Of a stretch of 64,000 nt of DNA, positions 1-64,000 are shown one piece after another. The notes beneath the pieces were generated by a model. The model was not told the DNA's origin. It ran no database searches and was given only the letters and a program-made list of their open reading frames with translations. The position numbers and the translations under genes were made by a program. How positions within the stretch are numbered: the first letter of the stretch is position 1; every line of letters starts with the position of its first letter. The stretch is from the NCBI GenBank assembly GCA_949300425.1, contig CASGED010000007.1, positions 5,471-69,470 of the forward strand, written 5' to 3'. Source of the DNA: an uncultured Bacteroides sp. Lineage in GTDB: Bacteria > Bacteroidota > Bacteroidia > Bacteroidales > Bacteroidaceae.

Positions 1-1
1 A

Positions 2-1411
2 CAGATACTGAAGAACATCAAAGAGAGATACGAGGACCATCATAACGTGCGCTACACGGACGAGGCGCTGGATGCCTGCGTCAGGCTCACGGCACGCTAC
101 ATCAGCGACCGCAGCTTCCCGGACAAGGCCATTGACGCCCTGGACGAAGCCGGAGCGCGCGTGCACCTGACCAACATCAGCGTGCCCAAGGAGATAGAAG
201 AGCAAGAAAAGCTCATCGAGATGGCGCGCCTGCAAAAGGGCGAGGCCGTGCGCTCGCAAAACTTCGAGCTGGCCGCCGGATACCGCGACCGCGAGAAAGC
301 CCTCTCCGCCCGACTGGACGCCATGAAAGAGGCATGGGAACGAAGCCTGAAGGACCGGCGCGAGACCGTGGACGAGGAAGAGATAGCCAACGTGGTGTCC
401 ATGATGTCGGGCGTACCCGTACAGCGCATGGCGCAGGCCGAAGGCGTCAAGCTCTCCGGCATGAAGGAGGAGCTGCGCTCCAAGGTCATCGGTCAGGACA
501 CGGCTATCGACAAGGTGGTGAAGGCCATCGTGCGCAGCCGCGTTGGCTTGAAAGATCCCAACCGCCCCATCGGCACGTTCATGTTTCTGGGACCTACGGG
601 CGTGGGCAAGACCCACTTGGCCAAGCAACTGGCACGCTTCATGTTCGGGTCGGACGACGCCTTGATACGCATCGACATGAGCGAATACATGGAGAAGTAC
701 ACCGTATCGCGCATGATAGGTGCCGCACCGGGCTACGTGGGCTACGAGGAAGGAGGACAGCTGACCGAGCGCGTGCGCCGCAAGCCCTACTCCATCATCC
801 TGCTGGACGAGATTGAGAAAGCCCATCCCGACGTGTTCAACATCCTCCTGCAAGTATTGGACGAAGGACGCCTGACGGACAACACGGGTCGCACGATAGA
901 CTTCAAGAACACCGTCATCATCATGACCTCCAACATAGGCACACGCCAACTGAAGGAGTTCGGACGGGGCGTGGGCTTCGCCGCCCAAAACCGCACGGAC
1001 GACCGTGAATACTCGCGCGGAGTAATCCAGAAGGCGTTGAACAAGACCTTCTCACCCGAGTTCCTGAACCGCCTGGACGACATCATCACCTTCGACCAGC
1101 TCGCTCCGGAGGACATCGTGAAGATAGTAGACATCGAGCTGAACGCCCTCTACGGGCGCGTCGAGGTCACCGGCTATCACCTGGAAGTGGACGGACAGGC
1201 CAAGCAATTCCTGGCCAAGAAAGGCTATGACGTGCAATTCGGCGCACGCCCCCTGAAACGCGCCGTGCAGACATACCTGGAAGACGGACTCTCGGAAATG
1301 ATAGTCGGCTCCGAACTCCGGCCGGGCGACACCATCCATGTCACGTGGGACGGAAACAGCGAGACGCTGGACATGAAAACGGAAAAGCCGCATTCGGACA
1401 TTACTTATTAA
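2..1411 (+). CDS. clpC: ATP-dependent Clp protease ATP-binding subunit ClpC (5' end outside window)
   Basis: Frame open from base 2 (QILKNIKERYEDHHNV); FPDKAIDALDEAG, Walker A GPTGVGKT, RIDMSEYME, GYVGYEEGGQLTE, LLDEIEKAHPDV, GARPLKR. Confidence 0.95.
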   Translation, partial: QILKNIKERYEDHHNVRYTDEALDACVRLTARYISDRSFPDKAIDALDEAGARVHLTNISVPKEIEEQEKLIEMARLQKGEAVRSQNFELAAGYRDREKALSARLDAMKEAWERSLKDRRETVDEEEIANVVSMMSGVPVQRMAQAEGVKLSGMKEELRSKVIGQDTAIDKVVKAIVRSRVGLKDPNRPIGTFMFLGPTGVGKTHLAKQLARFMFGSDDALIRIDMSEYMEKYTVSRMIGAAPGYVGYEEGGQLTERVRRKPYSIILLDEIEKAHPDVFNILLQVLDEGRLTDNTGRTIDFKNTVIIMTSNIGTRQLKEFGRGVGFAAQNRTDDREYSRGVIQKALNKTFSPEFLNRLDDIITFDQLAPEDIVKIVDIELNALYGRVEVTGYHLEVDGQAKQFLAKKGYDVQFGARPLKRAVQTYLEDGLSEMIVGSELRPGDTIHVTWDGNSETLDMKTEKPHSDITY

Positions 1412-1422
1412 TTACTTATAAT

Positions 1423-2913
1423 ATGAAAACCAAATACCTGAAAATCAACCCGGCTGACAATGTGGCCGTAGCTATCGCCTCCCTGTCCGCCGGCGAGAAA
1501 ATCATCGTGGACGGAAAGGAAATCACGCTGAACGGAGACGTCCCCGCCGGACACAAGTTCGCCCTGAAAGACTTTGCCGCCGGCGAGAACGTCATCAAGT
1601 ACGGCTACCCCATCGGCCATGCCCTTGAAGTCAAGAAAGCGGGCGACTGGATGAACGAACATAACATCAAGACCAACCTGGCAGGTCTGTTGGAATATAC
1701 TTACAATCCCGTCAACGCCGACTTAGACATTCCCCGCAAAAATCTAACTTTTAAAGGCTACCGGCGCAAGAACGGAGACGTGGGCGTACGCAACGAGATT
1801 TGGATTATTCCTACCGTGGGATGCGTCAACGGCATCGCGGGCCAACTGGCTGAAGGTTTGCGCAAGGAAACTGGAAGCAAAGGCGTAGACGCCATCATGG
1901 CTTATCCGCACAACTACGGCTGCTCCCAGTTGGGCGATGACCACGAGAATACAAAGAAGATACTGCGCGACATGGTGCTGCACCCCAACGCAGGCGCCGT
2001 GTTAATAGTGAGTCTGGGCTGCGAGAACAATCAGCCGGACGTATTCCGCGAGTTCTTGGGCGACTATGACCAAGACCGGGTGAAATTCATGGTTACGCAA
2101 AAGGTGGACGACGAATACGAGGAAGGCATGAAACTGCTTCGCGAACTGTACGCCAAGGCATCGCAGGACGTTCGTACGGACGTACCATTGAGCGAGCTAC
2201 GCGTAGGTTTGAAATGCGGAGGTTCAGACGGTTTCTCCGGCATTACGGCCAATCCCCTGTTGGGCATGTTCTCCGACTTCTTAGTGGCACAAGGAGGCAC
2301 AACCGTACTGACCGAAGTGCCCGAAATGTTTGGCGCGGAAACCATCCTGATGAACCGTTGCCGCACACGCGAACTCTTCGATCAGACCGTGAAACTTATC
2401 AACGACTTCAAGGAATACTTCCTGAGCCATGGCGAGCCTGTAGGCGAAAATCCCTCGCCGGGCAACAAGGCAGGCGGCATCTCCACCTTGGAGGACAAAG
2501 CATTAGGCTGTACGCAAAAGTGCGGGAAAAGCTACGTGGAAGGCGTAATGGCGTATGGCGACCGGCTCAAGGTGAAAGGTCTGAACCTGCTGTCCGCCCC
2601 CGGTAACGACCTCGTCGCATCTACTGCCCTGGCTTCCTGCGGATGCCACATGGTGCTTTTCACCACAGGACGAGGCACGCCCTTCGGAACCTACGTGCCC
2701 ACGATGAAGATCTCCACCAACTCCAACTTGGTCAAACACAAACCGGGCTGGATAGACTTCAACGCAGGTGTCATCCTCGAAAACGAACCGATGGAAAAGA
2801 CCTGCGAACGCTTCATCGACTACATCATCCGCGTAGCCAGCGGCGAACAGGTGAACAACGAGAAAAAAGGATACAAGGAAATAGCCATCTTCAAGAACGG
2901 AGTGACGCTGTAA
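1423..2913 (+). CDS. uxaA: Altronate dehydratase (UxaA family, SAF + GD_AH domains)
   Basis: GHKFAL, VIKYGYPIG, GVRNEIWIIPTVGCVN, HNYGCSQLG, KCGGSDGFSGITANP, NPSPGNKAGG; start moved to ATG 1423. Confidence 0.92.
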   Translation: MKTKYLKINPADNVAVAIASLSAGEKIIVDGKEITLNGDVPAGHKFALKDFAAGENVIKYGYPIGHALEVKKAGDWMNEHNIKTNLAGLLEYTYNPVNADLDIPRKNLTFKGYRRKNGDVGVRNEIWIIPTVGCVNGIAGQLAEGLRKETGSKGVDAIMAYPHNYGCSQLGDDHENTKKILRDMVLHPNAGAVLIVSLGCENNQPDVFREFLGDYDQDRVKFMVTQKVDDEYEEGMKLLRELYAKASQDVRTDVPLSELRVGLKCGGSDGFSGITANPLLGMFSDFLVAQGGTTVLTEVPEMFGAETILMNRCRTRELFDQTVKLINDFKEYFLSHGEPVGENPSPGNKAGGISTLEDKALGCTQKCGKSYVEGVMAYGDRLKVKGLNLLSAPGNDLVASTALASCGCHMVLFTTGRGTPFGTYVPTMKISTNSNLVKHKPGWIDFNAGVILENEPMEKTCERFIDYIIRVASGEQVNNEKKGYKEIAIFKNGVTL

Positions 2914-2920
2914 GAGAACT

Positions 2921-4213
2921 ATGCAAGAACCTGTCCGAAAGCCACAAGGCAGCTGGTGGGCGTTGAGTCCGTTGGCCGTGTTTTTGTGCCTTTATTTAGT
3001 GACGTCCATTTGGATGAACGACTTCTATAAAGTGCCCATCACGGTGGCCTTCATGTTTGCGTCGTGCTATGCCATAGCCACTACCCGACATCTGAAACTC
3101 GACCAACGCATCTTCCGTTTCTCCATTGGTGCCGGCAATAAGAATATCCTGCTGATGATATGGATATTCATACTTGCCGGTTCCTTTGCACAAAGTGCCA
3201 AGCAGATGGGTGCCATAGACGCCACAGTCAACCTCACCCTCCATATCTTGCCCGAAAACCTGCTGTTGGCGGGCATATTCCTGGCATCTTGCTTCATCTC
3301 CCTATCCATCGGAACCAGTGTAGGCACCATTGTCGCTCTGACGCCCGTAGCCGTAGGACTGGCAGAGAAGACCGGAGTTGACCTGGCTTACATGACAGCC
3401 ATTGTGGTAGGCGGCTCGTTCTTCGGCGACAACCTGTCGTTCATCTCCGACACCACCATTGCCGCCACCCGCACGCAGAACTGCTCCATGAAGGATAAGT
3501 TCCGCGTCAACTCCCGCATCGTGATGCCTGCCGCCCTGTTGGTGATGGTCTTCTATGTCTTTCAGGGATTGTCCCTTCACACGCCTCCGCAGACTGAAAC
3601 CATCAAGTGGGTGAAGGTACTCCCCTACCTCATCGTGCTGGCTACGGCCATTGCCGGCGTGAACGTGCTGCTGGTGTTGACTTTAGGCATCCTGTCTACC
3701 GGCTTCATCGGCTTCTTCACGGGTATGTCATTTTTCGATTGGTTCGGAACTATGGGTGAAGGTATCATCAGCATGGGCGAGCTTATCATTGTTACCCTCT
3801 TGGCGGGAGGTATGCTCGAACTGATACGCTACAACGGCGGCATCGACTTCATCCTCTACCATATCGGAAATCACATCAAAGGAAAGCGAGGAGCGGAACT
3901 GAGCATCGCCGCCTTGGTGAGCATAGCTAACCTCTGCACCGCAAACAACACCATCGCCATCATCACAACGGGACCCATCGCGCGCAACATTGGTCATCAT
4001 TTCCAACTCGACCGCCGCAAGGTGGCCAGCATACTGGACACCTTCTCCTGCTTTGTGCAAGGCATCATCCCCTACGGTGCACAAATGCTTATCGCCTCCG
4101 GTCTGGCATCATTGTCACCCCTTAGCATCATCGGACATCTCTACTATCCCTTCTGCATGGGTGTTTTTGCCCTGCTGTCCATCCTGTTGAGATATCCAAG
4201 AAAATATTCCTAA
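2921..4213 (+). CDS. Na+/H+ antiporter NhaC family membrane protein
   Basis: Many hydrophobic segments; GTSVGTI and FFGDNLSFISDTTIAA motifs. Confidence 0.8.
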   Translation: MQEPVRKPQGSWWALSPLAVFLCLYLVTSIWMNDFYKVPITVAFMFASCYAIATTRHLKLDQRIFRFSIGAGNKNILLMIWIFILAGSFAQSAKQMGAIDATVNLTLHILPENLLLAGIFLASCFISLSIGTSVGTIVALTPVAVGLAEKTGVDLAYMTAIVVGGSFFGDNLSFISDTTIAATRTQNCSMKDKFRVNSRIVMPAALLVMVFYVFQGLSLHTPPQTETIKWVKVLPYLIVLATAIAGVNVLLVLTLGILSTGFIGFFTGMSFFDWFGTMGEGIISMGELIIVTLLAGGMLELIRYNGGIDFILYHIGNHIKGKRGAELSIAALVSIANLCTANNTIAIITTGPIARNIGHHFQLDRRKVASILDTFSCFVQGIIPYGAQMLIASGLASLSPLSIIGHLYYPFCMGVFALLSILLRYPRKYS

Positions 4214-4379
4214 TCATGTTTTGTACGACATTTTCAAAAAACATTCCCCGTCTTAATCCCTGCTGAAGAAATCCGTATCGCCGCTTATCCACAAATGGAC
4301 TTAACCTTTTTATAATTAAACACATACAGTCAGAATTATCATTATATCTTTTAAGAAGCCGACCTTCATTAAACAATCC

Positions 4380-4407
4380 TCCCAGTCCTGATACAGTAGG
4401 ACTGGGA
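4380..4407. repeat. Perfect 10-bp inverted repeat (hairpin) in NhaC-rpsP intergenic region
   Basis: tcccagtcct-gatacagt-aggactggga. Confidence 0.6.
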
Positions 4408-4501
4408 ACAACTATTAGCTTAACGGCAGATATAAACAATTATGAACGTATCGATGCGTACATATATCACTTTTATCTATAAAAACTTTAAGTGTAAACC
4501 C

Positions 4502-4532
4502 TTTGCCGTCTCAAAAAAAAGCCATATCTTTG
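4502..4532 (+). promoter_or_regulatory. Bacteroidetes sigma-A promoter for rpsP
   Basis: -33 TTTG (4502-4505), 19 nt, then -7 TATCTTTG (4525-4532), matching TTTG-N19-21-TAnnTTTG. Confidence 0.8.
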
Positions 4533-4590
4533 CGCCCGCTATTACGAGATAGTAGCATATTCAAATCATTTATTAAACTAATAAACATTT

Positions 4591-5133
4591 ATGGCAACAA
4601 AAATCAGATTGCAAAGACATGGACGTAAAGGCTACGCTTTCTACTCCATCGTTATTGCTGACTCAAGAGCACCACGTGATGGTAAATTCATTGAAAAACT
4701 GGGTACTTACAACCCCAACACAAATCCTGCCACAGTAGATTTGAACTTTGAACGCGCGTTGAAATGGGTGATGACCGGCGCACAACCTACTGACACCGTA
4801 CGCAACATCCTCTCCCGCGAAGGCGTCTACATGAAGAAGCACCTCCTTGGCGGTGTGGCAAAAGGCGCGTTTGGCGAAGCTGAAGCTGAAGCCAAATTCG
4901 AAGCTTGGAAGAACAACAAGCAGAAAGGCCTGGAGGCTTTGAAGAATAAGGACGAAGAAGCCAAGAAAGCCGCTGCAAAGGTACGTCTCGAAGCTGAACA
5001 GAAAGTAAACGAAGCCAAAGCAAAAGCATTGGCCGAAAAGAAAGCCGCTGAAGAAGCCGCCAAGGCTGCTGAAAACGCATCAGCGACCGAAGAAGCTCCT
5101 GCCGCTGAAGCAGAAGCTCCTGCCGCAGAATAA
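4591..5133 (+). CDS. rpsP: 30S ribosomal protein S16 (Ala/Glu/Lys-rich C-terminal tail)
   Basis: [44 protein letters not shown]. Confidence 0.98.
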
Positions 5134-5172
5134 TTAATTCAGGTTCATTTTTTATTTTGGAATTAATTTTGG

Positions 5173-5207
5173 GAATCCCTTCCTGCGCGAGCCGGAGGGA
5201 TTTTTTT
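5173..5207 (+). terminator. Rho-independent terminator after rpsP
   Basis: aatcccttcc...ggagggatt stem followed by a T-run. Confidence 0.7.
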
Positions 5208-5282
5208 ATACAACAAAGTTACGGGCATTCAAATTTTCAGTCCAATCTTTCCGCATCTTGCTCCGCATCCCATTTTTTTTAT

Positions 5283-5290
5283 TACCTTTG
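5283..5290 (+). promoter_or_regulatory. -7 promoter box for TlpA-like gene
   Basis: TACCTTTG about 30 nt upstream of ATG 5320. Confidence 0.55.
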
Positions 5291-5319
5291 CCGCCTGAAC
5301 AAATTAACTTGTAAAAACA

Positions 5320-6417
5320 ATGAAAAGACTTACTTACTTGTTTGCTACGGCTGCCCTGCTGGCCGCTTGTAGCGGAAACCAAGGTTACACCATCAATGGT
5401 ACCGCAGAAAGCGTGGAAGACGGAAAGATGGTTTATCTGACAAAACCGGAAGGACAACAACTTGTTAAGCTGGACTCAGCCGTAGTGACCAACGGAAAAT
5501 TCACTTTCAAAGGCACGCAAGACACCGCCGCTGTACGTTTCATCACTAACGCTTCACCCGAAGCCTATGAATTCGGCATCGACATCTTTTTGGAAAACGG
5601 CACAATCAACGTCAACTTATCCAAAGAAAACGGAGCTGCGACCGGCACTCACAACAACGACGCCTACCAGGCCGTGCGCTCACAACTCAACGGACTGAAC
5701 GCCCAAATGATGGCTGTATTCAACACCTTGGCAAACGACTCTACCCTGACCGAGGAACAACGCGAGGCCAAGGGAAAAGAAATAGAAAGCCTGCAAGAGA
5801 AATCAATAGACGTCATGAAAGAGGCCATAAAGCAGAACATCGCCAACGCCGTAGGCGTTCACCTGCTGAAGCAGAACTATTACTACATGGACGTTGAGGA
5901 ACTGGACCCGCTGATGCCTCAAATTCCCGTTGCGTACAACAATGACAAAACAATCGTCAAGATTAAGGATAACGTAGAGAAGATGAAAGCCACGGCCGTT
6001 GGACAGAAATTTACCGACTTCGAGATGTTGACGCCTGAGGGTAAGTCCGTGAAGTTGTCCGACTTTGTGGGCAAAGGTAAAGTGGTATTGGTAGACTTCT
6101 GGGCAAGCTGGTGCGGACCCTGCCGCCGTGAGATGCCCAACCTGGTAGAGGCTTACAAGCAATACAAAGGCAAGAACTTCGAGATTGTGGGTGTGTCGCT
6201 CGACCAAAACGGCGAGGCTTGGAAAAACGCCATCAAACAACTGGACATCACCTGGCCGCAGATGTCCGACCTGAAATACTGGGAGTGCGAAGGCGCCCGC
6301 CTATATGCCGTGAGCAGCATTCCCCACACGGTCCTGATTGACGCTGAAGGCACCATTATCGCCCGCGGCCTGCACGGCGAAGGTTTGCAAGAGGAGCTGG
6401 CCGAAGTGCTGAAGTAA
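5320..6417 (+). CDS. Lipoprotein thiol-disulfide oxidoreductase (DUF4369 + TlpA/AhpC-TSA)
   Basis: Lipobox LAAC; VLVDFWASWCGPCRREMP; IPHTVLID. Confidence 0.88.
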   Translation: MKRLTYLFATAALLAACSGNQGYTINGTAESVEDGKMVYLTKPEGQQLVKLDSAVVTNGKFTFKGTQDTAAVRFITNASPEAYEFGIDIFLENGTINVNLSKENGAATGTHNNDAYQAVRSQLNGLNAQMMAVFNTLANDSTLTEEQREAKGKEIESLQEKSIDVMKEAIKQNIANAVGVHLLKQNYYYMDVEELDPLMPQIPVAYNNDKTIVKIKDNVEKMKATAVGQKFTDFEMLTPEGKSVKLSDFVGKGKVVLVDFWASWCGPCRREMPNLVEAYKQYKGKNFEIVGVSLDQNGEAWKNAIKQLDITWPQMSDLKYWECEGARLYAVSSIPHTVLIDAEGTIIARGLHGEGLQEELAEVLK

Positions 6418-6435
6418 TAGATCCCTCGGTTTAGG

Positions 6436-6514
6436 ACACGGATACACAGAGACACAGAGATTTTATTTTATTGCTTTACAAACATATTTTCTCTGTGTCT
6501 TTGTGTCTTCGTGT
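6436..6514. repeat. 25-bp imperfect inverted repeat between convergent genes (probable bidirectional terminator/REP-like)
   Basis: acacggatacacagagacacagaga versus tctctgtgtctttgtgtcttcgtgt, 22/25 complementary. Confidence 0.7.
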
Positions 6515-6547
6515 TTTATTTTACAATTATGATACACCTCCTAATCC

Positions 6548-7894
6548 TCACCACTCGATAAACTTCCCACGTTCCCTGCGCTTCTGCAACTCCTCAGCCA
6601 GGAAGCGTTGGCGGTCCTTAGCAATGTAGCGACGGGCGAAAATATTGGGCAGGGCTACGCCTAACGCGATGCAAAGAATGATGAGCGAAGCGTTGATACC
6701 GTTGTAGACCACGGCCGTCACCTCTCCCACTACCCCGCTCATGTTGATTAGCCCGAAGAGCGAACGGTACATCAGCACGCCGGGAATCATAGGTATGACG
6801 GAAGGAATGGTCAGCACGTGATTGGGCACATGAAACCAGTGCACCGCCTTCACCGCCACCAGACTCACCACCAACGCGCCCATAAAAGAACCGACCACCG
6901 GACCGAAGCCCATCTCGAAGTTCACAAAATTGCGGGTACACACGGCCAGCATACCGCCCACGGCCACCACCCACAACAGGCGTCGCTGGATATTGAATAT
7001 CATGGAGAAGCCCATGGCCGAAATGGCCGCGGCAAGGGCATAGGTCCAATAGGTATCGTGGGGCACGATGCTCAATTCGCTGAACTTGCGGTCTATCACC
7101 ACGTCTTCCATCATCAGAAGACGCATAGCCATGACAATACCGAAAGCCATAGCCCCCACTATCAACGCCGTATTCACCGCCCGGACAATGCCCACCTGAA
7201 TGTAGTTGTCTATCATGTCGTCCACACAATTGATGAGCGGTACGCCGGGCACAATGAACAGTGCGCAAGCCAGCAACGGATGGTAAGGCGTGGACGACAA
7301 GCCGGTAAACGTAGTGACATAGGCCAGACAAGTGGCCACAAAAGCCGCGATGGCCATGCTCATATAGTGATTGATGCCGAAAGCATTACTATATGCACGC
7401 GTCTTGAATCCGACAAAAGCGCAAACGGAAGCGAACAGGAAAGCCAGCCAGTCGCCCCCGAACAACTTGCAGAAACCACCACATGCAAAAGCCGCTCCGA
7501 TAGCTATCAGATAAGGTGTATAATTACGCTCTTTCGTACGGATGCGTTCCAGCTCTTCCTCGTAGCGGTCCAGTGAATAATCTTCCTCGATGGCACGCCA
7601 TGACAATTTGCTGATTTCAGAGATGGCCGTCATGTTGATGCCATGATTCTCGCACTTCTGAAACTTGGAGAACGAATGCTGCCCGTCGCTCACGTTGACA
7701 AGCAGCATGGTATAACTCACGTCGATGTGCAACTTCTCTTCGGGAAGCCCCAAGTAAGCCGCTACACGATTCATGTTACGCACTATGCGGTTGGTGTCCG
7801 CCGCACTCTCCACCAATAATTTTCCTGTCCGGAGCAGCAGGTCAAGCTTTCGTCTGAGCAAAGCTATTTCCTGGTCAGTTAACGCTTTAGCCAT
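6548..7894 (-). CDS. Threonine/serine exporter family protein (ThrE + ThrE_2)
   Basis: ESAADTNRIVRNM, LFIVPGVPLIN, VIPMIPGV; many TM helices; start at MAKALT; TATCTTTG box at 7925-7932 on minus strand. Confidence 0.82.
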   Translation of the reverse strand: MAKALTDQEIALLRRKLDLLLRTGKLLVESAADTNRIVRNMNRVAAYLGLPEEKLHIDVSYTMLLVNVSDGQHSFSKFQKCENHGINMTAISEISKLSWRAIEEDYSLDRYEEELERIRTKERNYTPYLIAIGAAFACGGFCKLFGGDWLAFLFASVCAFVGFKTRAYSNAFGINHYMSMAIAAFVATCLAYVTTFTGLSSTPYHPLLACALFIVPGVPLINCVDDMIDNYIQVGIVRAVNTALIVGAMAFGIVMAMRLLMMEDVVIDRKFSELSIVPHDTYWTYALAAAISAMGFSMIFNIQRRLLWVVAVGGMLAVCTRNFVNFEMGFGPVVGSFMGALVVSLVAVKAVHWFHVPNHVLTIPSVIPMIPGVLMYRSLFGLINMSGVVGEVTAVVYNGINASLIILCIALGVALPNIFARRYIAKDRQRFLAEELQKRRERGKFIEW

Positions 7895-8064
7895 CTTTCC
7901 GTATTTATTATATGTTTCGGAGCGCAAAGATAGTGCAAATTGAGCGGAAAACATTCAAGCTTGCTTGAAAATGATAAATATCCGCAATCGGACATCCGTC
8001 ATTTCCAATTATCAATATTTACATATCGCGGATTTTGAATATACGCAAAGTTTTTATTGGGAAG

Positions 8065-9219
8065 TTACGGGCATGGGGGATGATTGGGCTCTACATACAT
8101 CAGGTCGCTGATGATGCCGTCCGAGACGAAGATGCCCGCACGTGTCAGGCGCAAATGCCCATCGCGCGTCTCCTCCAATTTATGACTTATCAGATAAGGG
8201 ACAGCCATCCGCTTACAATAGGCGGAAAGACGAGGGCCGAACCGGGAGGCGAGCAAATCCAGGCTCAGACCTTCACGGGTACGTAGAGCCGTCATGACCA
8301 ATTCGTTGTAGCGGGTGACGGAATCCAACGTTTCCCGCTCGTACAATCTTCCGCCCTGCCCCAAAGCTCGGATGTATTCTTCTAAGGAAGCGACGTTCCA
8401 CTCGCGGCTTTGCGTGTCGAAGGAGTGAGCCGACGGGCCGCATCCCAGGTAAGGGACACCCCGCCAATAGGACGTGTTGTGGCGCGAGCGGTGTCCCGGC
8501 TTGCAGAAGTTGGAAATTTCGTAATGCTCGTAACCCGCCACGGACAGGGTATCCATGAGCATCGTGAAAAAGCGGACACTGCTCTCTTCGTCCACTTCAC
8601 GCACGCGCCCGACCTTTAACAACCGATAAAGAGGCGTCCCTTCCTCATACGTCAGATGATAGGCCGAAATGTGCTCTACGTCCATGTGCACGGTCTGTAG
8701 GAGGTCGTTCTGCCAACGTTCGTCCGTTTCGCCGGGCAAACCATAAATGAGATCGATGCTGATGTTGTCGAATCCATATGCGCGACATCGCTCCACGGCT
8801 TCTATGGCCTGACGGGACGTGTGACGCCGATTGAGCATCCTCAACATCGAACCGTCAAAGGTCTGTATACCCATGCTGATACGGTTGAAAGGCCATCGAC
8901 GCAGCATCTCCACGTAGTCCTCGGTCAGGTCATCCGGATTGGCTTCGAGCGTAATCTCCCGACACGCATCCAGGCCATACGTTCGCTCAATTGTGTCGAA
9001 TATCCTCCCGAAATCCTTTTCATCAAGCTGCGAGGGAGTTCCTCCACCCAAGTAAACGGTTTCTATGGCCTCGCCCTTCAAATAGTCCTTGCGCATCCCC
9101 AACTCGGCGCATAATGCTTGCACGTATGCTTTCCTAAGCTCTTCACGCGTAGTGGAATAAAAATCACAATAAACGCACCGCGTCTTGCAAAACGGGATAT
9201 GAATATAAATGCCTGCCAT
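8065..9219 (-). CDS. hemW: Radical SAM heme chaperone HemW (HemN-like)
   Basis: IYIHIPFCKTRCVYCDF (CX3CX2C), GGGTPS, YEISNF, SRHNTSYW (HNxxYW). Confidence 0.92.
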   Translation of the reverse strand: MAGIYIHIPFCKTRCVYCDFYSTTREELRKAYVQALCAELGMRKDYLKGEAIETVYLGGGTPSQLDEKDFGRIFDTIERTYGLDACREITLEANPDDLTEDYVEMLRRWPFNRISMGIQTFDGSMLRMLNRRHTSRQAIEAVERCRAYGFDNISIDLIYGLPGETDERWQNDLLQTVHMDVEHISAYHLTYEEGTPLYRLLKVGRVREVDEESSVRFFTMLMDTLSVAGYEHYEISNFCKPGHRSRHNTSYWRGVPYLGCGPSAHSFDTQSREWNVASLEEYIRALGQGGRLYERETLDSVTRYNELVMTALRTREGLSLDLLASRFGPRLSAYCKRMAVPYLISHKLEETRDGHLRLTRAGIFVSDGIISDLMYVEPNHPPCP

Positions 9220-9225
9220 GTGTGA

Positions 9226-9933
9226 TTAAAACTTCAAATAAAAATCCTTGGTCAACTCCTTGTAAGCCTCCGTATACGAACCGTCGGAGGCGGAGATGTA
9301 GAGCGCATCCTCGCGGGGGGAGCGTAACTTTCGCCCGAACGTCATCAACACCCGCCGGGGCGGTTTCCCTTCCTTAGTATAGACGTGCGTGCGTCGTTCG
9401 GGATAGAGTCCGTACGCCCATGCCGCGTCTTCGGCCGGCCCGGCCATTTCGGCAGGCACGATAACGCTCACCTTCCCTTCCCCGGCCAAAAGTTCGCGGG
9501 AGTGACGGAACAGACAAGTATAGTTCAAGCCTCCGCCATGGCGCGCCAGGCTGCGCTGATCATCGGGACACTTGAGGGCATCGACGAAATAAGGCGGATT
9601 GGACACAATCAGGTCATACACTCCGTCTGGGCGGAAATCTTCAAAATCGGCACAGACCACCTCAACACGCTCCCGCCAGGGCGAGGCAGCCACATTCTCA
9701 CGCGCCTGAAGAGCCGCATCCGCGTCCACCTCCACGCCCGTCACCCGGGCAATGGCGTTGCGCTGGGCCATCTGCAAGGCTATCAGCCCCGTGCCCGTAC
9801 CCACGTCAAGCACTCGGGAAGCCTGCTCCACGGGTGCCCAAGCGCCCAGTAAGACCCCGTCCGTGCCCACCTTCATGGCACATCTGTCATGGTATACGGT
9901 AAATTGTTTGAACGTAAACGAAGTATGGGACAT
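9226..9933 (-). CDS. yfiC: tRNA1(Val) (adenine(37)-N6)-methyltransferase
   Basis: FTFKQF, MKVGTDGVLLGAW, VLDVGTGTG, IVSNPPYF. Confidence 0.9.
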   Translation of the reverse strand: MSHTSFTFKQFTVYHDRCAMKVGTDGVLLGAWAPVEQASRVLDVGTGTGLIALQMAQRNAIARVTGVEVDADAALQARENVAASPWRERVEVVCADFEDFRPDGVYDLIVSNPPYFVDALKCPDDQRSLARHGGGLNYTCLFRHSRELLAGEGKVSVIVPAEMAGPAEDAAWAYGLYPERRTHVYTKEGKPPRRVLMTFGRKLRSPREDALYISASDGSYTEAYKELTKDFYLKF

Positions 9934-10051
9934 AACGCGCATTCTTTATTCAGGGCGTAAAATTAGCGAAAAACGAACGGAAAGGAACACAAAAGGGGGA
10001 TATTTTTGTCTTTTTAAAGAATCAGACTCCTGTATATACAAATAAATAGCG

Positions 10052-10059
10052 TAAATTTG
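10052..10059 (+). promoter_or_regulatory. -7 promoter box for lon-tgt-lptG operon
   Basis: TAAATTTG about 50 nt upstream of lon ATG. Confidence 0.55.
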
Positions 10060-10109
10060 CGCCTGCTTTATGAACTCTGCCGTTAGAGTTCGCTCAAAAT
10101 CATACCAAA

Positions 10110-12599
10110 ATGAAGAAAAGATTTTATATGAATAACGAGGAAAGGCACGAGAACAATACGTTTTCCGTGATTGCCGACTTTGAAGGAGATGAGGAGAACT
10201 TGTTGAACATCAAAGTGGACGATATATTGCCGGTGCTTCCCTTGCGTAATATGGTGTTATTTCCCGGCGTGTTCATGCCGGTGTCTATAGGCAGAAGATC
10301 TTCTCTCAGATTGATACGCGAAGCCAACAGAAACAACGCATATATCGCCGTAACCTGCCAAAAGGCCATGGAGACGGAACAGCCCATGTTTGAGGACCTG
10401 CACCACATCGGCACCGTAGCCAAGATTATCCGCATCCTGGAAATGCCGGATCAAAGCACGACCGTCATCCTGCAAGGACTCAAACGAATGCAGCTCGACG
10501 AGATAGTAGACATCGACCCCTACCTGAAGGGGCGCATTACACCACTTGTGGACGAATTGCCCGACGAAAACGACAGGGAGTACCTGGCCGCCGTAGACGC
10601 CTGCAAGGACGTCACCGTGCGCTACATCCGCTCGTCCGAAACCATACCTCCCGACTCGGCCTTCGCCATCAAAAACATCATCAATCCGATGTTCGTGGTG
10701 AACTTCATCTGCGCCAACATGCCTTTGAAGAAGGACGAGAAAATGGAGCTGTTGAGCATCAGTTCCCTTCGCGAGCGCACCTACCGCCTGCTGGAGAAAA
10801 TGAACCGGGAAGTGCAACTGGCCGAGATAAAAGAATCCATCCAAATGCGCACCCGCGAGGACATCGACCAGCAGCAGCGCGAGTACTTCCTGCAACAACA
10901 GATGAAAACCATCCAAAACGAATTGGGCGGGAACTCGCACGAACAGGAAATCAGGGAAATACGCCAACGGGGCGAAAAGGTGAAATGGAGCAAGGAGATA
11001 AAAGCCACCTTCCTGAAAGAAGTAGACAAACTGGAGCGGATGCAACCCCAATCGCCCGACTATAGCGTCCAGCTGAACTACCTGCAAACCATGCTGGGTC
11101 TGCCCTGGGGCGTCTACACAACGGATAACCTCAACCTGAAGAATGCGGAACGCATCCTTAACAAAGACCACTACGGGCTGGAGAAGGTGAAGGAACGCAT
11201 CCTGGAGCACCTGGCCGTACTGAAGTTGAAGGGAGACATGAAATCGCCCATCATCTGCCTCTACGGTCCCCCGGGCGTGGGCAAGACTTCTTTGGGACGT
11301 TCCATCGCCTCGGCCTTAAAACGCAAATACGTCCGCATGTCTTTGGGAGGCGTGCATGACGAGGCCGAAATACGGGGACACCGGCGCACCTACATCGGAG
11401 CCATGCCCGGACGAATTATCAAGAACATACAGAAGGCAGGCTCGTCCAATCCGGTCTTTATCTTAGACGAGATTGACAAGGTGAACTCCGACCGCCAGGG
11501 AGACCCCTCGTCCGCCCTGCTTGAGGTGTTGGACCCCGAACAGAACACGGCCTTCCACGACAACTTCCTAGACGTGGACTACGACCTGTCGAAGGTCTTG
11601 TTCATAGCCACGGCAAACAACCTGAACACCATCCCCGCTCCCCTACTCGACCGTATGGAACTAATAGAGGTAAGCGGGTACATCACGGAAGAGAAGATAG
11701 AAATAGCCCGACGCCACCTGGTGCCGAAAGAACTAGAAAACAACGGACTGAAGAAGAATGACGTAAAGTTCAGCAAGCCAGCACTGGAAGCCATCATTGA
11801 GAATTATACGCGCGAGAGCGGCGTGCGCGAGTTGGAAAAGAAAATAGGGAAAGTGCTCCGCAAGATAGCCCGCCAGTATGCCACGGACGGTTATCTGGAA
11901 AAGACCGAGATAAAGCCTGATGATTTGTATGCTTACCTGGGTGCCGTGGACTACACGCGCGACAAGTATCAGGGTAACGATTACGCGGGCGTGGTGACCG
12001 GGCTGGCATGGACGGCCGTGGGCGGCGAAATCCTCTTCGTGGAGACCAGCCTGAGCCGGGGCAAGGGCGGACGCCTGACCCTGACTGGAAACTTGGGCGA
12101 CGTCATGAAGGAATCGGCCATGCTGGCACTGGAATACATCAAGGCGCACGCCTCCTTGTTCAACCTCTCGGAAGATATCTTCGAGAACTGGAACGTACAC
12201 ATCCACATGCCCGAAGGAGCCATCCCAAAGGACGGACCCTCGGCAGGCATTACTATGGTCACCTCGCTGGCATCGGCCTTCACCCAACACAAGGTGAAAG
12301 CCAACCTGGCCATGACGGGCGAAATTACCCTGCGCGGAAAGGTACTTCCCGTGGGCGGCATCAAGGAGAAGATACTGGCTGCCAAACGTGCCGGTATCAA
12401 GGAAATCATCCTCTGCGAGGAGAACCGGAAGAACATTGAGGAAATACAGGACATCTACCTGAAAGGGCTGACCTTCCATTACGTGAAGGACGTGAAGGAG
12501 GTATTGGCACTGGCACTGACAGACGAGAAGGTAGCCGAACCCATCGACCTCACCGTAAAGAAAGAAATAACCGACAAGCAGAAAGAGGACAAAGCATGA
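10110..12599 (+). CDS. lon: Endopeptidase La
   Basis: [41 protein letters not shown] (catalytic Ser), [10 protein letters not shown]. Confidence 0.98.
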
Positions 12600-13726
12600 A
12601 GTTCCAGTTACAATATACGGATAGCAAGACCAACGCCCGCGCAGGCCTGATAACCACTGACCACGGGCAGATAGAAACCCCCATTTTCATGCCCGTAGGT
12701 ACCATAGGCTCCGTCAAGGCTGTACACCTGACCGAGCTGAAGGACGACATCAAGGCGCAGATTATCCTGGGCAACACCTACCACCTCTACCTGCGCCCCG
12801 GACTGGACGTGCTGGAGCGAGCCGGAGGCCTGCACCGGTTCAACGGATTCGACCGTCCCATCCTGACCGATAGCGGAGGCTTCCAGGTGTTCTCACTCTC
12901 AGCCATCCGCAAGTTGCGCGAGGAAGGAGCCGAGTTCCGCTCACACATTGACGGGAGTAAGCATTTCTTCACCCCCGAACGGGTGATGGACATCGAGCGC
13001 AGCATCGGGGCGGACATCATGATGGCTTTCGACGAATGCACGCCGGGCGATGCGGACTATGACTATGCCCGCACGTCCATGGAGCTGACTCACCGGTGGC
13101 TGGACCGTTGCGTGGCACGCTTCAAGGAGACCGAGCCTAAATACGGCTACCACCAATCGCTCTTCCCCATTGTGCAAGGATGCGTATACCGCGACCTGCG
13201 CGCCCGCTCGGCGGAGTACATCGCCTCAAAAGACGCTGAAGGAAACGCTATCGGAGGCTTGGCCGTGGGCGAACCCGTAGAGAAGATGTACGAGATGATA
13301 GAACTGGTGAACGGCATCCTTCCGGCGGACAAACCCCGCTACCTGATGGGCGTTGGCACCCCGGTGAACATCTTGGAAGGCATTGAGCGGGGCGTGGACA
13401 TGTTCGATTGTGTCATGCCCACCCGCAACGGGCGCAACGGGATGCTCTTCACCAAGCAGGGCATCATGAACATGCGCAACAAGAAGTGGGAGACCGACTT
13501 CTCCCCCATCGAACCGGACGGCGCCTCCTACGTGGATACCCTCTACAGCAAAGCCTACCTGCGCCACCTCTTCCACGCACAAGAACTGCTGGCCATGCAG
13601 ATAGCCTCTATACACAACCTAGCTTTCTACCTATGGCTCGTGGGCGAAGCGCGCAAACACATCATCGTCGGCGACTTCGCCACGTGGAAGCCGCGGATGG
13701 TGCAACAAATATCAACACGATTATGA
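12596..13726 (+). CDS. tgt: tRNA-guanine(34) transglycosylase
   Basis: TPIFMPVGT, NTYHLYLRPG, TDSGGFQVFSL, DMFDCVMPTRNGRNG; ATGA overlap with lon. Confidence 0.98.
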   Translation: MKFQLQYTDSKTNARAGLITTDHGQIETPIFMPVGTIGSVKAVHLTELKDDIKAQIILGNTYHLYLRPGLDVLERAGGLHRFNGFDRPILTDSGGFQVFSLSAIRKLREEGAEFRSHIDGSKHFFTPERVMDIERSIGADIMMAFDECTPGDADYDYARTSMELTHRWLDRCVARFKETEPKYGYHQSLFPIVQGCVYRDLRARSAEYIASKDAEGNAIGGLAVGEPVEKMYEMIELVNGILPADKPRYLMGVGTPVNILEGIERGVDMFDCVMPTRNGRNGMLFTKQGIMNMRNKKWETDFSPIEPDGASYVDTLYSKAYLRHLFHAQELLAMQIASIHNLAFYLWLVGEARKHIIVGDFATWKPRMVQQISTRL

Positions 13727-14868
13727 AGAAACCAAGAATACGCCTCCCCCGGCTGAACATCAGCCTCGCCAAGCTGACCGGCGGATTCCTCCGCCGCCTG
13801 GACGGATACATCATCAAGAAGTTCCTCGGTACTTACGTCTTCGCCATTGTGCTCATCATCTCTATAGCCGTGGTGTTCGACTTCAACGAGAAGCAGGACA
13901 AGTTCATGGCCCATGACGCACCGTGGAGTGCCATCCTTTTCGACTATTACCTGAACTTCATCCCCTACTTCGCCAACCTGTTCAGCCCCCTGTTCGTGTT
14001 CATAGCCGTCATTTTCTTCACCTCCAAGCTGGCTGAGAACTCGGAGATTATCGCCATGTTTTCCACCGGCATGAGCTTCAAGCGCATGCTCAGGCCCTAC
14101 ATGGTGTCGGCAGCCATCATCGCCGTGGTCACCTTCTGCTTGGGTGCGTACGTCATTCCGCAAGGAAGCGTCACCCGTATCAACTTCGAAGACAAGTACT
14201 ACAAGCAACGCAAGGCCAACTCCGCACGCAATATCCAACTGGAGGTAGACACGGGCGTCATAGCCTACATAGACCGCTTTGAGAATTACCGTCAGACGGG
14301 TTACCGCTTCTCGCTGGACAAGTTCAAGGACAAGCAGCTCGTCTCCCACCTGACCGCCCGCAGCATCACCTACGATACCGCCCGGACGCATCACTGGATC
14401 ATCAAGGATTACATGATTCGCCAAATGGAGGGCATGAAAGAGAACATCACCCGGGGCGACCGCATCGACACCACCCTCTTCATGGAACCAGCCGACTTCC
14501 TCGTCATGAAGAACCAGCAAGAGATGATGACCAGTCCTGAACTGAACGAGTACATCAGCCGCCAACGCCAGCGCGGTTTCGCCAACATCAAAGAGTTCGA
14601 GATAGAGTATCACAAACGTATCGCCATGTCCTTCGCGTCGTTCATCCTGACCCTGATAGGCGTCTCCTTGTCTGCCCGCAAAGTCAAGGGAGGCATGGGC
14701 TTGAACCTGGGCATCGGCCTTGCACTGGCCTTCTCCTACATCCTGTTCCAGACTATCGCGTCTACTTTCGCGGTGAACGGTAACATGCCTCCCGCCGTGG
14801 CCGTGTGGATACCCAACATTCTCTACGCTTTCATCGCCTTCTACCTTTATACCAAGGCACCGAAATAG
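13723..14868 (+). CDS. lptG: LptF/LptG family LPS export permease
   Basis: LDGYIIKKFL, SKLAENSEIIAM..TGMS, AVWIPNIL; start reassigned to ATG 13723 overlapping tgt stop; LptF versus LptG not certain. Confidence 0.85.
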   Translation: MKKPRIRLPRLNISLAKLTGGFLRRLDGYIIKKFLGTYVFAIVLIISIAVVFDFNEKQDKFMAHDAPWSAILFDYYLNFIPYFANLFSPLFVFIAVIFFTSKLAENSEIIAMFSTGMSFKRMLRPYMVSAAIIAVVTFCLGAYVIPQGSVTRINFEDKYYKQRKANSARNIQLEVDTGVIAYIDRFENYRQTGYRFSLDKFKDKQLVSHLTARSITYDTARTHHWIIKDYMIRQMEGMKENITRGDRIDTTLFMEPADFLVMKNQQEMMTSPELNEYISRQRQRGFANIKEFEIEYHKRIAMSFASFILTLIGVSLSARKVKGGMGLNLGIGLALAFSYILFQTIASTFAVNGNMPPAVAVWIPNILYAFIAFYLYTKAPK

Positions 14869-14962
14869 CAGTTCAACGGCTCTCTTTTCACACAACAAAG
14901 GTAAGCACTTCGCCAAAGATAACTATACTTTGCAGGGGATAAAAATGTGCATTAAACGGGAA

Positions 14963-15139
14963 TTATCATTTAATGTCCCGTCCCTTATCATTTAATGTGC
15001 CGACCCGTCCCTTTAAATGTGAGCGACCTTAAGATTAAACGTAATTTGGCCGCTTGAAATGGCGGTTCATCTGATATCCCAAAGAGGATAATCCTATATG
15101 GCGGAGAGGATAATCCTCTTTGGAAAATAGGATAATCCT
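14963..15139. repeat. 22-bp-period intergenic repeat arrays
   Basis: ttatcatttaatgt at 14963 and 14985; palindromic aggataatcct at 15085, 15107 and 15129. Confidence 0.8.
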
Positions 15140-15255
15140 CTCTAGCGTGGAACATCTTGGCAAAGTAAGTAAGCAGGCCTGGCAAAGCAAGCAGTAAATG
15201 GGAATTTAGCGGGGTGTCTCATTATGGCAATTAGGAAATCCGTTTAAAACACCAG

Positions 15256-18200
15256 TTATGTTCCTTCTTCCATCTTATGCTTTTGTACCCACTCGGATGG
15301 GGAATAACCATAGAACTTCGTAAAACAAGTCGTAAAGTAAGAATGGCTGTTGAATCCGGTATAAACAGCTATCTCAGACACCGTATAATCGGACGTCAGC
15401 AATAGTTTGGCGGCCACTTCCAAACGTTTGTTTCGAATTAACTCAATGGGTGTCAACTCGGTAATTTCCTTTAGTTTACGATAAAAATTAGCACGGCTGA
15501 GCCCCATTTCCTGACTAATCACATCAATATTCAGGCCAGGGTCTGTCAAATGTTTTTCAATCACATCAAATAACTTCTGAGTGAAACGGTCATCCCCCGA
15601 CACAATTTCAATGCCCATCGTTTCCGGAGAAATCTTCTTGCCATACATTTTCTTCAGTTTCTCACGTGACTCCAACAGATTTTGGATACGGCAAATCAAG
15701 ACATCTATGCTGAAAGGCTTCACGATGTAATCGTCAGCACCGACAAAATACCCTTCCTTTATCTGCATAATCATAGACTGGGCCGTAACCAGTATTACAG
15801 GGATATGCCCTAACTGCATGTCGTTCTTCACCCGGTTACATAATTCCAATCCATCCATTTTGGGCATCATAATGTCGCTCAATATTAGATTGGGATATTT
15901 TTCATAGCATAAATCCAAGGCGTCTTTGCCATTGTCCACAGCTATCACATAGAAATAAGGCTCAAGGCACCCTTTCACATAGTTACGCACTTCGTCATTG
16001 TCCTCTGCCAACAAGACGGTCCATTTCCGTTCAATTTCAAAATGCGCATTTTCTTCCATGGGGATAACTTCTTCCTTGTATTCCTCTTTTACTAAGACTG
16101 CATCGTCATAGGCACAACTGCTGACGGGCAGATACACATTAAACACGGTGCCTCGCGGCGTGTTCTTCATGACTTCTATATAGCCGTGATGCAAATGGAT
16201 GATGGAATTCGTCAGGCTTAACCCGATACCGGTACCTAATTTTTTCAGACTGCTACCATTACTTTCCACCTGATAGAAAGGATTGAAAATGTAATTCATA
16301 TCTTTATCAGGAATACCGACACCGGTATCGGCCACACGCAAGCACAAGTATTCCGTATTCGGCGGGAGCGAAAGATTCTCCTGGTAGCTTGAAGGAAGGT
16401 CCTCCCGACTGATTTTGGCAAAAGAGAAAGTCACTTCTCCACCCTCAGGAGTAAACTTAATAGCGTTGGAAAGTAAATTAAAAACCACTTTCTCCATCAA
16501 TACTTTGTCGAGCCATACGTAAGCGCTTTCTTTTTCCTGTTCGAACTTTAGAGTTATTGATTTGTTCTGAGCCAAATAGTTGAACGCATAATAGATTTCA
16601 AGCATGAAGGGATAAAAATCCGTATGCGTGACATGCAAAGTCAGTTTCCCTTCTTCGTTTTTACGCAAATCCAAGAACTGATTGACTAACAACAACAAGC
16701 GCTGCGCATTGGTATGAATCAGGCTTATCTTATTCTTCACTGTCGATGAAAGCGTCTGTACGGACAGCAATTCCTCCAAAGGAGCAATAATCAACGTCAA
16801 AGGAGTACGAAGCTCATGGGAAAAATTGGTGAACATGCGTATCTTCTCCTGATGAAACGCTTCCAAATGTTCCCGTTCCTTTTGCTGATATTGTAATTCT
16901 GTTTCCAGTTTCTGCTTCTTCAACATGTAATACATAATCAGTACAATCACTGAAATGAAAAGCAAGGTATAAAAGGTATAAGCATACCATGTCCGCCAAA
17001 AAGGAGGATGAACTATGATGCGCAGTTTCCTAGGCTCCTGAGTCCAAATCAGGTCATTATTGGCCGCACGGACTTCAAACTCGTATTTACCCGGACTCAG
17101 ATTGGTGTAATAAGCACGATGATTATTGGCAACAAAATTCCAATCTTCGTCATAGCCCTTCAGGAATACGGCATATTGGTTCTGCTGTGCAAAAATATAA
17201 TTGAGCGCGCAATATCCGACAGAAATATTGTTCTCATCATACTTCAAATGTATTGCCTCCACATCATCCAAAACAGAAGAAGGAAGAATACCAGTGTCGT
17301 CACCTACCGTAATCAACTTGTTATTGACATACAAATTGGTAAAGACTAAAGGAGGCACGAAAGGATTCATCTGCAAATCATGCGGATGGAACGTAACAAA
17401 GCCATTGTTGCCACTAAAATAGAGTTCGTCATTGGTTAAAAGAGCACCGCTATGGGGCGTAAACTCCTCTATTCCTATACCGTTTTGCGAACTATAGTTG
17501 ATGATTTTATCTTCTTCCGGAAAATACTCTGCAATACCATTGCTCAGGCTTATCCAAAGTTTATGTTCACTATCTTCCACTATGGCGCATACATCGTTGC
17601 TCAGCAAACCATCGGCCTGGGTGACAGACCTGACAATACCTTCCTTCTCATCATACAAAGCTATTCCTCCACCAAAAGTACCTATCCAAACACGACCTTT
17701 CGAATCACGCGTAATACTCGTCACATAATTATTCAGCAAACGTTCTTCCTTTCGAGACTTTTTGTCATCATAGGTAGTTAATTCCTGCTTTTCGATATCG
17801 TATTTTATCAGCCCGTTACTACGGGTGCCTATCAACAAGACATTGTCTCTAAGCCTCAATAGACAGCGGGAACTCCCTATGGTAGGAGAACCAGGCAGCT
17901 TAAGAAACGGTCTGTTCAGTTTCTTATCAGCGTCCAAATAAGTCAATCCATAATCGGAATTGGAACCGACAATCCACATTCCACCTTTTTCATCGAGCAA
18001 CATCCCGTAAATGGACATCCCATTTGGAAATTCGAAGAATAATGAAAAACTCTGCTTGGAGATGTCAAACTTATAAATCGTCCCTCGGCTTGTCCCGCAA
18101 TACAACACGCCTCCATCCCTCAACAAGCTCTTAATGATATTCTGGTTATATTGCGAATGGGAATCTTCTTCTATCAGGAAATTCCGATAAGTCCCTGTAT

Positions 18201-19359
18201 TCAGGTTGTAGTCAAGCAAACCGCGCCCTTCGGTGGCTATATACAACGTGCTGTCTTCCGTACAAACCGCATTGCCATAAATTCCAAAGAAAGCGTCGAG
18301 TTCCTCTACCGGATCGTGAAAAGCGAAACGATTGTTGAATTTATTGGAGAAGCCTACCCCGCCAGCATACGTTCCTACCCATACGGTCTGCGTCCTATCC
18401 ACCAATAAAGAATAAATGGAGAAATGGCTCAAACTGCCGGTTCCCATGAATATGTCCGGATGCTGTCTCAACTTATGTGTAGAAAGATCCATTACATAAA
18501 GCCCGTCAAATGTCCCTATTAACAACAATCCGTAGACCTCTGCAACACAGCGTATGCTATTGGTAGTCAATTCACTGTTTCCCATATGGAAAGTACGAAC
18601 TGAATCTTCCGTCAAATCTACTTGAAACAGGCCACTGGTATTTCCGCCGCCCCATATCTTCCCGTAGGAGTCTTCAAAAAGTGTAGCTATATTACTTGGC
18701 AGAAGCGCACCCCGGGAACCGTCCGCAGGAATATGCTTCAGGACCTTGGCATTCATGTCGCAGACAAACAATCCCTTATTGGTACCTATCAACAATTGGT
18801 GTTTTCGGGTCTCATAAATCGCACCGACATCCTCTCCCTTGATGGCTCCATTCAAATCAATTTGCTGAAATGTATCCGACTCTGAAACATAACGGAAAAG
18901 GCCGTTATTCGTACCTACCCATAACCGGTCATTACTATCCACAAACAAAACCGAGATTTGCCAAGAGCCCATATTACCATATTTGGGATGATCAAATCGG
19001 CGAATATGTTCCGTCTTCATATCCATCATGTTCAAGCCGTGCGAAGTCCCTATCCAAAGGTTGCGGGCGGCGTCTTCCGCCAACGACAAGATAGAATTGT
19101 CGCTAAGCGTCAACGAATCTTCCGGAACGTGTTTGTATACCGTGAACTCTGTCCCATCATAACGATTCAATCCATTACGTGTGGCGAACCACATAAACCC
19201 TTTCGAGTCCTGCAACATCTTAACGACTGAGATTTGGGACAAGCCATCCTTCAAACCTAAATTGGAAAAATAAAAATGGCCTATATTCTGAGCCTTAACT
19301 CCCAGGAACAAAAGCAATAAGCCCAACAATATAATGAATCTGCTTTTCATGTTTTTCAT
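15256..19359 (-). CDS. Hybrid two-component sensor kinase/response regulator/AraC (HTCS)
   Basis: Signal peptide, Reg_prop repeats (LWIGT), Y_Y_Y (YTNLSPGKY), TM, FSHELRTPLT, NLLSNAIKFT, GTGIGL, REC (DIMMP), AraC HTH (GFNSHSYF). Confidence 0.95.
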   Translation of the reverse strand: MKNMKSRFIILLGLLLLFLGVKAQNIGHFYFSNLGLKDGLSQISVVKMLQDSKGFMWFATRNGLNRYDGTEFTVYKHVPEDSLTLSDNSILSLAEDAARNLWIGTSHGLNMMDMKTEHIRRFDHPKYGNMGSWQISVLFVDSNDRLWVGTNNGLFRYVSESDTFQQIDLNGAIKGEDVGAIYETRKHQLLIGTNKGLFVCDMNAKVLKHIPADGSRGALLPSNIATLFEDSYGKIWGGGNTSGLFQVDLTEDSVRTFHMGNSELTTNSIRCVAEVYGLLLIGTFDGLYVMDLSTHKLRQHPDIFMGTGSLSHFSIYSLLVDRTQTVWVGTYAGGVGFSNKFNNRFAFHDPVEELDAFFGIYGNAVCTEDSTLYIATEGRGLLDYNLNTGTYRNFLIEEDSHSQYNQNIIKSLLRDGGVLYCGTSRGTIYKFDISKQSFSLFFEFPNGMSIYGMLLDEKGGMWIVGSNSDYGLTYLDADKKLNRPFLKLPGSPTIGSSRCLLRLRDNVLLIGTRSNGLIKYDIEKQELTTYDDKKSRKEERLLNNYVTSITRDSKGRVWIGTFGGGIALYDEKEGIVRSVTQADGLLSNDVCAIVEDSEHKLWISLSNGIAEYFPEEDKIINYSSQNGIGIEEFTPHSGALLTNDELYFSGNNGFVTFHPHDLQMNPFVPPLVFTNLYVNNKLITVGDDTGILPSSVLDDVEAIHLKYDENNISVGYCALNYIFAQQNQYAVFLKGYDEDWNFVANNHRAYYTNLSPGKYEFEVRAANNDLIWTQEPRKLRIIVHPPFWRTWYAYTFYTLLFISVIVLIMYYMLKKQKLETELQYQQKEREHLEAFHQEKIRMFTNFSHELRTPLTLIIAPLEELLSVQTLSSTVKNKISLIHTNAQRLLLLVNQFLDLRKNEEGKLTLHVTHTDFYPFMLEIYYAFNYLAQNKSITLKFEQEKESAYVWLDKVLMEKVVFNLLSNAIKFTPEGGEVTFSFAKISREDLPSSYQENLSLPPNTEYLCLRVADTGVGIPDKDMNYIFNPFYQVESNGSSLKKLGTGIGLSLTNSIIHLHHGYIEVMKNTPRGTVFNVYLPVSSCAYDDAVLVKEEYKEEVIPMEENAHFEIERKWTVLLAEDNDEVRNYVKGCLEPYFYVIAVDNGKDALDLCYEKYPNLILSDIMMPKMDGLELCNRVKNDMQLGHIPVILVTAQSMIMQIKEGYFVGADDYIVKPFSIDVLICRIQNLLESREKLKKMYGKKISPETMGIEIVSGDDRFTQKLFDVIEKHLTDPGLNIDVISQEMGLSRANFYRKLKEITELTPIELIRNKRLEVAAKLLLTSDYTVSEIAVYTGFNSHSYFTTCFTKFYGYSPSEWVQKHKMEEGT

Positions 19360-19380
19360 TTATCTTAGAAACAAACGCTG

Positions 19381-19388
19381 CAAAAATA
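19381..19388 (-). promoter_or_regulatory. -7 promoter box for HTCS
   Basis: TATTTTTG on minus strand just upstream of start. Confidence 0.5.
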
Positions 19389-19446
19389 AAGATTTTCCTG
19401 AAATATGGAACTATATTCTCACATTTAATGAATGAAATCTTATGTT

Positions 19447-21849
19447 CTACGAATATTTCACTCGTTGCCTACGCCCCGCCACCAAAGCCAAGAACAAAAG
19501 CAAAACAAAAGCCACTATGATGGCGGACAATCCGGGAGGCGTTCCGTCGCTACCATAAGCATGCAGACCTGACAAATAATAGTTGACTCCAAAATAAGTC
19601 ATCAAAACGGACGCAAGTGCAAACACGGTCATCACACTGAACGCATAATCCGTGTCGAGCGGACGTATAAAACGGGCGTGGAGAACAAAGACATAGACCA
19701 CCATCGTGATAAGCGCCCATGTCTCTTTAGGATCCCAGCCCCAATAACGTCCCCAAGATTCATTGGCCCATACCGCACCCAAAAATATTCCGATAGTCAG
19801 CAAGAACAGCCCCACGAACAAAGACAGTTCATTTACAAGCCGCAAGCCATGTATTTGAGACTGTAACTTGCGGTTCTTGTCCGCCGCCATCAGACCTAAC
19901 GAAAGCCCGCCCAATAAAAAGCCCATGCCCAAAAAACCGTAACTTGCCGTTATGACAGCCACATGAATCATCAGCCAATAGGACTTGAGCACAGGAACCA
20001 AGGGAGTAATCTCCGGATCCATGAAATTAAGATTGGCCACGAACAGGATAATACCGGAGAAGAATGCGCCTAAAGCCACCGCAACAGAAGAGTGACGCAT
20101 AAAAAGGAGGCCTGCCAAAGTAGTAGCCCAAGCGACAAAAACCATCGACTCATACGCATTGGATAAAGGGGCACGCCCGGCAAGATACCAACGGATGCCA
20201 ATGCCAAACGTCTGAAGCAAAAACAATACAACGATGCTGGCCACCAAAACCAAGATTGTCGGACTCAACCATTTCTTACGATTCAACAAACCATATACGG
20301 AAAAACATAGCAACAATAAACCGACCATCATCCCGCCCATTGCCGTCCATAAGAAAAGACGAGCGTGATTATAAAACAATTCCCACGACACTTGCCTGTC
20401 TGTTAGCAACCCGGCCGTCGCTTTTTTTTGCTGATAGGTGTTCATCATATCGAGAATCTCGTTGGAGGTGGACCAATCGTGCGTATGCAACGCTTCATAC
20501 GATTCCGCCAAGTACCAAGGGAATATTTTGGACACAAACATGGAGTCCTTGCCGGAAAAAACGCTTAAATCATCTCCCGGTGAATACCACTTACCGGAGA
20601 TATCAGAAGGATGCGGAAAGATGGCCCACATTTTTCCCGCCTGCAAAGCATACAGAATGTTCAGTTTTTCATCCAACTTCAGCAAGTCCTTCTCCATGCG
20701 TGAACGCTCGGCCACCGGCCGCGAATAAGCACTATCAACCATTTCCGCCAAAACATATCGGCCTTCCGTGTCGAAAAAGTCATTAAAACGCAAGTATTTG
20801 TCTTTTGGTAATGACACGGCTTTCGTCAATTCCTCGTTGGACTGACGAATGAGGGCGACATTCGACCAATAACCCGGATTGATCAAAAAGCCCAAAATAA
20901 CTTGCTCGGAAGTCAAACCTTCATAAGTCTCCTTTCGGCAGAGCTTACGCAAAAGCTTGGACGCATAGGTATTGACCGGCTCAACACGTCCTGTCGGGCA
21001 CTGAATCTGTAGACGTCCCCACTTGTCAGCCTGCTCTTTCGGAACGGTATTCGCCTGCAGGAACTGTGTTTCATCCCCACTTGCAGCCATCATCCGCAAG
21101 GGCGCGAACAACAACAGGCACACGGCTGAGGCCCTGCCTAAATTCCGCACCAACCAACGGAAACGGGAACCTTTGTCAAGCATTACCCAACAGCAGCCTA
21201 CTAATAAAAGCAAATAACCCACATATGTGATTGCCGTACCCCAATTGTCATGATTGACCGACAATACCGTCCCCTGTTCATCCGGGTCATAAGAAGACTG
21301 ATACAACCGATAGCCTTGCTCGTACACAACCTTGTTCATATAAATATGTACCTGACGCGTTTCACGTTCTCCATGGATTAGGGTAAGCAAACTTTCGTAG
21401 GAAGAAGGGCTACGTGAACCGGGATAGCGCACCAACTTAAAATCGTCCAAACGGATGGAAAAAGGAAGTTGCTTAGTACCGTCAGTCTGCCTTAAGACGG
21501 AAGTGGTTTCGCCTTCACGGATATGGACGATTCCCTCAAATCCGAACAAGTGGGTAACTAACGCCCCCAACAAAATGACAATAAAAGCAGCATGAAGCAC
21601 CAAAGTCCCCCAACGGTGGCGTTGCCAAAGTTTTGTCCGGCAGGCCAACAGGACGAACTGGGAAACCATCAAAGCCTGGAGCAAAAAGAAAAAAGGATGA
21701 TGATATACCCACTCCTTAGCCACCTGGGTACCATAGTTTTTTTCCACAAAAGTGGCCAATGCCAACAGCAGGGCATAAACAGACAGCAACACCAACGTAC
21801 AACGCCAAGACTCAAACGCAGCCAGCACCATAAAGAAACACCTCTTCAT
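19447..21849 (-). CDS. ccsA: Cytochrome c synthase CcsBA fusion (System II; ResB-like + CcsA)
   Basis: ATFVE, LVLHAAFIVILLG, APLSNAYES, LVPVLKSYWLMIHV, WWD domain GAVWANESWGRYWGWDPKETW, GVNYYLSGLHAY. Confidence 0.93.
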   Translation of the reverse strand: MKRCFFMVLAAFESWRCTLVLLSVYALLLALATFVEKNYGTQVAKEWVYHHPFFFLLQALMVSQFVLLACRTKLWQRHRWGTLVLHAAFIVILLGALVTHLFGFEGIVHIREGETTSVLRQTDGTKQLPFSIRLDDFKLVRYPGSRSPSSYESLLTLIHGERETRQVHIYMNKVVYEQGYRLYQSSYDPDEQGTVLSVNHDNWGTAITYVGYLLLLVGCCWVMLDKGSRFRWLVRNLGRASAVCLLLFAPLRMMAASGDETQFLQANTVPKEQADKWGRLQIQCPTGRVEPVNTYASKLLRKLCRKETYEGLTSEQVILGFLINPGYWSNVALIRQSNEELTKAVSLPKDKYLRFNDFFDTEGRYVLAEMVDSAYSRPVAERSRMEKDLLKLDEKLNILYALQAGKMWAIFPHPSDISGKWYSPGDDLSVFSGKDSMFVSKIFPWYLAESYEALHTHDWSTSNEILDMMNTYQQKKATAGLLTDRQVSWELFYNHARLFLWTAMGGMMVGLLLLCFSVYGLLNRKKWLSPTILVLVASIVVLFLLQTFGIGIRWYLAGRAPLSNAYESMVFVAWATTLAGLLFMRHSSVAVALGAFFSGIILFVANLNFMDPEITPLVPVLKSYWLMIHVAVITASYGFLGMGFLLGGLSLGLMAADKNRKLQSQIHGLRLVNELSLFVGLFLLTIGIFLGAVWANESWGRYWGWDPKETWALITMVVYVFVLHARFIRPLDTDYAFSVMTVFALASVLMTYFGVNYYLSGLHAYGSDGTPPGLSAIIVAFVLLLFLALVAGRRQRVKYS

Positions 21850-21880
21850 ACAAGCCTATCCTTTATCACTTCATACTTAT

Positions 21881-22834
21881 TCAATCGTGTACGGAAGGCG
21901 ATGGGTTGGTATTCGCCTCGTACACTTTAAAGTCACCTAAGAACAAGGATTCATCTTTAATGCCATTGTCCGGATAATCTTTACGGCTGGCCATCCGGCG
22001 TCCAAAACTACGATAAATTCCGAACTTGCTGCGAATGTCCACAGCCCCCTCACGCCACATATCTATGTCGGAAAAGGATCTCTCGACAAGAACCTCCCCA
22101 TCGCTCACACGCTCCAACTTGATATAAAAATAGCCATTATGGGTGTAATGCATCACCGTTGTCGCCTGTATCCACTGACCTTCAAAATCCTGTAAAGGTA
22201 AACTGTCGACAATAATCCTTGACCAAGTGTCTTTCCTGTCTCCAGAATGAATTACTTGGAGCCAACGCTCAGAACCATCTGCATTGGCCCTTGGTGTAAT
22301 TGTAAGAATCGGCATTCCATTATTGCCTTCCTGCGCTTTCAGTTGATGGATATGCGTGAAACCAGTAGAAGGACGAAAGCCCGCGGGGATTTTAAACTTC
22401 CACTCCAGACGTTGCCACTCGTCCCAATTACCGTTCATCTGATGGTACCCTTTACGGGTACGGCTCTTCATCTCATTACGCTGACGATCACCATACTTCC
22501 CCCGGTCACCGTCAGTAGCATCAGGACCTGCATGATTCGTAAACTTAAACACATATTGTCCCAACGTTTTATCTTCTATCACCTCGCAATGAACCCCCTC
22601 GGCATGGTCGGCCTCTCCGGCTATATTCGGATGCTCCGAATAATCCCATCCCAATGACCTCATATATTTATTAATGTCTCTCCAATCTTTGCCCACCAAT
22701 GAAGCGTCTGCCTGCATAGAGGCTTGCAATACGTAGTCTTCCGGCTGCGGCATTTCAGAAACTTCCTCTCCACATGCTCCCATCAAAAAGCAACAGAGAG
22801 AAAAAGAACATATCATATAATAAAACTTTTTCAT
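21881..22834 (-). CDS. Lipoprotein, beta-jelly-roll polysaccharide lyase-like (heparin lyase I / PL7-like)
   Basis: Lipobox MGAC; RQRNEMK, FTHIHQLK, SKFGIYR resemble jelly-roll lyase RxE, Q/H and KxGxY motifs. Confidence 0.6.
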   Translation of the reverse strand: MKKFYYMICSFSLCCFLMGACGEEVSEMPQPEDYVLQASMQADASLVGKDWRDINKYMRSLGWDYSEHPNIAGEADHAEGVHCEVIEDKTLGQYVFKFTNHAGPDATDGDRGKYGDRQRNEMKSRTRKGYHQMNGNWDEWQRLEWKFKIPAGFRPSTGFTHIHQLKAQEGNNGMPILTITPRANADGSERWLQVIHSGDRKDTWSRIIVDSLPLQDFEGQWIQATTVMHYTHNGYFYIKLERVSDGEVLVERSFSDIDMWREGAVDIRSKFGIYRSFGRRMASRKDYPDNGIKDESLFLGDFKVYEANTNPSPSVHD

Positions 22835-22840
22835 CCCTTT

Positions 22841-23590
22841 TTAATTTATCATTACTTGCAAAGAACGTAAAAGCGCTCCCAAATCAGTCGGTGTGAGTTG
22901 CTGCGCAGAATCAGATAAAGCCACCTCCGGACAGTTATGCGACTCGACAAACAAACCGTCAAAGCCCAAAGATAAAGCCTTTTCACAAAGTGGAAACAAT
23001 AATCCTCGTTTACCTGCTATATGGCTAGGGTCGCAATAATAGGTCAAATCAGGGAAATAATGACGGAATAGTTCCGCCAACTCCCAAAGCGGTGCATTAC
23101 GATAAGGGGCACTATCTACCACACAAAACCCCCGATGTATCACACGCACATCTTGAATACCGGCATTCTGCAAACGCTCGACAGCCCCTATCCATAGCGC
23201 GATATCCGGACATATCGGATTCTTAATCCACACAGTTACACGGCTTCCCTTCAACGCTTCCGCCAATTCACTCATCATAAATGGATTGGCCGTTGTACGG
23301 GCACCAATCCATACCATATCAATTCCGCTTTTCAGCACAGCTTCTACATGCCGGGGCAAGGCGACTTCGGTCATCACCTTCAACCCCAACTCCCGCTGAA
23401 TCTCGGTCATCCAAGGCAACCCTTTTGCGCCCACCCCCTCAAAACTTCCCCAACGAGAGCGGGGTTTCCACAGGCCAGCCCGGAACATCTGCACGCCTAA
23501 CGCTTTCAGTCCCCAAGCCGTCTCCAGCATCTGAGAACGATTCTCCGCACTACACGGCCCGGCGACCAAACCTATCCTCTTTTTTTCCAT
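22841..23590 (-). CDS. 3-deoxy-7-phosphoheptulonate (DAHP) synthase, type I-beta, catalytic barrel only
   Basis: AGPCSAE, RAGLWKPRS, WIGART, IKNP, HRGF, DPSH, VESH..P..ALSD..QQL; 249 aa with no chorismate mutase domain. Confidence 0.88.
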   Translation of the reverse strand: MEKKRIGLVAGPCSAENRSQMLETAWGLKALGVQMFRAGLWKPRSRWGSFEGVGAKGLPWMTEIQRELGLKVMTEVALPRHVEAVLKSGIDMVWIGARTTANPFMMSELAEALKGSRVTVWIKNPICPDIALWIGAVERLQNAGIQDVRVIHRGFCVVDSAPYRNAPLWELAELFRHYFPDLTYYCDPSHIAGKRGLLFPLCEKALSLGFDGLFVESHNCPEVALSDSAQQLTPTDLGALLRSLQVMIN

Positions 23591-26500
23591 CAGTCTTCTA
23601 TAATAACACGGAAACCTACATTATAAACTTTCTGCCATGGCAAATAAGAACGACGATAATAGGCTGTACAATTCTTCGGATGATCGTTCCACGAACCACC
23701 ACGTACGACCTTCTCTGTTCCAGTTCCTTGTTTTTTCTCATCATACGGATAAGGAAGATAATCGGAACGAGTCCATTCAGCCACATTCCCCTGCATATCA
23801 TACAATCCGAAAGCATTAGCCTGATAAGTACCACCCGCCACTTGCAACATATTTCCGTCGTCTACACTATTTTCCTTGGGTTGGTATGTATAATATTTAT
23901 ACCACGAATCAGTCTCTTTCATTGGCTGAGGATTGACACCACGCACCGCCATTTTATTCAGTTGTTTATCGGCCATATTCTCAAATGAAGCAAAATCGCT
24001 ATTTAGAGTACCGAACCAAAAAGCGTCTTCACTACCTGCCCGACAAGCCCATTCCCACTGAACTTCCGTAGGCAACGTAACCTTGCGTCCCGTCCTTTCA
24101 CTCAACTTCTGACAGAAAGCCATCGCCTCTTCCCAACTGACACGAATAGCCGGTTGCTCCGGATTATTGGCCGGATAACCTTGATGTACATGGTCTTTCC
24201 ACAACTGACGGTTGAAACGGCTATCGTGGTTAGGGAAAATCGCACGAAATTGTTCATTACTTACCTCCATCTCTGCCATCCAAAAGCTTTTCTTCAAAGT
24301 CTGCTTATTGGCCGGTGAATAGTCGGAATAATTGCGGTTGCTCCCCATTACAAAAGAACCAGCCGGAATACGGACAAAATTCATCCGGATGCCCGGAGCC
24401 AATTCAATACTCATTTTCGTTTCACCTTCCTTGGAGACCATAGTCTGCGCCGTAGCCTTGTCAAAAGGCCAGTTCTTTACTTTTACATCTTTAGTCTTAG
24501 GTTCTACAGTCTTAGGCTTGACAGGATCCGGCTTTGGTTGCGCCTTCAAATAATCGGCATACGAACGTATTTCTGCCTGCCAGTCCACCCCGGCACCATT
24601 GGCATATTTGTTGGTCAACTCTATACGGCGGCTGATTTGCTCTACTCCCTTAAAGATATTCGCCTTAAACTTACCATGATACGGAGCGTTGAAATCAATC
24701 CAATTATACAAAGTTTTCCATTCTTTATCGGTCAACTTCACACCATAATGCCCCGTCTTCAACAATTTTACCAACGGACTGACCGAAGCATGATATTCGT
24801 AAGGTTCCAGCACTTCAACTTCAGCCTCAGGACCTTGGCGATATACATAAGGGTGCAGATTCAGATAACTTTTTCCAAAACCGGAAAATTCGTCAATACT
24901 TCCTCCTCTAAAATCCGCCAATCCGTTAGAACCATCGTGACAAGAAACACATGCCCGATCCAAAATAGGTTGCATTTCCAGTTCAAAAGTAAATGAACGC
25001 TGCCCTCCTTCCGGTTTAACTAACTCATGTGGAGCTATCGTCGAAGCAATTACACGCTTAGGAATCGGCAACTGATTTTGGTCTTCATGACAACCGACAC
25101 ACGAAACCGTTTCTCCCGGCATACCAGTCAACCAACTACGCATCCATTGTACCGCACGTCCTTCCGAATCCAACGGTTGCAACGAAATCGGCGTATTGGC
25201 AGGAATCTTAAATATGGCGGACCCATCTTCCTCTACCGGAACGACACCTAACAAACGCTTAATGTCCCAACCGCTTTGAACACCTTGCGCCCAATGGTCG
25301 GAAGGAGTTTTATTGTAAGCATACTCATACGCTAATACGCGAAATGCTTTCACGGTTCCACGCGGTACGCCTTGAAGACCTTCTCCTTCATAAATATCTT
25401 GTATAAAAACGGTGGCTTCTTTGCTGCCCGGCACAATCTTATCCGCTATGACAGGAGGAGTCTGGGTCTTACGGACCGGTATCGGGCAAATCAAACCTTC
25501 CCCTTCAAATTCTGCAATCAAAGTAAGATTGTCAAAAACGTCCACTAAATAAATACCCCACAAAGAATTTTCACTCAATTTGGCAGTAACTAAGAAATAC
25601 TTGTCCGTTAACGGATATGGTTTGATGAATTGAGGCCATACACCATCCACTAAACGGTCTTTCACAATAGGTTCAATCTTCCGGTCACGGAAAGGCATTT
25701 CTTGTAACATGCCATCCACACCCTTTCGGTTCTTCGAAGGATCGAACAATATTAAACGCCCTGAACGAGCCACTCCATGATGCCCCGAAATAATGCCCAC
25801 AAACTTTGATGTCTCTCCAGGTAACGGCTTGGCATCAAATGTACTGTTGGGAAAATACGTGCCGCTACCATATAACGATTTTTGCTCTGTACCATCCGGA
25901 TTCATGTGCATGACTATACGGGAAAAATAGTGTGTCAAGTCCGTATATTCCCAACGTGTGTACATGATTCTACCATTATGTAACACTGTAGGTCCCCAAT
26001 TGGCATCTTGATCAAATGTCAAACGGCGCAATGAACCATCTTTCGGATCATAAAGACACATATTTCCCACTTCGTCATTACCGTTCACACAAGGCACCCC
26101 ATTATAACCGATGTTTGAAACCGCTATAATTTTTCCGGAAGGCAAATAGGTCGCATCGAAAAACTCCAAGTCTTTCTCTGGTATATTTATCAATTTCCGC
26201 AATCCTGTACCATCTGTTTTTACCTCAAAAACTTGCCAACGTCCATCTGTATCTACCATTGAAAACATGATATGCTCTCCGTCCCAATGCAATTTCAAAT
26301 CTGGTACCGAGGAACCATTAGTTGGTTTAAATATCGTCCGCGATTTTAATTCGCCACGAAGATTGGACAACTCCGCAATTTCCGCGTTAAACCCTCTACG
26401 TGACGCTGATGTCTGATTGGACCAATTGTTGTTTTGAGTTCCCAACGCACGAGGATTGACTTGCCTGGCCGTAGTCCCTATCTTATAACGACCAACGATG

Positions 26501-27576
26501 ATTTTGTCTATATCCAACGCCGGATTGGCAAGCAATATTTCCTTCTTCAACCTTAAAGCCTTGTTCGCATCGGCTATCGCCTTCTCTTCATTTTTATAAA
26601 TCCCGGAAAAGCCCGTCTCAAAAAGCTGTTTCAATTCTGCCAACTTAAGTTGCATCGCAGTCTTGTCAAAGCCAGCATCTTGAGCCATATCATTATAAGC
26701 TTCTTCAATAGCTCTCATATTCAACCAACTTAAGGATTCTTGCAACTCACAAACCTTCATCGCCTGTTGAGCCAAATCCAAGAAAGCGATAACTTTCTCA
26801 TCCAATGCGCCGTTCTTGTCAATCCGGGCTATTTGATTCGTAAAATAAGCCTTGTCATTCAGCAAAGACACGACAGAAGTAGCGATGTGTTTCTCTATCG
26901 ATGCGTCATGAGTTGTCACAATAGCCTTCATGTCGCCCCCCGCAAAAGGTAAAAAACGAGCAGACTCAACCGGGAATTTTTTCGTTAATTCATCAGCCTT
27001 CTCTTTACCGGTAATTCCTTGTAAGATGAAAATGACGGTTCCCGCTGAGGAACGATTCTCCAAACCAATCTCCGCCTCAAAGCGGGTATATTTTTTATCT
27101 AACGGCACAACAATCTGCGCATTCGCATTGGCTAATATGGTACGGTCGTATTTTTTTCCTTTCATGGTGACCACTTGGCCTTTAGCGTTCTCATTAAAGC
27201 GCAGCCGTCCGCTTCCACTCTTTTTAAAAGTATCTTTTAAGTCGTTCAACCAAACTGACGAACCATCTGCTGCAATCAATTTGGCATTAGCCCATACAGC
27301 TTGGTCATCACTATTCCCATCTACCGTACCCCATGTATATAATACAATCTCATCTAAGCCTGTCACATCCGCCGAAAAAGGCGTAGCCGCAGTCTTGGCC
27401 TTAATAACTTTAGAAACTACCGGCAAACACGTTTCTTTCAACTCTTGATAGGCCTGTTCCTTAGCAGTTGCTATACTTTCTGCCCATGTTTCCAAACGGT
27501 TGTCCGCGACTTTCTGCTGCGCTTTGGCCATCATCGCAATAACAACACATGCCGACATTAACACCAACTTCTTCAT
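23590..27576 (-). CDS. Exported HzsA-related dihaem-c protein: NPCBM + beta-propeller + HZS-alpha middle domain + 2 CxxCH + FGE-sulfatase-like domain
   Basis: Signal peptide; GKKYDR...LDKKYTRFEAEIGL (NPCBM); GRIMYTRWEY; PVEEDGSAIFKIPANTPISLQPLDSEGRAVQWMRSW...SCVGCH; ACVSCH; LPTEVQWEWACRAG, NAFGLYDMQGNVAEW, RGGSW, VGFRV. Confidence 0.85.
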   Translation of the reverse strand: MKKLVLMSACVVIAMMAKAQQKVADNRLETWAESIATAKEQAYQELKETCLPVVSKVIKAKTAATPFSADVTGLDEIVLYTWGTVDGNSDDQAVWANAKLIAADGSSVWLNDLKDTFKKSGSGRLRFNENAKGQVVTMKGKKYDRTILANANAQIVVPLDKKYTRFEAEIGLENRSSAGTVIFILQGITGKEKADELTKKFPVESARFLPFAGGDMKAIVTTHDASIEKHIATSVVSLLNDKAYFTNQIARIDKNGALDEKVIAFLDLAQQAMKVCELQESLSWLNMRAIEEAYNDMAQDAGFDKTAMQLKLAELKQLFETGFSGIYKNEEKAIADANKALRLKKEILLANPALDIDKIIVGRYKIGTTARQVNPRALGTQNNNWSNQTSASRRGFNAEIAELSNLRGELKSRTIFKPTNGSSVPDLKLHWDGEHIMFSMVDTDGRWQVFEVKTDGTGLRKLINIPEKDLEFFDATYLPSGKIIAVSNIGYNGVPCVNGNDEVGNMCLYDPKDGSLRRLTFDQDANWGPTVLHNGRIMYTRWEYTDLTHYFSRIVMHMNPDGTEQKSLYGSGTYFPNSTFDAKPLPGETSKFVGIISGHHGVARSGRLILFDPSKNRKGVDGMLQEMPFRDRKIEPIVKDRLVDGVWPQFIKPYPLTDKYFLVTAKLSENSLWGIYLVDVFDNLTLIAEFEGEGLICPIPVRKTQTPPVIADKIVPGSKEATVFIQDIYEGEGLQGVPRGTVKAFRVLAYEYAYNKTPSDHWAQGVQSGWDIKRLLGVVPVEEDGSAIFKIPANTPISLQPLDSEGRAVQWMRSWLTGMPGETVSCVGCHEDQNQLPIPKRVIASTIAPHELVKPEGGQRSFTFELEMQPILDRACVSCHDGSNGLADFRGGSIDEFSGFGKSYLNLHPYVYRQGPEAEVEVLEPYEYHASVSPLVKLLKTGHYGVKLTDKEWKTLYNWIDFNAPYHGKFKANIFKGVEQISRRIELTNKYANGAGVDWQAEIRSYADYLKAQPKPDPVKPKTVEPKTKDVKVKNWPFDKATAQTMVSKEGETKMSIELAPGIRMNFVRIPAGSFVMGSNRNYSDYSPANKQTLKKSFWMAEMEVSNEQFRAIFPNHDSRFNRQLWKDHVHQGYPANNPEQPAIRVSWEEAMAFCQKLSERTGRKVTLPTEVQWEWACRAGSEDAFWFGTLNSDFASFENMADKQLNKMAVRGVNPQPMKETDSWYKYYTYQPKENSVDDGNMLQVAGGTYQANAFGLYDMQGNVAEWTRSDYLPYPYDEKKQGTGTEKVVRGGSWNDHPKNCTAYYRRSYLPWQKVYNVGFRVIIED

Positions 27577-27583
27577 AAATCCT

Positions 27584-28495
27584 TTATTTAAAACCTAACT
27601 CCAACCATTTCTGTTTATCTATATAATAAGCCGCGGACACTTTGCCGATATTCTGTTTATCCCGCAAAGACCAGACAACTTTTCCTTCACCATCCAATTC
27701 TATTAATTGAGGCTCGTCAACAACCGCTCCCTTAGTATGACCACCCCAATTACATACCAACAAGTTCCTATTCTGTAACTCTAACACTTGAGCAACAAAC
27801 CAAAACGCCGCTCCCTTCACATCGTTACTCGTTACTTTTCTCACCATTTCTCCAGTCATTCCGTCCATTATCAAATAATAATGGTCGTCTCCACAAGGCA
27901 GTAACCAATTGCCATCAGACAATTCTAACGAAGAAAATACTTTTCCCTCTACCTCATATTCTTTTACTAATACACCATCACGACTGATTTCCATTACCTT
28001 CCGCGCAGACATCAATGGCACTAAATAATTTCCGTTCCTAAGCTGAAAGACTTGCCGAAACTGACTATGAGGCTTTGCGATACCTAAATCAAATGCCATT
28101 CGGTGTGTCTCCTTTCCATTCTTATCCACCTCTATAAACAAAGCGGGATTCCCACAAATCCCCAACAAAGCTCCTCCATCTGATAATAAAGTAGCCGATT
28201 GTAGTTCCTGAGCCTCTGACACTGCATGCTCCCAAACCACCTCGTGATTCCAATTTACGACCTTTGCCCCTTTTTTATAAGAATAAAGTATATTGCCTCC
28301 GGCGGTCAAGGCTACCGTGTTACATTCCTCCCCTTTGTCCAACGCATGCCGCCATTCCACCTTTCCTGTTTGTTTGTCAACAAGCGAAATTACAGGATTG
28401 CCGGAACCGGCAACCAAGATTTTATCTTGAGCTACCAGTTCCTGCACCCCCCACAAAAAAATAACTATAAAACAAATCCAAAATCTCTGCATCAT
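27584..28495 (-). CDS. Exported beta-propeller protein of unknown function
   Basis: Signal peptide; repeated L.NGN.LV and E.D..GKV.W blade motifs. Confidence 0.6.
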   Translation of the reverse strand: MMQRFWICFIVIFLWGVQELVAQDKILVAGSGNPVISLVDKQTGKVEWRHALDKGEECNTVALTAGGNILYSYKKGAKVVNWNHEVVWEHAVSEAQELQSATLLSDGGALLGICGNPALFIEVDKNGKETHRMAFDLGIAKPHSQFRQVFQLRNGNYLVPLMSARKVMEISRDGVLVKEYEVEGKVFSSLELSDGNWLLPCGDDHYYLIMDGMTGEMVRKVTSNDVKGAAFWFVAQVLELQNRNLLVCNWGGHTKGAVVDEPQLIELDGEGKVVWSLRDKQNIGKVSAAYYIDKQKWLELGFK

Positions 28496-28507
28496 TACCT
28501 CTTTAAC

Positions 28508-29383
28508 TTATCTACTCTTCAATTCGTTGAACAGTTCAAAAGCCTGATTGGGAGACATATTGTCATGAACAACAGCCTTCACTGCTTGCAGCATGGCTAC
28601 AGGAGCTTCAGACTGGAACACATTACGTCCCATATCCACACCGGCAGCACCGTCATTAACAGCTTTATAACAAAGTTCAAGAGCTTCCAATTCAGGCAAT
28701 TTTTTACCGCCGGCAATCACGACAGGAACCGGACAAGCCGCCGCAACTTTTTCGAAGCCTTCACAATAATAAGTCTTTACGATATTGGCGCCATTCTCTG
28801 CCGCGATACGTGAAGCCAAACCGAAATAGCGGGCATCGCGTACCATATCTTTGCCTACCGCCGTCACACCCATCACCGGAATGCCATAGCGAGTACCTTT
28901 GTCCACCGCCTTATACAGGTTTGCCACCGTCTTCGCCTCGTGTTCCGCTTCACCGATGGCCAACATCACAGCCATTGCCGAGACATTCAAACGAACCGCA
29001 TCCTCAACGTCTATCAATACATTATCATTCAAGGACGTCAATAATGAAGTTCCTGCGTCCGAACGAAGGCAAATGGGTTTATTAGTCATCGGAGGGACAA
29101 CTGAACGAAGAATTCCCCGTGTACACATCAAACAATCCGCATACTCTATCAACGGTAGAATGTTTAAATCAATACGTTCCAAACCGGAAGTCGGTCCCAT
29201 GATAAATCCGTGGTCGAAAGCTAACATAACGGTCCGTCCTGTTTTCATATTGAATATACGGGACAAACGGTCTTTCATCCCCCATGGAAGGTTCTCCGCC
29301 CCTTTCACAGGAAATTGTTGAGACGCAACATTTACGCCTATTCCATAATTATGTCCTTCTTTTAATCCATCCAAATCTGCCAT
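28508..29383 (-). CDS. lsrF: LsrF-type 3-hydroxy-5-phosphonooxypentane-2,4-dione thiolase / class I aldolase
   Basis: MADLD start, [60 protein letters not shown]. Confidence 0.9.
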
Positions 29384-29438
29384 ATTTTTCCTCTTTTTAT
29401 TTTAATCTACTATTTATACATTATTAAACTGCCCAAGA

Positions 29439-30053
29439 TTACAAAACTTGGGCAAAAGACTGAAACATACAAGCCCATGAAGTGGCGCCAGAATCAGCAT
29501 AACCAACTGAACGTTCACCATAATTACGCGCACGTCCGAAATTGGCCCGCATCTGTTTCGTAGCTTCCGCACCTTTCAAAGCTGCCTCTGCCGCGGCTTG
29601 GAACATCACTTTAATGTCATCACCTTCCACAGCCTGCATTGCCGCGATGGCCGGAATTAAAGCATCCATCATAGTTTTATCTCCCGGCTTTGCCTTTGTC
29701 TGCTTTTCCACACCGGCCAAACCACCCGCAAACATTTTTTTCACCGCAGCCGCATTCAATTCTGTCCCTTCCGCCTGATCGCTCATGCCTAAGAAAAGAC
29801 CTCCAAGCAATGTGCTGGTTGAGCCACTGATTTCCAACATGACATTAAAACCCATGTCGTTCAGCATTGACTTGAAATCCGTCCCCTTTTCGGCGCTTTG
29901 GACAATGACCGACATGGCCTGCGTTATAGCCGTGCCATGGTCGCCATCGCCTAAGACCGCATCCAACTGTGAAAATTCATCAGCACGCTCCGTAATGTTT
30001 TTCAAAGCATTACGGAGCATCCTCTTAAAATCGTCTATTGTTAATTTATCCAT
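29439..30053 (-). CDS. dhaL: Dihydroxyacetone kinase-like subunit L (DAK2)
   Basis: LDAVLGDGDHG, AKPGDKTMMDAL, GRARNYGERSVG, DSGA. Confidence 0.88.
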   Translation of the reverse strand: MDKLTIDDFKRMLRNALKNITERADEFSQLDAVLGDGDHGTAITQAMSVIVQSAEKGTDFKSMLNDMGFNVMLEISGSTSTLLGGLFLGMSDQAEGTELNAAAVKKMFAGGLAGVEKQTKAKPGDKTMMDALIPAIAAMQAVEGDDIKVMFQAAAEAALKGAEATKQMRANFGRARNYGERSVGYADSGATSWACMFQSFAQVL

Positions 30054-30055
30054 GA

Positions 30056-31063
30056 TTACCGCCCGATTGTAGTCCAATAAGGAGCGTTTGACATCTTATT
30101 ATTCAAATAATCCACATGGTCTTCATCCAACAAAGCCAATATCATCTGGAATCCGGCCTGTTCTTGAACCGTGAGCAGTTCACCTATACGGCTCGAAGCA
30201 ACCTCAATACCCGCATTCTCCAACACCTGATGAGCTTTCCGATATACGATATTCATCTCCATATGAGTGGTAGCTCCCACCCCATTAATAATCAGCAAAG
30301 CTTTGTCACCGGCCTTCGGCTGCAACTTTTTCATTAACAGGCCAATCATTTCAGAAGCCGTCTCATCGGCAGAAACCAGTTTCTTGCGTCCGCCACCGCC
30401 TTCGCCATGTTGTCCCATGCCAATCTCGATTTCGCCATCCGGCAATTCCGAAATCGTCATTCCGTTTTGAGGATGAACACAAGATTTCATTGCGACAGCC
30501 AATGTGGCCAGTCTTTGGTTAAAACGTTCTCCTATCTCAATTATTTCGTCCAGGCTTTTCCCTTCTTCCGCCGCCGCACCTACAATCTTAATCAGAGGAA
30601 CACACCCGGCCAATCCACGACGGTCATCATCCGGAGCGTCCAATCCCGCACTGATATCATCGTGCGTCAGAATAGTCTTCACTTTTACGCCCACACGACC
30701 GGCCAGCTGGCAGGCCATATTGGCACTCATTACATCTCCGGAATGATTCAGCACAATCAACAATATACCTGCGTCCCGCTTAAACATCTGCAAAGCCTGA
30801 AATACACGCTGAGCGCCCGGTGCCGCAAATATGTCGCCTACGACAGAACAATCCAACATGCCTTCGCCTACAAAGCCGCTCAACGCCGGCTCATGACCAG
30901 AACCGCCCAAGGTAATAACAGCCACTTTATCATCAGACTTGGCATGAGCACGGACAATGATATTTTCACCTCCTATGGCCACTTTATCGCTATAAGCCAT
31001 CGTGTATCCCTCCAGCAATTCCGCTGTAAGATTATTGGGGTCGTTTATAAATTTATTTATCAT
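30056..31063 (-). CDS. dhaK: Dihydroxyacetone kinase-like subunit K (DAK1)
   Basis: GGSGHEPA..GFVGEGMLD, GDIFAAP, RRGLAG, GMGQHGEGG. Confidence 0.88.
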   Translation of the reverse strand: MINKFINDPNNLTAELLEGYTMAYSDKVAIGGENIIVRAHAKSDDKVAVITLGGSGHEPALSGFVGEGMLDCSVVGDIFAAPGAQRVFQALQMFKRDAGILLIVLNHSGDVMSANMACQLAGRVGVKVKTILTHDDISAGLDAPDDDRRGLAGCVPLIKIVGAAAEEGKSLDEIIEIGERFNQRLATLAVAMKSCVHPQNGMTISELPDGEIEIGMGQHGEGGGGRKKLVSADETASEMIGLLMKKLQPKAGDKALLIINGVGATTHMEMNIVYRKAHQVLENAGIEVASSRIGELLTVQEQAGFQMILALLDEDHVDYLNNKMSNAPYWTTIGR

Positions 31064-31084
31064 AATTATAGTAGTTTTATAATG

Positions 31085-31402
31085 TTATTTACTAAATTGC
31101 ATCAATTCCAAAGCAATTCCTTCTTCTTCCACAAAAGCTATAGTAAGTTGCTCATTCACGACAGTTTTTGGCAAAAGCACCTTAGCGCCCTCCAACTCTT
31201 TGTCCAAATCATCTACCTCATAAGCGATATGCGCCAATTGTTGAATTAGTGCAGGCATCCAACTGTCCGCATCAAAACGTAAAAACTCAATCCGGTTCGG
31301 ACTTGTTGCATAGTCTGTCAAAAAGACTTTCATCCCTTCATTGTAAACCTCACCGGGAACCGGCGCCGTTACAGGAATTCCAATATGATTAATCTTTCTC
31401 AT
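31085..31402 (-). CDS. Small VOC/glyoxalase-fold protein
   Basis: INHIGIP, IEFL, HIAYEVDDLD, LELMQ (H/E/H/E metal ligand pattern). Confidence 0.7.
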   Translation of the reverse strand: MRKINHIGIPVTAPVPGEVYNEGMKVFLTDYATSPNRIEFLRFDADSWMPALIQQLAHIAYEVDDLDKELEGAKVLLPKTVVNEQLTIAFVEEEGIALELMQFSK

Positions 31403-31422
31403 GTTATTAAACAGGTTTAAAC

Positions 31423-31464
31423 GTTGATCGGAAGAAAGAGTTTAGGGCCTTCTATCCGACCAAC
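31423..31464. other. Imperfect intra-operon hairpin
   Basis: gttgatcggaagaa ... ttctatccgaccaac. Confidence 0.45.
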
Positions 31465-31486
31465 CGACATTCAAACAATATAAGTA

Positions 31487-32164
31487 TTAAAGAGCAGCCT
31501 TATCATTAGTGAAGCGCAAGCCGTCATTGTCATGATAACAGGCCCATTCCTCTACAATGGCACCTTCTGGTCCGGCCATCATAAAATGGAACGATTCCAA
31601 TTCCTTGAGGCGCAAGACATCCCCTACTTTTTGAATAACAAAATTCTTGCTTTTAATGGGGCCGTGAGTTGCGGGAATCTCCGGTGCATTGGGCGTTTCA
31701 TCTCCTATCACTGAAAAATTATAAACCCATCCATGGTTTACCATCCACGATTCATGCTTGGCGGGGAACTTGGTCTTCACATGAGCGTGCTCCGGAATCA
31801 TCTGTCCCGGCAACAAATAAATATTATGGGCGAAATACCCGTATTCGGGATCGTTAATCCAAAATATACCTCCCATACCTACATGCTCAAAATCGCCCAA
31901 ACCGAAATCCGTAAACCAAATGTCTTTCTCCATCAAAGGAGTAAAAGGCACTCCATAAAAATCAAACATGTCCAAGAAAGCCTTTTTAGCGGCTTCTTGG
32001 TCAAACTTACCATCTTTGTAGAAATCTGCGTTCGTGTACTTCTTTTCGTACGTAGTCTTTTCTTTCGTTGTCATAGTGCTTTCCTCTTTTTTAGTTGCTG
32101 ACGTACAGGAAACGATACCCATACAGCCAATTAAAACAATCATTAATGTTACTAATTTCTTCAT
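31487..32164 (-). CDS. Lipoprotein cupin of the D-lyxose/D-mannose isomerase family
   Basis: Lipobox IVSC; TDFGLGDF..G, LLPGQMIPEHAH, AKHES, HFMMAGPEGAIVEE. Confidence 0.75.
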   Translation of the reverse strand: MKKLVTLMIVLIGCMGIVSCTSATKKEESTMTTKEKTTYEKKYTNADFYKDGKFDQEAAKKAFLDMFDFYGVPFTPLMEKDIWFTDFGLGDFEHVGMGGIFWINDPEYGYFAHNIYLLPGQMIPEHAHVKTKFPAKHESWMVNHGWVYNFSVIGDETPNAPEIPATHGPIKSKNFVIQKVGDVLRLKELESFHFMMAGPEGAIVEEWACYHDNDGLRFTNDKAAL

Positions 32165-32183
32165 CTCACTTTCTATTTTAGGG

Positions 32184-33344
32184 TTAATAATATACACTTT
32201 TCTTTAATGAAGCGATTCCTTCAATCTCCACCAACAGTTCGCGCCGGCAAATGTCTGTAAACAAGTAAGAGACCTGCAAATCGGGGTAACGGCCCTCCAC
32301 GACTTCTTTTACCGCTTTCCAATCCTGACCGGGCTTTATATAGACGCGCAATCCGTTCAACTCCACATTCCCTGCCGGAACACCGGCACGTCCCAGGTTC
32401 TCCATAGACACCAAGTATTCAATATTCTCCAACGTAGCCAACGTCTGGCCGGCCACATCTATTCCCTCCAGGCTTTGTTCGCCACGAATAGCGGCAGTAC
32501 CCGATATGAACACCAAACCTTGACTCTCATTACGCACCACTTTAGCCCGCTCAAACTTTGGCGTTGTCCGGAGGCGGTTTAGTGTCTCGCCTAACAAGAC
32601 ATCCTGGGAATAGGCATGAGCCGCTATCTGCAAGGGATTGTCAACGCCTGCCACACACACCGTCCCGACTTCCGTTTTCAGGACATCCGCATCTACCACA
32701 ATCCCTCCACGCCATGCCCCGATGCCTGTCGCCGCCGGATAACCATTTTCCCATTCCGCCTGTTCATAGAACGCAGAACGTGCGTCATTAAAATCCTGAT
32801 AATGCTGATGCCCGTTGGCGTCATAGTCCGTAATTCCTTCGATGTAATTCCATTGACGGACTATATCGCCACCCGCCATTTGTTCATGATTCAGCACTTG
32901 ACCGACATGGGCAAAGATTGCGTCAGCCTGTTCTCGGAAACACTGAGAAAGAATGTCTCCCTGCATTCCGCCCAGGAAAAGCCATTTATAATTTTCACCC
33001 TTCGCCACGATGTATGAAACGCCCGCCCAGGTAAGATACTCCATTTCATCAGCCGACTCTGCCAATTCGTGCACTTCCATAATCAATCCACCCGCGCAAG
33101 GAGGCTGCGCCACATAACTCACCAAAGGCATCTCCTCTTTAAAACGAGCCTTGACCATCGTTCGGAGACAATCACATTGGGACAGATACTTCTCGTTGTC
33201 TTCCGGCATGCCGAAAAAGACAAGACGAATCGGAGCATTTTCCTTACGATACTGACCCAACAGGCCTGCAACCATCTCCGGAAAAGAAGCCTCTCCAACC
33301 TCATAAAAACGATGTTTCAACAGGGGAATATCTCTAACTTGCAT
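32184..33344 (-). CDS. FkbO/Hyg5-type chorismatase-like protein (Rid/YjgF-fold repeats)
   Basis: VRQWNYI, YQDFNDAR, YPAATGIG, DNPLQ.AAHAYS, PKFERAK, FISGTAAIRGE, DICRRELLVEIEG. Confidence 0.75.
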   Translation of the reverse strand: MQVRDIPLLKHRFYEVGEASFPEMVAGLLGQYRKENAPIRLVFFGMPEDNEKYLSQCDCLRTMVKARFKEEMPLVSYVAQPPCAGGLIMEVHELAESADEMEYLTWAGVSYIVAKGENYKWLFLGGMQGDILSQCFREQADAIFAHVGQVLNHEQMAGGDIVRQWNYIEGITDYDANGHQHYQDFNDARSAFYEQAEWENGYPAATGIGAWRGGIVVDADVLKTEVGTVCVAGVDNPLQIAAHAYSQDVLLGETLNRLRTTPKFERAKVVRNESQGLVFISGTAAIRGEQSLEGIDVAGQTLATLENIEYLVSMENLGRAGVPAGNVELNGLRVYIKPGQDWKAVKEVVEGRYPDLQVSYLFTDICRRELLVEIEGIASLKKSVYY

Positions 33345-33363
33345 ATTTACAATCTCTTTATAA

Positions 33364-35172
33364 TTAAAGTGAATTTACATACTCAGCCAATTCTTCAGCT
33401 TCTTTCTTCGAGATTTTCTTCTCGATTCCATGCTTGTACACCGTAAACACCTCTTCCATCGTAGCCGCCCGGCCATCGAATAAATAAGGAGCCGTACGCC
33501 ATACTTCGCGCAAGGTCGGGGTATCCCAACCGTTCTCAAACTCGATGTCCTCTCCTATCCGATACATCTTCAAGTCTGTATAATAAGGTCCCGAATGACA
33601 CTTGTCGCATTGGAATTTCTCAAAGACTTTCCTTCCTCGCTTGGCTTTCTCGGACAATTCGCCGTTCACCAAATAAGGGCTGGGAACCGGCTTCAACGAC
33701 ATCAGGTATTCGTCCACACAAGTGGCTTTTTCTTCCGGCAAGTCAATGAACTGAATATATTTATAACCCGTACGCACCGCCACGTAGGACGTAGGACGTA
33801 TGCCAGAAATCATAGCCGGAGGAGTGACGAGTGAGAACAGCAGACTTTTGCAATTCTTAGAATTACCGATGCCGTCGTTCATCAAGTCCCAGTTCATCCC
33901 ATCCATGCGCCCGTCGCCAGGATGACAACCGTTGCAGGATTGCCAATTCTGGAAGCAATAAGACGCGTCATTAAAATATTTCTCACCTTTATTGATGCGG
34001 CTTTCCACTCTGTTCTTTACCATTTCCACAAACTGCACGTCCAATGTATTCAAATCTACGACATTCAACGTATCTGAGAAATAAGTAGGTATCACAGCTG
34101 TATTCCCCTTCAACATGAATTCACGAGGTCCGTTACCAACCAGCGGGACACGCTTACGGAGACCATACAAAAAGCGTAAATCATAAGCTAAAGTACTCTT
34201 AGAGGAATAAGCCTCGAACTTCTTGACGAACTCCGGATAATTTATCACGCTGATGTCATGGGTGCCGGAATGCGAAACGACCACCTTGTCCGCCGTGCAC
34301 TTCACATCCCAAATACCGGCCGCGCCACGTTCCGGCTCATCCAACAAGACGGCGCCTTCGAACGACAAAGTGGCAACATTGACAACGCTCATCGCACTCG
34401 TATTCATCCATCCTTGCTGCAACTGGGAAGTCGGTACCTGGAAACGGCCCAAATTGTGAGTAACCAGCAGATAACGTCCGTCCGGAGAGAGACACATTCC
34501 CCTCAGAGCGTTACTGCCATTAGCAAGTTGTATGTCTTTTACCTTTTGAAAACTTTCCACGTCTATGACGGACACGCAAGCAGCAACCGTGTCTATATCC
34601 GCACGTTGCTGCGGCAGATAGTTGGCTACAAACAGCAACTTGCCGTCAGGAGAAAGTACAATGGACTTAGGTTCGCGCAAGACCTTTACCGTCCGCGTCT
34701 CGTTCTTGCGTTCTCTATCCACTTCCGACACCGTTCCCGCAAACTGGTTGCACACATACAATCGGCCCGATTGGGCATCAACCAACGGAGCACATGCTCC
34801 GGAAGCCGTGGGAATAAAATCCTGTACGGAAGGTTGCGACAGGGACAATAAGTAAACTCCGTTTTTCAGTTCGCCCGCCACGGTTGTTACGACTTGATCG
34901 CCATCGACCGCTACTCCCGTCGGCACCTCGTCCAACGCCCATTCTTGCAAACGCTCTTTATAATCCGGAGCATAAAGAGTCACCTTACGAATCCCTTTCT
35001 GGGAAACAATCATCCCGTCTTTGCAAGGAGCTATGTCAGTAATAAAAAGAGGTGTGCCCTCCGGTTGCTCCGAAGGCTGAGTTGCCGTAAATGCGCACCA
35101 CAGGCAAAACAACATCACCATCGGTACCGCCACCTTCATTTTTGTTCTTGTCCGAAAACTTTTATTTTTCAT
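33364..35172 (-). CDS. Exported YVTN beta-propeller + dihaem cytochrome c peroxidase/MauG-like fusion
   Basis: N-terminal signal; LYVCNQFAGTVS, LSPDGKLLFVAN; SCNGCH and CDKCH; TPTLREVWRTAPYLFDG. Confidence 0.85.
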   Translation of the reverse strand: MKNKSFRTRTKMKVAVPMVMLFCLWCAFTATQPSEQPEGTPLFITDIAPCKDGMIVSQKGIRKVTLYAPDYKERLQEWALDEVPTGVAVDGDQVVTTVAGELKNGVYLLSLSQPSVQDFIPTASGACAPLVDAQSGRLYVCNQFAGTVSEVDRERKNETRTVKVLREPKSIVLSPDGKLLFVANYLPQQRADIDTVAACVSVIDVESFQKVKDIQLANGSNALRGMCLSPDGRYLLVTHNLGRFQVPTSQLQQGWMNTSAMSVVNVATLSFEGAVLLDEPERGAAGIWDVKCTADKVVVSHSGTHDISVINYPEFVKKFEAYSSKSTLAYDLRFLYGLRKRVPLVGNGPREFMLKGNTAVIPTYFSDTLNVVDLNTLDVQFVEMVKNRVESRINKGEKYFNDASYCFQNWQSCNGCHPGDGRMDGMNWDLMNDGIGNSKNCKSLLFSLVTPPAMISGIRPTSYVAVRTGYKYIQFIDLPEEKATCVDEYLMSLKPVPSPYLVNGELSEKAKRGRKVFEKFQCDKCHSGPYYTDLKMYRIGEDIEFENGWDTPTLREVWRTAPYLFDGRAATMEEVFTVYKHGIEKKISKKEAEELAEYVNSL

Positions 35173-35226
35173 GGAATACTACTATTTATATATTTAAATT
35201 CTCAAACATTCGCATTTCAGCTAATG

Positions 35227-35385
35227 CAAAAATAGGTTCTATTGCTTTATCTCTATATCAAAAACGTCTTAAAAACTTGAGATATTGTCCTATCTCCATA
35301 TATTTCTCCCATGCTTCATATTCTCATCAACAGGATGCTTCAAATAACCTATTATAAAAAACGTCTCAAAAGCTTATAATATTGT
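35227..35385 (-). promoter_or_regulatory. Promoter of the heme/rare-sugar operon with duplicated 29-bp upstream site
   Basis: -7 TATTTTTG (35227-35234, minus strand); aaaaacgtcttaaaaacttgagatattgt (35260) and aaaaacgtctcaaaagcttataatattgt (35357), 24/29 identical. Confidence 0.6.
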
Positions 35386-35650
35386 ATCAAATCCTATTAG
35401 AAAGAGGTTGAAACTGAAGAATGGACGCTTGTGACACATCGTTCGCCTACATGTTTTTCAAATCTCCGACCTGCCTATAAAAATTCTGGTTCATCCGACA
35501 AATGCATAGGTACAGGTAGCGGAAAGTCTTCCCGCTTACGGGGAAAGCTTCTGATTACCATGTAAGCATTGAAGAATATTATTTTATCTATGCGACAACA
35601 AAGATTGCATACAGAAGAATACTATATCTTATTGTCTCCGTTTTAAAGCC

Positions 35651-35729
35651 TTCTAACTATAAGGGCTTATCTTTCTAACCAAAGAGGGGAATGTTAGAAA
35701 CATTCGACCCTTAGGTTTCTAACATTCCC
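35651..35729. repeat. ttctaac repeats on a 22-bp register with a perfect 15-bp inverted repeat
   Basis: ttctaac at 35651, 35673 and 35717; gggaatgttagaaac (35687-35701) / gtttctaacattccc (35715-35729). Confidence 0.7.
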
Positions 35730-36048
35730 GAACATCCACAGGAAGCACTTTTGGCGATGGGTATAGAGTCGGATTAATAAAAGGTCAATAATATTGATAA
35801 TACACCTTCATCCCTCTCCTCTTTTCGTAAGTAATAATCCAAGAGAAAGATAAATTGCGGGTATGGGAAGGAGGATTAATCCTTGTCTTTTTTACCTACG
35901 CATTCTCCGGATGAACAAAAATTCTTCGGCCCGCCAAATCGTTGGAGCTTCTCTTTCCCCAAACCGGAAAACTTTTGGAGGCCGCGATGCCACGGTGATT
36001 AGAAAATAGACAAAGAATGAATTAGATTTAATCATCCGGACTGTCCCC

Positions 36049-36097
36049 TTTAATGTTAATCGCCGTCCCTTTAAATGGGACGGCGATTAACATTAAA
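36049..36097. repeat. Perfect 21-bp inverted repeat just downstream of the CAZyme operon (probable terminator or mRNA-stabilising hairpin)
   Basis: tttaatgttaatcgccgtccc-tttaaat-gggacggcgattaacattaaa. Confidence 0.8.
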
Positions 36098-36115
36098 TGT
36101 AATTTCCAGTGTCAA

Positions 36116-38149
36116 CTACAACCTTACCTTCAAGGTTTTTCCTTCAGTAATCTTTTTATCCAAGACCTTCTTTCCCTTCTCTGTCACCAGCACATGCAGT
36201 TTCTCTCCGTCACGAGAGACCTGAACGTCAAAATCGGAACCGAACGCGCGCACATGGTTCAGATTCATATACGCCCATTCCGCAGGAAGGCGCGGTGTCA
36301 AATCAAAACTGCGGAGTCCCGTAGGACGAATGCCGAACAAGCCTTCCGTATAAATCCTACAGTACAGGCCGCTCTCAGCCGAAAGATGCCTTTGGTCGCC
36401 CTCCGGCCATGCTTCGATGGCGTAGGGCACGTGATCACCCAGCAATCTGCGACGCGAATAATGATTCAGGAAGTCAATGCCCCGCTCCACTTCGCCGGCC
36501 GCAATAATGCCCCGCATGGCATACAGGGTGGAACGGTCCCAGAAAGTCTCACTTCCGGCTTGGGTCAGCAAACCGTCATCGGTAAACAGACGGGGCGAAA
36601 GCAAGGCGTCTACCGTCCCCTCGGCGCGTGTGTATATGCCCATCACCAAAGGCATGCAAATCCAGGAACGCAACACGGTGTTGCCGTCATAATAACGGTA
36701 GGTACGGAATCCTTCCACTTCGGCACCGAAATGCTTCTCTATGGCACTTTCCATTTGCTTTGCCCGCTCCTCATAGTCAGCAAGTTGTTTCCGGGACACG
36801 CCTATCTCACGACCCAAGTAAACAGCCGAACGTAACGCGTCGTAATATAAAGTGGAAGTGCACAAGTTGGCGTCACCCGAGGGGAAACGGTTCTCCAGTT
36901 CGTCGGAGTCGGAAGCTACCACTCCGTCCGGAGTCAGCTGACGTTTACAATATTCCAGGCACCATTCTATCAACGGCCAAAGCTCGCGCGCCTCAGCCTT
37001 ATCACCGCGCGCCAAAGCATAACGGGCAGCACCATAAGCTATCATGGCGCCGTCGCCCCGGTCTTTCGCCCCATGCCAAGTACCGACGCCCTCCGAAATG
37101 ATGGAGCTGGGTATAGGTTTATACTCCGGATTCATGAAGCGGGCAAAATGACGGTAGGAGTTCAAGGAGGCTTGGTTGCCGTATTCATACCCCAGGAAAG
37201 GGAAGAAGGGGTTGATGTACTCCGCCTGGTCGTTGGCCCAGATAGCCGCGTAATAGGCTTCACCTCCCGGGCCGTGCATAGGCCCGCCCTTCGTTTTATA
37301 AATACTTTCGGCTCCCCGAATTTTGGCGAATGCGAACATGCGGTTCAGTATCGTGTCAGGGGTGTCTAATACAAGGTTTTCCCACCACTGAGCTACCAAT
37401 TCCTTGCGTTGGGCGCGCTCTTCGGCAACAACCAGTCCCGCCACGTCCAATGGAGCTTCGCCGGACAGCTTATAAGCTTGGAATACTGCAAAGAAATCGA
37501 GTTTCTCGCCCGGCTTCAACGTGAAAAAGCCCTGCTTGGAAAGGGAGGCTTCAATGGAGTAAGCACCATATACCCCCGCCGCTTCGGGAGTGGTGTACTT
37601 CACCCGCCAGTCTGGCACGCGCAAAGTGACCGGATTCTTGCTGTTGTTCGTAAACGTGTATTCCTCTAAATAACACGCCTTCGTAGGCGAAGGATAGAGT
37701 GTCCGTTCCACATGAATCGTATGCGCCTGCTCTTTGCGCCGATGAATATATCCGTAATCACTCTCCACACGCAGAATCCCGTCAAACATGACACGCTCCA
37801 CTTTTTCATTCAGCAAAGTCTGGTCATCCACGGTAATCATAGCCGGAATGTCCACGTCAAAACGTTGCTTCAGGTTACTTCCCGTTTTATTGGGCTTCAT
37901 CCGGAGCATCGGGAATACCAAGCTGCGGTTCAGATGGAAACTCTTGTCGGCGTCCACCCCGTAGCGAAGCACTACGGATAACATTTGGCCGCTCATCTCT
38001 AAATGGTCTTCATGGGGCAGGTTCTCTGCGGGAATCCAACAAATGGACCCGTCTTTCTGAATCTGCCAACGGTCGATGGCCTGTGCATGCCACACTATTG
38101 CCAGACAAATAAGGGAAAATAGAATAAATCGTTTCATCGTCTTTCTCAT
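36116..38149 (-). CDS. Exported six-hairpin (alpha/alpha)6 glycosidase-like protein
   Basis: Signal peptide; YYAAIWANDQAEY, DSDELENRF, WDRSTLY, YAIEAWPEG...HLSAES; GH family not assignable by eye. Confidence 0.65.
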   Translation of the reverse strand: MRKTMKRFILFSLICLAIVWHAQAIDRWQIQKDGSICWIPAENLPHEDHLEMSGQMLSVVLRYGVDADKSFHLNRSLVFPMLRMKPNKTGSNLKQRFDVDIPAMITVDDQTLLNEKVERVMFDGILRVESDYGYIHRRKEQAHTIHVERTLYPSPTKACYLEEYTFTNNSKNPVTLRVPDWRVKYTTPEAAGVYGAYSIEASLSKQGFFTLKPGEKLDFFAVFQAYKLSGEAPLDVAGLVVAEERAQRKELVAQWWENLVLDTPDTILNRMFAFAKIRGAESIYKTKGGPMHGPGGEAYYAAIWANDQAEYINPFFPFLGYEYGNQASLNSYRHFARFMNPEYKPIPSSIISEGVGTWHGAKDRGDGAMIAYGAARYALARGDKAEARELWPLIEWCLEYCKRQLTPDGVVASDSDELENRFPSGDANLCTSTLYYDALRSAVYLGREIGVSRKQLADYEERAKQMESAIEKHFGAEVEGFRTYRYYDGNTVLRSWICMPLVMGIYTRAEGTVDALLSPRLFTDDGLLTQAGSETFWDRSTLYAMRGIIAAGEVERGIDFLNHYSRRRLLGDHVPYAIEAWPEGDQRHLSAESGLYCRIYTEGLFGIRPTGLRSFDLTPRLPAEWAYMNLNHVRAFGSDFDVQVSRDGEKLHVLVTEKGKKVLDKKITEGKTLKVRL

Positions 38150-40314
38150 TTTATAGATTTTACAATCAGTACAGCACTCTCAAATTGGGCGGAAAGGGGA
38201 TTTTCGATACCCTTCTCCATCAGTTCGACTCCCGTCACACTCTTGCCATGAAGCGCAAAGCGGGAAGTCGTCCCCTTGGCAAGATTCACCTCCTCTACCA
38301 TGTATTCGCGCGATGCGTCCAACCCCTCCAAGTAAATGCGGGGCACGTTACCATCGGCTACTTGGTAAAGGTAGACCACCGCCTCGCTTTTATCGGTAGA
38401 GACATAACTTAATGAAGCCAGCGGATGCTCGTATGGCGATGACAAGCGATACAACTCACCTTGCATCACTAACGGACGGATGCGATCCTTATAAAGTCTT
38501 ACCGCTCCCGCTATCTGTCCCCGCTCTTCGTCCGTAGCCCTGTCCAAAGCTAAATCAATACCAAACGCGCCACTCAACGCCACGTCCGTGGCCAACTTTA
38601 TATGACGTTTGCCCATACGAGTAACATGGGCTGAAATGGCACATGCGGGAAAGAAATGGGAAAATCCCCACTGAATCTTAATACGCGCCAAGGGGTCGGT
38701 GTTGTCGCTTGGCCAAAAACTGTGAAAATAAGGCAATGCGCCATAATCCACACGACCCGAACCTCCGGAACAGAGCATGACCATTACATCGGGATGTTCC
38801 GTGGCCATTCGGTCCATCAGGCGGTATAAAGCCCTGTTATAGTCTATCCACAAATGGCTCTGCCTATCCGCCGGCAAATAGCTTGAACCGGGCTGTGTTA
38901 TGTAGCGGTTGCAATCCCACTTCACGTAGGTTATGTCGGGATTCGGTCGCAAAGTACTGTCTATCACACCCCACTCGAACGCTTGGACTTCAGGACGTGT
39001 CAAGTCAAGAATCTCCTGATGGCGTCCTAAAATGGGTTTACGACCGGGCTGCGTGATAATCCAGTCCGGATGCTTTTGGTAAAGCTCACTTTGGGGGTTC
39101 ACCATTTCAGGTTCCAGCCAAATGCCAAAACCAACATCCCGCTTGCGCGCCTCACCGGCAATGTAAGCAAGGCCATGAGGAAGTTTTTTCACCGAAGGTT
39201 GCCAGTCTCCCAGTCCATGCTTGTCATCATCCCGCGAGTAAGCACCGTTGCCGAACCATCCGTCGTCCAACAAGAACAATTCGGCTCCCACCTCACGTGC
39301 CCCTTCAAAAAGTCCGGTCAAACGGGCCTCGTCAAAGTCGCAGTGCGTGGCTTCCCAATTGTTCAACAATACAGGACGATCCTTGGCAGCGTCGCGTACG
39401 CCATGCTTCAATGCCCAACGATGGAAACGGCGGCTAACTTCACCTTTCCCGCGGGTACTGTAAGCGTACAGCATGGAAGGGGTGGCAAATTCTTCGCCTT
39501 TCTCTAAGTAATATTGGGAACCGATGGGATTCATGCCGGTCAACAAACGCAGGCGATTATTCCAGTCCACTTCAAAAGCGAATTGAAAACTGCCGCTCCA
39601 CCGCAAAGACCCTGCCAACACTTCCCCTTCCGTTTCCGATGCCGGACCGTTTAGAGCCAACAGAAAAGAAGGAATGCACATTTGGTGCGCACGGACTCCC
39701 AATTTCGAATCCAATATTTTAATACCACGCGCCAAACGTTCTTCCGTCAATGTCGCCTCACGCTTATAATTGCCGCTAAACTGGGTCAGCCAATACGACT
39801 TCTCTGCCAAAGTTGGCGACGCAGAAGCGAAACGGTATAATGCAACGGGGCTTTCCTCCGAGTGCTTCACCACGTTCCAAATTTCCATCATGCTCTCGGC
39901 CTCATAACATTTGATATAAATATCCACCTCGAACGGGTAAACGGGGTCGGCCAACGAGATGACCGTCTGCGTCACGCCTTCCTCCAAATTCTCCACACGG
40001 CGGCCTTCATAGCAGAGTTCCGTCGAAGTATTTCCGTCTGCATGGGTTGCCTGCAAGGCGGGCTCCGTCAACACTCCGTTCCCGTAGGGAGGAAAGAACT
40101 CACTTTCACGCGAGGGCATCTTCTTCGGAACGCGTACGGAATCAGCCACATTGCCAAATCCCAACTGGTACAGGCGATTGTCATCGCCCACCATGAAACT
40201 CAACTTCAGTTCACCGGAAACCACCTCGAACATCTCTTTTATAAATGAAGTCTCGGCAGCCCGTAACAACATTGTGACACTCAAAAGCAAGCCTACAAAA
40301 AAGTATCTTTTCAT
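38146..40314 (-). CDS. Alpha-galactosidase GH36
   Basis: LLNNWEAT, LFLLDDGWFG, LGDW, FGIWLEPEMVN, YVKWDCNR, CSGGSGR.D, WPSDNTD. Confidence 0.93.
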   Translation of the reverse strand: MKRYFFVGLLLSVTMLLRAAETSFIKEMFEVVSGELKLSFMVGDDNRLYQLGFGNVADSVRVPKKMPSRESEFFPPYGNGVLTEPALQATHADGNTSTELCYEGRRVENLEEGVTQTVISLADPVYPFEVDIYIKCYEAESMMEIWNVVKHSEESPVALYRFASASPTLAEKSYWLTQFSGNYKREATLTEERLARGIKILDSKLGVRAHQMCIPSFLLALNGPASETEGEVLAGSLRWSGSFQFAFEVDWNNRLRLLTGMNPIGSQYYLEKGEEFATPSMLYAYSTRGKGEVSRRFHRWALKHGVRDAAKDRPVLLNNWEATHCDFDEARLTGLFEGAREVGAELFLLDDGWFGNGAYSRDDDKHGLGDWQPSVKKLPHGLAYIAGEARKRDVGFGIWLEPEMVNPQSELYQKHPDWIITQPGRKPILGRHQEILDLTRPEVQAFEWGVIDSTLRPNPDITYVKWDCNRYITQPGSSYLPADRQSHLWIDYNRALYRLMDRMATEHPDVMVMLCSGGSGRVDYGALPYFHSFWPSDNTDPLARIKIQWGFSHFFPACAISAHVTRMGKRHIKLATDVALSGAFGIDLALDRATDEERGQIAGAVRLYKDRIRPLVMQGELYRLSSPYEHPLASLSYVSTDKSEAVVYLYQVADGNVPRIYLEGLDASREYMVEEVNLAKGTTSRFALHGKSVTGVELMEKGIENPLSAQFESAVLIVKSIK

Positions 40315-40329
40315 AACCAATACTACTTT

Positions 40330-42486
40330 TTAATTTGAAGATGTCATAAACTTCCAGCTCACCGTAGCGATATTGTCCGGTTTACCTTTTTCCGTCTTCG
40401 AGATGCTGCCTTTCAAGCGTCCTTTCCTATCACGGGTCACCTTAATTTCACGCCAGGAGTAAGCACCGTTCTCGTAGTCAAAAGTTTCTCCGTCATCGTC
40501 ATACAAGCGATAAGAACCTTCCGCCTTGCCGTAATGACGTATCTCTAAGTTTATTTTTTCACCCGCTTTCGGCGCATGAAGCAAAGGATCCATCATGGGA
40601 ATAATGCCCCCGTCCTTCACGAACACGGGAATGCGTTCCAAGCCCGGCTTCACGGTAATCTTTTCCCCGTTGCCCACATACTCGCCTGTATAGAAATCAT
40701 ACCAGTCTCCGAGGGGCAGCACTACCGTACGTTCCGTCTGTCCGGCGAACATGGGAGCCACCAACAGGTACTCGCCCGCCATGTACTGATCCTTTATCTC
40801 CTTCCGCACACTCTCCAAATAAGGATTGGTTTCCAAGTCCGCGTCCTTCAGTTCGCCCTCTACGGCGGCCTGTTCCGGATTGAATCCCGCCTCAAGGTTC
40901 AACGCACGGAAAGGCGGTATGCCGTCAAAGTGGTAACGCGCAAATTCCGTGTACCAATAAGGCATCATCCGCATACGCAACAAGGCGTATTCGCGAATGT
41001 TATCCGTCACATCGGGGAACGACCACGGTTTGGTACCGCTACTCCATGCATTAATCATGGCCATGGGCGAGAACACTACCGACTGAAATCTGCGAAGCCA
41101 CTCTTCTGAAGTTTTAGAGCCGCGCACTTCCGGCGTCCATAACACGCCGCAAAAGCCGGAATTAATCAGCGCCGTAATGAAATCCTTATGGCTGTAATAG
41201 TCGTTATAGATGACGTACGGGAATGAACTTCCACCTCCGTTCGAACCTCGCACCAAACCGTATGTACGCCGGTTGTAGTTGCGGTAAATATCAGTCGTAA
41301 TCCGTTGTACCCACAAGCCATAAGTTTGACGCATCTGCTCGGCCGATACTCCGCTGGGGAACGTAGCCACGTCCGGCCACAAATAACGGTCGTACCCGTC
41401 AATCTCGTCTATTTTATATCCGCTTACTCCGATGCCTATATGTTCTTTGTCAAACTTGCCGCTAAACAAGTCACGGGCACGGGCATCGGCAAAGTCTGGC
41501 ACAATGCCGCACCATACCGTATGCGTACCGCTCAACGGATACATTTCCTTATAGATATCCGACTCCGGAGAGACGTAAGGGTTGGTCCAAAGGTTGATAC
41601 GGACATTGCGCTCCGCCATCGCTTTGACAAAATCCGCCGGAGCGGGGAATCTCGTCTTGTCCCACTCGAACGTACAGGGATAGGCCTTACTCTGCCAGCC
41701 CGGCTCCAACCCGATAACGTCCAAAGGAAAACCTTGTGCCTCAAATTCATTTACCTCGCGCTCCACGTCCTTATCCGTATAAAGTTTCTTGGTACGTTGC
41801 ACAAAGCCCAATCCCCAACGGGGAGGCAAAGGACCGCCACCGCAAAACAGATTGTACCGGCGAACCACATCCATCGGCGTAGGTCCAGCAAAGAGATAGA
41901 TTTCAATGCCGGGCGCTGGAACTTGTATAGAAACGGCGTCCGAATAAGGTGCGGAAGTCCATGTCTTATCCGTATTACGGTCTTTGGGTACAGGTGCATT
42001 AGGACTGTCCTTACGCGCCCCACTGCCGGCATACACCGTTAGATAACGGGCCGAATTGACAAAAACACCATATCCCAAACTGGAGATATAGAAAGGAACT
42101 GGCGCATGGGTACGCCCGTTATCCTTACCTCCATAATGGTCCACATGCAGATTCAGAATCCGGCCACGTTGGTGTACCGTCTGAAAATTCAAGCCGAAAC
42201 CATACAATTGCTCTCCACGCTCCAAAGGTATCCGAAGATTCGCCTTACCGTCTTGTATTTCGCCAACTATCTCGTTGGCCAAGGCCGGTAAAGGTACTTC
42301 GGGCAAGCGTGTGAATCCTTCTATGCGGGGAGAGACATTGGCCACACTCAACAAAGAATATGACTCAGGGTTACCCACAACTCCCTTCCAAACACCGGGA
42401 GCTACCTCTTTCCACGAAACCTGAGCCTGCAACCAAGGGCATAGCATCAGGACTCCCAATACGATTGCTAAAAATCTTTTCATCAT
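40330..42486 (-). CDS. Glycoside hydrolase family 31 (with DUF5110-type tail)
   Basis: LYGFG, APVPFYISS, LPPRWGLG, GYKIDE nucleophile region, QYMAGEYLLVAP, LYDDDGETFDY. Confidence 0.85.
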   Translation of the reverse strand: MMKRFLAIVLGVLMLCPWLQAQVSWKEVAPGVWKGVVGNPESYSLLSVANVSPRIEGFTRLPEVPLPALANEIVGEIQDGKANLRIPLERGEQLYGFGLNFQTVHQRGRILNLHVDHYGGKDNGRTHAPVPFYISSLGYGVFVNSARYLTVYAGSGARKDSPNAPVPKDRNTDKTWTSAPYSDAVSIQVPAPGIEIYLFAGPTPMDVVRRYNLFCGGGPLPPRWGLGFVQRTKKLYTDKDVEREVNEFEAQGFPLDVIGLEPGWQSKAYPCTFEWDKTRFPAPADFVKAMAERNVRINLWTNPYVSPESDIYKEMYPLSGTHTVWCGIVPDFADARARDLFSGKFDKEHIGIGVSGYKIDEIDGYDRYLWPDVATFPSGVSAEQMRQTYGLWVQRITTDIYRNYNRRTYGLVRGSNGGGSSFPYVIYNDYYSHKDFITALINSGFCGVLWTPEVRGSKTSEEWLRRFQSVVFSPMAMINAWSSGTKPWSFPDVTDNIREYALLRMRMMPYWYTEFARYHFDGIPPFRALNLEAGFNPEQAAVEGELKDADLETNPYLESVRKEIKDQYMAGEYLLVAPMFAGQTERTVVLPLGDWYDFYTGEYVGNGEKITVKPGLERIPVFVKDGGIIPMMDPLLHAPKAGEKINLEIRHYGKAEGSYRLYDDDGETFDYENGAYSWREIKVTRDRKGRLKGSISKTEKGKPDNIATVSWKFMTSSN

Positions 42487-42516
42487 ATCATTCTATCTAA
42501 TTTTCATTTTATACAC

Positions 42517-44463
42517 TTACTTTATTCTGCATGCAAAGCCTCCGTTAGGCAGCACCTTGACCTTCATCTCTTGTGCAGCCCCTTCTATCGTCTGATAATC
42601 GAACGAGTCTTTATCCGCCCCGTCGATTATCAACGTAAAACCTTTACCTTGGCAAGCGGACGGTAGGCGGAAAGTAATCTCCCGCTCCTCATTTTTCCCG
42701 CTAATACCACCGATATACCAGACGTCCCCCAAGCGGCGCGCCACGACCGCGTAATCGCCGGGATATCCAGCCAGCAATCGGCTTTCCTCCCAGGCGGCCG
42801 GCACCTCTTTCAAGAATTGCTTGGGCAGTTCCGGCAAGGACTGGTAGGCTTCCGCCCGGTCGGCAAAACATTGGAAACCGGATTCAAAAACGACAGACAA
42901 CGCCAACTGATGAGCTACTGTCGTTTTACGGATAGCCGGGACACCGTTACGTATCTTATTGGAAAACGTCACTGGAGTATAGTCCATTGAACCGACCACA
43001 TTGCGTGTAAAAGGCACCGTCGCGTTATGTGCCGCCGCCCTCTCGCACCGTTCCTGCCTTCCCAACGTTTCAGCCCCCCGGATAGCTTCCGTGGTCAACA
43101 AGTTGGGATAGGTACGCTCAAAACCTCTCGGCAAAGTCGCGCCATGAAGGTCGACCAACAAATGATATTCAGCCGCATCCTTCAAGATAGCCGGATAAAG
43201 CTGTATAATCCGTTGTTTGTCCGTATCAAAGAAATCGACCTTTATTCCTTTTACACCCAATTTGCTAATCCGTTCCATCTCCGTCCGACGCAAAGCAGAG
43301 TCAGACATCAGTCGGCGTTCGGGTGCCGAATCATTCTCATAACCAGCTCCCGAATGATACCACAGCCATACACCTACTCCTTTCTTTTTAGCGTACGCCA
43401 CAACATCTTCCATCGCCCCGCCGTTCTTCATCCGTTGCCACCCGGCGTCTATCAGCGTATATTCCCAACCCATCTCTGCGGCAAAGTCCACATACTTCAA
43501 CTGCGCCTTAAAGTCACGCACGGTACCGCCGTTATACCACCAGCTCCAGCAAGCACGCCCCGGCTTTATCCAAGAGACATCATCCAATGCCGAAGGAGGA
43601 TTCAAGTGTGCCACCATCTGTGTTTGGAAAATCGTACTCAAGCTGTTCCCTACAATCACAACTCGCCAGGGCGTGTACCACGGGAAGGTAGATACCGGTT
43701 CCGTTTTATCAGGCACAATAGGTTCGTCCAATTCCGGAAAACGAATCTTATATGCACCCGCCGTTCCCGAATTATCAACATGAGTGGCCGGATAAGAACC
43801 ATCCAAATAAGCCTCCGTTATCATCATCCACAAGCCGTTGGTCTGAAATAACATCGGGAAAGCCCAGCCCCTGCCATGCCGACACCCGGAGCGAATGGGT
43901 ATTTCATTCTCGCAATACTGTTCATAGCTAGGCTTCTTGCGATCGTTCCAATCGTACGGATGAATCCATGCCTTCCCGTTCACCGGCACGGCAAATTCAG
44001 AATATTCATCCTGAATGGTATGCCGTTCTTCCCCTTCGCCGGGAAAACCGTAACGGAAAGCCGCTCCATCGGCATATACACGCACCACGATATCAAATTC
44101 GTTTCCTTCCGATGTCTTAAACATAAAAGTCTGTTCGCGACAATCGTTTACTGTATTCAACCGCTTGCCCGATTTCAACTGATAAGGTTCCATCACATCC
44201 TTCACCGGAGTTGAGGTGAGGAAATCAACTCCTTTACCATAATCTATCCCGTCCATTACTACTCCGAGCCGAGATTGTTCAATGGCCACCGTATCTTTAA
44301 AATATACCTTATAGGCCAATTGAGAAACTCCGTCCACTTCAGTATTTTCTAACACAAAACGGACATTACCGTCTTTGGATGTCAATTCCCACACTTCAGG
44401 CTTCGCGCAGGAGGCTAACACCAACAAAAAAGACACCAACAGAAAATTTAATCCACACTTCAT
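42517..44463 (-). CDS. Glycoside hydrolase family 97 (lipoprotein)
   Basis: Lipobox LASC; TPWRV, SWIKPG, YVDFAA, GIKVDF, RTYPNLLTTEAIRGAE, PFTRNVVGSMDYTP. Confidence 0.92.
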   Translation of the reverse strand: MKCGLNFLLVSFLLVLASCAKPEVWELTSKDGNVRFVLENTEVDGVSQLAYKVYFKDTVAIEQSRLGVVMDGIDYGKGVDFLTSTPVKDVMEPYQLKSGKRLNTVNDCREQTFMFKTSEGNEFDIVVRVYADGAAFRYGFPGEGEERHTIQDEYSEFAVPVNGKAWIHPYDWNDRKKPSYEQYCENEIPIRSGCRHGRGWAFPMLFQTNGLWMMITEAYLDGSYPATHVDNSGTAGAYKIRFPELDEPIVPDKTEPVSTFPWYTPWRVVIVGNSLSTIFQTQMVAHLNPPSALDDVSWIKPGRACWSWWYNGGTVRDFKAQLKYVDFAAEMGWEYTLIDAGWQRMKNGGAMEDVVAYAKKKGVGVWLWYHSGAGYENDSAPERRLMSDSALRRTEMERISKLGVKGIKVDFFDTDKQRIIQLYPAILKDAAEYHLLVDLHGATLPRGFERTYPNLLTTEAIRGAETLGRQERCERAAAHNATVPFTRNVVGSMDYTPVTFSNKIRNGVPAIRKTTVAHQLALSVVFESGFQCFADRAEAYQSLPELPKQFLKEVPAAWEESRLLAGYPGDYAVVARRLGDVWYIGGISGKNEEREITFRLPSACQGKGFTLIIDGADKDSFDYQTIEGAAQEMKVKVLPNGGFACRIK

Positions 44464-44488
44464 AATCTATTCTATTTAAATAAAAACA

Positions 44489-45868
44489 CTAACGATAATA
44501 CTGCATGTCACCATCTTCGCAAATGATTTCCGGACGCTCATCCGAATTCTTCAATTCAAAAGTCACGTTTTTCAGTTTCAGCCCACGTACATGTCTTGCC
44601 CAGACGCCGTATGCCGGAATCTTGGGACCGAAGGTCTTCACTTCCGGATAAGCGTCAACGGCTTCAGGTACTTCTGCAAGGGCATCTTCCTTCGTTCCGG
44701 AACCTAACAAACGGATATGTATATTTTCCAATGTCAGATTCGTAATATAGTGTCCCGGTATGCCGGTTATCAAAATGCCCGACGGCGGATTAAGCTGAGC
44801 TTTGTCCGCCGCTACAGCCTTAACGTTCCTAATTGTCACATTCTCAAATACGCCCACGGGCTGCTTAACATCTTCTTTCTTACGGAATACGCTTAAGCGC
44901 GCTCCCAGACGGAACAGCATAGGTGTACGCACTTCATCCATCGTTATATCCGATATCTCCACGTTACGTAACTTGGCACCGTCCACGGAGAACAATTTGA
45001 TTCCGCCGTTCTTCGTGTCATAGATATAGCAATTCTTTATCCGAATGTCCTCAAATCCAGCCATAGACTCTGTACCCATCTTAATTCCGGCCTGGTTACT
45101 CTTCAGCTTCATGTTTTCCACCACGATGTTCTTGCAACCCATCTTGGCGGAAGTGCTTTTGAAGCAAAGCGCGTCGTCCCCACTCACAATGTCACAATTA
45201 CGGATGCGCACATCCTGGCAACCGTCGATATTAATGCCGTCATTATGCGCCACGCCGAAACTGCGGATGGTCACATTCTCAATGTCTACATTCCTGCACT
45301 GGAAATAATGGGAAGTCCACGCTCCGGCATACTTCAACGTAACCCCCTGTACATGAACATCATTACACCTCACCCAGCGCAAGAGGAAAGGCCGCAATCC
45401 CCAGCGTTTTCCTTCCGGCCGCGTGTCTTCTTTGATATGTCGGGCTTTTAACGCCGAACCTTGGCCGTCAATAGTTCCTTCGCCTTCCAAACTCACATGG
45501 TCAGCATCCACGGCAACCAGCAAGGCAGCGCCTACGTCAATACCCAACCCTTCGGTGAAAGGATCCAGATTCTTATACGCCTTATAATCTGTCGTGCCCA
45601 ATATCAACGCATCCTTCTCCAAATGAAGGCAGACATTGGATTTCAACACGATGGTAGCCGACAGGTAAGTACCGGCAGGCACTACCACTTTGCCTCCCCC
45701 GGCCTGGCTGCAAGCGTCAATGGCTTGCTGAATGGCAGGCGAGTCCATGGACTTACCATCCCCTTTCGCCCCAAACTTCTTCACGTCAAACACTGTCTGT
45801 GCCTGTACGAAAAGAGGCGCGAACAGACAGCCGAGAATAAAAACTTTAATAACAGATTTTACTTTCAT
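44489..45868 (-). CDS. Glycoside hydrolase family 28 (beta-helix)
   Basis: FGAKGDG, AIQQAID, HNDGINID, SGDDALCFKS. Confidence 0.85.
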   Translation of the reverse strand: MKVKSVIKVFILGCLFAPLFVQAQTVFDVKKFGAKGDGKSMDSPAIQQAIDACSQAGGGKVVVPAGTYLSATIVLKSNVCLHLEKDALILGTTDYKAYKNLDPFTEGLGIDVGAALLVAVDADHVSLEGEGTIDGQGSALKARHIKEDTRPEGKRWGLRPFLLRWVRCNDVHVQGVTLKYAGAWTSHYFQCRNVDIENVTIRSFGVAHNDGINIDGCQDVRIRNCDIVSGDDALCFKSTSAKMGCKNIVVENMKLKSNQAGIKMGTESMAGFEDIRIKNCYIYDTKNGGIKLFSVDGAKLRNVEISDITMDEVRTPMLFRLGARLSVFRKKEDVKQPVGVFENVTIRNVKAVAADKAQLNPPSGILITGIPGHYITNLTLENIHIRLLGSGTKEDALAEVPEAVDAYPEVKTFGPKIPAYGVWARHVRGLKLKNVTFELKNSDERPEIICEDGDMQYYR

Positions 45869-45886
45869 GGCAATCACTCATTTACA

Positions 45887-48703
45887 CTATTCTATGACAA
45901 CATCTTTACTTCCTATCACATTTATCCGCTGGCTTTCAGGCAAATCAGCATCTACCTTCAAACCTTTTACAACCGCTCCTATCACATCGTCCAAAACCAC
46001 CGCATACCTTCCGTCCGGCTTTTCCGTTGCTATCCGACAATTATCAAGGACAGCTTCCTTAACATGACGCATCCAAAAGCCGAAGGCAGGTTGCACCTTC
46101 AAGTCTCCCACGTTATAACGTCCGACTCCAATCTCAGGCGGACGGGCATTCCGGTTCTCCGAAGGATGCCCTCCTTTTACCAACAGGTTCACATCACGGA
46201 AACATACGTTCTCTATATAGCCTGTATGCCGCCCGTCGGGCAAAGTGAACGTAAGCCCTCCTTCCACATTTTCCGTATCTGGTAACTTGAAACCCGCAAT
46301 AATCGGCGAAGAAGCGTTTTGAGAACCATCGTAGGGCTTCCAACGTCCGCCCCGGAAAGAACTGCCTCCGTAGACTTCCTTTATATCAACCCCATTAATC
46401 ACGACATTCTCCACCCGGCCTATGTTCACGTTCGTCACCAACAATTCTTTCCTTATTCCTCCGTTCTCTCTAAAAGTAAAGGGTCTCACCTCTGCACCCA
46501 GCACCCGTCCCCGGTTGGAAATGGAAATAAAGAACGGTGCCCGTGTACGACGCATCTGCGAGCGCGAATGCAGTGAACCGGTCTTACCACTATTGAGATA
46601 CACGTTCTTCACATGCCCACCGTCATTCGTTGAGATGGAAAAGCCTGCTTTATTAGCTCCCAGTACATAGATATTGTCCACATAAACATCCTGAATGTCA
46701 TCGGCTGTTTCGGAACCAATTTGGAACAAGTTACAGTTCGTGTCACCTACTATGTTGCGTATCTCGTAATTACGGGCCGGGCGGGTAAATCCTAAAGAGC
46801 AATCCGAGCCAAGTTTTACAATATCATCGGAACTCACCCGCGAATATACGTTTTTCACCTTCACATCGTTACATCCCATGAAGTCGTAAATATCACGCGC
46901 ATTCTTCGAGTTATGCTTGCCAAAATAAGTATCATGCACATAGATACCGTCCGTTCCCGTGGCCAGCAAGACGAAATGTCCGCCTTGGTCTATATGCAAC
47001 ATGTTACTAACATCCGGATTTTTGCGTCCATCTGCCCCGATATAATACGGCTCGTCCGCTTGTTCGTCATACCACATGTCTTCCTTCTTTTCCAGTCCGC
47101 CAATCTCCACATTCTTACAAAGTTTCAACACAAACATCTTGTCGCAACGTCTGTCTTTCGCATTATTCATCACCTTGTCACTCGTCACAATATGGCCGTT
47201 TCCGGTTATACGTCCTGTTCCCACTATCTTCACATTTTCAATCCGTTCTCCCCAAAACATCGCGTTACGGAAGAAAGTATGCCCCACATCCTGTTTGGTC
47301 AGATAATTATCCGGATCCTTATACGGACGAGAGTCTGTAGGAGATAACCCGGAACGATAAGCACGGTCGCTAAACCATGTCACCTCCGGCGCATCCGCTC
47401 CCGGAATAGCCCGAATCGTAGCCCCTTGGCTAAGATTCAGCCAAACATTGCTCTGCAAATGCACTGTACGGACATTATAAACACCCGAAGAAAAATGCAA
47501 AATTCCTCCGCCGTAAGCATTCAAATTCCGTATAGCCCGGTTCAAAGCGTCGGTCTCATCCGTCACCCCGTCTCCTTTTAATCCCAACGTTTTTACGTTC
47601 CACTGTCCGGAATAATGCCAAGCCACATTAGAGTAACCTTCACTCGGGCCACCATCCACCCGAAGCTTAAACGCATACAACCGATTCGGATTCAACCGGC
47701 TAACCACGACCGAAGAATCACCGGGAAGAATGTTCACATCAGAGGGATTCCACGTACGTCCTTTATCTTCCGATTGAAGCAAACGGACCGCCCGGACGCC
47801 TTGGGGAACTGTCCAATGAAAAACCGCCGAGGTACAATCCGGGATTTCTTTATAAGCGGCTACCCGCAATGCTTCTCTACGAAAATCTGAAACTGCCGTA
47901 ACTCCCTCTAACACCACACTACAAGACGAACTATGCAGGATTTCCGGTTCCGAGGTAACATACGACACAGTGAACTGGTAATCTCCCACTGCGGGCAAAG
48001 ACACTCCGCTGATACAAAGCCGTATATCCGCTCCGTTAGCAGGACGCAAATCCACATTGCTGAAAATCAACCGTTTTCCGTTATTCCCTTCATCCACAAG
48101 TTCCACTGTTCCCACTTGCCGATACGAGTACTTACTGCCTGCACGGCCAATAGATTGCTTGGAAAACTCTCTTAAAAGGACTTCTCCCCTACCTATCAGA
48201 TTGACTGTCGTATTATCCAATGTGAGGTCAATGCCGGCCGGAATATGAAACGTCACTGTCACATCCGGACTGCGTTGTCCAGCATAAAAGTCCACAAGCA
48301 ATGAACTTTTGCCAGGCACCGTCATGACTTCACGATTCAAACACAGCCGAGGAGGCAAAGCTCCTTTATGAACTTTAACGGCAAAACGCTTGCCGGGAGA
48401 GGCTGCAAGTAAATAATCCCCCGTCTCAGGATAGCCATGCATTTTTTCCCGGCCGTTGGAAGAAAATAAGCTGAATCGTCCAAGTCCATTCTCTTTCAAC
48501 TGCTTTTTCAAGTCCTCCACCTTTATTAAGGTTGACACCAAACCGCTGTCTTCCGGCGTATCTACCGTATAACGATAAGTAGTCCCCTCAAACAACAGTA
48601 AAGAATCCCCCTTCACTTGCCACGGATAGGACGCGTCCTCCTGACTATATGCGCCAATACTACCCAACAGGCTCACAAGCCATAAAAAAAACAGTCTCTT
48701 CAT
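45887..48703 (-). CDS. Multidomain beta-helix pectin-lyase-fold / GH28-related protein with FN3-like domain
   Basis: Signal peptide MKRLFF; GLKGDGVTDETDALNRAI, ARDIYDF, SSDDIVKLG, FQIGSET; start ATG 48703 overlaps PL6 stop. Confidence 0.7.
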   Translation of the reverse strand: MKRLFFLWLVSLLGSIGAYSQEDASYPWQVKGDSLLLFEGTTYRYTVDTPEDSGLVSTLIKVEDLKKQLKENGLGRFSLFSSNGREKMHGYPETGDYLLAASPGKRFAVKVHKGALPPRLCLNREVMTVPGKSSLLVDFYAGQRSPDVTVTFHIPAGIDLTLDNTTVNLIGRGEVLLREFSKQSIGRAGSKYSYRQVGTVELVDEGNNGKRLIFSNVDLRPANGADIRLCISGVSLPAVGDYQFTVSYVTSEPEILHSSSCSVVLEGVTAVSDFRREALRVAAYKEIPDCTSAVFHWTVPQGVRAVRLLQSEDKGRTWNPSDVNILPGDSSVVVSRLNPNRLYAFKLRVDGGPSEGYSNVAWHYSGQWNVKTLGLKGDGVTDETDALNRAIRNLNAYGGGILHFSSGVYNVRTVHLQSNVWLNLSQGATIRAIPGADAPEVTWFSDRAYRSGLSPTDSRPYKDPDNYLTKQDVGHTFFRNAMFWGERIENVKIVGTGRITGNGHIVTSDKVMNNAKDRRCDKMFVLKLCKNVEIGGLEKKEDMWYDEQADEPYYIGADGRKNPDVSNMLHIDQGGHFVLLATGTDGIYVHDTYFGKHNSKNARDIYDFMGCNDVKVKNVYSRVSSDDIVKLGSDCSLGFTRPARNYEIRNIVGDTNCNLFQIGSETADDIQDVYVDNIYVLGANKAGFSISTNDGGHVKNVYLNSGKTGSLHSRSQMRRTRAPFFISISNRGRVLGAEVRPFTFRENGGIRKELLVTNVNIGRVENVVINGVDIKEVYGGSSFRGGRWKPYDGSQNASSPIIAGFKLPDTENVEGGLTFTLPDGRHTGYIENVCFRDVNLLVKGGHPSENRNARPPEIGVGRYNVGDLKVQPAFGFWMRHVKEAVLDNCRIATEKPDGRYAVVLDDVIGAVVKGLKVDADLPESQRINVIGSKDVVIE

Positions 48704-50121
48704 TGCATATATTCTTTTCTTATTATACGTATTTTTTCCGCCAGGGGCTGATACCAAGCCGGTCCTACGGAAGAAAGGCTGTTTTCGACCCTGTTTTTCT
48801 CCAACTCGCCCAAAGAAAGTGGTTGAGACTGTACCCGGAATCCCCGACGAATACATTCATAGGGGACTTTGTCAAGTGATTCCGCATCCTTAAACCGCCA
48901 CACATTATCCATAAACCGGAAGCCCGACAACAAGCTGTCGCCATGGGATATTTTCAATCTTGGTTCTTCACCCGCATACGTATTGTGGGCAAAACGTACA
49001 TTCTTAGGGAATTTAGTCCCATACCCTGAACCTAAATCCAACGGACAGTCTAAAAACCGGTTGTAGGCAATGTCCACATTCTCCACCCGATGATAAGAAG
49101 TCAGAGGTTCTTTTTTCACATCGGTATCAGCGGTAGGCCGCTCAAATACGCCCATGCGCACCAACAAGCCGAAGTCTTTCACATTCCTTATATAATTGTC
49201 ATACACGGTATGTCCTTGGTTGATGATACGGATACCAGCCGTACCTCGAATGCCATGTCCGATAAAGGTATTGGATTCCAATACATTGTAATGTCCGTGA
49301 CGGCAAACCAAGCCACCGCGCGATTCGTAAAACAGATTCCTGCGCACCACGTTGTGACACGATTTCACCGATATGATTTCATTCTCTCCGTCGCACCTGA
49401 AAAACACATTGTCTTCTACAATCGTACGCGACTCCAGTTGCGACGACCATGAATGCCCTATGCGAATAATCTCTGCTCCGTTCCCTCCGTAGGGTGGGCG
49501 TTCGCCAAAAAAGTTATGGTCAATGATGTGATTGTTCAGGTGGTTGCCTTTCTCCAGCCACACCTGCAACACGAGTCCGCCAATTGTCTTGTTGGCGAAG
49601 TAGCAATGGTCGATGCGGTTGTTCGCTCCCCGCAACACGACCCAATATTCGTCACCTCCCCCCGGTCGTGCTTCTTTCTTCGGGTCGTTACAGTCATCTA
49701 TCACGCAGCCGGTCATCCTGCAATAATTGGCAAATCCTTTTCCTTTCACCTGAAAGTCTATCATGTTCTTGTTCTTATTCGCAACCGGCCAGGCTTTATG
49801 GAACAACAAGCCCTCTATTTGCAGATATTCGCCACAAAGAGCCAGGTTGAAACTACCGGTCACTACGGCTCCCCCCGGACGTTCCGCCTTCCAAACAACG
49901 GGACTGACGAACGACCCTTTTCCGATGAAGTTCACTTCACCCAAATTCTCATAAACTCCGTCACGCAAGACAATCGTGTCCCCCGATTCCAGACTTCCTC
50001 CACCTAACAATTGCTTTAACGCTTGAACTTGAGATGGAGTGAAATAACGTTCTCTTGCCACAGAAGTCAGTAATACTCCCCATAGCAATGCAATAAACAC
50101 AAAGTACTTCTTATTTTTCAT
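48700..50121 (-). CDS. Polysaccharide lyase family 6 (chondroitinase B/alginate lyase fold)
   Basis: GDTIVLRDGVY, NNRIDHCYF, NGAEIIRIG, CDGENEIISVKS, LVCRHG. Confidence 0.88.
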   Translation of the reverse strand: MKNKKYFVFIALLWGVLLTSVARERYFTPSQVQALKQLLGGGSLESGDTIVLRDGVYENLGEVNFIGKGSFVSPVVWKAERPGGAVVTGSFNLALCGEYLQIEGLLFHKAWPVANKNKNMIDFQVKGKGFANYCRMTGCVIDDCNDPKKEARPGGGDEYWVVLRGANNRIDHCYFANKTIGGLVLQVWLEKGNHLNNHIIDHNFFGERPPYGGNGAEIIRIGHSWSSQLESRTIVEDNVFFRCDGENEIISVKSCHNVVRRNLFYESRGGLVCRHGHYNVLESNTFIGHGIRGTAGIRIINQGHTVYDNYIRNVKDFGLLVRMGVFERPTADTDVKKEPLTSYHRVENVDIAYNRFLDCPLDLGSGYGTKFPKNVRFAHNTYAGEEPRLKISHGDSLLSGFRFMDNVWRFKDAESLDKVPYECIRRGFRVQSQPLSLGELEKNRVENSLSSVGPAWYQPLAEKIRIIRKEYMQ

Positions 50122-50139
50122 GACACAAGATTTTTTCCA

Positions 50140-50147
50140 CAAAGATA
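50140..50147 (-). promoter_or_regulatory. -7 promoter box for the CAZyme operon
   Basis: TATCTTTG on minus strand about 19 nt upstream of ATG 50121. Confidence 0.55.
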
Positions 50148-50347
50148 GAAAAGCATATTAAATGGCTTGTTTTCTTTTTTCAACAGGCCGCTTTTTGAGA
50201 TAATATTTCAAGCAAAAAATACATTTTTGAAAGCGTCCTTACGATTGCCATGAAAAGTCCGCACCCATAAGAACGAAGAGTTTGTGAAACACTGAACGAA
50301 AAAAGTTGTACCTTTACGGCGTGATAACGTTAAAACTGTGACGAATT

Positions 50348-51304
50348 ATGCATATAGCAATATTAGACGGCTATGCAGCCAATCCAGGAGACCTATCCTG
50401 GGAAGAGATGAAGCAACTGGGCGATTGCGTCATTTATGACCGGACTTCGCCCGCCGAAGTGCTGGAACGTTCACGAGGAGCTGAAATCCTCCTGACCAAC
50501 AAGACCGTGCTCAACGCTGATACCATCAACGCCCTGCCTGACTTGCGCTACATCGGCGTACTGGCCACAGGCTTTAATATCGTAGATACGGAAGCAGCCA
50601 AGGCACGGGGAGTGATTGTTACCAATATTCCGGCCTATAGCACCGACTCCGTAGCGCAAATGGTGTTTGCGCATCTTCTGAACATCTGCCAGCAAGTGCA
50701 GCATCATTCGGAAGAAGTACGCAAGGGACGCTGGAGCAACAATCCGGACTTTTGCTTTTGGGACACGCCGCTCATCGAGCTATGCGGCAAGAAGATGGGT
50801 ATCGTGGGCTTAGGACATACAGGTTCACGGACGGCACGTATTGCCATTAGTTTGGGCATGGAGGTCTATGCCTATACCTCCAAATCCTCCTTCCAGCTTC
50901 CTCACGAAATCAAAAAGATGGAGTTGGATGAATTGTTCAGCGAGTGTGACGTCATCAGTTTACACTGCCCCCTCACGCCGGACACGCGCGAAATGGTCAA
51001 CGCCAGCCGTCTGGCCATGATGAAGCAGACAGCCATCCTCATCAACACCGGGCGAGGTCCTTTAATAAACGAACAAGACTTAGCCGACGCCCTGAACGCG
51101 GGACGCATCTATGCCGCCGGCCTGGACGTTCTCAGCAAAGAACCTCCCCAAGCGGACAATCCTCTGCTTACCGCACGCAACTGCTACATTACCCCACACA
51201 TAGCCTGGGCAAGCACCGCCGCCCGCAAACGCTTGATGCAGATAGCCGTGGAGAATGTAAAAGCATATATGGAAGGAAAAGCGATAAACATAGTCAACCG
51301 TTAA
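50348..51304 (+). CDS. D-2-hydroxyacid dehydrogenase (glycerate dehydrogenase/hydroxypyruvate reductase-like)
   Basis: GIVGLGHTG Rossmann motif, SLHCPLT, INTGRG, GLDVL..EP, TPHIAW. Confidence 0.9.
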   Translation: MHIAILDGYAANPGDLSWEEMKQLGDCVIYDRTSPAEVLERSRGAEILLTNKTVLNADTINALPDLRYIGVLATGFNIVDTEAAKARGVIVTNIPAYSTDSVAQMVFAHLLNICQQVQHHSEEVRKGRWSNNPDFCFWDTPLIELCGKKMGIVGLGHTGSRTARIAISLGMEVYAYTSKSSFQLPHEIKKMELDELFSECDVISLHCPLTPDTREMVNASRLAMMKQTAILINTGRGPLINEQDLADALNAGRIYAAGLDVLSKEPPQADNPLLTARNCYITPHIAWASTAARKRLMQIAVENVKAYMEGKAINIVNR

Positions 51305-51306
51305 CC

Positions 51307-52389
51307 ATGGGAAAATCTGCCGTCAAGAGTTTATTCTACGGAATACTCGTCATCATGACCTGCCTGTTGGCCGTGGTTACTATACTGGCTGCCTTTTCAG
51401 GGCGGTTCGAACCTGCCGGTCACCCCTGCATGGCTCTGCTGGGCTTAGGCTTGCCGTTGCTGCTGATAGCCTGCCTGCTCGCGTCTGCCGCATGGGGCGT
51501 AGCCCGCAAACAGTGGGCTTTAATACCCGTCATAGCGATAGCCTGTAGCTGGGGATATCTGTCCGCCACGTTTCAGATTCCCTGGTTTCATTCGGAGAAG
51601 GAGACGCGGCATCGGCTAAAGGTAGCCACGTACAACGTACACAACTTTGGAAAAGAAATCACAGGCTATTCGTGCAAAGAGATAGCCCGCCTGATGCGCG
51701 AAGAAGGGATGGATGTGCTTTGTCTTCAAGAGATGGGCGGAAACCGGAATTTTCCGACGGACAGCATCGTCCGGACATTCCGTCAGGTCTGGGAATATGC
51801 CTACTTCCCCGCCTGTGACACGGCGCGAAACCTGCCCATCGCCGTCTTCAGCCGCTACCCCATCTTTGGGCAACGCTTCATTCCCCATCCGGGTTCATAC
51901 AATAGTAGCATGGTGTGTGACCTCCTTGTCGGTATGGACACCATCCGCCTCCTGAACAACCACCTGCAAACGACCAGCGTGAGCCAAAACCGGAACCGAT
52001 GGCAACAGGAACTTTCCACCCACGACCGCAAACGGGAAGTGGAAGCCATGGAAAACGCCGCGGGCACGCTGTTGGGCAACTTCGACAAACGCACGGAGCA
52101 GACGCAAGCCATCGGCGACATCGTCCGCCAAAGCCCGCATCCCGTCATCCTGTGCGGCGACTTGAACTCTCTTCCGTCCTCCTACACGTATCACGTCCTT
52201 TCCCGCTTATTGAAAGACGGATTCAAAGAAGGCGGTACGGGATATATGTACACGTACCGCCTCGCCAAACGCCTGTTGCGCATAGACTACATTTTCCATT
52301 CGCCGGAGTTGCGCTGCGTGTCCTACCGCTCGCCGGATTGGGACTTGTGCAGCGACCATAATCCCGTCCTGAGCGAACTCGTCTGGTAA
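51307..52389 (+). CDS. Membrane-anchored endonuclease/exonuclease/phosphatase (EEP) family protein
   Basis: Three N-terminal TM helices; ATYNV, LCLQE, CGDLN, RIDYIF, SDHNPV. Confidence 0.85.
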   Translation: MGKSAVKSLFYGILVIMTCLLAVVTILAAFSGRFEPAGHPCMALLGLGLPLLLIACLLASAAWGVARKQWALIPVIAIACSWGYLSATFQIPWFHSEKETRHRLKVATYNVHNFGKEITGYSCKEIARLMREEGMDVLCLQEMGGNRNFPTDSIVRTFRQVWEYAYFPACDTARNLPIAVFSRYPIFGQRFIPHPGSYNSSMVCDLLVGMDTIRLLNNHLQTTSVSQNRNRWQQELSTHDRKREVEAMENAAGTLLGNFDKRTEQTQAIGDIVRQSPHPVILCGDLNSLPSSYTYHVLSRLLKDGFKEGGTGYMYTYRLAKRLLRIDYIFHSPELRCVSYRSPDWDLCSDHNPVLSELVW

Positions 52390-52395
52390 CGGGAA

Positions 52396-53709
52396 TCACC
52401 AAGCCCAGTCGGCTTCGCTCCAGGCACTTTCTACCGCGTCTTCCACGGCGTCGGGCAGGTTGCAAAAGAAGTCCAGTCCCGTATTTTCCTCCAGCTCGTC
52501 GACGCTGAGGGCATGTTCCAAAGTGACACTTACCGGTGCCTGGTTGTTATTATCGTATTGACTGTACTCCTTATGCTCCACCCAAAAGCCGACAGACTGA
52601 TAGTTGTTGCCTTTCTGCGCAAGCACGGCAATGAAATAGTATTGCGGACATGCCAGTCCGTGAATGGTGAAACCTTGTCCGTCCGTCTGCGGTGTCCGTC
52701 CATCAGCGGAAGTTATTTCGCCGGTAAAGTCCGTCAACAGACGGTTCATCGTCCCGCCTTTGGCAACGTATATCTTGTCATACACTCCCGAACGCGCCCA
52801 TTTTATCACCAGCCCCTCGAAGGTTATCCAATATCCGCCATTAAATGAGTTCATCATCGGACTCATGTTGCTGTAGTAGAAAGTTTGTTCATTGGCCTCT
52901 TTGCTGTACGAACGGTCGTCGGAGGCACAAAGATGTCCTTTGTCGAAGCCGTCGCTCTTATGGTCGCTTTCCTCCGGACTCATGCCGGGCAGTTGCGGGT
53001 CGGGACTCCAGGCGTCAGTACGGCCTACGTTCTTTTGCGCCGTTATCGCGTCGAAACTGAAAGCCACCCAAGCCGAATGACGTTTGCCTTCCGCCCATTC
53101 GAGAGCATAATTCAGCGTTTCCACATTATTATAAGTCACCGTATGCTCTACATATATATTCTCCTGATTAAGATGGGGCATGGCGTAGTCCGCGACATAC
53201 TTTTTACCCTCGATGGGGGCGTTGGCGTTCATGTTTTCCGCCGTAGGGTCACGTTCCTCCGTACTGTCGACGATATACTCCACCCCCACCTTGTTTCCTT
53301 CTATATAGGCTATGCGCAACTTCAAATACGTATAAAGCAACGAAGAGGCGTGACGCGCCCAATAGCATTTGCCTTCCGCAATGGCGGCGGTGGCGCTCCA
53401 ACCGTCCTCCCCGGGACGGGCGGACATCCCGTCCAAACGCGAAGCGTTGTCCGCGGCAAAGAGGTAAGAAGCGCCGGCCAACCGTCTTTCTTGGATATAG
53501 ATAGGGTCACCCAGGTTACCGGGATCCAGGGTAGTAAATCCGTCAGCGGCATTCTCGTATCCTTGCAACTCACCGAATGTCGAGCCATCAATCGTAGCCT
53601 CCGGAGTATCGGCAGGAGGAACATTTGTGCCATTGTCATCGCTACAGGACACCCAACATAGCATCCCTGTCAGAAATAAAAAGTAATAGTAGAATTTTTT
53701 CATATTCAT
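52396..53709 (-). CDS. Lipoprotein DNA/RNA non-specific endonuclease (NucA-type beta-beta-alpha-Me) with N-terminal accessory domain
   Basis: Lipobox WVSC; FDKGHLCASDD, NEQTFYYSNMSP...FN.G.W..FE, VDELEENTGLDFF. Confidence 0.88.
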   Translation of the reverse strand: MNMKKFYYYFLFLTGMLCWVSCSDDNGTNVPPADTPEATIDGSTFGELQGYENAADGFTTLDPGNLGDPIYIQERRLAGASYLFAADNASRLDGMSARPGEDGWSATAAIAEGKCYWARHASSLLYTYLKLRIAYIEGNKVGVEYIVDSTEERDPTAENMNANAPIEGKKYVADYAMPHLNQENIYVEHTVTYNNVETLNYALEWAEGKRHSAWVAFSFDAITAQKNVGRTDAWSPDPQLPGMSPEESDHKSDGFDKGHLCASDDRSYSKEANEQTFYYSNMSPMMNSFNGGYWITFEGLVIKWARSGVYDKIYVAKGGTMNRLLTDFTGEITSADGRTPQTDGQGFTIHGLACPQYYFIAVLAQKGNNYQSVGFWVEHKEYSQYDNNNQAPVSVTLEHALSVDELEENTGLDFFCNLPDAVEDAVESAWSEADWAW

Positions 53710-53723
53710 CAGTCGTTGAGATT

Positions 53724-53767
53724 AAAAAAGAGGATATGCCCGCTTCTCCGCAAGACATACCCCCTTT
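53724..53767 (-). terminator. Intrinsic terminator-like hairpin between lipoprotein and nuclease genes
   Basis: Minus strand aaagggggtatgtc...gggcatatcctc followed by tttttt. Confidence 0.6.
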
Positions 53768-53783
53768 ATTCAGTTCACAATAA

Positions 53784-56231
53784 TTATTCCTGGATAGACA
53801 AGTTCTTCACTTCAGCCGTAATGGCAGACTCTGCATCGCTCTTGTAGTGGAAGCTCAGATAAATCTTTTGTCCCACGTATGCGCTCATGTTGATGTTCTC
53901 AATCGTAACGAACGTCCAGTTAGAACCTGCCGGCCATCCGGTGATGGGCAATGTCTCCCAAGTCGCGGTAGTGGCGTCGCCGCTGTAATCGGTCGAGACG
54001 TTTACGCTGAAATAATCGTCCACCGTCTTGGCGTTCAGATAATTGATGGCCACATCGAACTTCATCACCGGAGCGACGGCCTTGCTCAAATCAATCTGCG
54101 GCGATACCAGCCAGCTTTCCGTAGTCTTGTTGCCGCCGGAGTAACCGGAAGCCTTCCATCCGTAAGAATTGTCGAGCTGCCAAATGTAGCTCAGTCCGTC
54201 GAGGGCGATGTCCTGTGCGGTAAATCCTCCGCTCTCACCGTCCAGCAGCGTAGCCGAATAGTAAACCTTGGCTTCCAGCCATTCGCCTTCCGTCTTCAAG
54301 AAGACGATAGATGTCTGTTGCGCCACGGTAGTTACCGTCCAGTTGGCGCCGTCATAGATGAATTCTGTAGCCACAATATTACCATTATTATTGGCATAAA
54401 CCACAGCCACTACATCGTCGGCACCGGCATACGGATAAGCCTGCTTCAGGTAAATGGGCAAAGTCTCTTCCGGATAACGGATGGTGGTGTAGCCAATCTT
54501 GTCATAGTCGGCAGGTTGCAGTACGGCGATGTCGGCATCGTCGGTCGTGTAAGCCTTCCAAGCACTGCCGTCGAAGCGGTAAACAGCGGACGCGTTCGGA
54601 GTGACGGCGGCGCGGGTGCTGACAGCCTTGGTCATGGCGGCCGTTTGATAGTTGGTCACTACCCACATGGTGAGGGCTTCCGGAGAACCGTAGTTAATCG
54701 CCTCGTCAATCGTAAAATAAGGCAAAGTGGCATCCGCGGTCACTTCGAAAGCGGGAGAGACAATGTACGATTCTGTCTCACGGTTAGAACCACCGACATA
54801 AGCACTTGCCTTCCAACCATACTGTTCGTCGAGCTGCCATACGTAGCTGAGACCACCGGTATTGACATCGTAGGTGGTAAATCCGCCGTCCTCACCGATT
54901 AACGAATTGGCGAAGAACACGTTTCCATTTACTTTGTCAGCGGCATACGAGCCGAACGACCAAGAAGCCTCTCCTTCACCGTTTACATAATAGTTCAGCT
55001 TGACGCTCTTCTGCTTTTCCACATTGGTGATGGTAAAGAGGTCGGCACCGCCGGCTGACTCAATCGTCCAGTCGTAACCGCTTTCGCCAATGGCATCGGA
55101 CACGTTGAAACTGTCATAGTTGCCGGACATGTAGATGTATTTGCCGATGGCATTCTTCAACGAATAGCCGTTGGCGGTAGCCTCCACGGTAATTACGTAA
55201 TATGCCGCGTCATCGGCACTGATTACTCCGTTATTGACTGTGATGGGGTCAGGATACATGTAGCCATAAGTATAACTGTCACCCGACAAGCGTCCGAAGG
55301 GGTAGTAGTTGCCGTCCACGCCTAAGGAAGCAATCACATAGTCGCCCGCACCGGCAAAATCGCGAGAACCGGTAGCTTGCTTGAACGAGCCATCCTCTTG
55401 CTTGGTAAACAGATATACATCTAAATAAGGAACTGCCAACGCCTTGAAGTTCTTCAACTCCCAAGTAGCAGCGGAACTGGTCGTACTGGTGTATCTGAAA
55501 GCGACATTCACCGTTTGTCCCTTGTAGGCAGACAAGTCTACCGGTCCTACGTTTACAAAACTCCAGCTATTGCCTGCAGCACGCACCGGAATGGAAGCTA
55601 TTTGCGACCAAGTCGGCTCAGCGGGTTCTTCACCTCCACCGCCAATGCTCGGCTCCGTGTCAGAGTAAGCATAGTTGACCAACAACATAGCACCTTCCTT
55701 CGCGCCCGGATTGGCCTCGCTCAGTATGGCAGGTATCTGCCTTACCGTAGAAGGTGAAAGGTAATTAGCGGTCACTCTGTCGCCCCAAACCGTCTTGTAG
55801 TCGTCCGAATCCAGGCTGTAGCTCCTAATTCCATCGAAGTCGTTCAGATAACCCGGCAAATTCTCATACTCATTATAATAGATGGTAACTTTCGAGCCGT
55901 CATCATAGTACGGGAATTTCTGGTCAAGGTAAGCGGGCAAATACCAAGCGGCTTGGGCGTTCTCGCTAAAGTATTCGTTGTCCTTCACATCCTCCAACGC
56001 TTTAAAGAAAATGGAATCAGTGGGGTCTTTGGACAAGGCGATGTTCTTATTGGCTTCTATGCCGGCAATGGTGCCGTAATCGGTCGCAGCCAAATAGAGG
56101 GTGTCGTTGCCCACATCGGTAGGATGTGCCAACTCATCGAAGCCGGGAAAATGTTTTTCGTTGTAGTCGCAACTGGCCACGGACAGTGCAGCGATCGCGA
56201 ACAGACTATATAATAAATGTTTTGTTCTCAT
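53784..56231 (-). CDS. Surface lipoprotein with repeated beta-sandwich (DUF5017/choice-of-anchor J-like) domains
   Basis: Lipobox VASC; repeated LSY.WQLD..YGWKAS.Y and (D/N)(L/M)SAY.GQ....F.Y.S segments. Confidence 0.65.
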   Translation of the reverse strand: MRTKHLLYSLFAIAALSVASCDYNEKHFPGFDELAHPTDVGNDTLYLAATDYGTIAGIEANKNIALSKDPTDSIFFKALEDVKDNEYFSENAQAAWYLPAYLDQKFPYYDDGSKVTIYYNEYENLPGYLNDFDGIRSYSLDSDDYKTVWGDRVTANYLSPSTVRQIPAILSEANPGAKEGAMLLVNYAYSDTEPSIGGGGEEPAEPTWSQIASIPVRAAGNSWSFVNVGPVDLSAYKGQTVNVAFRYTSTTSSAATWELKNFKALAVPYLDVYLFTKQEDGSFKQATGSRDFAGAGDYVIASLGVDGNYYPFGRLSGDSYTYGYMYPDPITVNNGVISADDAAYYVITVEATANGYSLKNAIGKYIYMSGNYDSFNVSDAIGESGYDWTIESAGGADLFTITNVEKQKSVKLNYYVNGEGEASWSFGSYAADKVNGNVFFANSLIGEDGGFTTYDVNTGGLSYVWQLDEQYGWKASAYVGGSNRETESYIVSPAFEVTADATLPYFTIDEAINYGSPEALTMWVVTNYQTAAMTKAVSTRAAVTPNASAVYRFDGSAWKAYTTDDADIAVLQPADYDKIGYTTIRYPEETLPIYLKQAYPYAGADDVVAVVYANNNGNIVATEFIYDGANWTVTTVAQQTSIVFLKTEGEWLEAKVYYSATLLDGESGGFTAQDIALDGLSYIWQLDNSYGWKASGYSGGNKTTESWLVSPQIDLSKAVAPVMKFDVAINYLNAKTVDDYFSVNVSTDYSGDATTATWETLPITGWPAGSNWTFVTIENINMSAYVGQKIYLSFHYKSDAESAITAEVKNLSIQE

Positions 56232-56249
56232 AATCAGTTTCCATTAAGT

Positions 56250-58946
56250 TTAGAAGTTGAATTTCAGTCTTACGGAGTACGTGCGTCCCCAACCGTAGAA
56301 TACACGTTCTACGTCTTCCCAAGTGCTTCCGTCCCAAGCATCGGCAATGTATTCTTGGTCGAAGAGGTTGTTGACGTTACCGCTCAGCGTAGCGCGAATC
56401 TTGCCAAAGTCGAACGTATAACCTGCGTTAAGATCGAACAAATGGTAAGAAGGCACTTGCCAAGGCTTGCCTACTACATACTCCTTACCCGCTTGGGCAA
56501 CACCGGTATCGATGTCATAGTCCGCAAACAGACGGGCGGCAAAGTTCCAGTCGAGACCGAGGCGCAAGCCTTTCAACGGGCGCACCGTCACGCCTAATGC
56601 GGCGGTAGTCTGCGCTGAACCTCCCACAGAAACATTATCCATACGAATTTGGTAACGATAGTCAGCGGCTTGGCTCATATCAGTAAGAGGCTCTCCGCCT
56701 GCCTTCTTTACGATATCACCTGCCGAATTGAACATAAAGCCGGTGGCCAATCCGTCCCAACGCCAGTCACCCCACGAGAACATACCGTTGATGCTCAACC
56801 ACCGAGTAGGCTTGGCTTCGAAGTCCAGTTCCACACCCATGTGCTTGGCATTGGCACCGGTCATATTCAGCGTATAACGTTCACCTGTGCGCTGATCGGA
56901 GTCGCCGTCAAAAAGGCTCTTGTCCATCCACTTCGTGTAATAAGCGTTCACGTTAGCCGCAAAATATTGGCTGCGGAAACCGTAACCCAATTCGAACGAC
57001 ATCACCTTTTCGTTCAATGCGTCCGGATTACGTTCGTGCGAAACTCTTGCATCGATAAAGGATGTATCGAACATCGGGGCACGGCTGATAAAGCCTGCGT
57101 TGAAGAACACGTTGTGCTGGTCGGTCAAGTTATAGTTGGCTCCTCCCTTGATGTTACCACCCAAATAATTTTTGGTACTGCTCTTGGCATGGGCTTCATC
57201 GTAATAGAAACGGTCGTAACGCCAATAGCCGGTGTTGGACAAACCTCCTGCAACGAAAACGCTCAGCTTGTCACGGTTGTACTCCAGCTGAGCAAATACA
57301 CCTTCGGACATCACAAAGCCATCATAGTCGCGATAGATAATATCACCTACACCCAGCTTCTGGTTCACGAAGTTCGGGTCTGCAGCCGCAACGTTGTTCT
57401 CAGCATATACTTTGCCACGATTATAAGAGTCTACAAAATATTCACCGCTAAACAAGTCGGTAATCCGGTTTTGGTGCAAACCTTTGTAATAGCGCAAGTC
57501 AATACCACCGTAGAAGTCGAAATACTCACCAAACTTCGTGGTATAGGTAGAAAGCAAACCATACCACATGTGGTTATTGGATTGTTCGCCCATAATCATC
57601 TTCGAACCAGTTGTACTGTTGGCGTTCATCTCATCGATGGCGTCATAGTCGAACGTACCGTCCGGATGACGGAAAGTCCAATTCAACGTACCGTTGGAAG
57701 CGCCATACCACTTATTGCGGTTAGCATCATCACCGGACGTGTAACTTGCGCCACCGCGACCGATAGACATATAGAGAGCCGTACTCAGACTGGACTTATA
57801 ATCAATTTGCCACAAGTGGTTCAACGAAATCTGCGGCTTGTGATACCAATTGAAGTTGGACACATAGGCCTGTCCTTTACGGTAACCGAAGGTCGGATTG
57901 AAACGATACATATTATCTTCACCCACGTATTGCTTCATCTTCTGCCATTCCTTAATGGAGAGGGCATTGTTGTAGTTGCGCTGGTTGTGCGTCTGCGGAG
58001 CACCAAAAGCGGTCAGGCTCAACTGATGGTTATCGTTGATGCGTTTGGCGATGCTGATGAAGTAGTTATAGCCTTCCGACTCCGTACCCTGTATGTAACC
58101 GTCGCGCCAGTCCTTTCCACCCAGCAAAGTGAAGGCCCAACCGTCCTTGGACAAACCGGAGGAGACGCTGAACAATATCTTGTTGAAGCCGTCGTTACCC
58201 ATGGCGTAGGAGATGAATCCGCCCTTCTTGGCGTCGGTGCTCTTCGTGATGATGTTGATAGAACCACCCACCGCCGGAGAGGCCACCTTGGAAGCGCCCA
58301 AACCGCGCTGCACCTGGATGGAGCTGGTCACGTCCGACAGGCCTGCCCAGTTGGACCAATACACCTTCTGGTTTTCCATACCGTTCATGGGCACACCGTT
58401 GATCATCATGGCCACGTTCTCGCTCTCGAAACCGCGCACACGGGTATTGGCGTCACCGAAACCACCGCCGTCTTTCGTCACGTACACACCGGGAGTGGCT
58501 TTCAGGATTTCGGGAAATTCCTGCGTACCCAACTTTTCTTCAATGAATACCGGACTTACCGAAGACACGGCTACCGGCGTCTTGCGCGCGATGGCGATGG
58601 AGGAAGTAATCACGACGTCCTTCAGCAACACCGCGTCCGGCTGCATCTCGATGACGCCCATGTCTACGGAGGCGCCCCTCCGCGGTACATCCTTCGTGAG
58701 GTCCTTGTAGCCCACGTACTTGAAGAGCAACGTGGCGTTCGGAGCAACTCTTTGCTCGAAGTAACCGTCTACGTTAGTCACAGAACCCTGCGTGGTGCCT
58801 TCCACCATGACGGCGGCGCCTACCAGCGGTTCACCTGTCTCAGCGTCTACAAGCTGACCTCTCACCGTGACGTTCTGCGCCAGCGCATACGTGCTGCACA
58901 ACGACAGGACGGCAAGGAACAGGAATTGAATCAGACTTCTTTTCAT
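56250..58946 (-). CDS. TonB-dependent receptor (non-SusC type)
   Basis: Signal peptide, CarboxypepD-like N-terminus (GEPLVGAAV), plug (RVRGF..NVAMMINGVPMN; IQVQRG), NVNNLFD, C-terminal GRTYSVRLKFNF. Confidence 0.92.
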   Translation of the reverse strand: MKRSLIQFLFLAVLSLCSTYALAQNVTVRGQLVDAETGEPLVGAAVMVEGTTQGSVTNVDGYFEQRVAPNATLLFKYVGYKDLTKDVPRRGASVDMGVIEMQPDAVLLKDVVITSSIAIARKTPVAVSSVSPVFIEEKLGTQEFPEILKATPGVYVTKDGGGFGDANTRVRGFESENVAMMINGVPMNGMENQKVYWSNWAGLSDVTSSIQVQRGLGASKVASPAVGGSINIITKSTDAKKGGFISYAMGNDGFNKILFSVSSGLSKDGWAFTLLGGKDWRDGYIQGTESEGYNYFISIAKRINDNHQLSLTAFGAPQTHNQRNYNNALSIKEWQKMKQYVGEDNMYRFNPTFGYRKGQAYVSNFNWYHKPQISLNHLWQIDYKSSLSTALYMSIGRGGASYTSGDDANRNKWYGASNGTLNWTFRHPDGTFDYDAIDEMNANSTTGSKMIMGEQSNNHMWYGLLSTYTTKFGEYFDFYGGIDLRYYKGLHQNRITDLFSGEYFVDSYNRGKVYAENNVAAADPNFVNQKLGVGDIIYRDYDGFVMSEGVFAQLEYNRDKLSVFVAGGLSNTGYWRYDRFYYDEAHAKSSTKNYLGGNIKGGANYNLTDQHNVFFNAGFISRAPMFDTSFIDARVSHERNPDALNEKVMSFELGYGFRSQYFAANVNAYYTKWMDKSLFDGDSDQRTGERYTLNMTGANAKHMGVELDFEAKPTRWLSINGMFSWGDWRWDGLATGFMFNSAGDIVKKAGGEPLTDMSQAADYRYQIRMDNVSVGGSAQTTAALGVTVRPLKGLRLGLDWNFAARLFADYDIDTGVAQAGKEYVVGKPWQVPSYHLFDLNAGYTFDFGKIRATLSGNVNNLFDQEYIADAWDGSTWEDVERVFYGWGRTYSVRLKFNF

Positions 58947-59006
58947 AATTCAGTCATTTAGTTAATAGATAAGTGTTAATTGAACATTAAATTCTGTTTC
59001 GTCCTG

Positions 59007-59014
59007 CAAAGATA
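59007..59014 (-). promoter_or_regulatory. -7 promoter box for TBDR operon
   Basis: TATCTTTG on minus strand about 60 nt upstream of ATG. Confidence 0.6.
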
Positions 59015-59163
59015 ATGAATAAAATCCATATAAATATTACATTTATACGACAATTTTTGGAGGGAAAGGAGAGATTAGTGTTCTTTTTGATAACAATCAT
59101 AAACATCTGTTCAGGGTAAGAAAGCAACGTAAAAGACGGGAAAGGAGCTCCGACGAAATAAGA

Positions 59164-59242
59164 TTTAAAGGGACGTTCCGTCACGTTTAATGGGACGAGG
59201 GATAAGGTTTAATGGGACGAGAGGGGAGATTTAATGGGACGA
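59164..59242. repeat. Four direct repeats at exact 22-bp period
   Basis: tttaa(a/t)gggacg at 59164, 59186, 59208 and 59230. Confidence 0.85.
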
Positions 59243-59343
59243 AAGAGGGGACTAAAAGTAATCTGCACGTACAAAAACAGCCAACCCATACAACTATTCA
59301 TATATAAATATTACCAACACCCGCTGAATAAATCTCTTTTTAG

Positions 59344-59677
59344 GGCTCATTTTTAGGCTCAGGCTCACTATAAGCCTTCCCTACAGGTTGAAATTGGGAC
59401 GCAGAAAACATAACACACTGATTATCAATAGTAAAACATCCAAATAAACCATAAAACGCTCTTTTTCTTATTTCCTTGCAAAAGAAAGGCGATAAAATTC
59501 CGTCCCGAGACCTCGTAAGGAATATTTATCGTATAGGCCGATTTAAGAATGTTGATTATACGAAAATCCGGTCCCATCGTCCCTCTTGATTCAATAAATA
59601 CTTACATTTTCTTCCTTTTCTCCTCTTTTTTGCACTGTAGGGAAGGCTCATAGTGAGCCTGAGCCTAAAAATGAGCC
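59344..59677. mobile_element. 334-bp segment bounded by 43-bp inverted repeats (MITE- or inverton-like)
   Basis: 59344-59386 versus 59635-59677, 42/43 complementary; no long ORF inside. Confidence 0.55.
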
Positions 59678-59836
59678 TTAGAATCGCCTCCGCTCAGAAA
59701 AGCAGAAGCACTAACAAACTGATATTCAACAAGAAAGACGGAATAACTCTATTCCCTACTTGAAGGGCGGCCGTTCCAAGCGTGTACGGGCGAAAGGGCG
59801 TTTTTACCCTCCGCCACACAGTAAAACAAACGGACA

Positions 59837-60955
59837 TCACAAGACTCCTTTGGAGGAAGGAAGCTCATAATGATAAATATCGCGCCTAACGGCCATCTTC
59901 AGGGCTCGCGCCAAGGCTTTGAAGATGCCCTCTATCTTGTGGTGCTCGTTGGCGCCTTCGGCCTTGACGTGAAGGTTCATCCGGGCCGCGTCGCTCAACG
60001 ACTTGAAGAAGTGGAGGAACATCTCGGTGGGCATCTCCCCTATCCGCTCGCGCTTGAAGTCGGCCTGCCACACCAGCCAGGGACGCCCGCCGAAGTCCAG
60101 GCACACCTGGCACAAGCAATCGTCCATGGGCAAGGCGTAACCATAACGTTCAATGCCCCGCTTGTCGCCTAAGGCCCGGTACAGGCATTCGCCCAAAGCC
60201 AAGGCCGTGTCTTCGATGGTGTGGTGCTCGTCCACGTGCAGGTCGCCCTTCACCCGGATGGTCAGGTCCATGCCTCCGTGCTTGCCTATCTGCTCCAGCA
60301 TGTGGTCGAAGAAACCCAGTCCCGTACGGATGTCGCAGCGTCCCGTCCCGTCCAAATCGAGGGAAACATATACATCCGTCTCATGCGTCACCCGGTGCAC
60401 CTCCGCCCGCCGCTCGCCGGCAAAGAGGAAATCGGCCACCCGGTCCCAGTCCGTCGTGGCCAAGGCACACACCGCTTCCAGGCCGGGGCTTAACGCCGAT
60501 TTATCCTCCTGAAGCAGGATGGCTCGGCATCCCAGGTTTTTGGCCAGCTCCACGTCCGTGGGACGGTCGCCTATCACGAAGCTGCCCGCCAGGTCATACT
60601 CCGCATTGTCCAGGTATTTGGCGAGCATCCCCGTCCGGGGCTTGCGCGTGGGGGCGTTGTCTTCGGGGAAACTACGGTCGATGCACACGTCGTCGAACGT
60701 AATGCCTTCGCCCGCCAGGGTCTGCATTACGAGGTTGTGTACGGGCCAGAAAGTGTCCTCGGGGAAGGAACTTGTGCCCAGCCCGTCCTGATTGGTGACC
60801 ATGACGAACTCGAAATCGAGCTTGTTCCGGATAAAGCCCAGGTTGCGCATCACTTTGGGGTAAAACTCCAGCTTAGCGAACGAATCCAGCTGATAATCTA
60901 CGGGCGGTTCGACAACCAATGTCCCGTCCCGGTCTATAAATAATACTTTTTTCAT
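59837..60955 (-). CDS. hisB: Bifunctional histidinol-phosphatase/imidazoleglycerol-phosphate dehydratase
   Basis: HAD FIDRDGT, TNQDGLG, RKP; [30 protein letters not shown]. Confidence 0.96.
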
Positions 60956-60956
60956 G

Positions 60957-61181
60957 AAATGATAATTTAGCGTTGTGTTTTATGGCACACAGATGACACA
61001 GATTAGACAGATTTACACAGATTTTTATGATGTTATCTGTCATGTCGAGCTTGTCGAGACATCTCACGTAACGCATGAGAAGGTCTTACATGAGACCCTT
61101 CGACTACGCTCAGGGTGACAGATACATCTGTGGTCATCTTTTTTAATCTGTGTCATCTGTGTGCCATCTAAATTCCCATTT
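60957..61181. repeat. Nested MITE/REP-like cassette, copy 1 (hisC-hisB spacer)
   Basis: 14-bp imperfect terminal IR; perfect 24-bp IR (60982-61005/61144-61167); 91-bp core 61034-61124 with tatctgtca/tgacagata ends. Confidence 0.8.
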
Positions 61182-61184
61182 ACC

Positions 61185-62222
61185 TTACTTATATTTCTCC
61201 AACGCCTCCAGCAGTTTTTCATTCTCCAGGCGGGTACCCACCGTGACACGCAGGCAATTTCCGCACAAGGCGACCGAATTCCGGTTGCGCACGATGACAC
61301 CCCGGCTCACTAAGTAATCATAGACGGCGCAGGCGTCGGTGACACGGGCCAGGAAGAAATTGGCGTCGGAAGGGAAAATCCGCTCCACGCAAGGCAAGGC
61401 GCGGAAACGCTCTTCGAGCCACGCGCGTTCCTCCTTCAACGTCTTCACCCAACGGTCTACCTCATAATGACGAAGCACCATCTCGGAGGCCTGTTTCTGG
61501 GTCAGCAGGTTCACGTTGTAGGGATATTTCACCTTGTTGAAGAGGGCGATGATGTCCTCGGAGGCGAAAGCCATGCCCAGGCGGATGGCCGCGCATCCCC
61601 AAGCCTTGGAAAAGGTCTGGAGGACTATCAGGTTGGGGTATTTTGCCAGGTCGGGCAGAAAAGAGCGCGCTTCGGAAAAGTCGATGTACGCCTCGTCCAC
61701 GATGACAATTCCCTCGAAGCCCCGGAGCAGCCGCTCTATCTCCTCCCGACACAGGTTGTTGCCCGTCGGATTATTGGGCGAGCAAAGGAACATCAGTTTG
61801 GTGCGCTCGTCGGACGCGGCCAGCAGGTCTTCGGCCTTAAACTGGAACCGGTCGTCCAGCAAGACTTTGCGATAGGCCACTTCGTTGATGTCCGCGCACA
61901 CCTGGTACATGCCATACGTAGGGTCGATGGCCACCACGTTATCCACGCGGGGCTCGCAAAAGACACGGTATGCGAGGTCGATGGCCTCGTCGCTCCCGTT
62001 GCCTAAAAAGATGTTTCCCACGGGCACGCCTTTGATTTTTCCGATACCTTTCTTCACGTCCCGTTGCAAGGGGTCGGGGTATCGGTTGTTCGGAGTGTTG
62101 TACGGATTCTCGTTGGCGTCGAGAAAGACGGAGGCCGAGCTTCCGCTATATTCATCGCGCGCGGAGGAGTATGGCTTCAGCTTCCATATATTGGGGCGAA
62201 CTAATTCTTGTAAAGGTTTCAT
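61185..62222 (-). CDS. hisC: Histidinol-phosphate aminotransferase
   Basis: [44 protein letters not shown]. Confidence 0.96.
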
Positions 62223-62236
62223 AACAACAAATATAT

Positions 62237-62449
62237 TAAATGATAATTTAGCGGGGGGAACCACAGATAACACAGATAGTACGGATTTACACGGATTTTA
62301 AGGTATCTGTCATGTCGAGCTTGTCGAGACATCTCACGTAGTGTATGAGGAGGTCTTACATGAGACCCTTCGACTACGCTCAGGGTGACAGATACATCTG
62401 TGCTCATCCCGTTTAATCCGTGTTCATCAGTGGTTTAAATTCCCATTTA
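62237..62449. repeat. Nested MITE/REP-like cassette, copy 2 (hisD-hisC spacer)
   Basis: Same terminal IR; 91-bp core 62304-62394 is 87/91 identical to copy 1. Confidence 0.8.
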
Positions 62450-63733
62450 CCTCTCCAGCTCCGCCAACCGTACGGTGACGGCATTCTTGTGCCCGTCCAG
62501 GCTCTCGTTGGCGGCCATAAGCTCGATGGCGGGTCCTATCCGCCGAAGGCCTTCGGGCCGTATCTCCTGGAAGGTCATCTTCCGGACGAAGCTGTCCAGG
62601 CACACGCCACTATAGGCCTTGGCATAGCCGTTGGTGGGCAAGGTGTGGTTGGTGCCCGAAGCATAGTCGCCCGCACTCTCAGGGGTAAGCGAGCCTAAGA
62701 ATACGGAGCCGGCATGGGTGACGCGTCCGGCCAGCGCGGCGTAATCCTCAGTCTCGATGATGAGATGCTCGGGAGCGTAGTCGTTGGTCATATCGAGAGC
62801 CTCGTCCATATCGCGCACCACAATCAGCTTGCTGCTCTCCAACGAGCGGGAAGCGATGTCCTTGCGGGGCAATAGCTCCAACTGGCGTTCCACTTCCTTC
62901 TGTACGGCCAGTTGGAGTTCCTTGGATGTGGTCACGAGGATGGCCTGGCTGTCCACCCCGTGCTCGGCCTGGCTCAGGAGGTCGGCAGCCACAAAGACGG
63001 GATTGGCCTTGGCATCGGCCAGCACCTCTACTTCGGAAGGGCCGGCGGGCATGTCGATAGCCACGTCGCGCAAGCTCACGAGTTGCTTGGCCGCAGTGAC
63101 GTATTGGTTTCCGGGCCCGAATATCTTGTACACTTTAGGGACGCTCTCCGTGCCGTAGGCCATGGCGGCTATGGCCTGCACGCCTCCGGCCTTGAACACC
63201 CGGCGCACTCCGGCCACACGGGCGGCCACGAGCACGGCGGGATGCACTTTGCCCGAACGGGCGGGCGGGGTGCAGAGCACAATCTCCCGGCATCCGGCTA
63301 TACGGGCAGGCACGGCCAGCATCAGCACGGTGGAGAAGAGGGGAGCCGTCCCTCCGGGAACGTAGAGGCCTACGCGCTCGATGGGCACCGATTTTTGCCA
63401 GCAGGTAACGCCCGGCTGAGTTTCTACTTCTATCGGCTCGAAACGCTGGGCGGCATGGAAAGCCTCGATATTGCGGGCCGCCAGGCTGATGGCGTCCTTC
63501 AGCTCTTGGCTCACCAAAGTTTCGGCCTCGTCAAACTCCTGCGGAGTGACTTCCAATGTTTCGAGCTGCACTTTGTCAAACTGCTCCTCATATCGGAGCA
63601 CGGCCTTGTCTCCCTCGGCACGCACGGTGCGGATGATGTCGCGCACGGTGTCGAACAGGTGTTCGGTATTCATCACGGGACGTTTCAGAAGCTCCGTCCA
63701 CCTCGATTTTTCAGGGTAATCTACGAGTATCAT
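62447..63733 (-). CDS. hisD: Histidinol dehydrogenase
   Basis: GLYVPGG, GGVQAIAA, FGPGNQYV, IDMPAGPSE, LLSQAEH, GDYASGTNHTLPT. Confidence 0.97.
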   Translation of the reverse strand: MILVDYPEKSRWTELLKRPVMNTEHLFDTVRDIIRTVRAEGDKAVLRYEEQFDKVQLETLEVTPQEFDEAETLVSQELKDAISLAARNIEAFHAAQRFEPIEVETQPGVTCWQKSVPIERVGLYVPGGTAPLFSTVLMLAVPARIAGCREIVLCTPPARSGKVHPAVLVAARVAGVRRVFKAGGVQAIAAMAYGTESVPKVYKIFGPGNQYVTAAKQLVSLRDVAIDMPAGPSEVEVLADAKANPVFVAADLLSQAEHGVDSQAILVTTSKELQLAVQKEVERQLELLPRKDIASRSLESSKLIVVRDMDEALDMTNDYAPEHLIIETEDYAALAGRVTHAGSVFLGSLTPESAGDYASGTNHTLPTNGYAKAYSGVCLDSFVRKMTFQEIRPEGLRRIGPAIELMAANESLDGHKNAVTVRLAELER

Positions 63734-63738
63734 TTTTT

Positions 63739-63835
63739 AATGAAGAATGAAAGAATGAAGAATGAAGAATTTTAAATGAAGAAAATTATTTCACCCGCAT
63801 GGCATTCTTCATTCTTAGTTCTTCATTCTTTATTC
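63739..63835. repeat. Inverted heptamer (aatgaag/cttcatt) repeat tract in hisG-hisD spacer
   Basis: aatgaagaatgaaagaatgaagaatgaagaat ... attcttcattcttagttcttcattcttt. Confidence 0.75.
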
Positions 63836-63840
63836 AAGTG

Positions 63841-64000
63841 TTAGACAATCATTTTCTCAATGGGCAGTACCAGGATGCCTTCGGCGCCCAAAGCCTTGAG
63901 CTTGCCGATGATTTCCCAAAAGCATTTCTCGTCCAGCACCGTGTGTACGGAGCACCAGCCTTCTTGCGCCAAGGGCATCACCGTGGGGCTTTTCATGCCG
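63841..64000 (-). CDS. hisG: ATP phosphoribosyltransferase, C-terminal end (partial)
   Basis: Manual translation GMKSPTVMPLAQEGWCSVH...LKALGAEGILVLPIEKMIV*; position upstream of hisD. Confidence 0.92.
   Translation of the reverse strand, partial: GMKSPTVMPLAQEGWCSVHTVLDEKCFWEIIGKLKALGAEGILVLPIEKMIV

Follow-up and report, generated by a model that had tools for sequence, protein, structure and literature searches.

Hydrazine-synthase-like heme c proteins encoded with sugar enzymes and a chorismatase-like protein in a Bacteroidales operon

Introduction

What is the function of homologues of the anammox hydrazine synthase (HZS) in Bacteroides? The accessible part of Hagglund et al. 2025 (PMC12758564) describes the origin of HZS as unsettled and its non-anammox homologues as having no known function. 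The window analyzed here, a 64,000-nucleotide stretch of DNA from an uncultured Bacteroides sp., encodes two such homologues within a run of 12 genes (g1 to g12). A sequence-only reading had assigned these genes to one glycan-induced operon in which a periplasmic heme c complex of HZS architecture is coupled to a chorismate branch and a sugar-catabolic arm.

Results

Gene content and conservation

The 12 minus-strand open reading frames are located as claimed and in the claimed order, from 35172 down to 19447 (Table 1). From g1 to g12 the intergenic gaps are 19, 19, 84, 21, 2, 55, 12, 7, -1, 6 and 31 nt, a spacing that suggests co-transcription of the 12 genes. In RNA runs X1 and X3 a single contig spans the entire 20 kb, which is indistinguishable from DNA, and runs X8 and X9 contain short pieces across the operon genes. 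Profile and PDB searches upheld the family calls for g1, g2, g3, g5, g6, g7, g9, g10 and g12. Two calls emerged weaker, namely the VOC assignment of g4 and the lyase assignment of g11, which has no Pfam, NCBIfam or PDB match and is related to PF14099 polysaccharide lyases only through language-model features of a close homologue.

Table 1. Features of the operon and its surroundings (positions in the window)
Feature	Position	Strand	Basis
g1, exported 7-bladed propeller with dihaem domain, HZS beta-gamma-like	33364..35172	-	PDB matches, fold match
g2, cytoplasmic Hyg5-type chorismatase-like protein	32184..33344	-	Hyg5/FkbO match
g3, lipoprotein cupin, D-lyxose/D-mannose isomerase family	31487..32164	-	7nzo, E 1e-9
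g4, single-domain VOC protein	31085..31402	-	weak Pfam match, E 0.0075
g5, DhaK-family (Dak1) substrate-binding kinase subunit	30056..31063	-	Pfam/NCBIfam
g6, DhaL (Dak2) nucleotide-binding subunit	29439..30053	-	Pfam/NCBIfam
g7, LsrF thiolase orthologue	28508..29383	-	466 bits, NCBIfam cut-off 297
g8, exported Mal s 1-like propeller, accessory	27584..28495	-	Pfam
g9, exported HZS alpha-like protein	23590..27576	-	Pfam HZS_alpha, predicted fold
g10, DAHP synthase copy, accessory	22841..23590	-	DAHP_synth_1
g11, lipoprotein resembling PF14099 lyases	21881..22834	-	language-model features of close homologue
g12, fused CcsBA cytochrome c synthase	19447..21849	-	Pfam/NCBIfam
Hybrid two-component system (HTCS)	15256..19359	-	Pfam; synteny in relatives
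Putative -7 promoter box, Bacteroides type, TATTTTTG	35227..35234	-	box-to-repeat spacing equal in 6/6 relatives
Upstream direct-repeat site, two TGAGAC-like half-sites 21 nt apart	35350..35392	-	37.3 bits
Second direct-repeat site, conserved distance 5' of -7 box	35253..35295	-	19.0 bits
20-pair hairpin, end of upstream CAZyme block	36050..36096	.	hairpin scan
Upstream CAZyme block (PL6, two beta-helix proteins, GH97, GH31, GH36, six-hairpin protein)	36116..50142	-	Pfam, synteny

A gene-neighborhood survey, which had been suggested as a check, found nine genes co-occurring across Bacteroidales. This nine-gene core is present in 36-39 of 39 full-flank loci with shuffled gene order (g2 in 37, with two loci lacking it, and g4 in 38), although the loci are related and partly overlap between samples, so that the counts overstate independence. 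The non-core genes recur less often (propeller 26, DAHP synthase 12, lyase-like gene 1), and IclR is the commonest regulator (28/39). Thus, the 12-gene operon with its HTCS survives as a conserved unit of 9-10 genes plus IclR, and the DAHP synthase and the lyase-like gene, previously counted as members of the system, are lineage extras. The core genes are also found on two high-GC environmental contigs (L186 and L195), and carriers include Bacteroides cellulosilyticus, B. intestinalis and Parabacteroides goldsteinii.

Among the accessory genes, g11 is a recent insertion outside the core, and its paralogue (68%) resides in a SusC/D locus on another contig, C86. The g8-type propeller is fused elsewhere to GH105 or to beta-gamma, the latter in 2 of the 34 long homologues scanned. 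The g10 protein is 51% identical to the housekeeping DAHP synthase and is devoid of its chorismate mutase tail.

The heme protein pair

The g9 protein folds like HZS alpha and g1 like HZS beta-gamma, in agreement with the proposed HZS architecture. HZS beta and HZS gamma are the top PDB matches of g1. Its propeller superimposes on HZS beta over 327 residues with Z 39.5 and an rmsd of 2.6, ahead of the next row at Z 32.6, and its gamma domain matches HZS gamma at the sequence level only (E 5e-16). Heme-binding CxxCH motifs are located at 413 and 522, with a distal His581, as read from alignments. The predicted g9 model (pLDDT 89) matches HZS alpha with E 8e-24 and TM 0.63 and comprises an NPCBM domain, a 6-bladed propeller, the HZS middle domain, CxxCH motifs at 826 and 876 and an FGE-like domain. 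The N-terminal NPCBM and C-terminal FGE-sulfatase-like domains had been overlooked in the sequence-only reading.

The operon proteins share with HZS (5C2V) the six-bladed alpha propeller, the middle domain, two CxxCH motifs and the distal heme alpha-II histidine (His943), as well as the seven-bladed beta-gamma propeller and the dihaem domain with a bis-His second heme. A contact between alpha and beta-gamma is predicted: the g9-g1 complex scored 0.76 versus 0.00 for the best control, a score that may mirror likeness to the solved 5C2V, with at least 91% contact agreement between runs and partner pLDDT of at least 86. The mark used for this score is attained by 116 of 157 solved pairs and 2 of 215 mismatched pairs. 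Fusions of alpha with beta-gamma occur among the 34 long homologues, in 5 cases.

Unlike HZS, the operon proteins carry the additional NPCBM and FGE-like domains, are encoded with sugar enzymes and PULs, and lack the catalytic residues of anammox. Tyr591, four residues after the heme alpha-I histidine, ligates heme alpha-I in HZS, as stated in the available portion of 10.1101/2023.01.22.525020. It is missing in g9, which has Asn834 instead, and a tyrosine lies within 6 residues of that position in 1 of 54 alpha homologues. Gamma Cys165, Asp168 and His144 correspond to Ile473, a gap or Gln474, and Ile455 in an alignment that is of moderate quality there. In the alpha homologues, Cys496, His599 and His600 are invariant. 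The HZS Zn site consists of His587 and Cys303, and the g9 propeller did not align to Cys303. The C-terminal domain of g1 resembles dihaem peroxidases and MauG in its dihaem fold, but it has a His/His second heme, a fused propeller and Ile455 in place of the inter-heme tryptophan. This isoleucine is typical of the operon subfamily, and the tryptophan occurs only in loci L129-135.

Hagglund et al. 2025 (PMC12758564) describe HZS-like homologues in clades I-IV that, to judge from the accessible part of that paper, likewise lack the catalytic residues and have an alpha-like gene located together with a fused beta-gamma-like gene; the supplementary tree includes Bacteroides and Parabacteroides sequences. 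There, clade III has the gene order of our subfamily L130-135, clades I-III are reported to have the inter-heme tryptophan that the operon subfamily lacks, and that part makes no mention of sugar genes, a chorismatase or a function.

A phylum-wide sample of 300 other genomes contained full-length g1 relatives in just 2. PD40-heme proteins, considered as alpha homologues, aligned over one blade only (HH-align probability 30%) and were treated as unrelated. Given the carbohydrate-binding domains of alpha, its 1-3 paralogues per genome and its copies inside PULs, we infer that alpha is the substrate-specific subunit and beta-gamma a shared electron-transfer unit.

The sugar arm and the chorismatase

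The cupin g3 keeps the metal ligands of 7nzo, and 58 of 70 g3 homologues have a lipobox-like motif. The pocket residues of the DhaK-family subunit g5 are altered, and no dhaM is present in the operon. The g7 protein matches E. coli LsrF over its whole length (E 5e-110), and its catalytic Asp/Lys/Asp motifs are identical to those of 3gkf in the alignment. Among 300 sampled Bacteroidales genomes, LsrF occurs in 15, of which 14 have the beta-gamma gene, and alpha occurs in 17, all with beta-gamma. Such co-occurrence, together with the 39 loci, supports a conserved association of the heme part with the isomerase-kinase-LsrF arm.

The CH-Hyg5 signature (Glu334/Gly173/Gly240/Cys327) is present in g2 as E373, G207, G282 and C366. 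Across 27 aligned g2 rows, equivalents of Hyg5 Y147, R154, G173, C327 and E334 are kept in all and those of R220 and G240 in 24 (residue roles from the accessible part of PMC7170507). Like the Hyg5 chorismatases, which are 3-hydroxybenzoate synthases, g2 has the catalytic Glu, both Arg, Tyr and the Gly/Gly/Cys set; unlike them, to which it is ~30% identical (TIGR04444 score 146, cut-off 325), it belongs to no polyketide cluster and neighbors c-heme proteins and CcsBA. XanB2 differs from the 3-hydroxybenzoate synthases in that it forms 4-HBA as well. Other c-heme proteins or CcsBA adjoin 15 of 21 chorismatase-anchored loci, and 6 have no heme neighbor. The chorismate branch is thus linked to the heme part by the neighborhood of g2 homologues, and these neighbors and the kept Hyg5 residues indicate that g2 likely serves the hemes and not the sugar. 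The chorismatase is not specific to the system: an apparent exclusivity in 48 chosen genomes (0/20 negatives) was refuted in the 300-genome sample, where 14 of 31 chorismatase genomes have no beta-gamma.

Regulation and the glycan link

The claimed TAnnTTTG promoter is supported by a box at 35234-35227 with a conserved direct repeat 5' of it; the motif by itself is common, with 17 minus-strand matches within 15000-36200. A further copy at 19388 lies 5' of the HTCS, which begins 87 nt past g12, and the HTCS may therefore have its own promoter. The HTCS occurs at this locus in the Bacteroides lineage only. It had been listed together with the operon, but in relatives this downstream HTCS leads the next GH88/PL38/PL8 block, and a different HTCS, not present here, sits immediately 5' of g1. 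The present HTCS is possibly the regulator of a wider regulon.

The upstream direct-repeat site is the top genome-wide match of a matrix built from six relatives and is likely an HTCS binding site. The matrix has 11 genome matches versus 0-1 for 8 shuffled matrices. Among the 10 matches listed, two precede g1, three lie in a SusC/SusD-GH88-GH2-PL38 locus of the same genome that contains a second alpha gene (61%), one precedes GH105 and one precedes a SusC/D pair. The Bacteroides operon, which itself has no SusC/D, therefore shares its direct-repeat site with lyase/GH88/GH105 glycan loci, one of which contains the second alpha gene, and with SusC/D loci on contigs C47 and C15. This new observation upholds the glycan link within Bacteroides, where the upstream CAZyme block is also syntenic with the operon. 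Terminator-like sites such as the hairpin ending that block are as numerous as expected (16 observed, 16.0 expected).

The lyase link is specific to Bacteroides; in most carriers the operon stands alone with IclR. A general alginate/PL38 link was rejected as unsupported outside Bacteroides (PL38 in 5/19 operon-positive versus 4/20 negative genomes). Aceric acid of rhamnogalacturonan-II was also rejected as substrate: the GH127 that we take, from synteny with B. thetaiotaomicron, to belong to the RG-II locus is present in 1/19 positive and 2/20 negative genomes. The apiosidase PF13204 count (10/19 versus 4/20) was weighed with it.

Discussion

We propose, at roughly even odds, that the heme complex oxidizes a glycan sugar, that the isomerase, DhaKL and LsrF complete its breakdown, and that CcsBA and the chorismatase equip the hemes. 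The periplasmic g9-g1 complex, assisted by g8, would oxidize a glycan-derived sugar, and the resulting 4-keto-aldose would be isomerized to a 2,4-diulose by the exported cupin g3. DhaKL would phosphorylate the diulose, and LsrF would cleave it with CoA to DHAP and acetyl-CoA, a last step that is likely the same as in the enterobacterial Lsr system (LsrK, LsrG, LsrF) given the LsrF orthologue. The VOC protein g4 may stand in for LsrG or act as an epimerase. The LsrF substrate is 3-hydroxy-5-phosphooxypentane-2,4-dione; retracing a ketose kinase step and then an aldose-ketose isomerase step from it suggests that the heme step would produce 5-deoxy-pentos-4-ulose or a close 4-keto-aldose. No route via a known reaction was derived from the ordinary lyase products DKI and DEH to the LsrF substrate. 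The g2 protein would form a hydroxybenzoate from chorismate, whose supply g10 would raise, and this product would either ligate heme or mediate redox transfer.

Does g2 instead act on the sugar? A catabolic hydrolase for a sugar enol ether or pyruvate ketal, with an incidental DAHP synthase, would use the enol-ether acid chemistry known on chorismate and would suit a Bacteroides context rich in lyases and in GH88/GH105, which act on alpha-carboxy enol ethers; the rarity of the DAHP synthase and a g2 homologue among sugar kinase/aldolase genes (L246) fit as well. However, the product-determining Gly and Cys of Hyg5 are kept, g2-type genes adjoin four kinds of c-heme or maturation genes with no sugar arm, and in a second HZS-like subfamily a g2-type gene accompanies a bona fide DAHP synthase whose subtype differs (4/6 loci), which makes this role improbable.

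Equally improbable is nitrogen chemistry by the heme complex on an amino, N-acyl or N-oxidized sugar, perhaps with NO or hydroxylamine as in HZS. Oxidative C-N cleavage at C4 would yield the 4-keto-aldose directly, and HZS ancestry, the invariant Cys496 and His599/His600, which suggest a special metal or heme site, and oxamate carbamoyltransferase genes in one related locus (L129) all accord with it. Nevertheless, the equivalents of Tyr591, Cys165, Asp168 and His144 are lost, and the core has no recurring aminotransferase, deacetylase or nitrite reductase.

The close, full-length LsrF orthologue raises the question of whether the cytoplasmic arm scavenges AI-2 (DPD) or dicarbonyls such as the norfuraneol hydrolysis product, with cupin/VOC for LsrG, DhaKL for LsrK and a sensing or detoxifying heme pair. 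DPD and the free diketone are isomers. Unlike in the Lsr system, DhaKL, cupin and VOC take the place of LsrK and LsrG, and LsrK, LsrG, LsrACDB and LsrR are absent among the recurring locus neighbors. Heme is not required for AI-2 use, but LsrF follows the heme pair across genomes, and the glycan-binding domains and PUL-type regulation also speak against this quite unlikely reading. Very unlikely is a biosynthetic operon that joins DHAP, an acyl-CoA and a hydroxybenzoate and, by periplasmic oxidation, turns the product into a small molecule for export. Natural-product clusters typically combine a chorismatase with a deregulated DAHP synthase, and g7 and g10 are weakly similar to BagB/BagF models, but a CoA ligase, a carrier protein and an exporter are all missing from the core, 7 loci continue after it with a solute symporter, and its regulation is shared with degradative PULs. 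A true hydrazine synthase can be virtually dismissed despite the fold and subunit architecture, because the catalytic residues are absent and the NCBIfam HZS equivalog scores are 83 and 56 bits against cut-offs of 1250 and 800, as the earlier reservation about anammox had anticipated.

The proposed sugar oxidation would be a previously undescribed use of HZS-type architecture. As an improbable extension of the proposed sugar oxidation, HZS-type complexes could be ancestrally carbohydrate-oxidizing, forming a heme c class of glycan oxidoreductases with a swappable alpha; a hydroxybenzoate derived from chorismate would be an outside phenolate ligand of the catalytic heme where anammox HZS has Tyr591, and this chorismatase product would also be a cofactor of several unrelated periplasmic c-heme families of Bacteroidales.

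Anammox should not be concluded from HZS_alpha matches in metagenomes of the gut or rumen. The operon puts HZS homologues in culturable, genetically tractable gut species beside enzymes of known end reaction, and their function is thus directly testable. If the proposal is true, heme c redox chemistry would join glycan breakdown by gut anaerobes, LsrF in Bacteroidales would be explained without quorum sensing, and c-type heme proteins would have an unrecognized aromatic requirement.

Organization of the operon

An ORF survey of the window recovered the 12 genes on the minus strand in the order proposed by the sequence-only reading (g1 to g12), spaced -1 to 84 nt apart. The gene of the hybrid two-component system (HTCS) begins 87 nt past the last operon ORF, and the operon stretch has a GC content of 0.42-0.47, versus 0.52-0.57 in housekeeping DNA at 10-14 kb. 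The family assignments of that reading stand as given, except that the VOC match of g4 is weak and that g11, called lyase-like, drew no match in family searches; the sole resemblance for g11 is that of a close homologue to PF14099 by language-model features. Two CxxCH motifs are found in each of g1 and g9, whose N-termini are signal-like, and the cupin isomerase g3 carries a lipobox. In addition to the parts of hydrazine synthase (HZS) alpha, g9 contains NPCBM and FGE-like domains. A literature search covering titles and abstract openings of non-subscription papers found no paper on this operon.

Locations of the operon and of related features in the window and at other loci
Location	Strand	Feature
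Window 35172 -> 19447	minus	Operon, g1 to g12
Window 35253-35392		Regulatory block 5' of g1, duplicated in this genome; good -7 box kept in the downstream copy only
Window 50193-50235	plus	Direct-repeat site, 25.7 bits, flanked by genes for PL6 and for a 2-hydroxyacid dehydrogenase (at 50348)
C47; L227:2475-18661		SusC/SusD PUL: second HZS alpha-like gene, 591-aa unknown, GH88, GH2, PL38
L019:13554-16841		Alpha paralogue with Tyr four residues past the heme His (HZS Tyr591 position)
L112, L113		Alpha split at the same point into ORFs of 708 and ~635 aa in two related genomes
L125		Arm of another alpha/beta-gamma subfamily: FGGY kinase, Zn-dehydrogenase, DeoC with GH43 and GH2
L129:170-19999		Same heme module with another catabolic arm: SusD, two alpha, beta-gamma, chorismatase-like, acetate kinase, AllH/FdrA/AllG, Fe-dehydrogenase
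L130-L135		HZS-like clade: FG-GAP proteins, short alpha, three-heme beta-gamma, single-domain Rid with chorismatase residues, DAHP synthase, two periplasmic binding proteins
L220:13277-15274		B. intestinalis fusion of GH105 with a Mal s 1-like propeller of the g8 type
L237, L240, L242-245, L247, L248		Unannotated pair of DUF6057 and TolB-like lipoprotein, invariant CxxCH inside the propeller, adjoining a Hyg5-type chorismatase
L238, L239, L215		Recurrent DUF362 proteins with polyferredoxins, as neighbors of chorismatase-like genes and GH105 and within the Bacteroides cluster
L249:179-12951		LsrF copy adjoining RuBisCO-like protein, transketolase, FGGY kinase and dehydrogenases; the genome's heme pair lies elsewhere
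L250-L254		Porin, imelysin, di-haem oxidoreductase, porin, small CxxCH protein, chorismatase-like gene, often ccsBA

A heme pair built like hydrazine synthase

The core model of g9 (residues 373-1042, pLDDT 89) has HZS alpha as its top match (E 8e-24, TM 0.63) and TolB as the runner-up (2e-8), and g1 joins a propeller that matches HZS beta to a heme domain that matches HZS gamma by sequence. The predicted complex of g9 373-972 with g1 223-602 scored 0.76, and the highest-scoring of three controls gave 0.00. The score mark of the method was reached by 116 of the 157 solved pairs and by 2 of the 215 mismatched ones; the high score may stem from the likeness to solved HZS. Thirty-four long homologues were selected from the top 150 matches of a profile search; beta-gamma (the g1 type) is fused to alpha (the g9 type) in five of them and to a g8-type propeller in two.

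With the HZS heme ligands taken from 10.1101/2023.01.22.525020, the (near-)invariant His943 and His581 would be the second ligands of the electron-transfer hemes. Cys496, His599 and His600 of the alpha propeller are also (near-)invariant in the alignment and may shape the catalytic heme site. The counterpart of HZS Tyr591 is absent by alignment, its position being occupied by Asn834 in g9 and by Tyr in just one of 54 homologues. Counterparts of HZS Cys165, Asp168 and His144 are missing from the aligned g1, and Ile455 stands where MauG and peroxidases have their inter-heme Trp. HZS-like gene pairs that lack the catalytic residues have been described (Hagglund et al. 2025, PMC12758564), and the available part of that main text nowhere mentions 'sugar' or 'chorism'.

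Conservation across genomes

The best 79 of 330 confirmed stretches from the g9 scan were taken as loci; they come from Bacteroides, Parabacteroides, Tannerellaceae, Odoribacter, Dysgonomonas, Rikenellaceae and Prolixibacteraceae. Among these 79, 46 have both 10-kb flanks, and 39 of the 46 carry g1. The proposed co-occurrence is borne out in the 39, with cupin in 39, VOC, dhaK, dhaL and lsrF in 38 each, chorismatase in 37 and ccsBA in 36; the g8-type propeller is found in 26, and the gene order is shuffled into several arrangements. The sequence-only reading had further counted the DAHP synthase and the lyase-like gene as members, with an HTCS at the end, which the relatives do not support: the two genes occur in 12/39 and 1/39 loci, respectively, an IclR regulator in 28/39 and any histidine-kinase match in 14/39. 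The remaining seven full-flank loci are lone alpha genes, three of them behind HTCS-SusC-SusD.

In a second sample of 300 evenly drawn Bacteroidales genomes, which partly overlaps the first (the genomes counted are kin), g1 relatives are present in 22, with at least 50% identity in 14. Around these 14, where some contigs end early, cupin, VOC and dhaK recur in 13, chorismatase in 13 and IclR in nine, and DAHP synthase, lyase and HTCS in none. LsrF occurs in 15 of the 300 genomes, 14 of which also have a beta-gamma gene, the 15th holding a broken 45% copy; alpha occurs in 17, all with beta-gamma. The heme pair and the sugar arm (cupin, VOC, DhaK, DhaL and LsrF) are also found together on the high-GC environmental contigs L186 and L195, and in 3/35 distant loci in total.

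The chorismate branch

What is the function of the chorismatase-like g2? The alignment indicates that g2 retains the catalytic and product-determining residues of Hyg5, whose roles follow PMC7170507, and g10 copies the housekeeping DAHP synthase except for the chorismate mutase tail, which it lacks. In a distant HZS-like subfamily, 6/6 loci have a single-domain g2 homologue and 4/6 a DAHP synthase of a different kind; sugar genes are absent from L130-L135. Genes like g2 are also present in 14 sampled genomes without beta-gamma. Twenty-one non-operon loci around such genes cover 11 of these 14 genomes and, in addition, second or weaker copies. In 15 of these loci a c-heme protein or a maturation factor is encoded within 6 kb; the other six have no such gene. 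The neighbors at the 15 are a CxxCH-bearing TolB-like lipoprotein with DUF6057 (eight), an imelysin/di-haem oxidoreductase/porin cluster (five, with ccsBA abutting in two), alpha with ccsBA (one) and ccsBA (one). Thus, g2 tracks c-type hemes in preference to the sugar arm. We propose that g2 would supply hydroxybenzoate as a heme ligand or mediator; the ligand role is a guess, attractive because Tyr591 is missing. Separately, the DUF6057 and TolB-like pair is a second uncharacterised heme-c propeller system, and L250-L254 represent an iron-uptake-type cluster with a chorismatase-like member.

The sugar arm and a proposed route

The g7 protein lies above the LsrF equivalog cut-off and aligns end to end with E. 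coli LsrF, and its substrate is therefore likely to be a phospho-2,4-diketone. DhaK-family kinases phosphorylate ketoses at C1, and lyxose-isomerase cupins interconvert aldoses and ketoses; the DhaK protein g5 keeps both catalytic His residues and has altered pocket residues. Traced backwards from LsrF via the kinase and the isomerase, the periplasmic step would deliver a 4-keto-aldose, most simply 5-deoxy-pentos-4-ulose. The catabolic model of the operon as a whole could equally well prove right or wrong. The differing arms at L125 and L129 and the presence of one to three alpha genes per genome fit alpha as the substrate-specific part of the heme pair.

Glycan link and regulation

The operon is embedded in a CAZyme gene region of ~60 kb in B. 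cellulosilyticus, B. intestinalis and a related MAG. It is preceded there by PL6, beta-helix proteins, two DUF362, two GH97, GH31, GH36, a six-hairpin protein and then an HTCS, and followed by GH105, a second HTCS, GH88-like, GH2, PL38, GH105, PL8 and a GH95-like gene. The upstream HTCS has been lost from the window's genome, where pieces of the CAZyme cluster persist elsewhere; the second alpha, on contig C47 of this genome, is 61% identical to g9 and has no NPCBM. Outside Bacteroides, none of the glycan families compared tracked the operon.

A direct repeat with 21-nt spacing stands 58 nt 5' of the -7 box in 6/6 relatives, and such direct repeats are probable binding sites of HTCS regulators. 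The repeat matrix, trained on the six relatives with the window excluded, finds 11 sites in the window's genome versus 0-1 for each of eight shuffled matrices. Among 10 sites listed, two precede g1, three lie within the C47 locus, one precedes a GH105 gene (77% identical to that of the cluster), one precedes a SusC/D pair and three are unexplained. Similar sites may be common to different HTCSs, and the 2-hydroxyacid dehydrogenase gene may have been brought into the regulon by its repeat site. Taken as a whole, the operon is a real, conserved and uncharacterised system that is HZS-like in its build and Lsr-like in its last step, and a member of neither.
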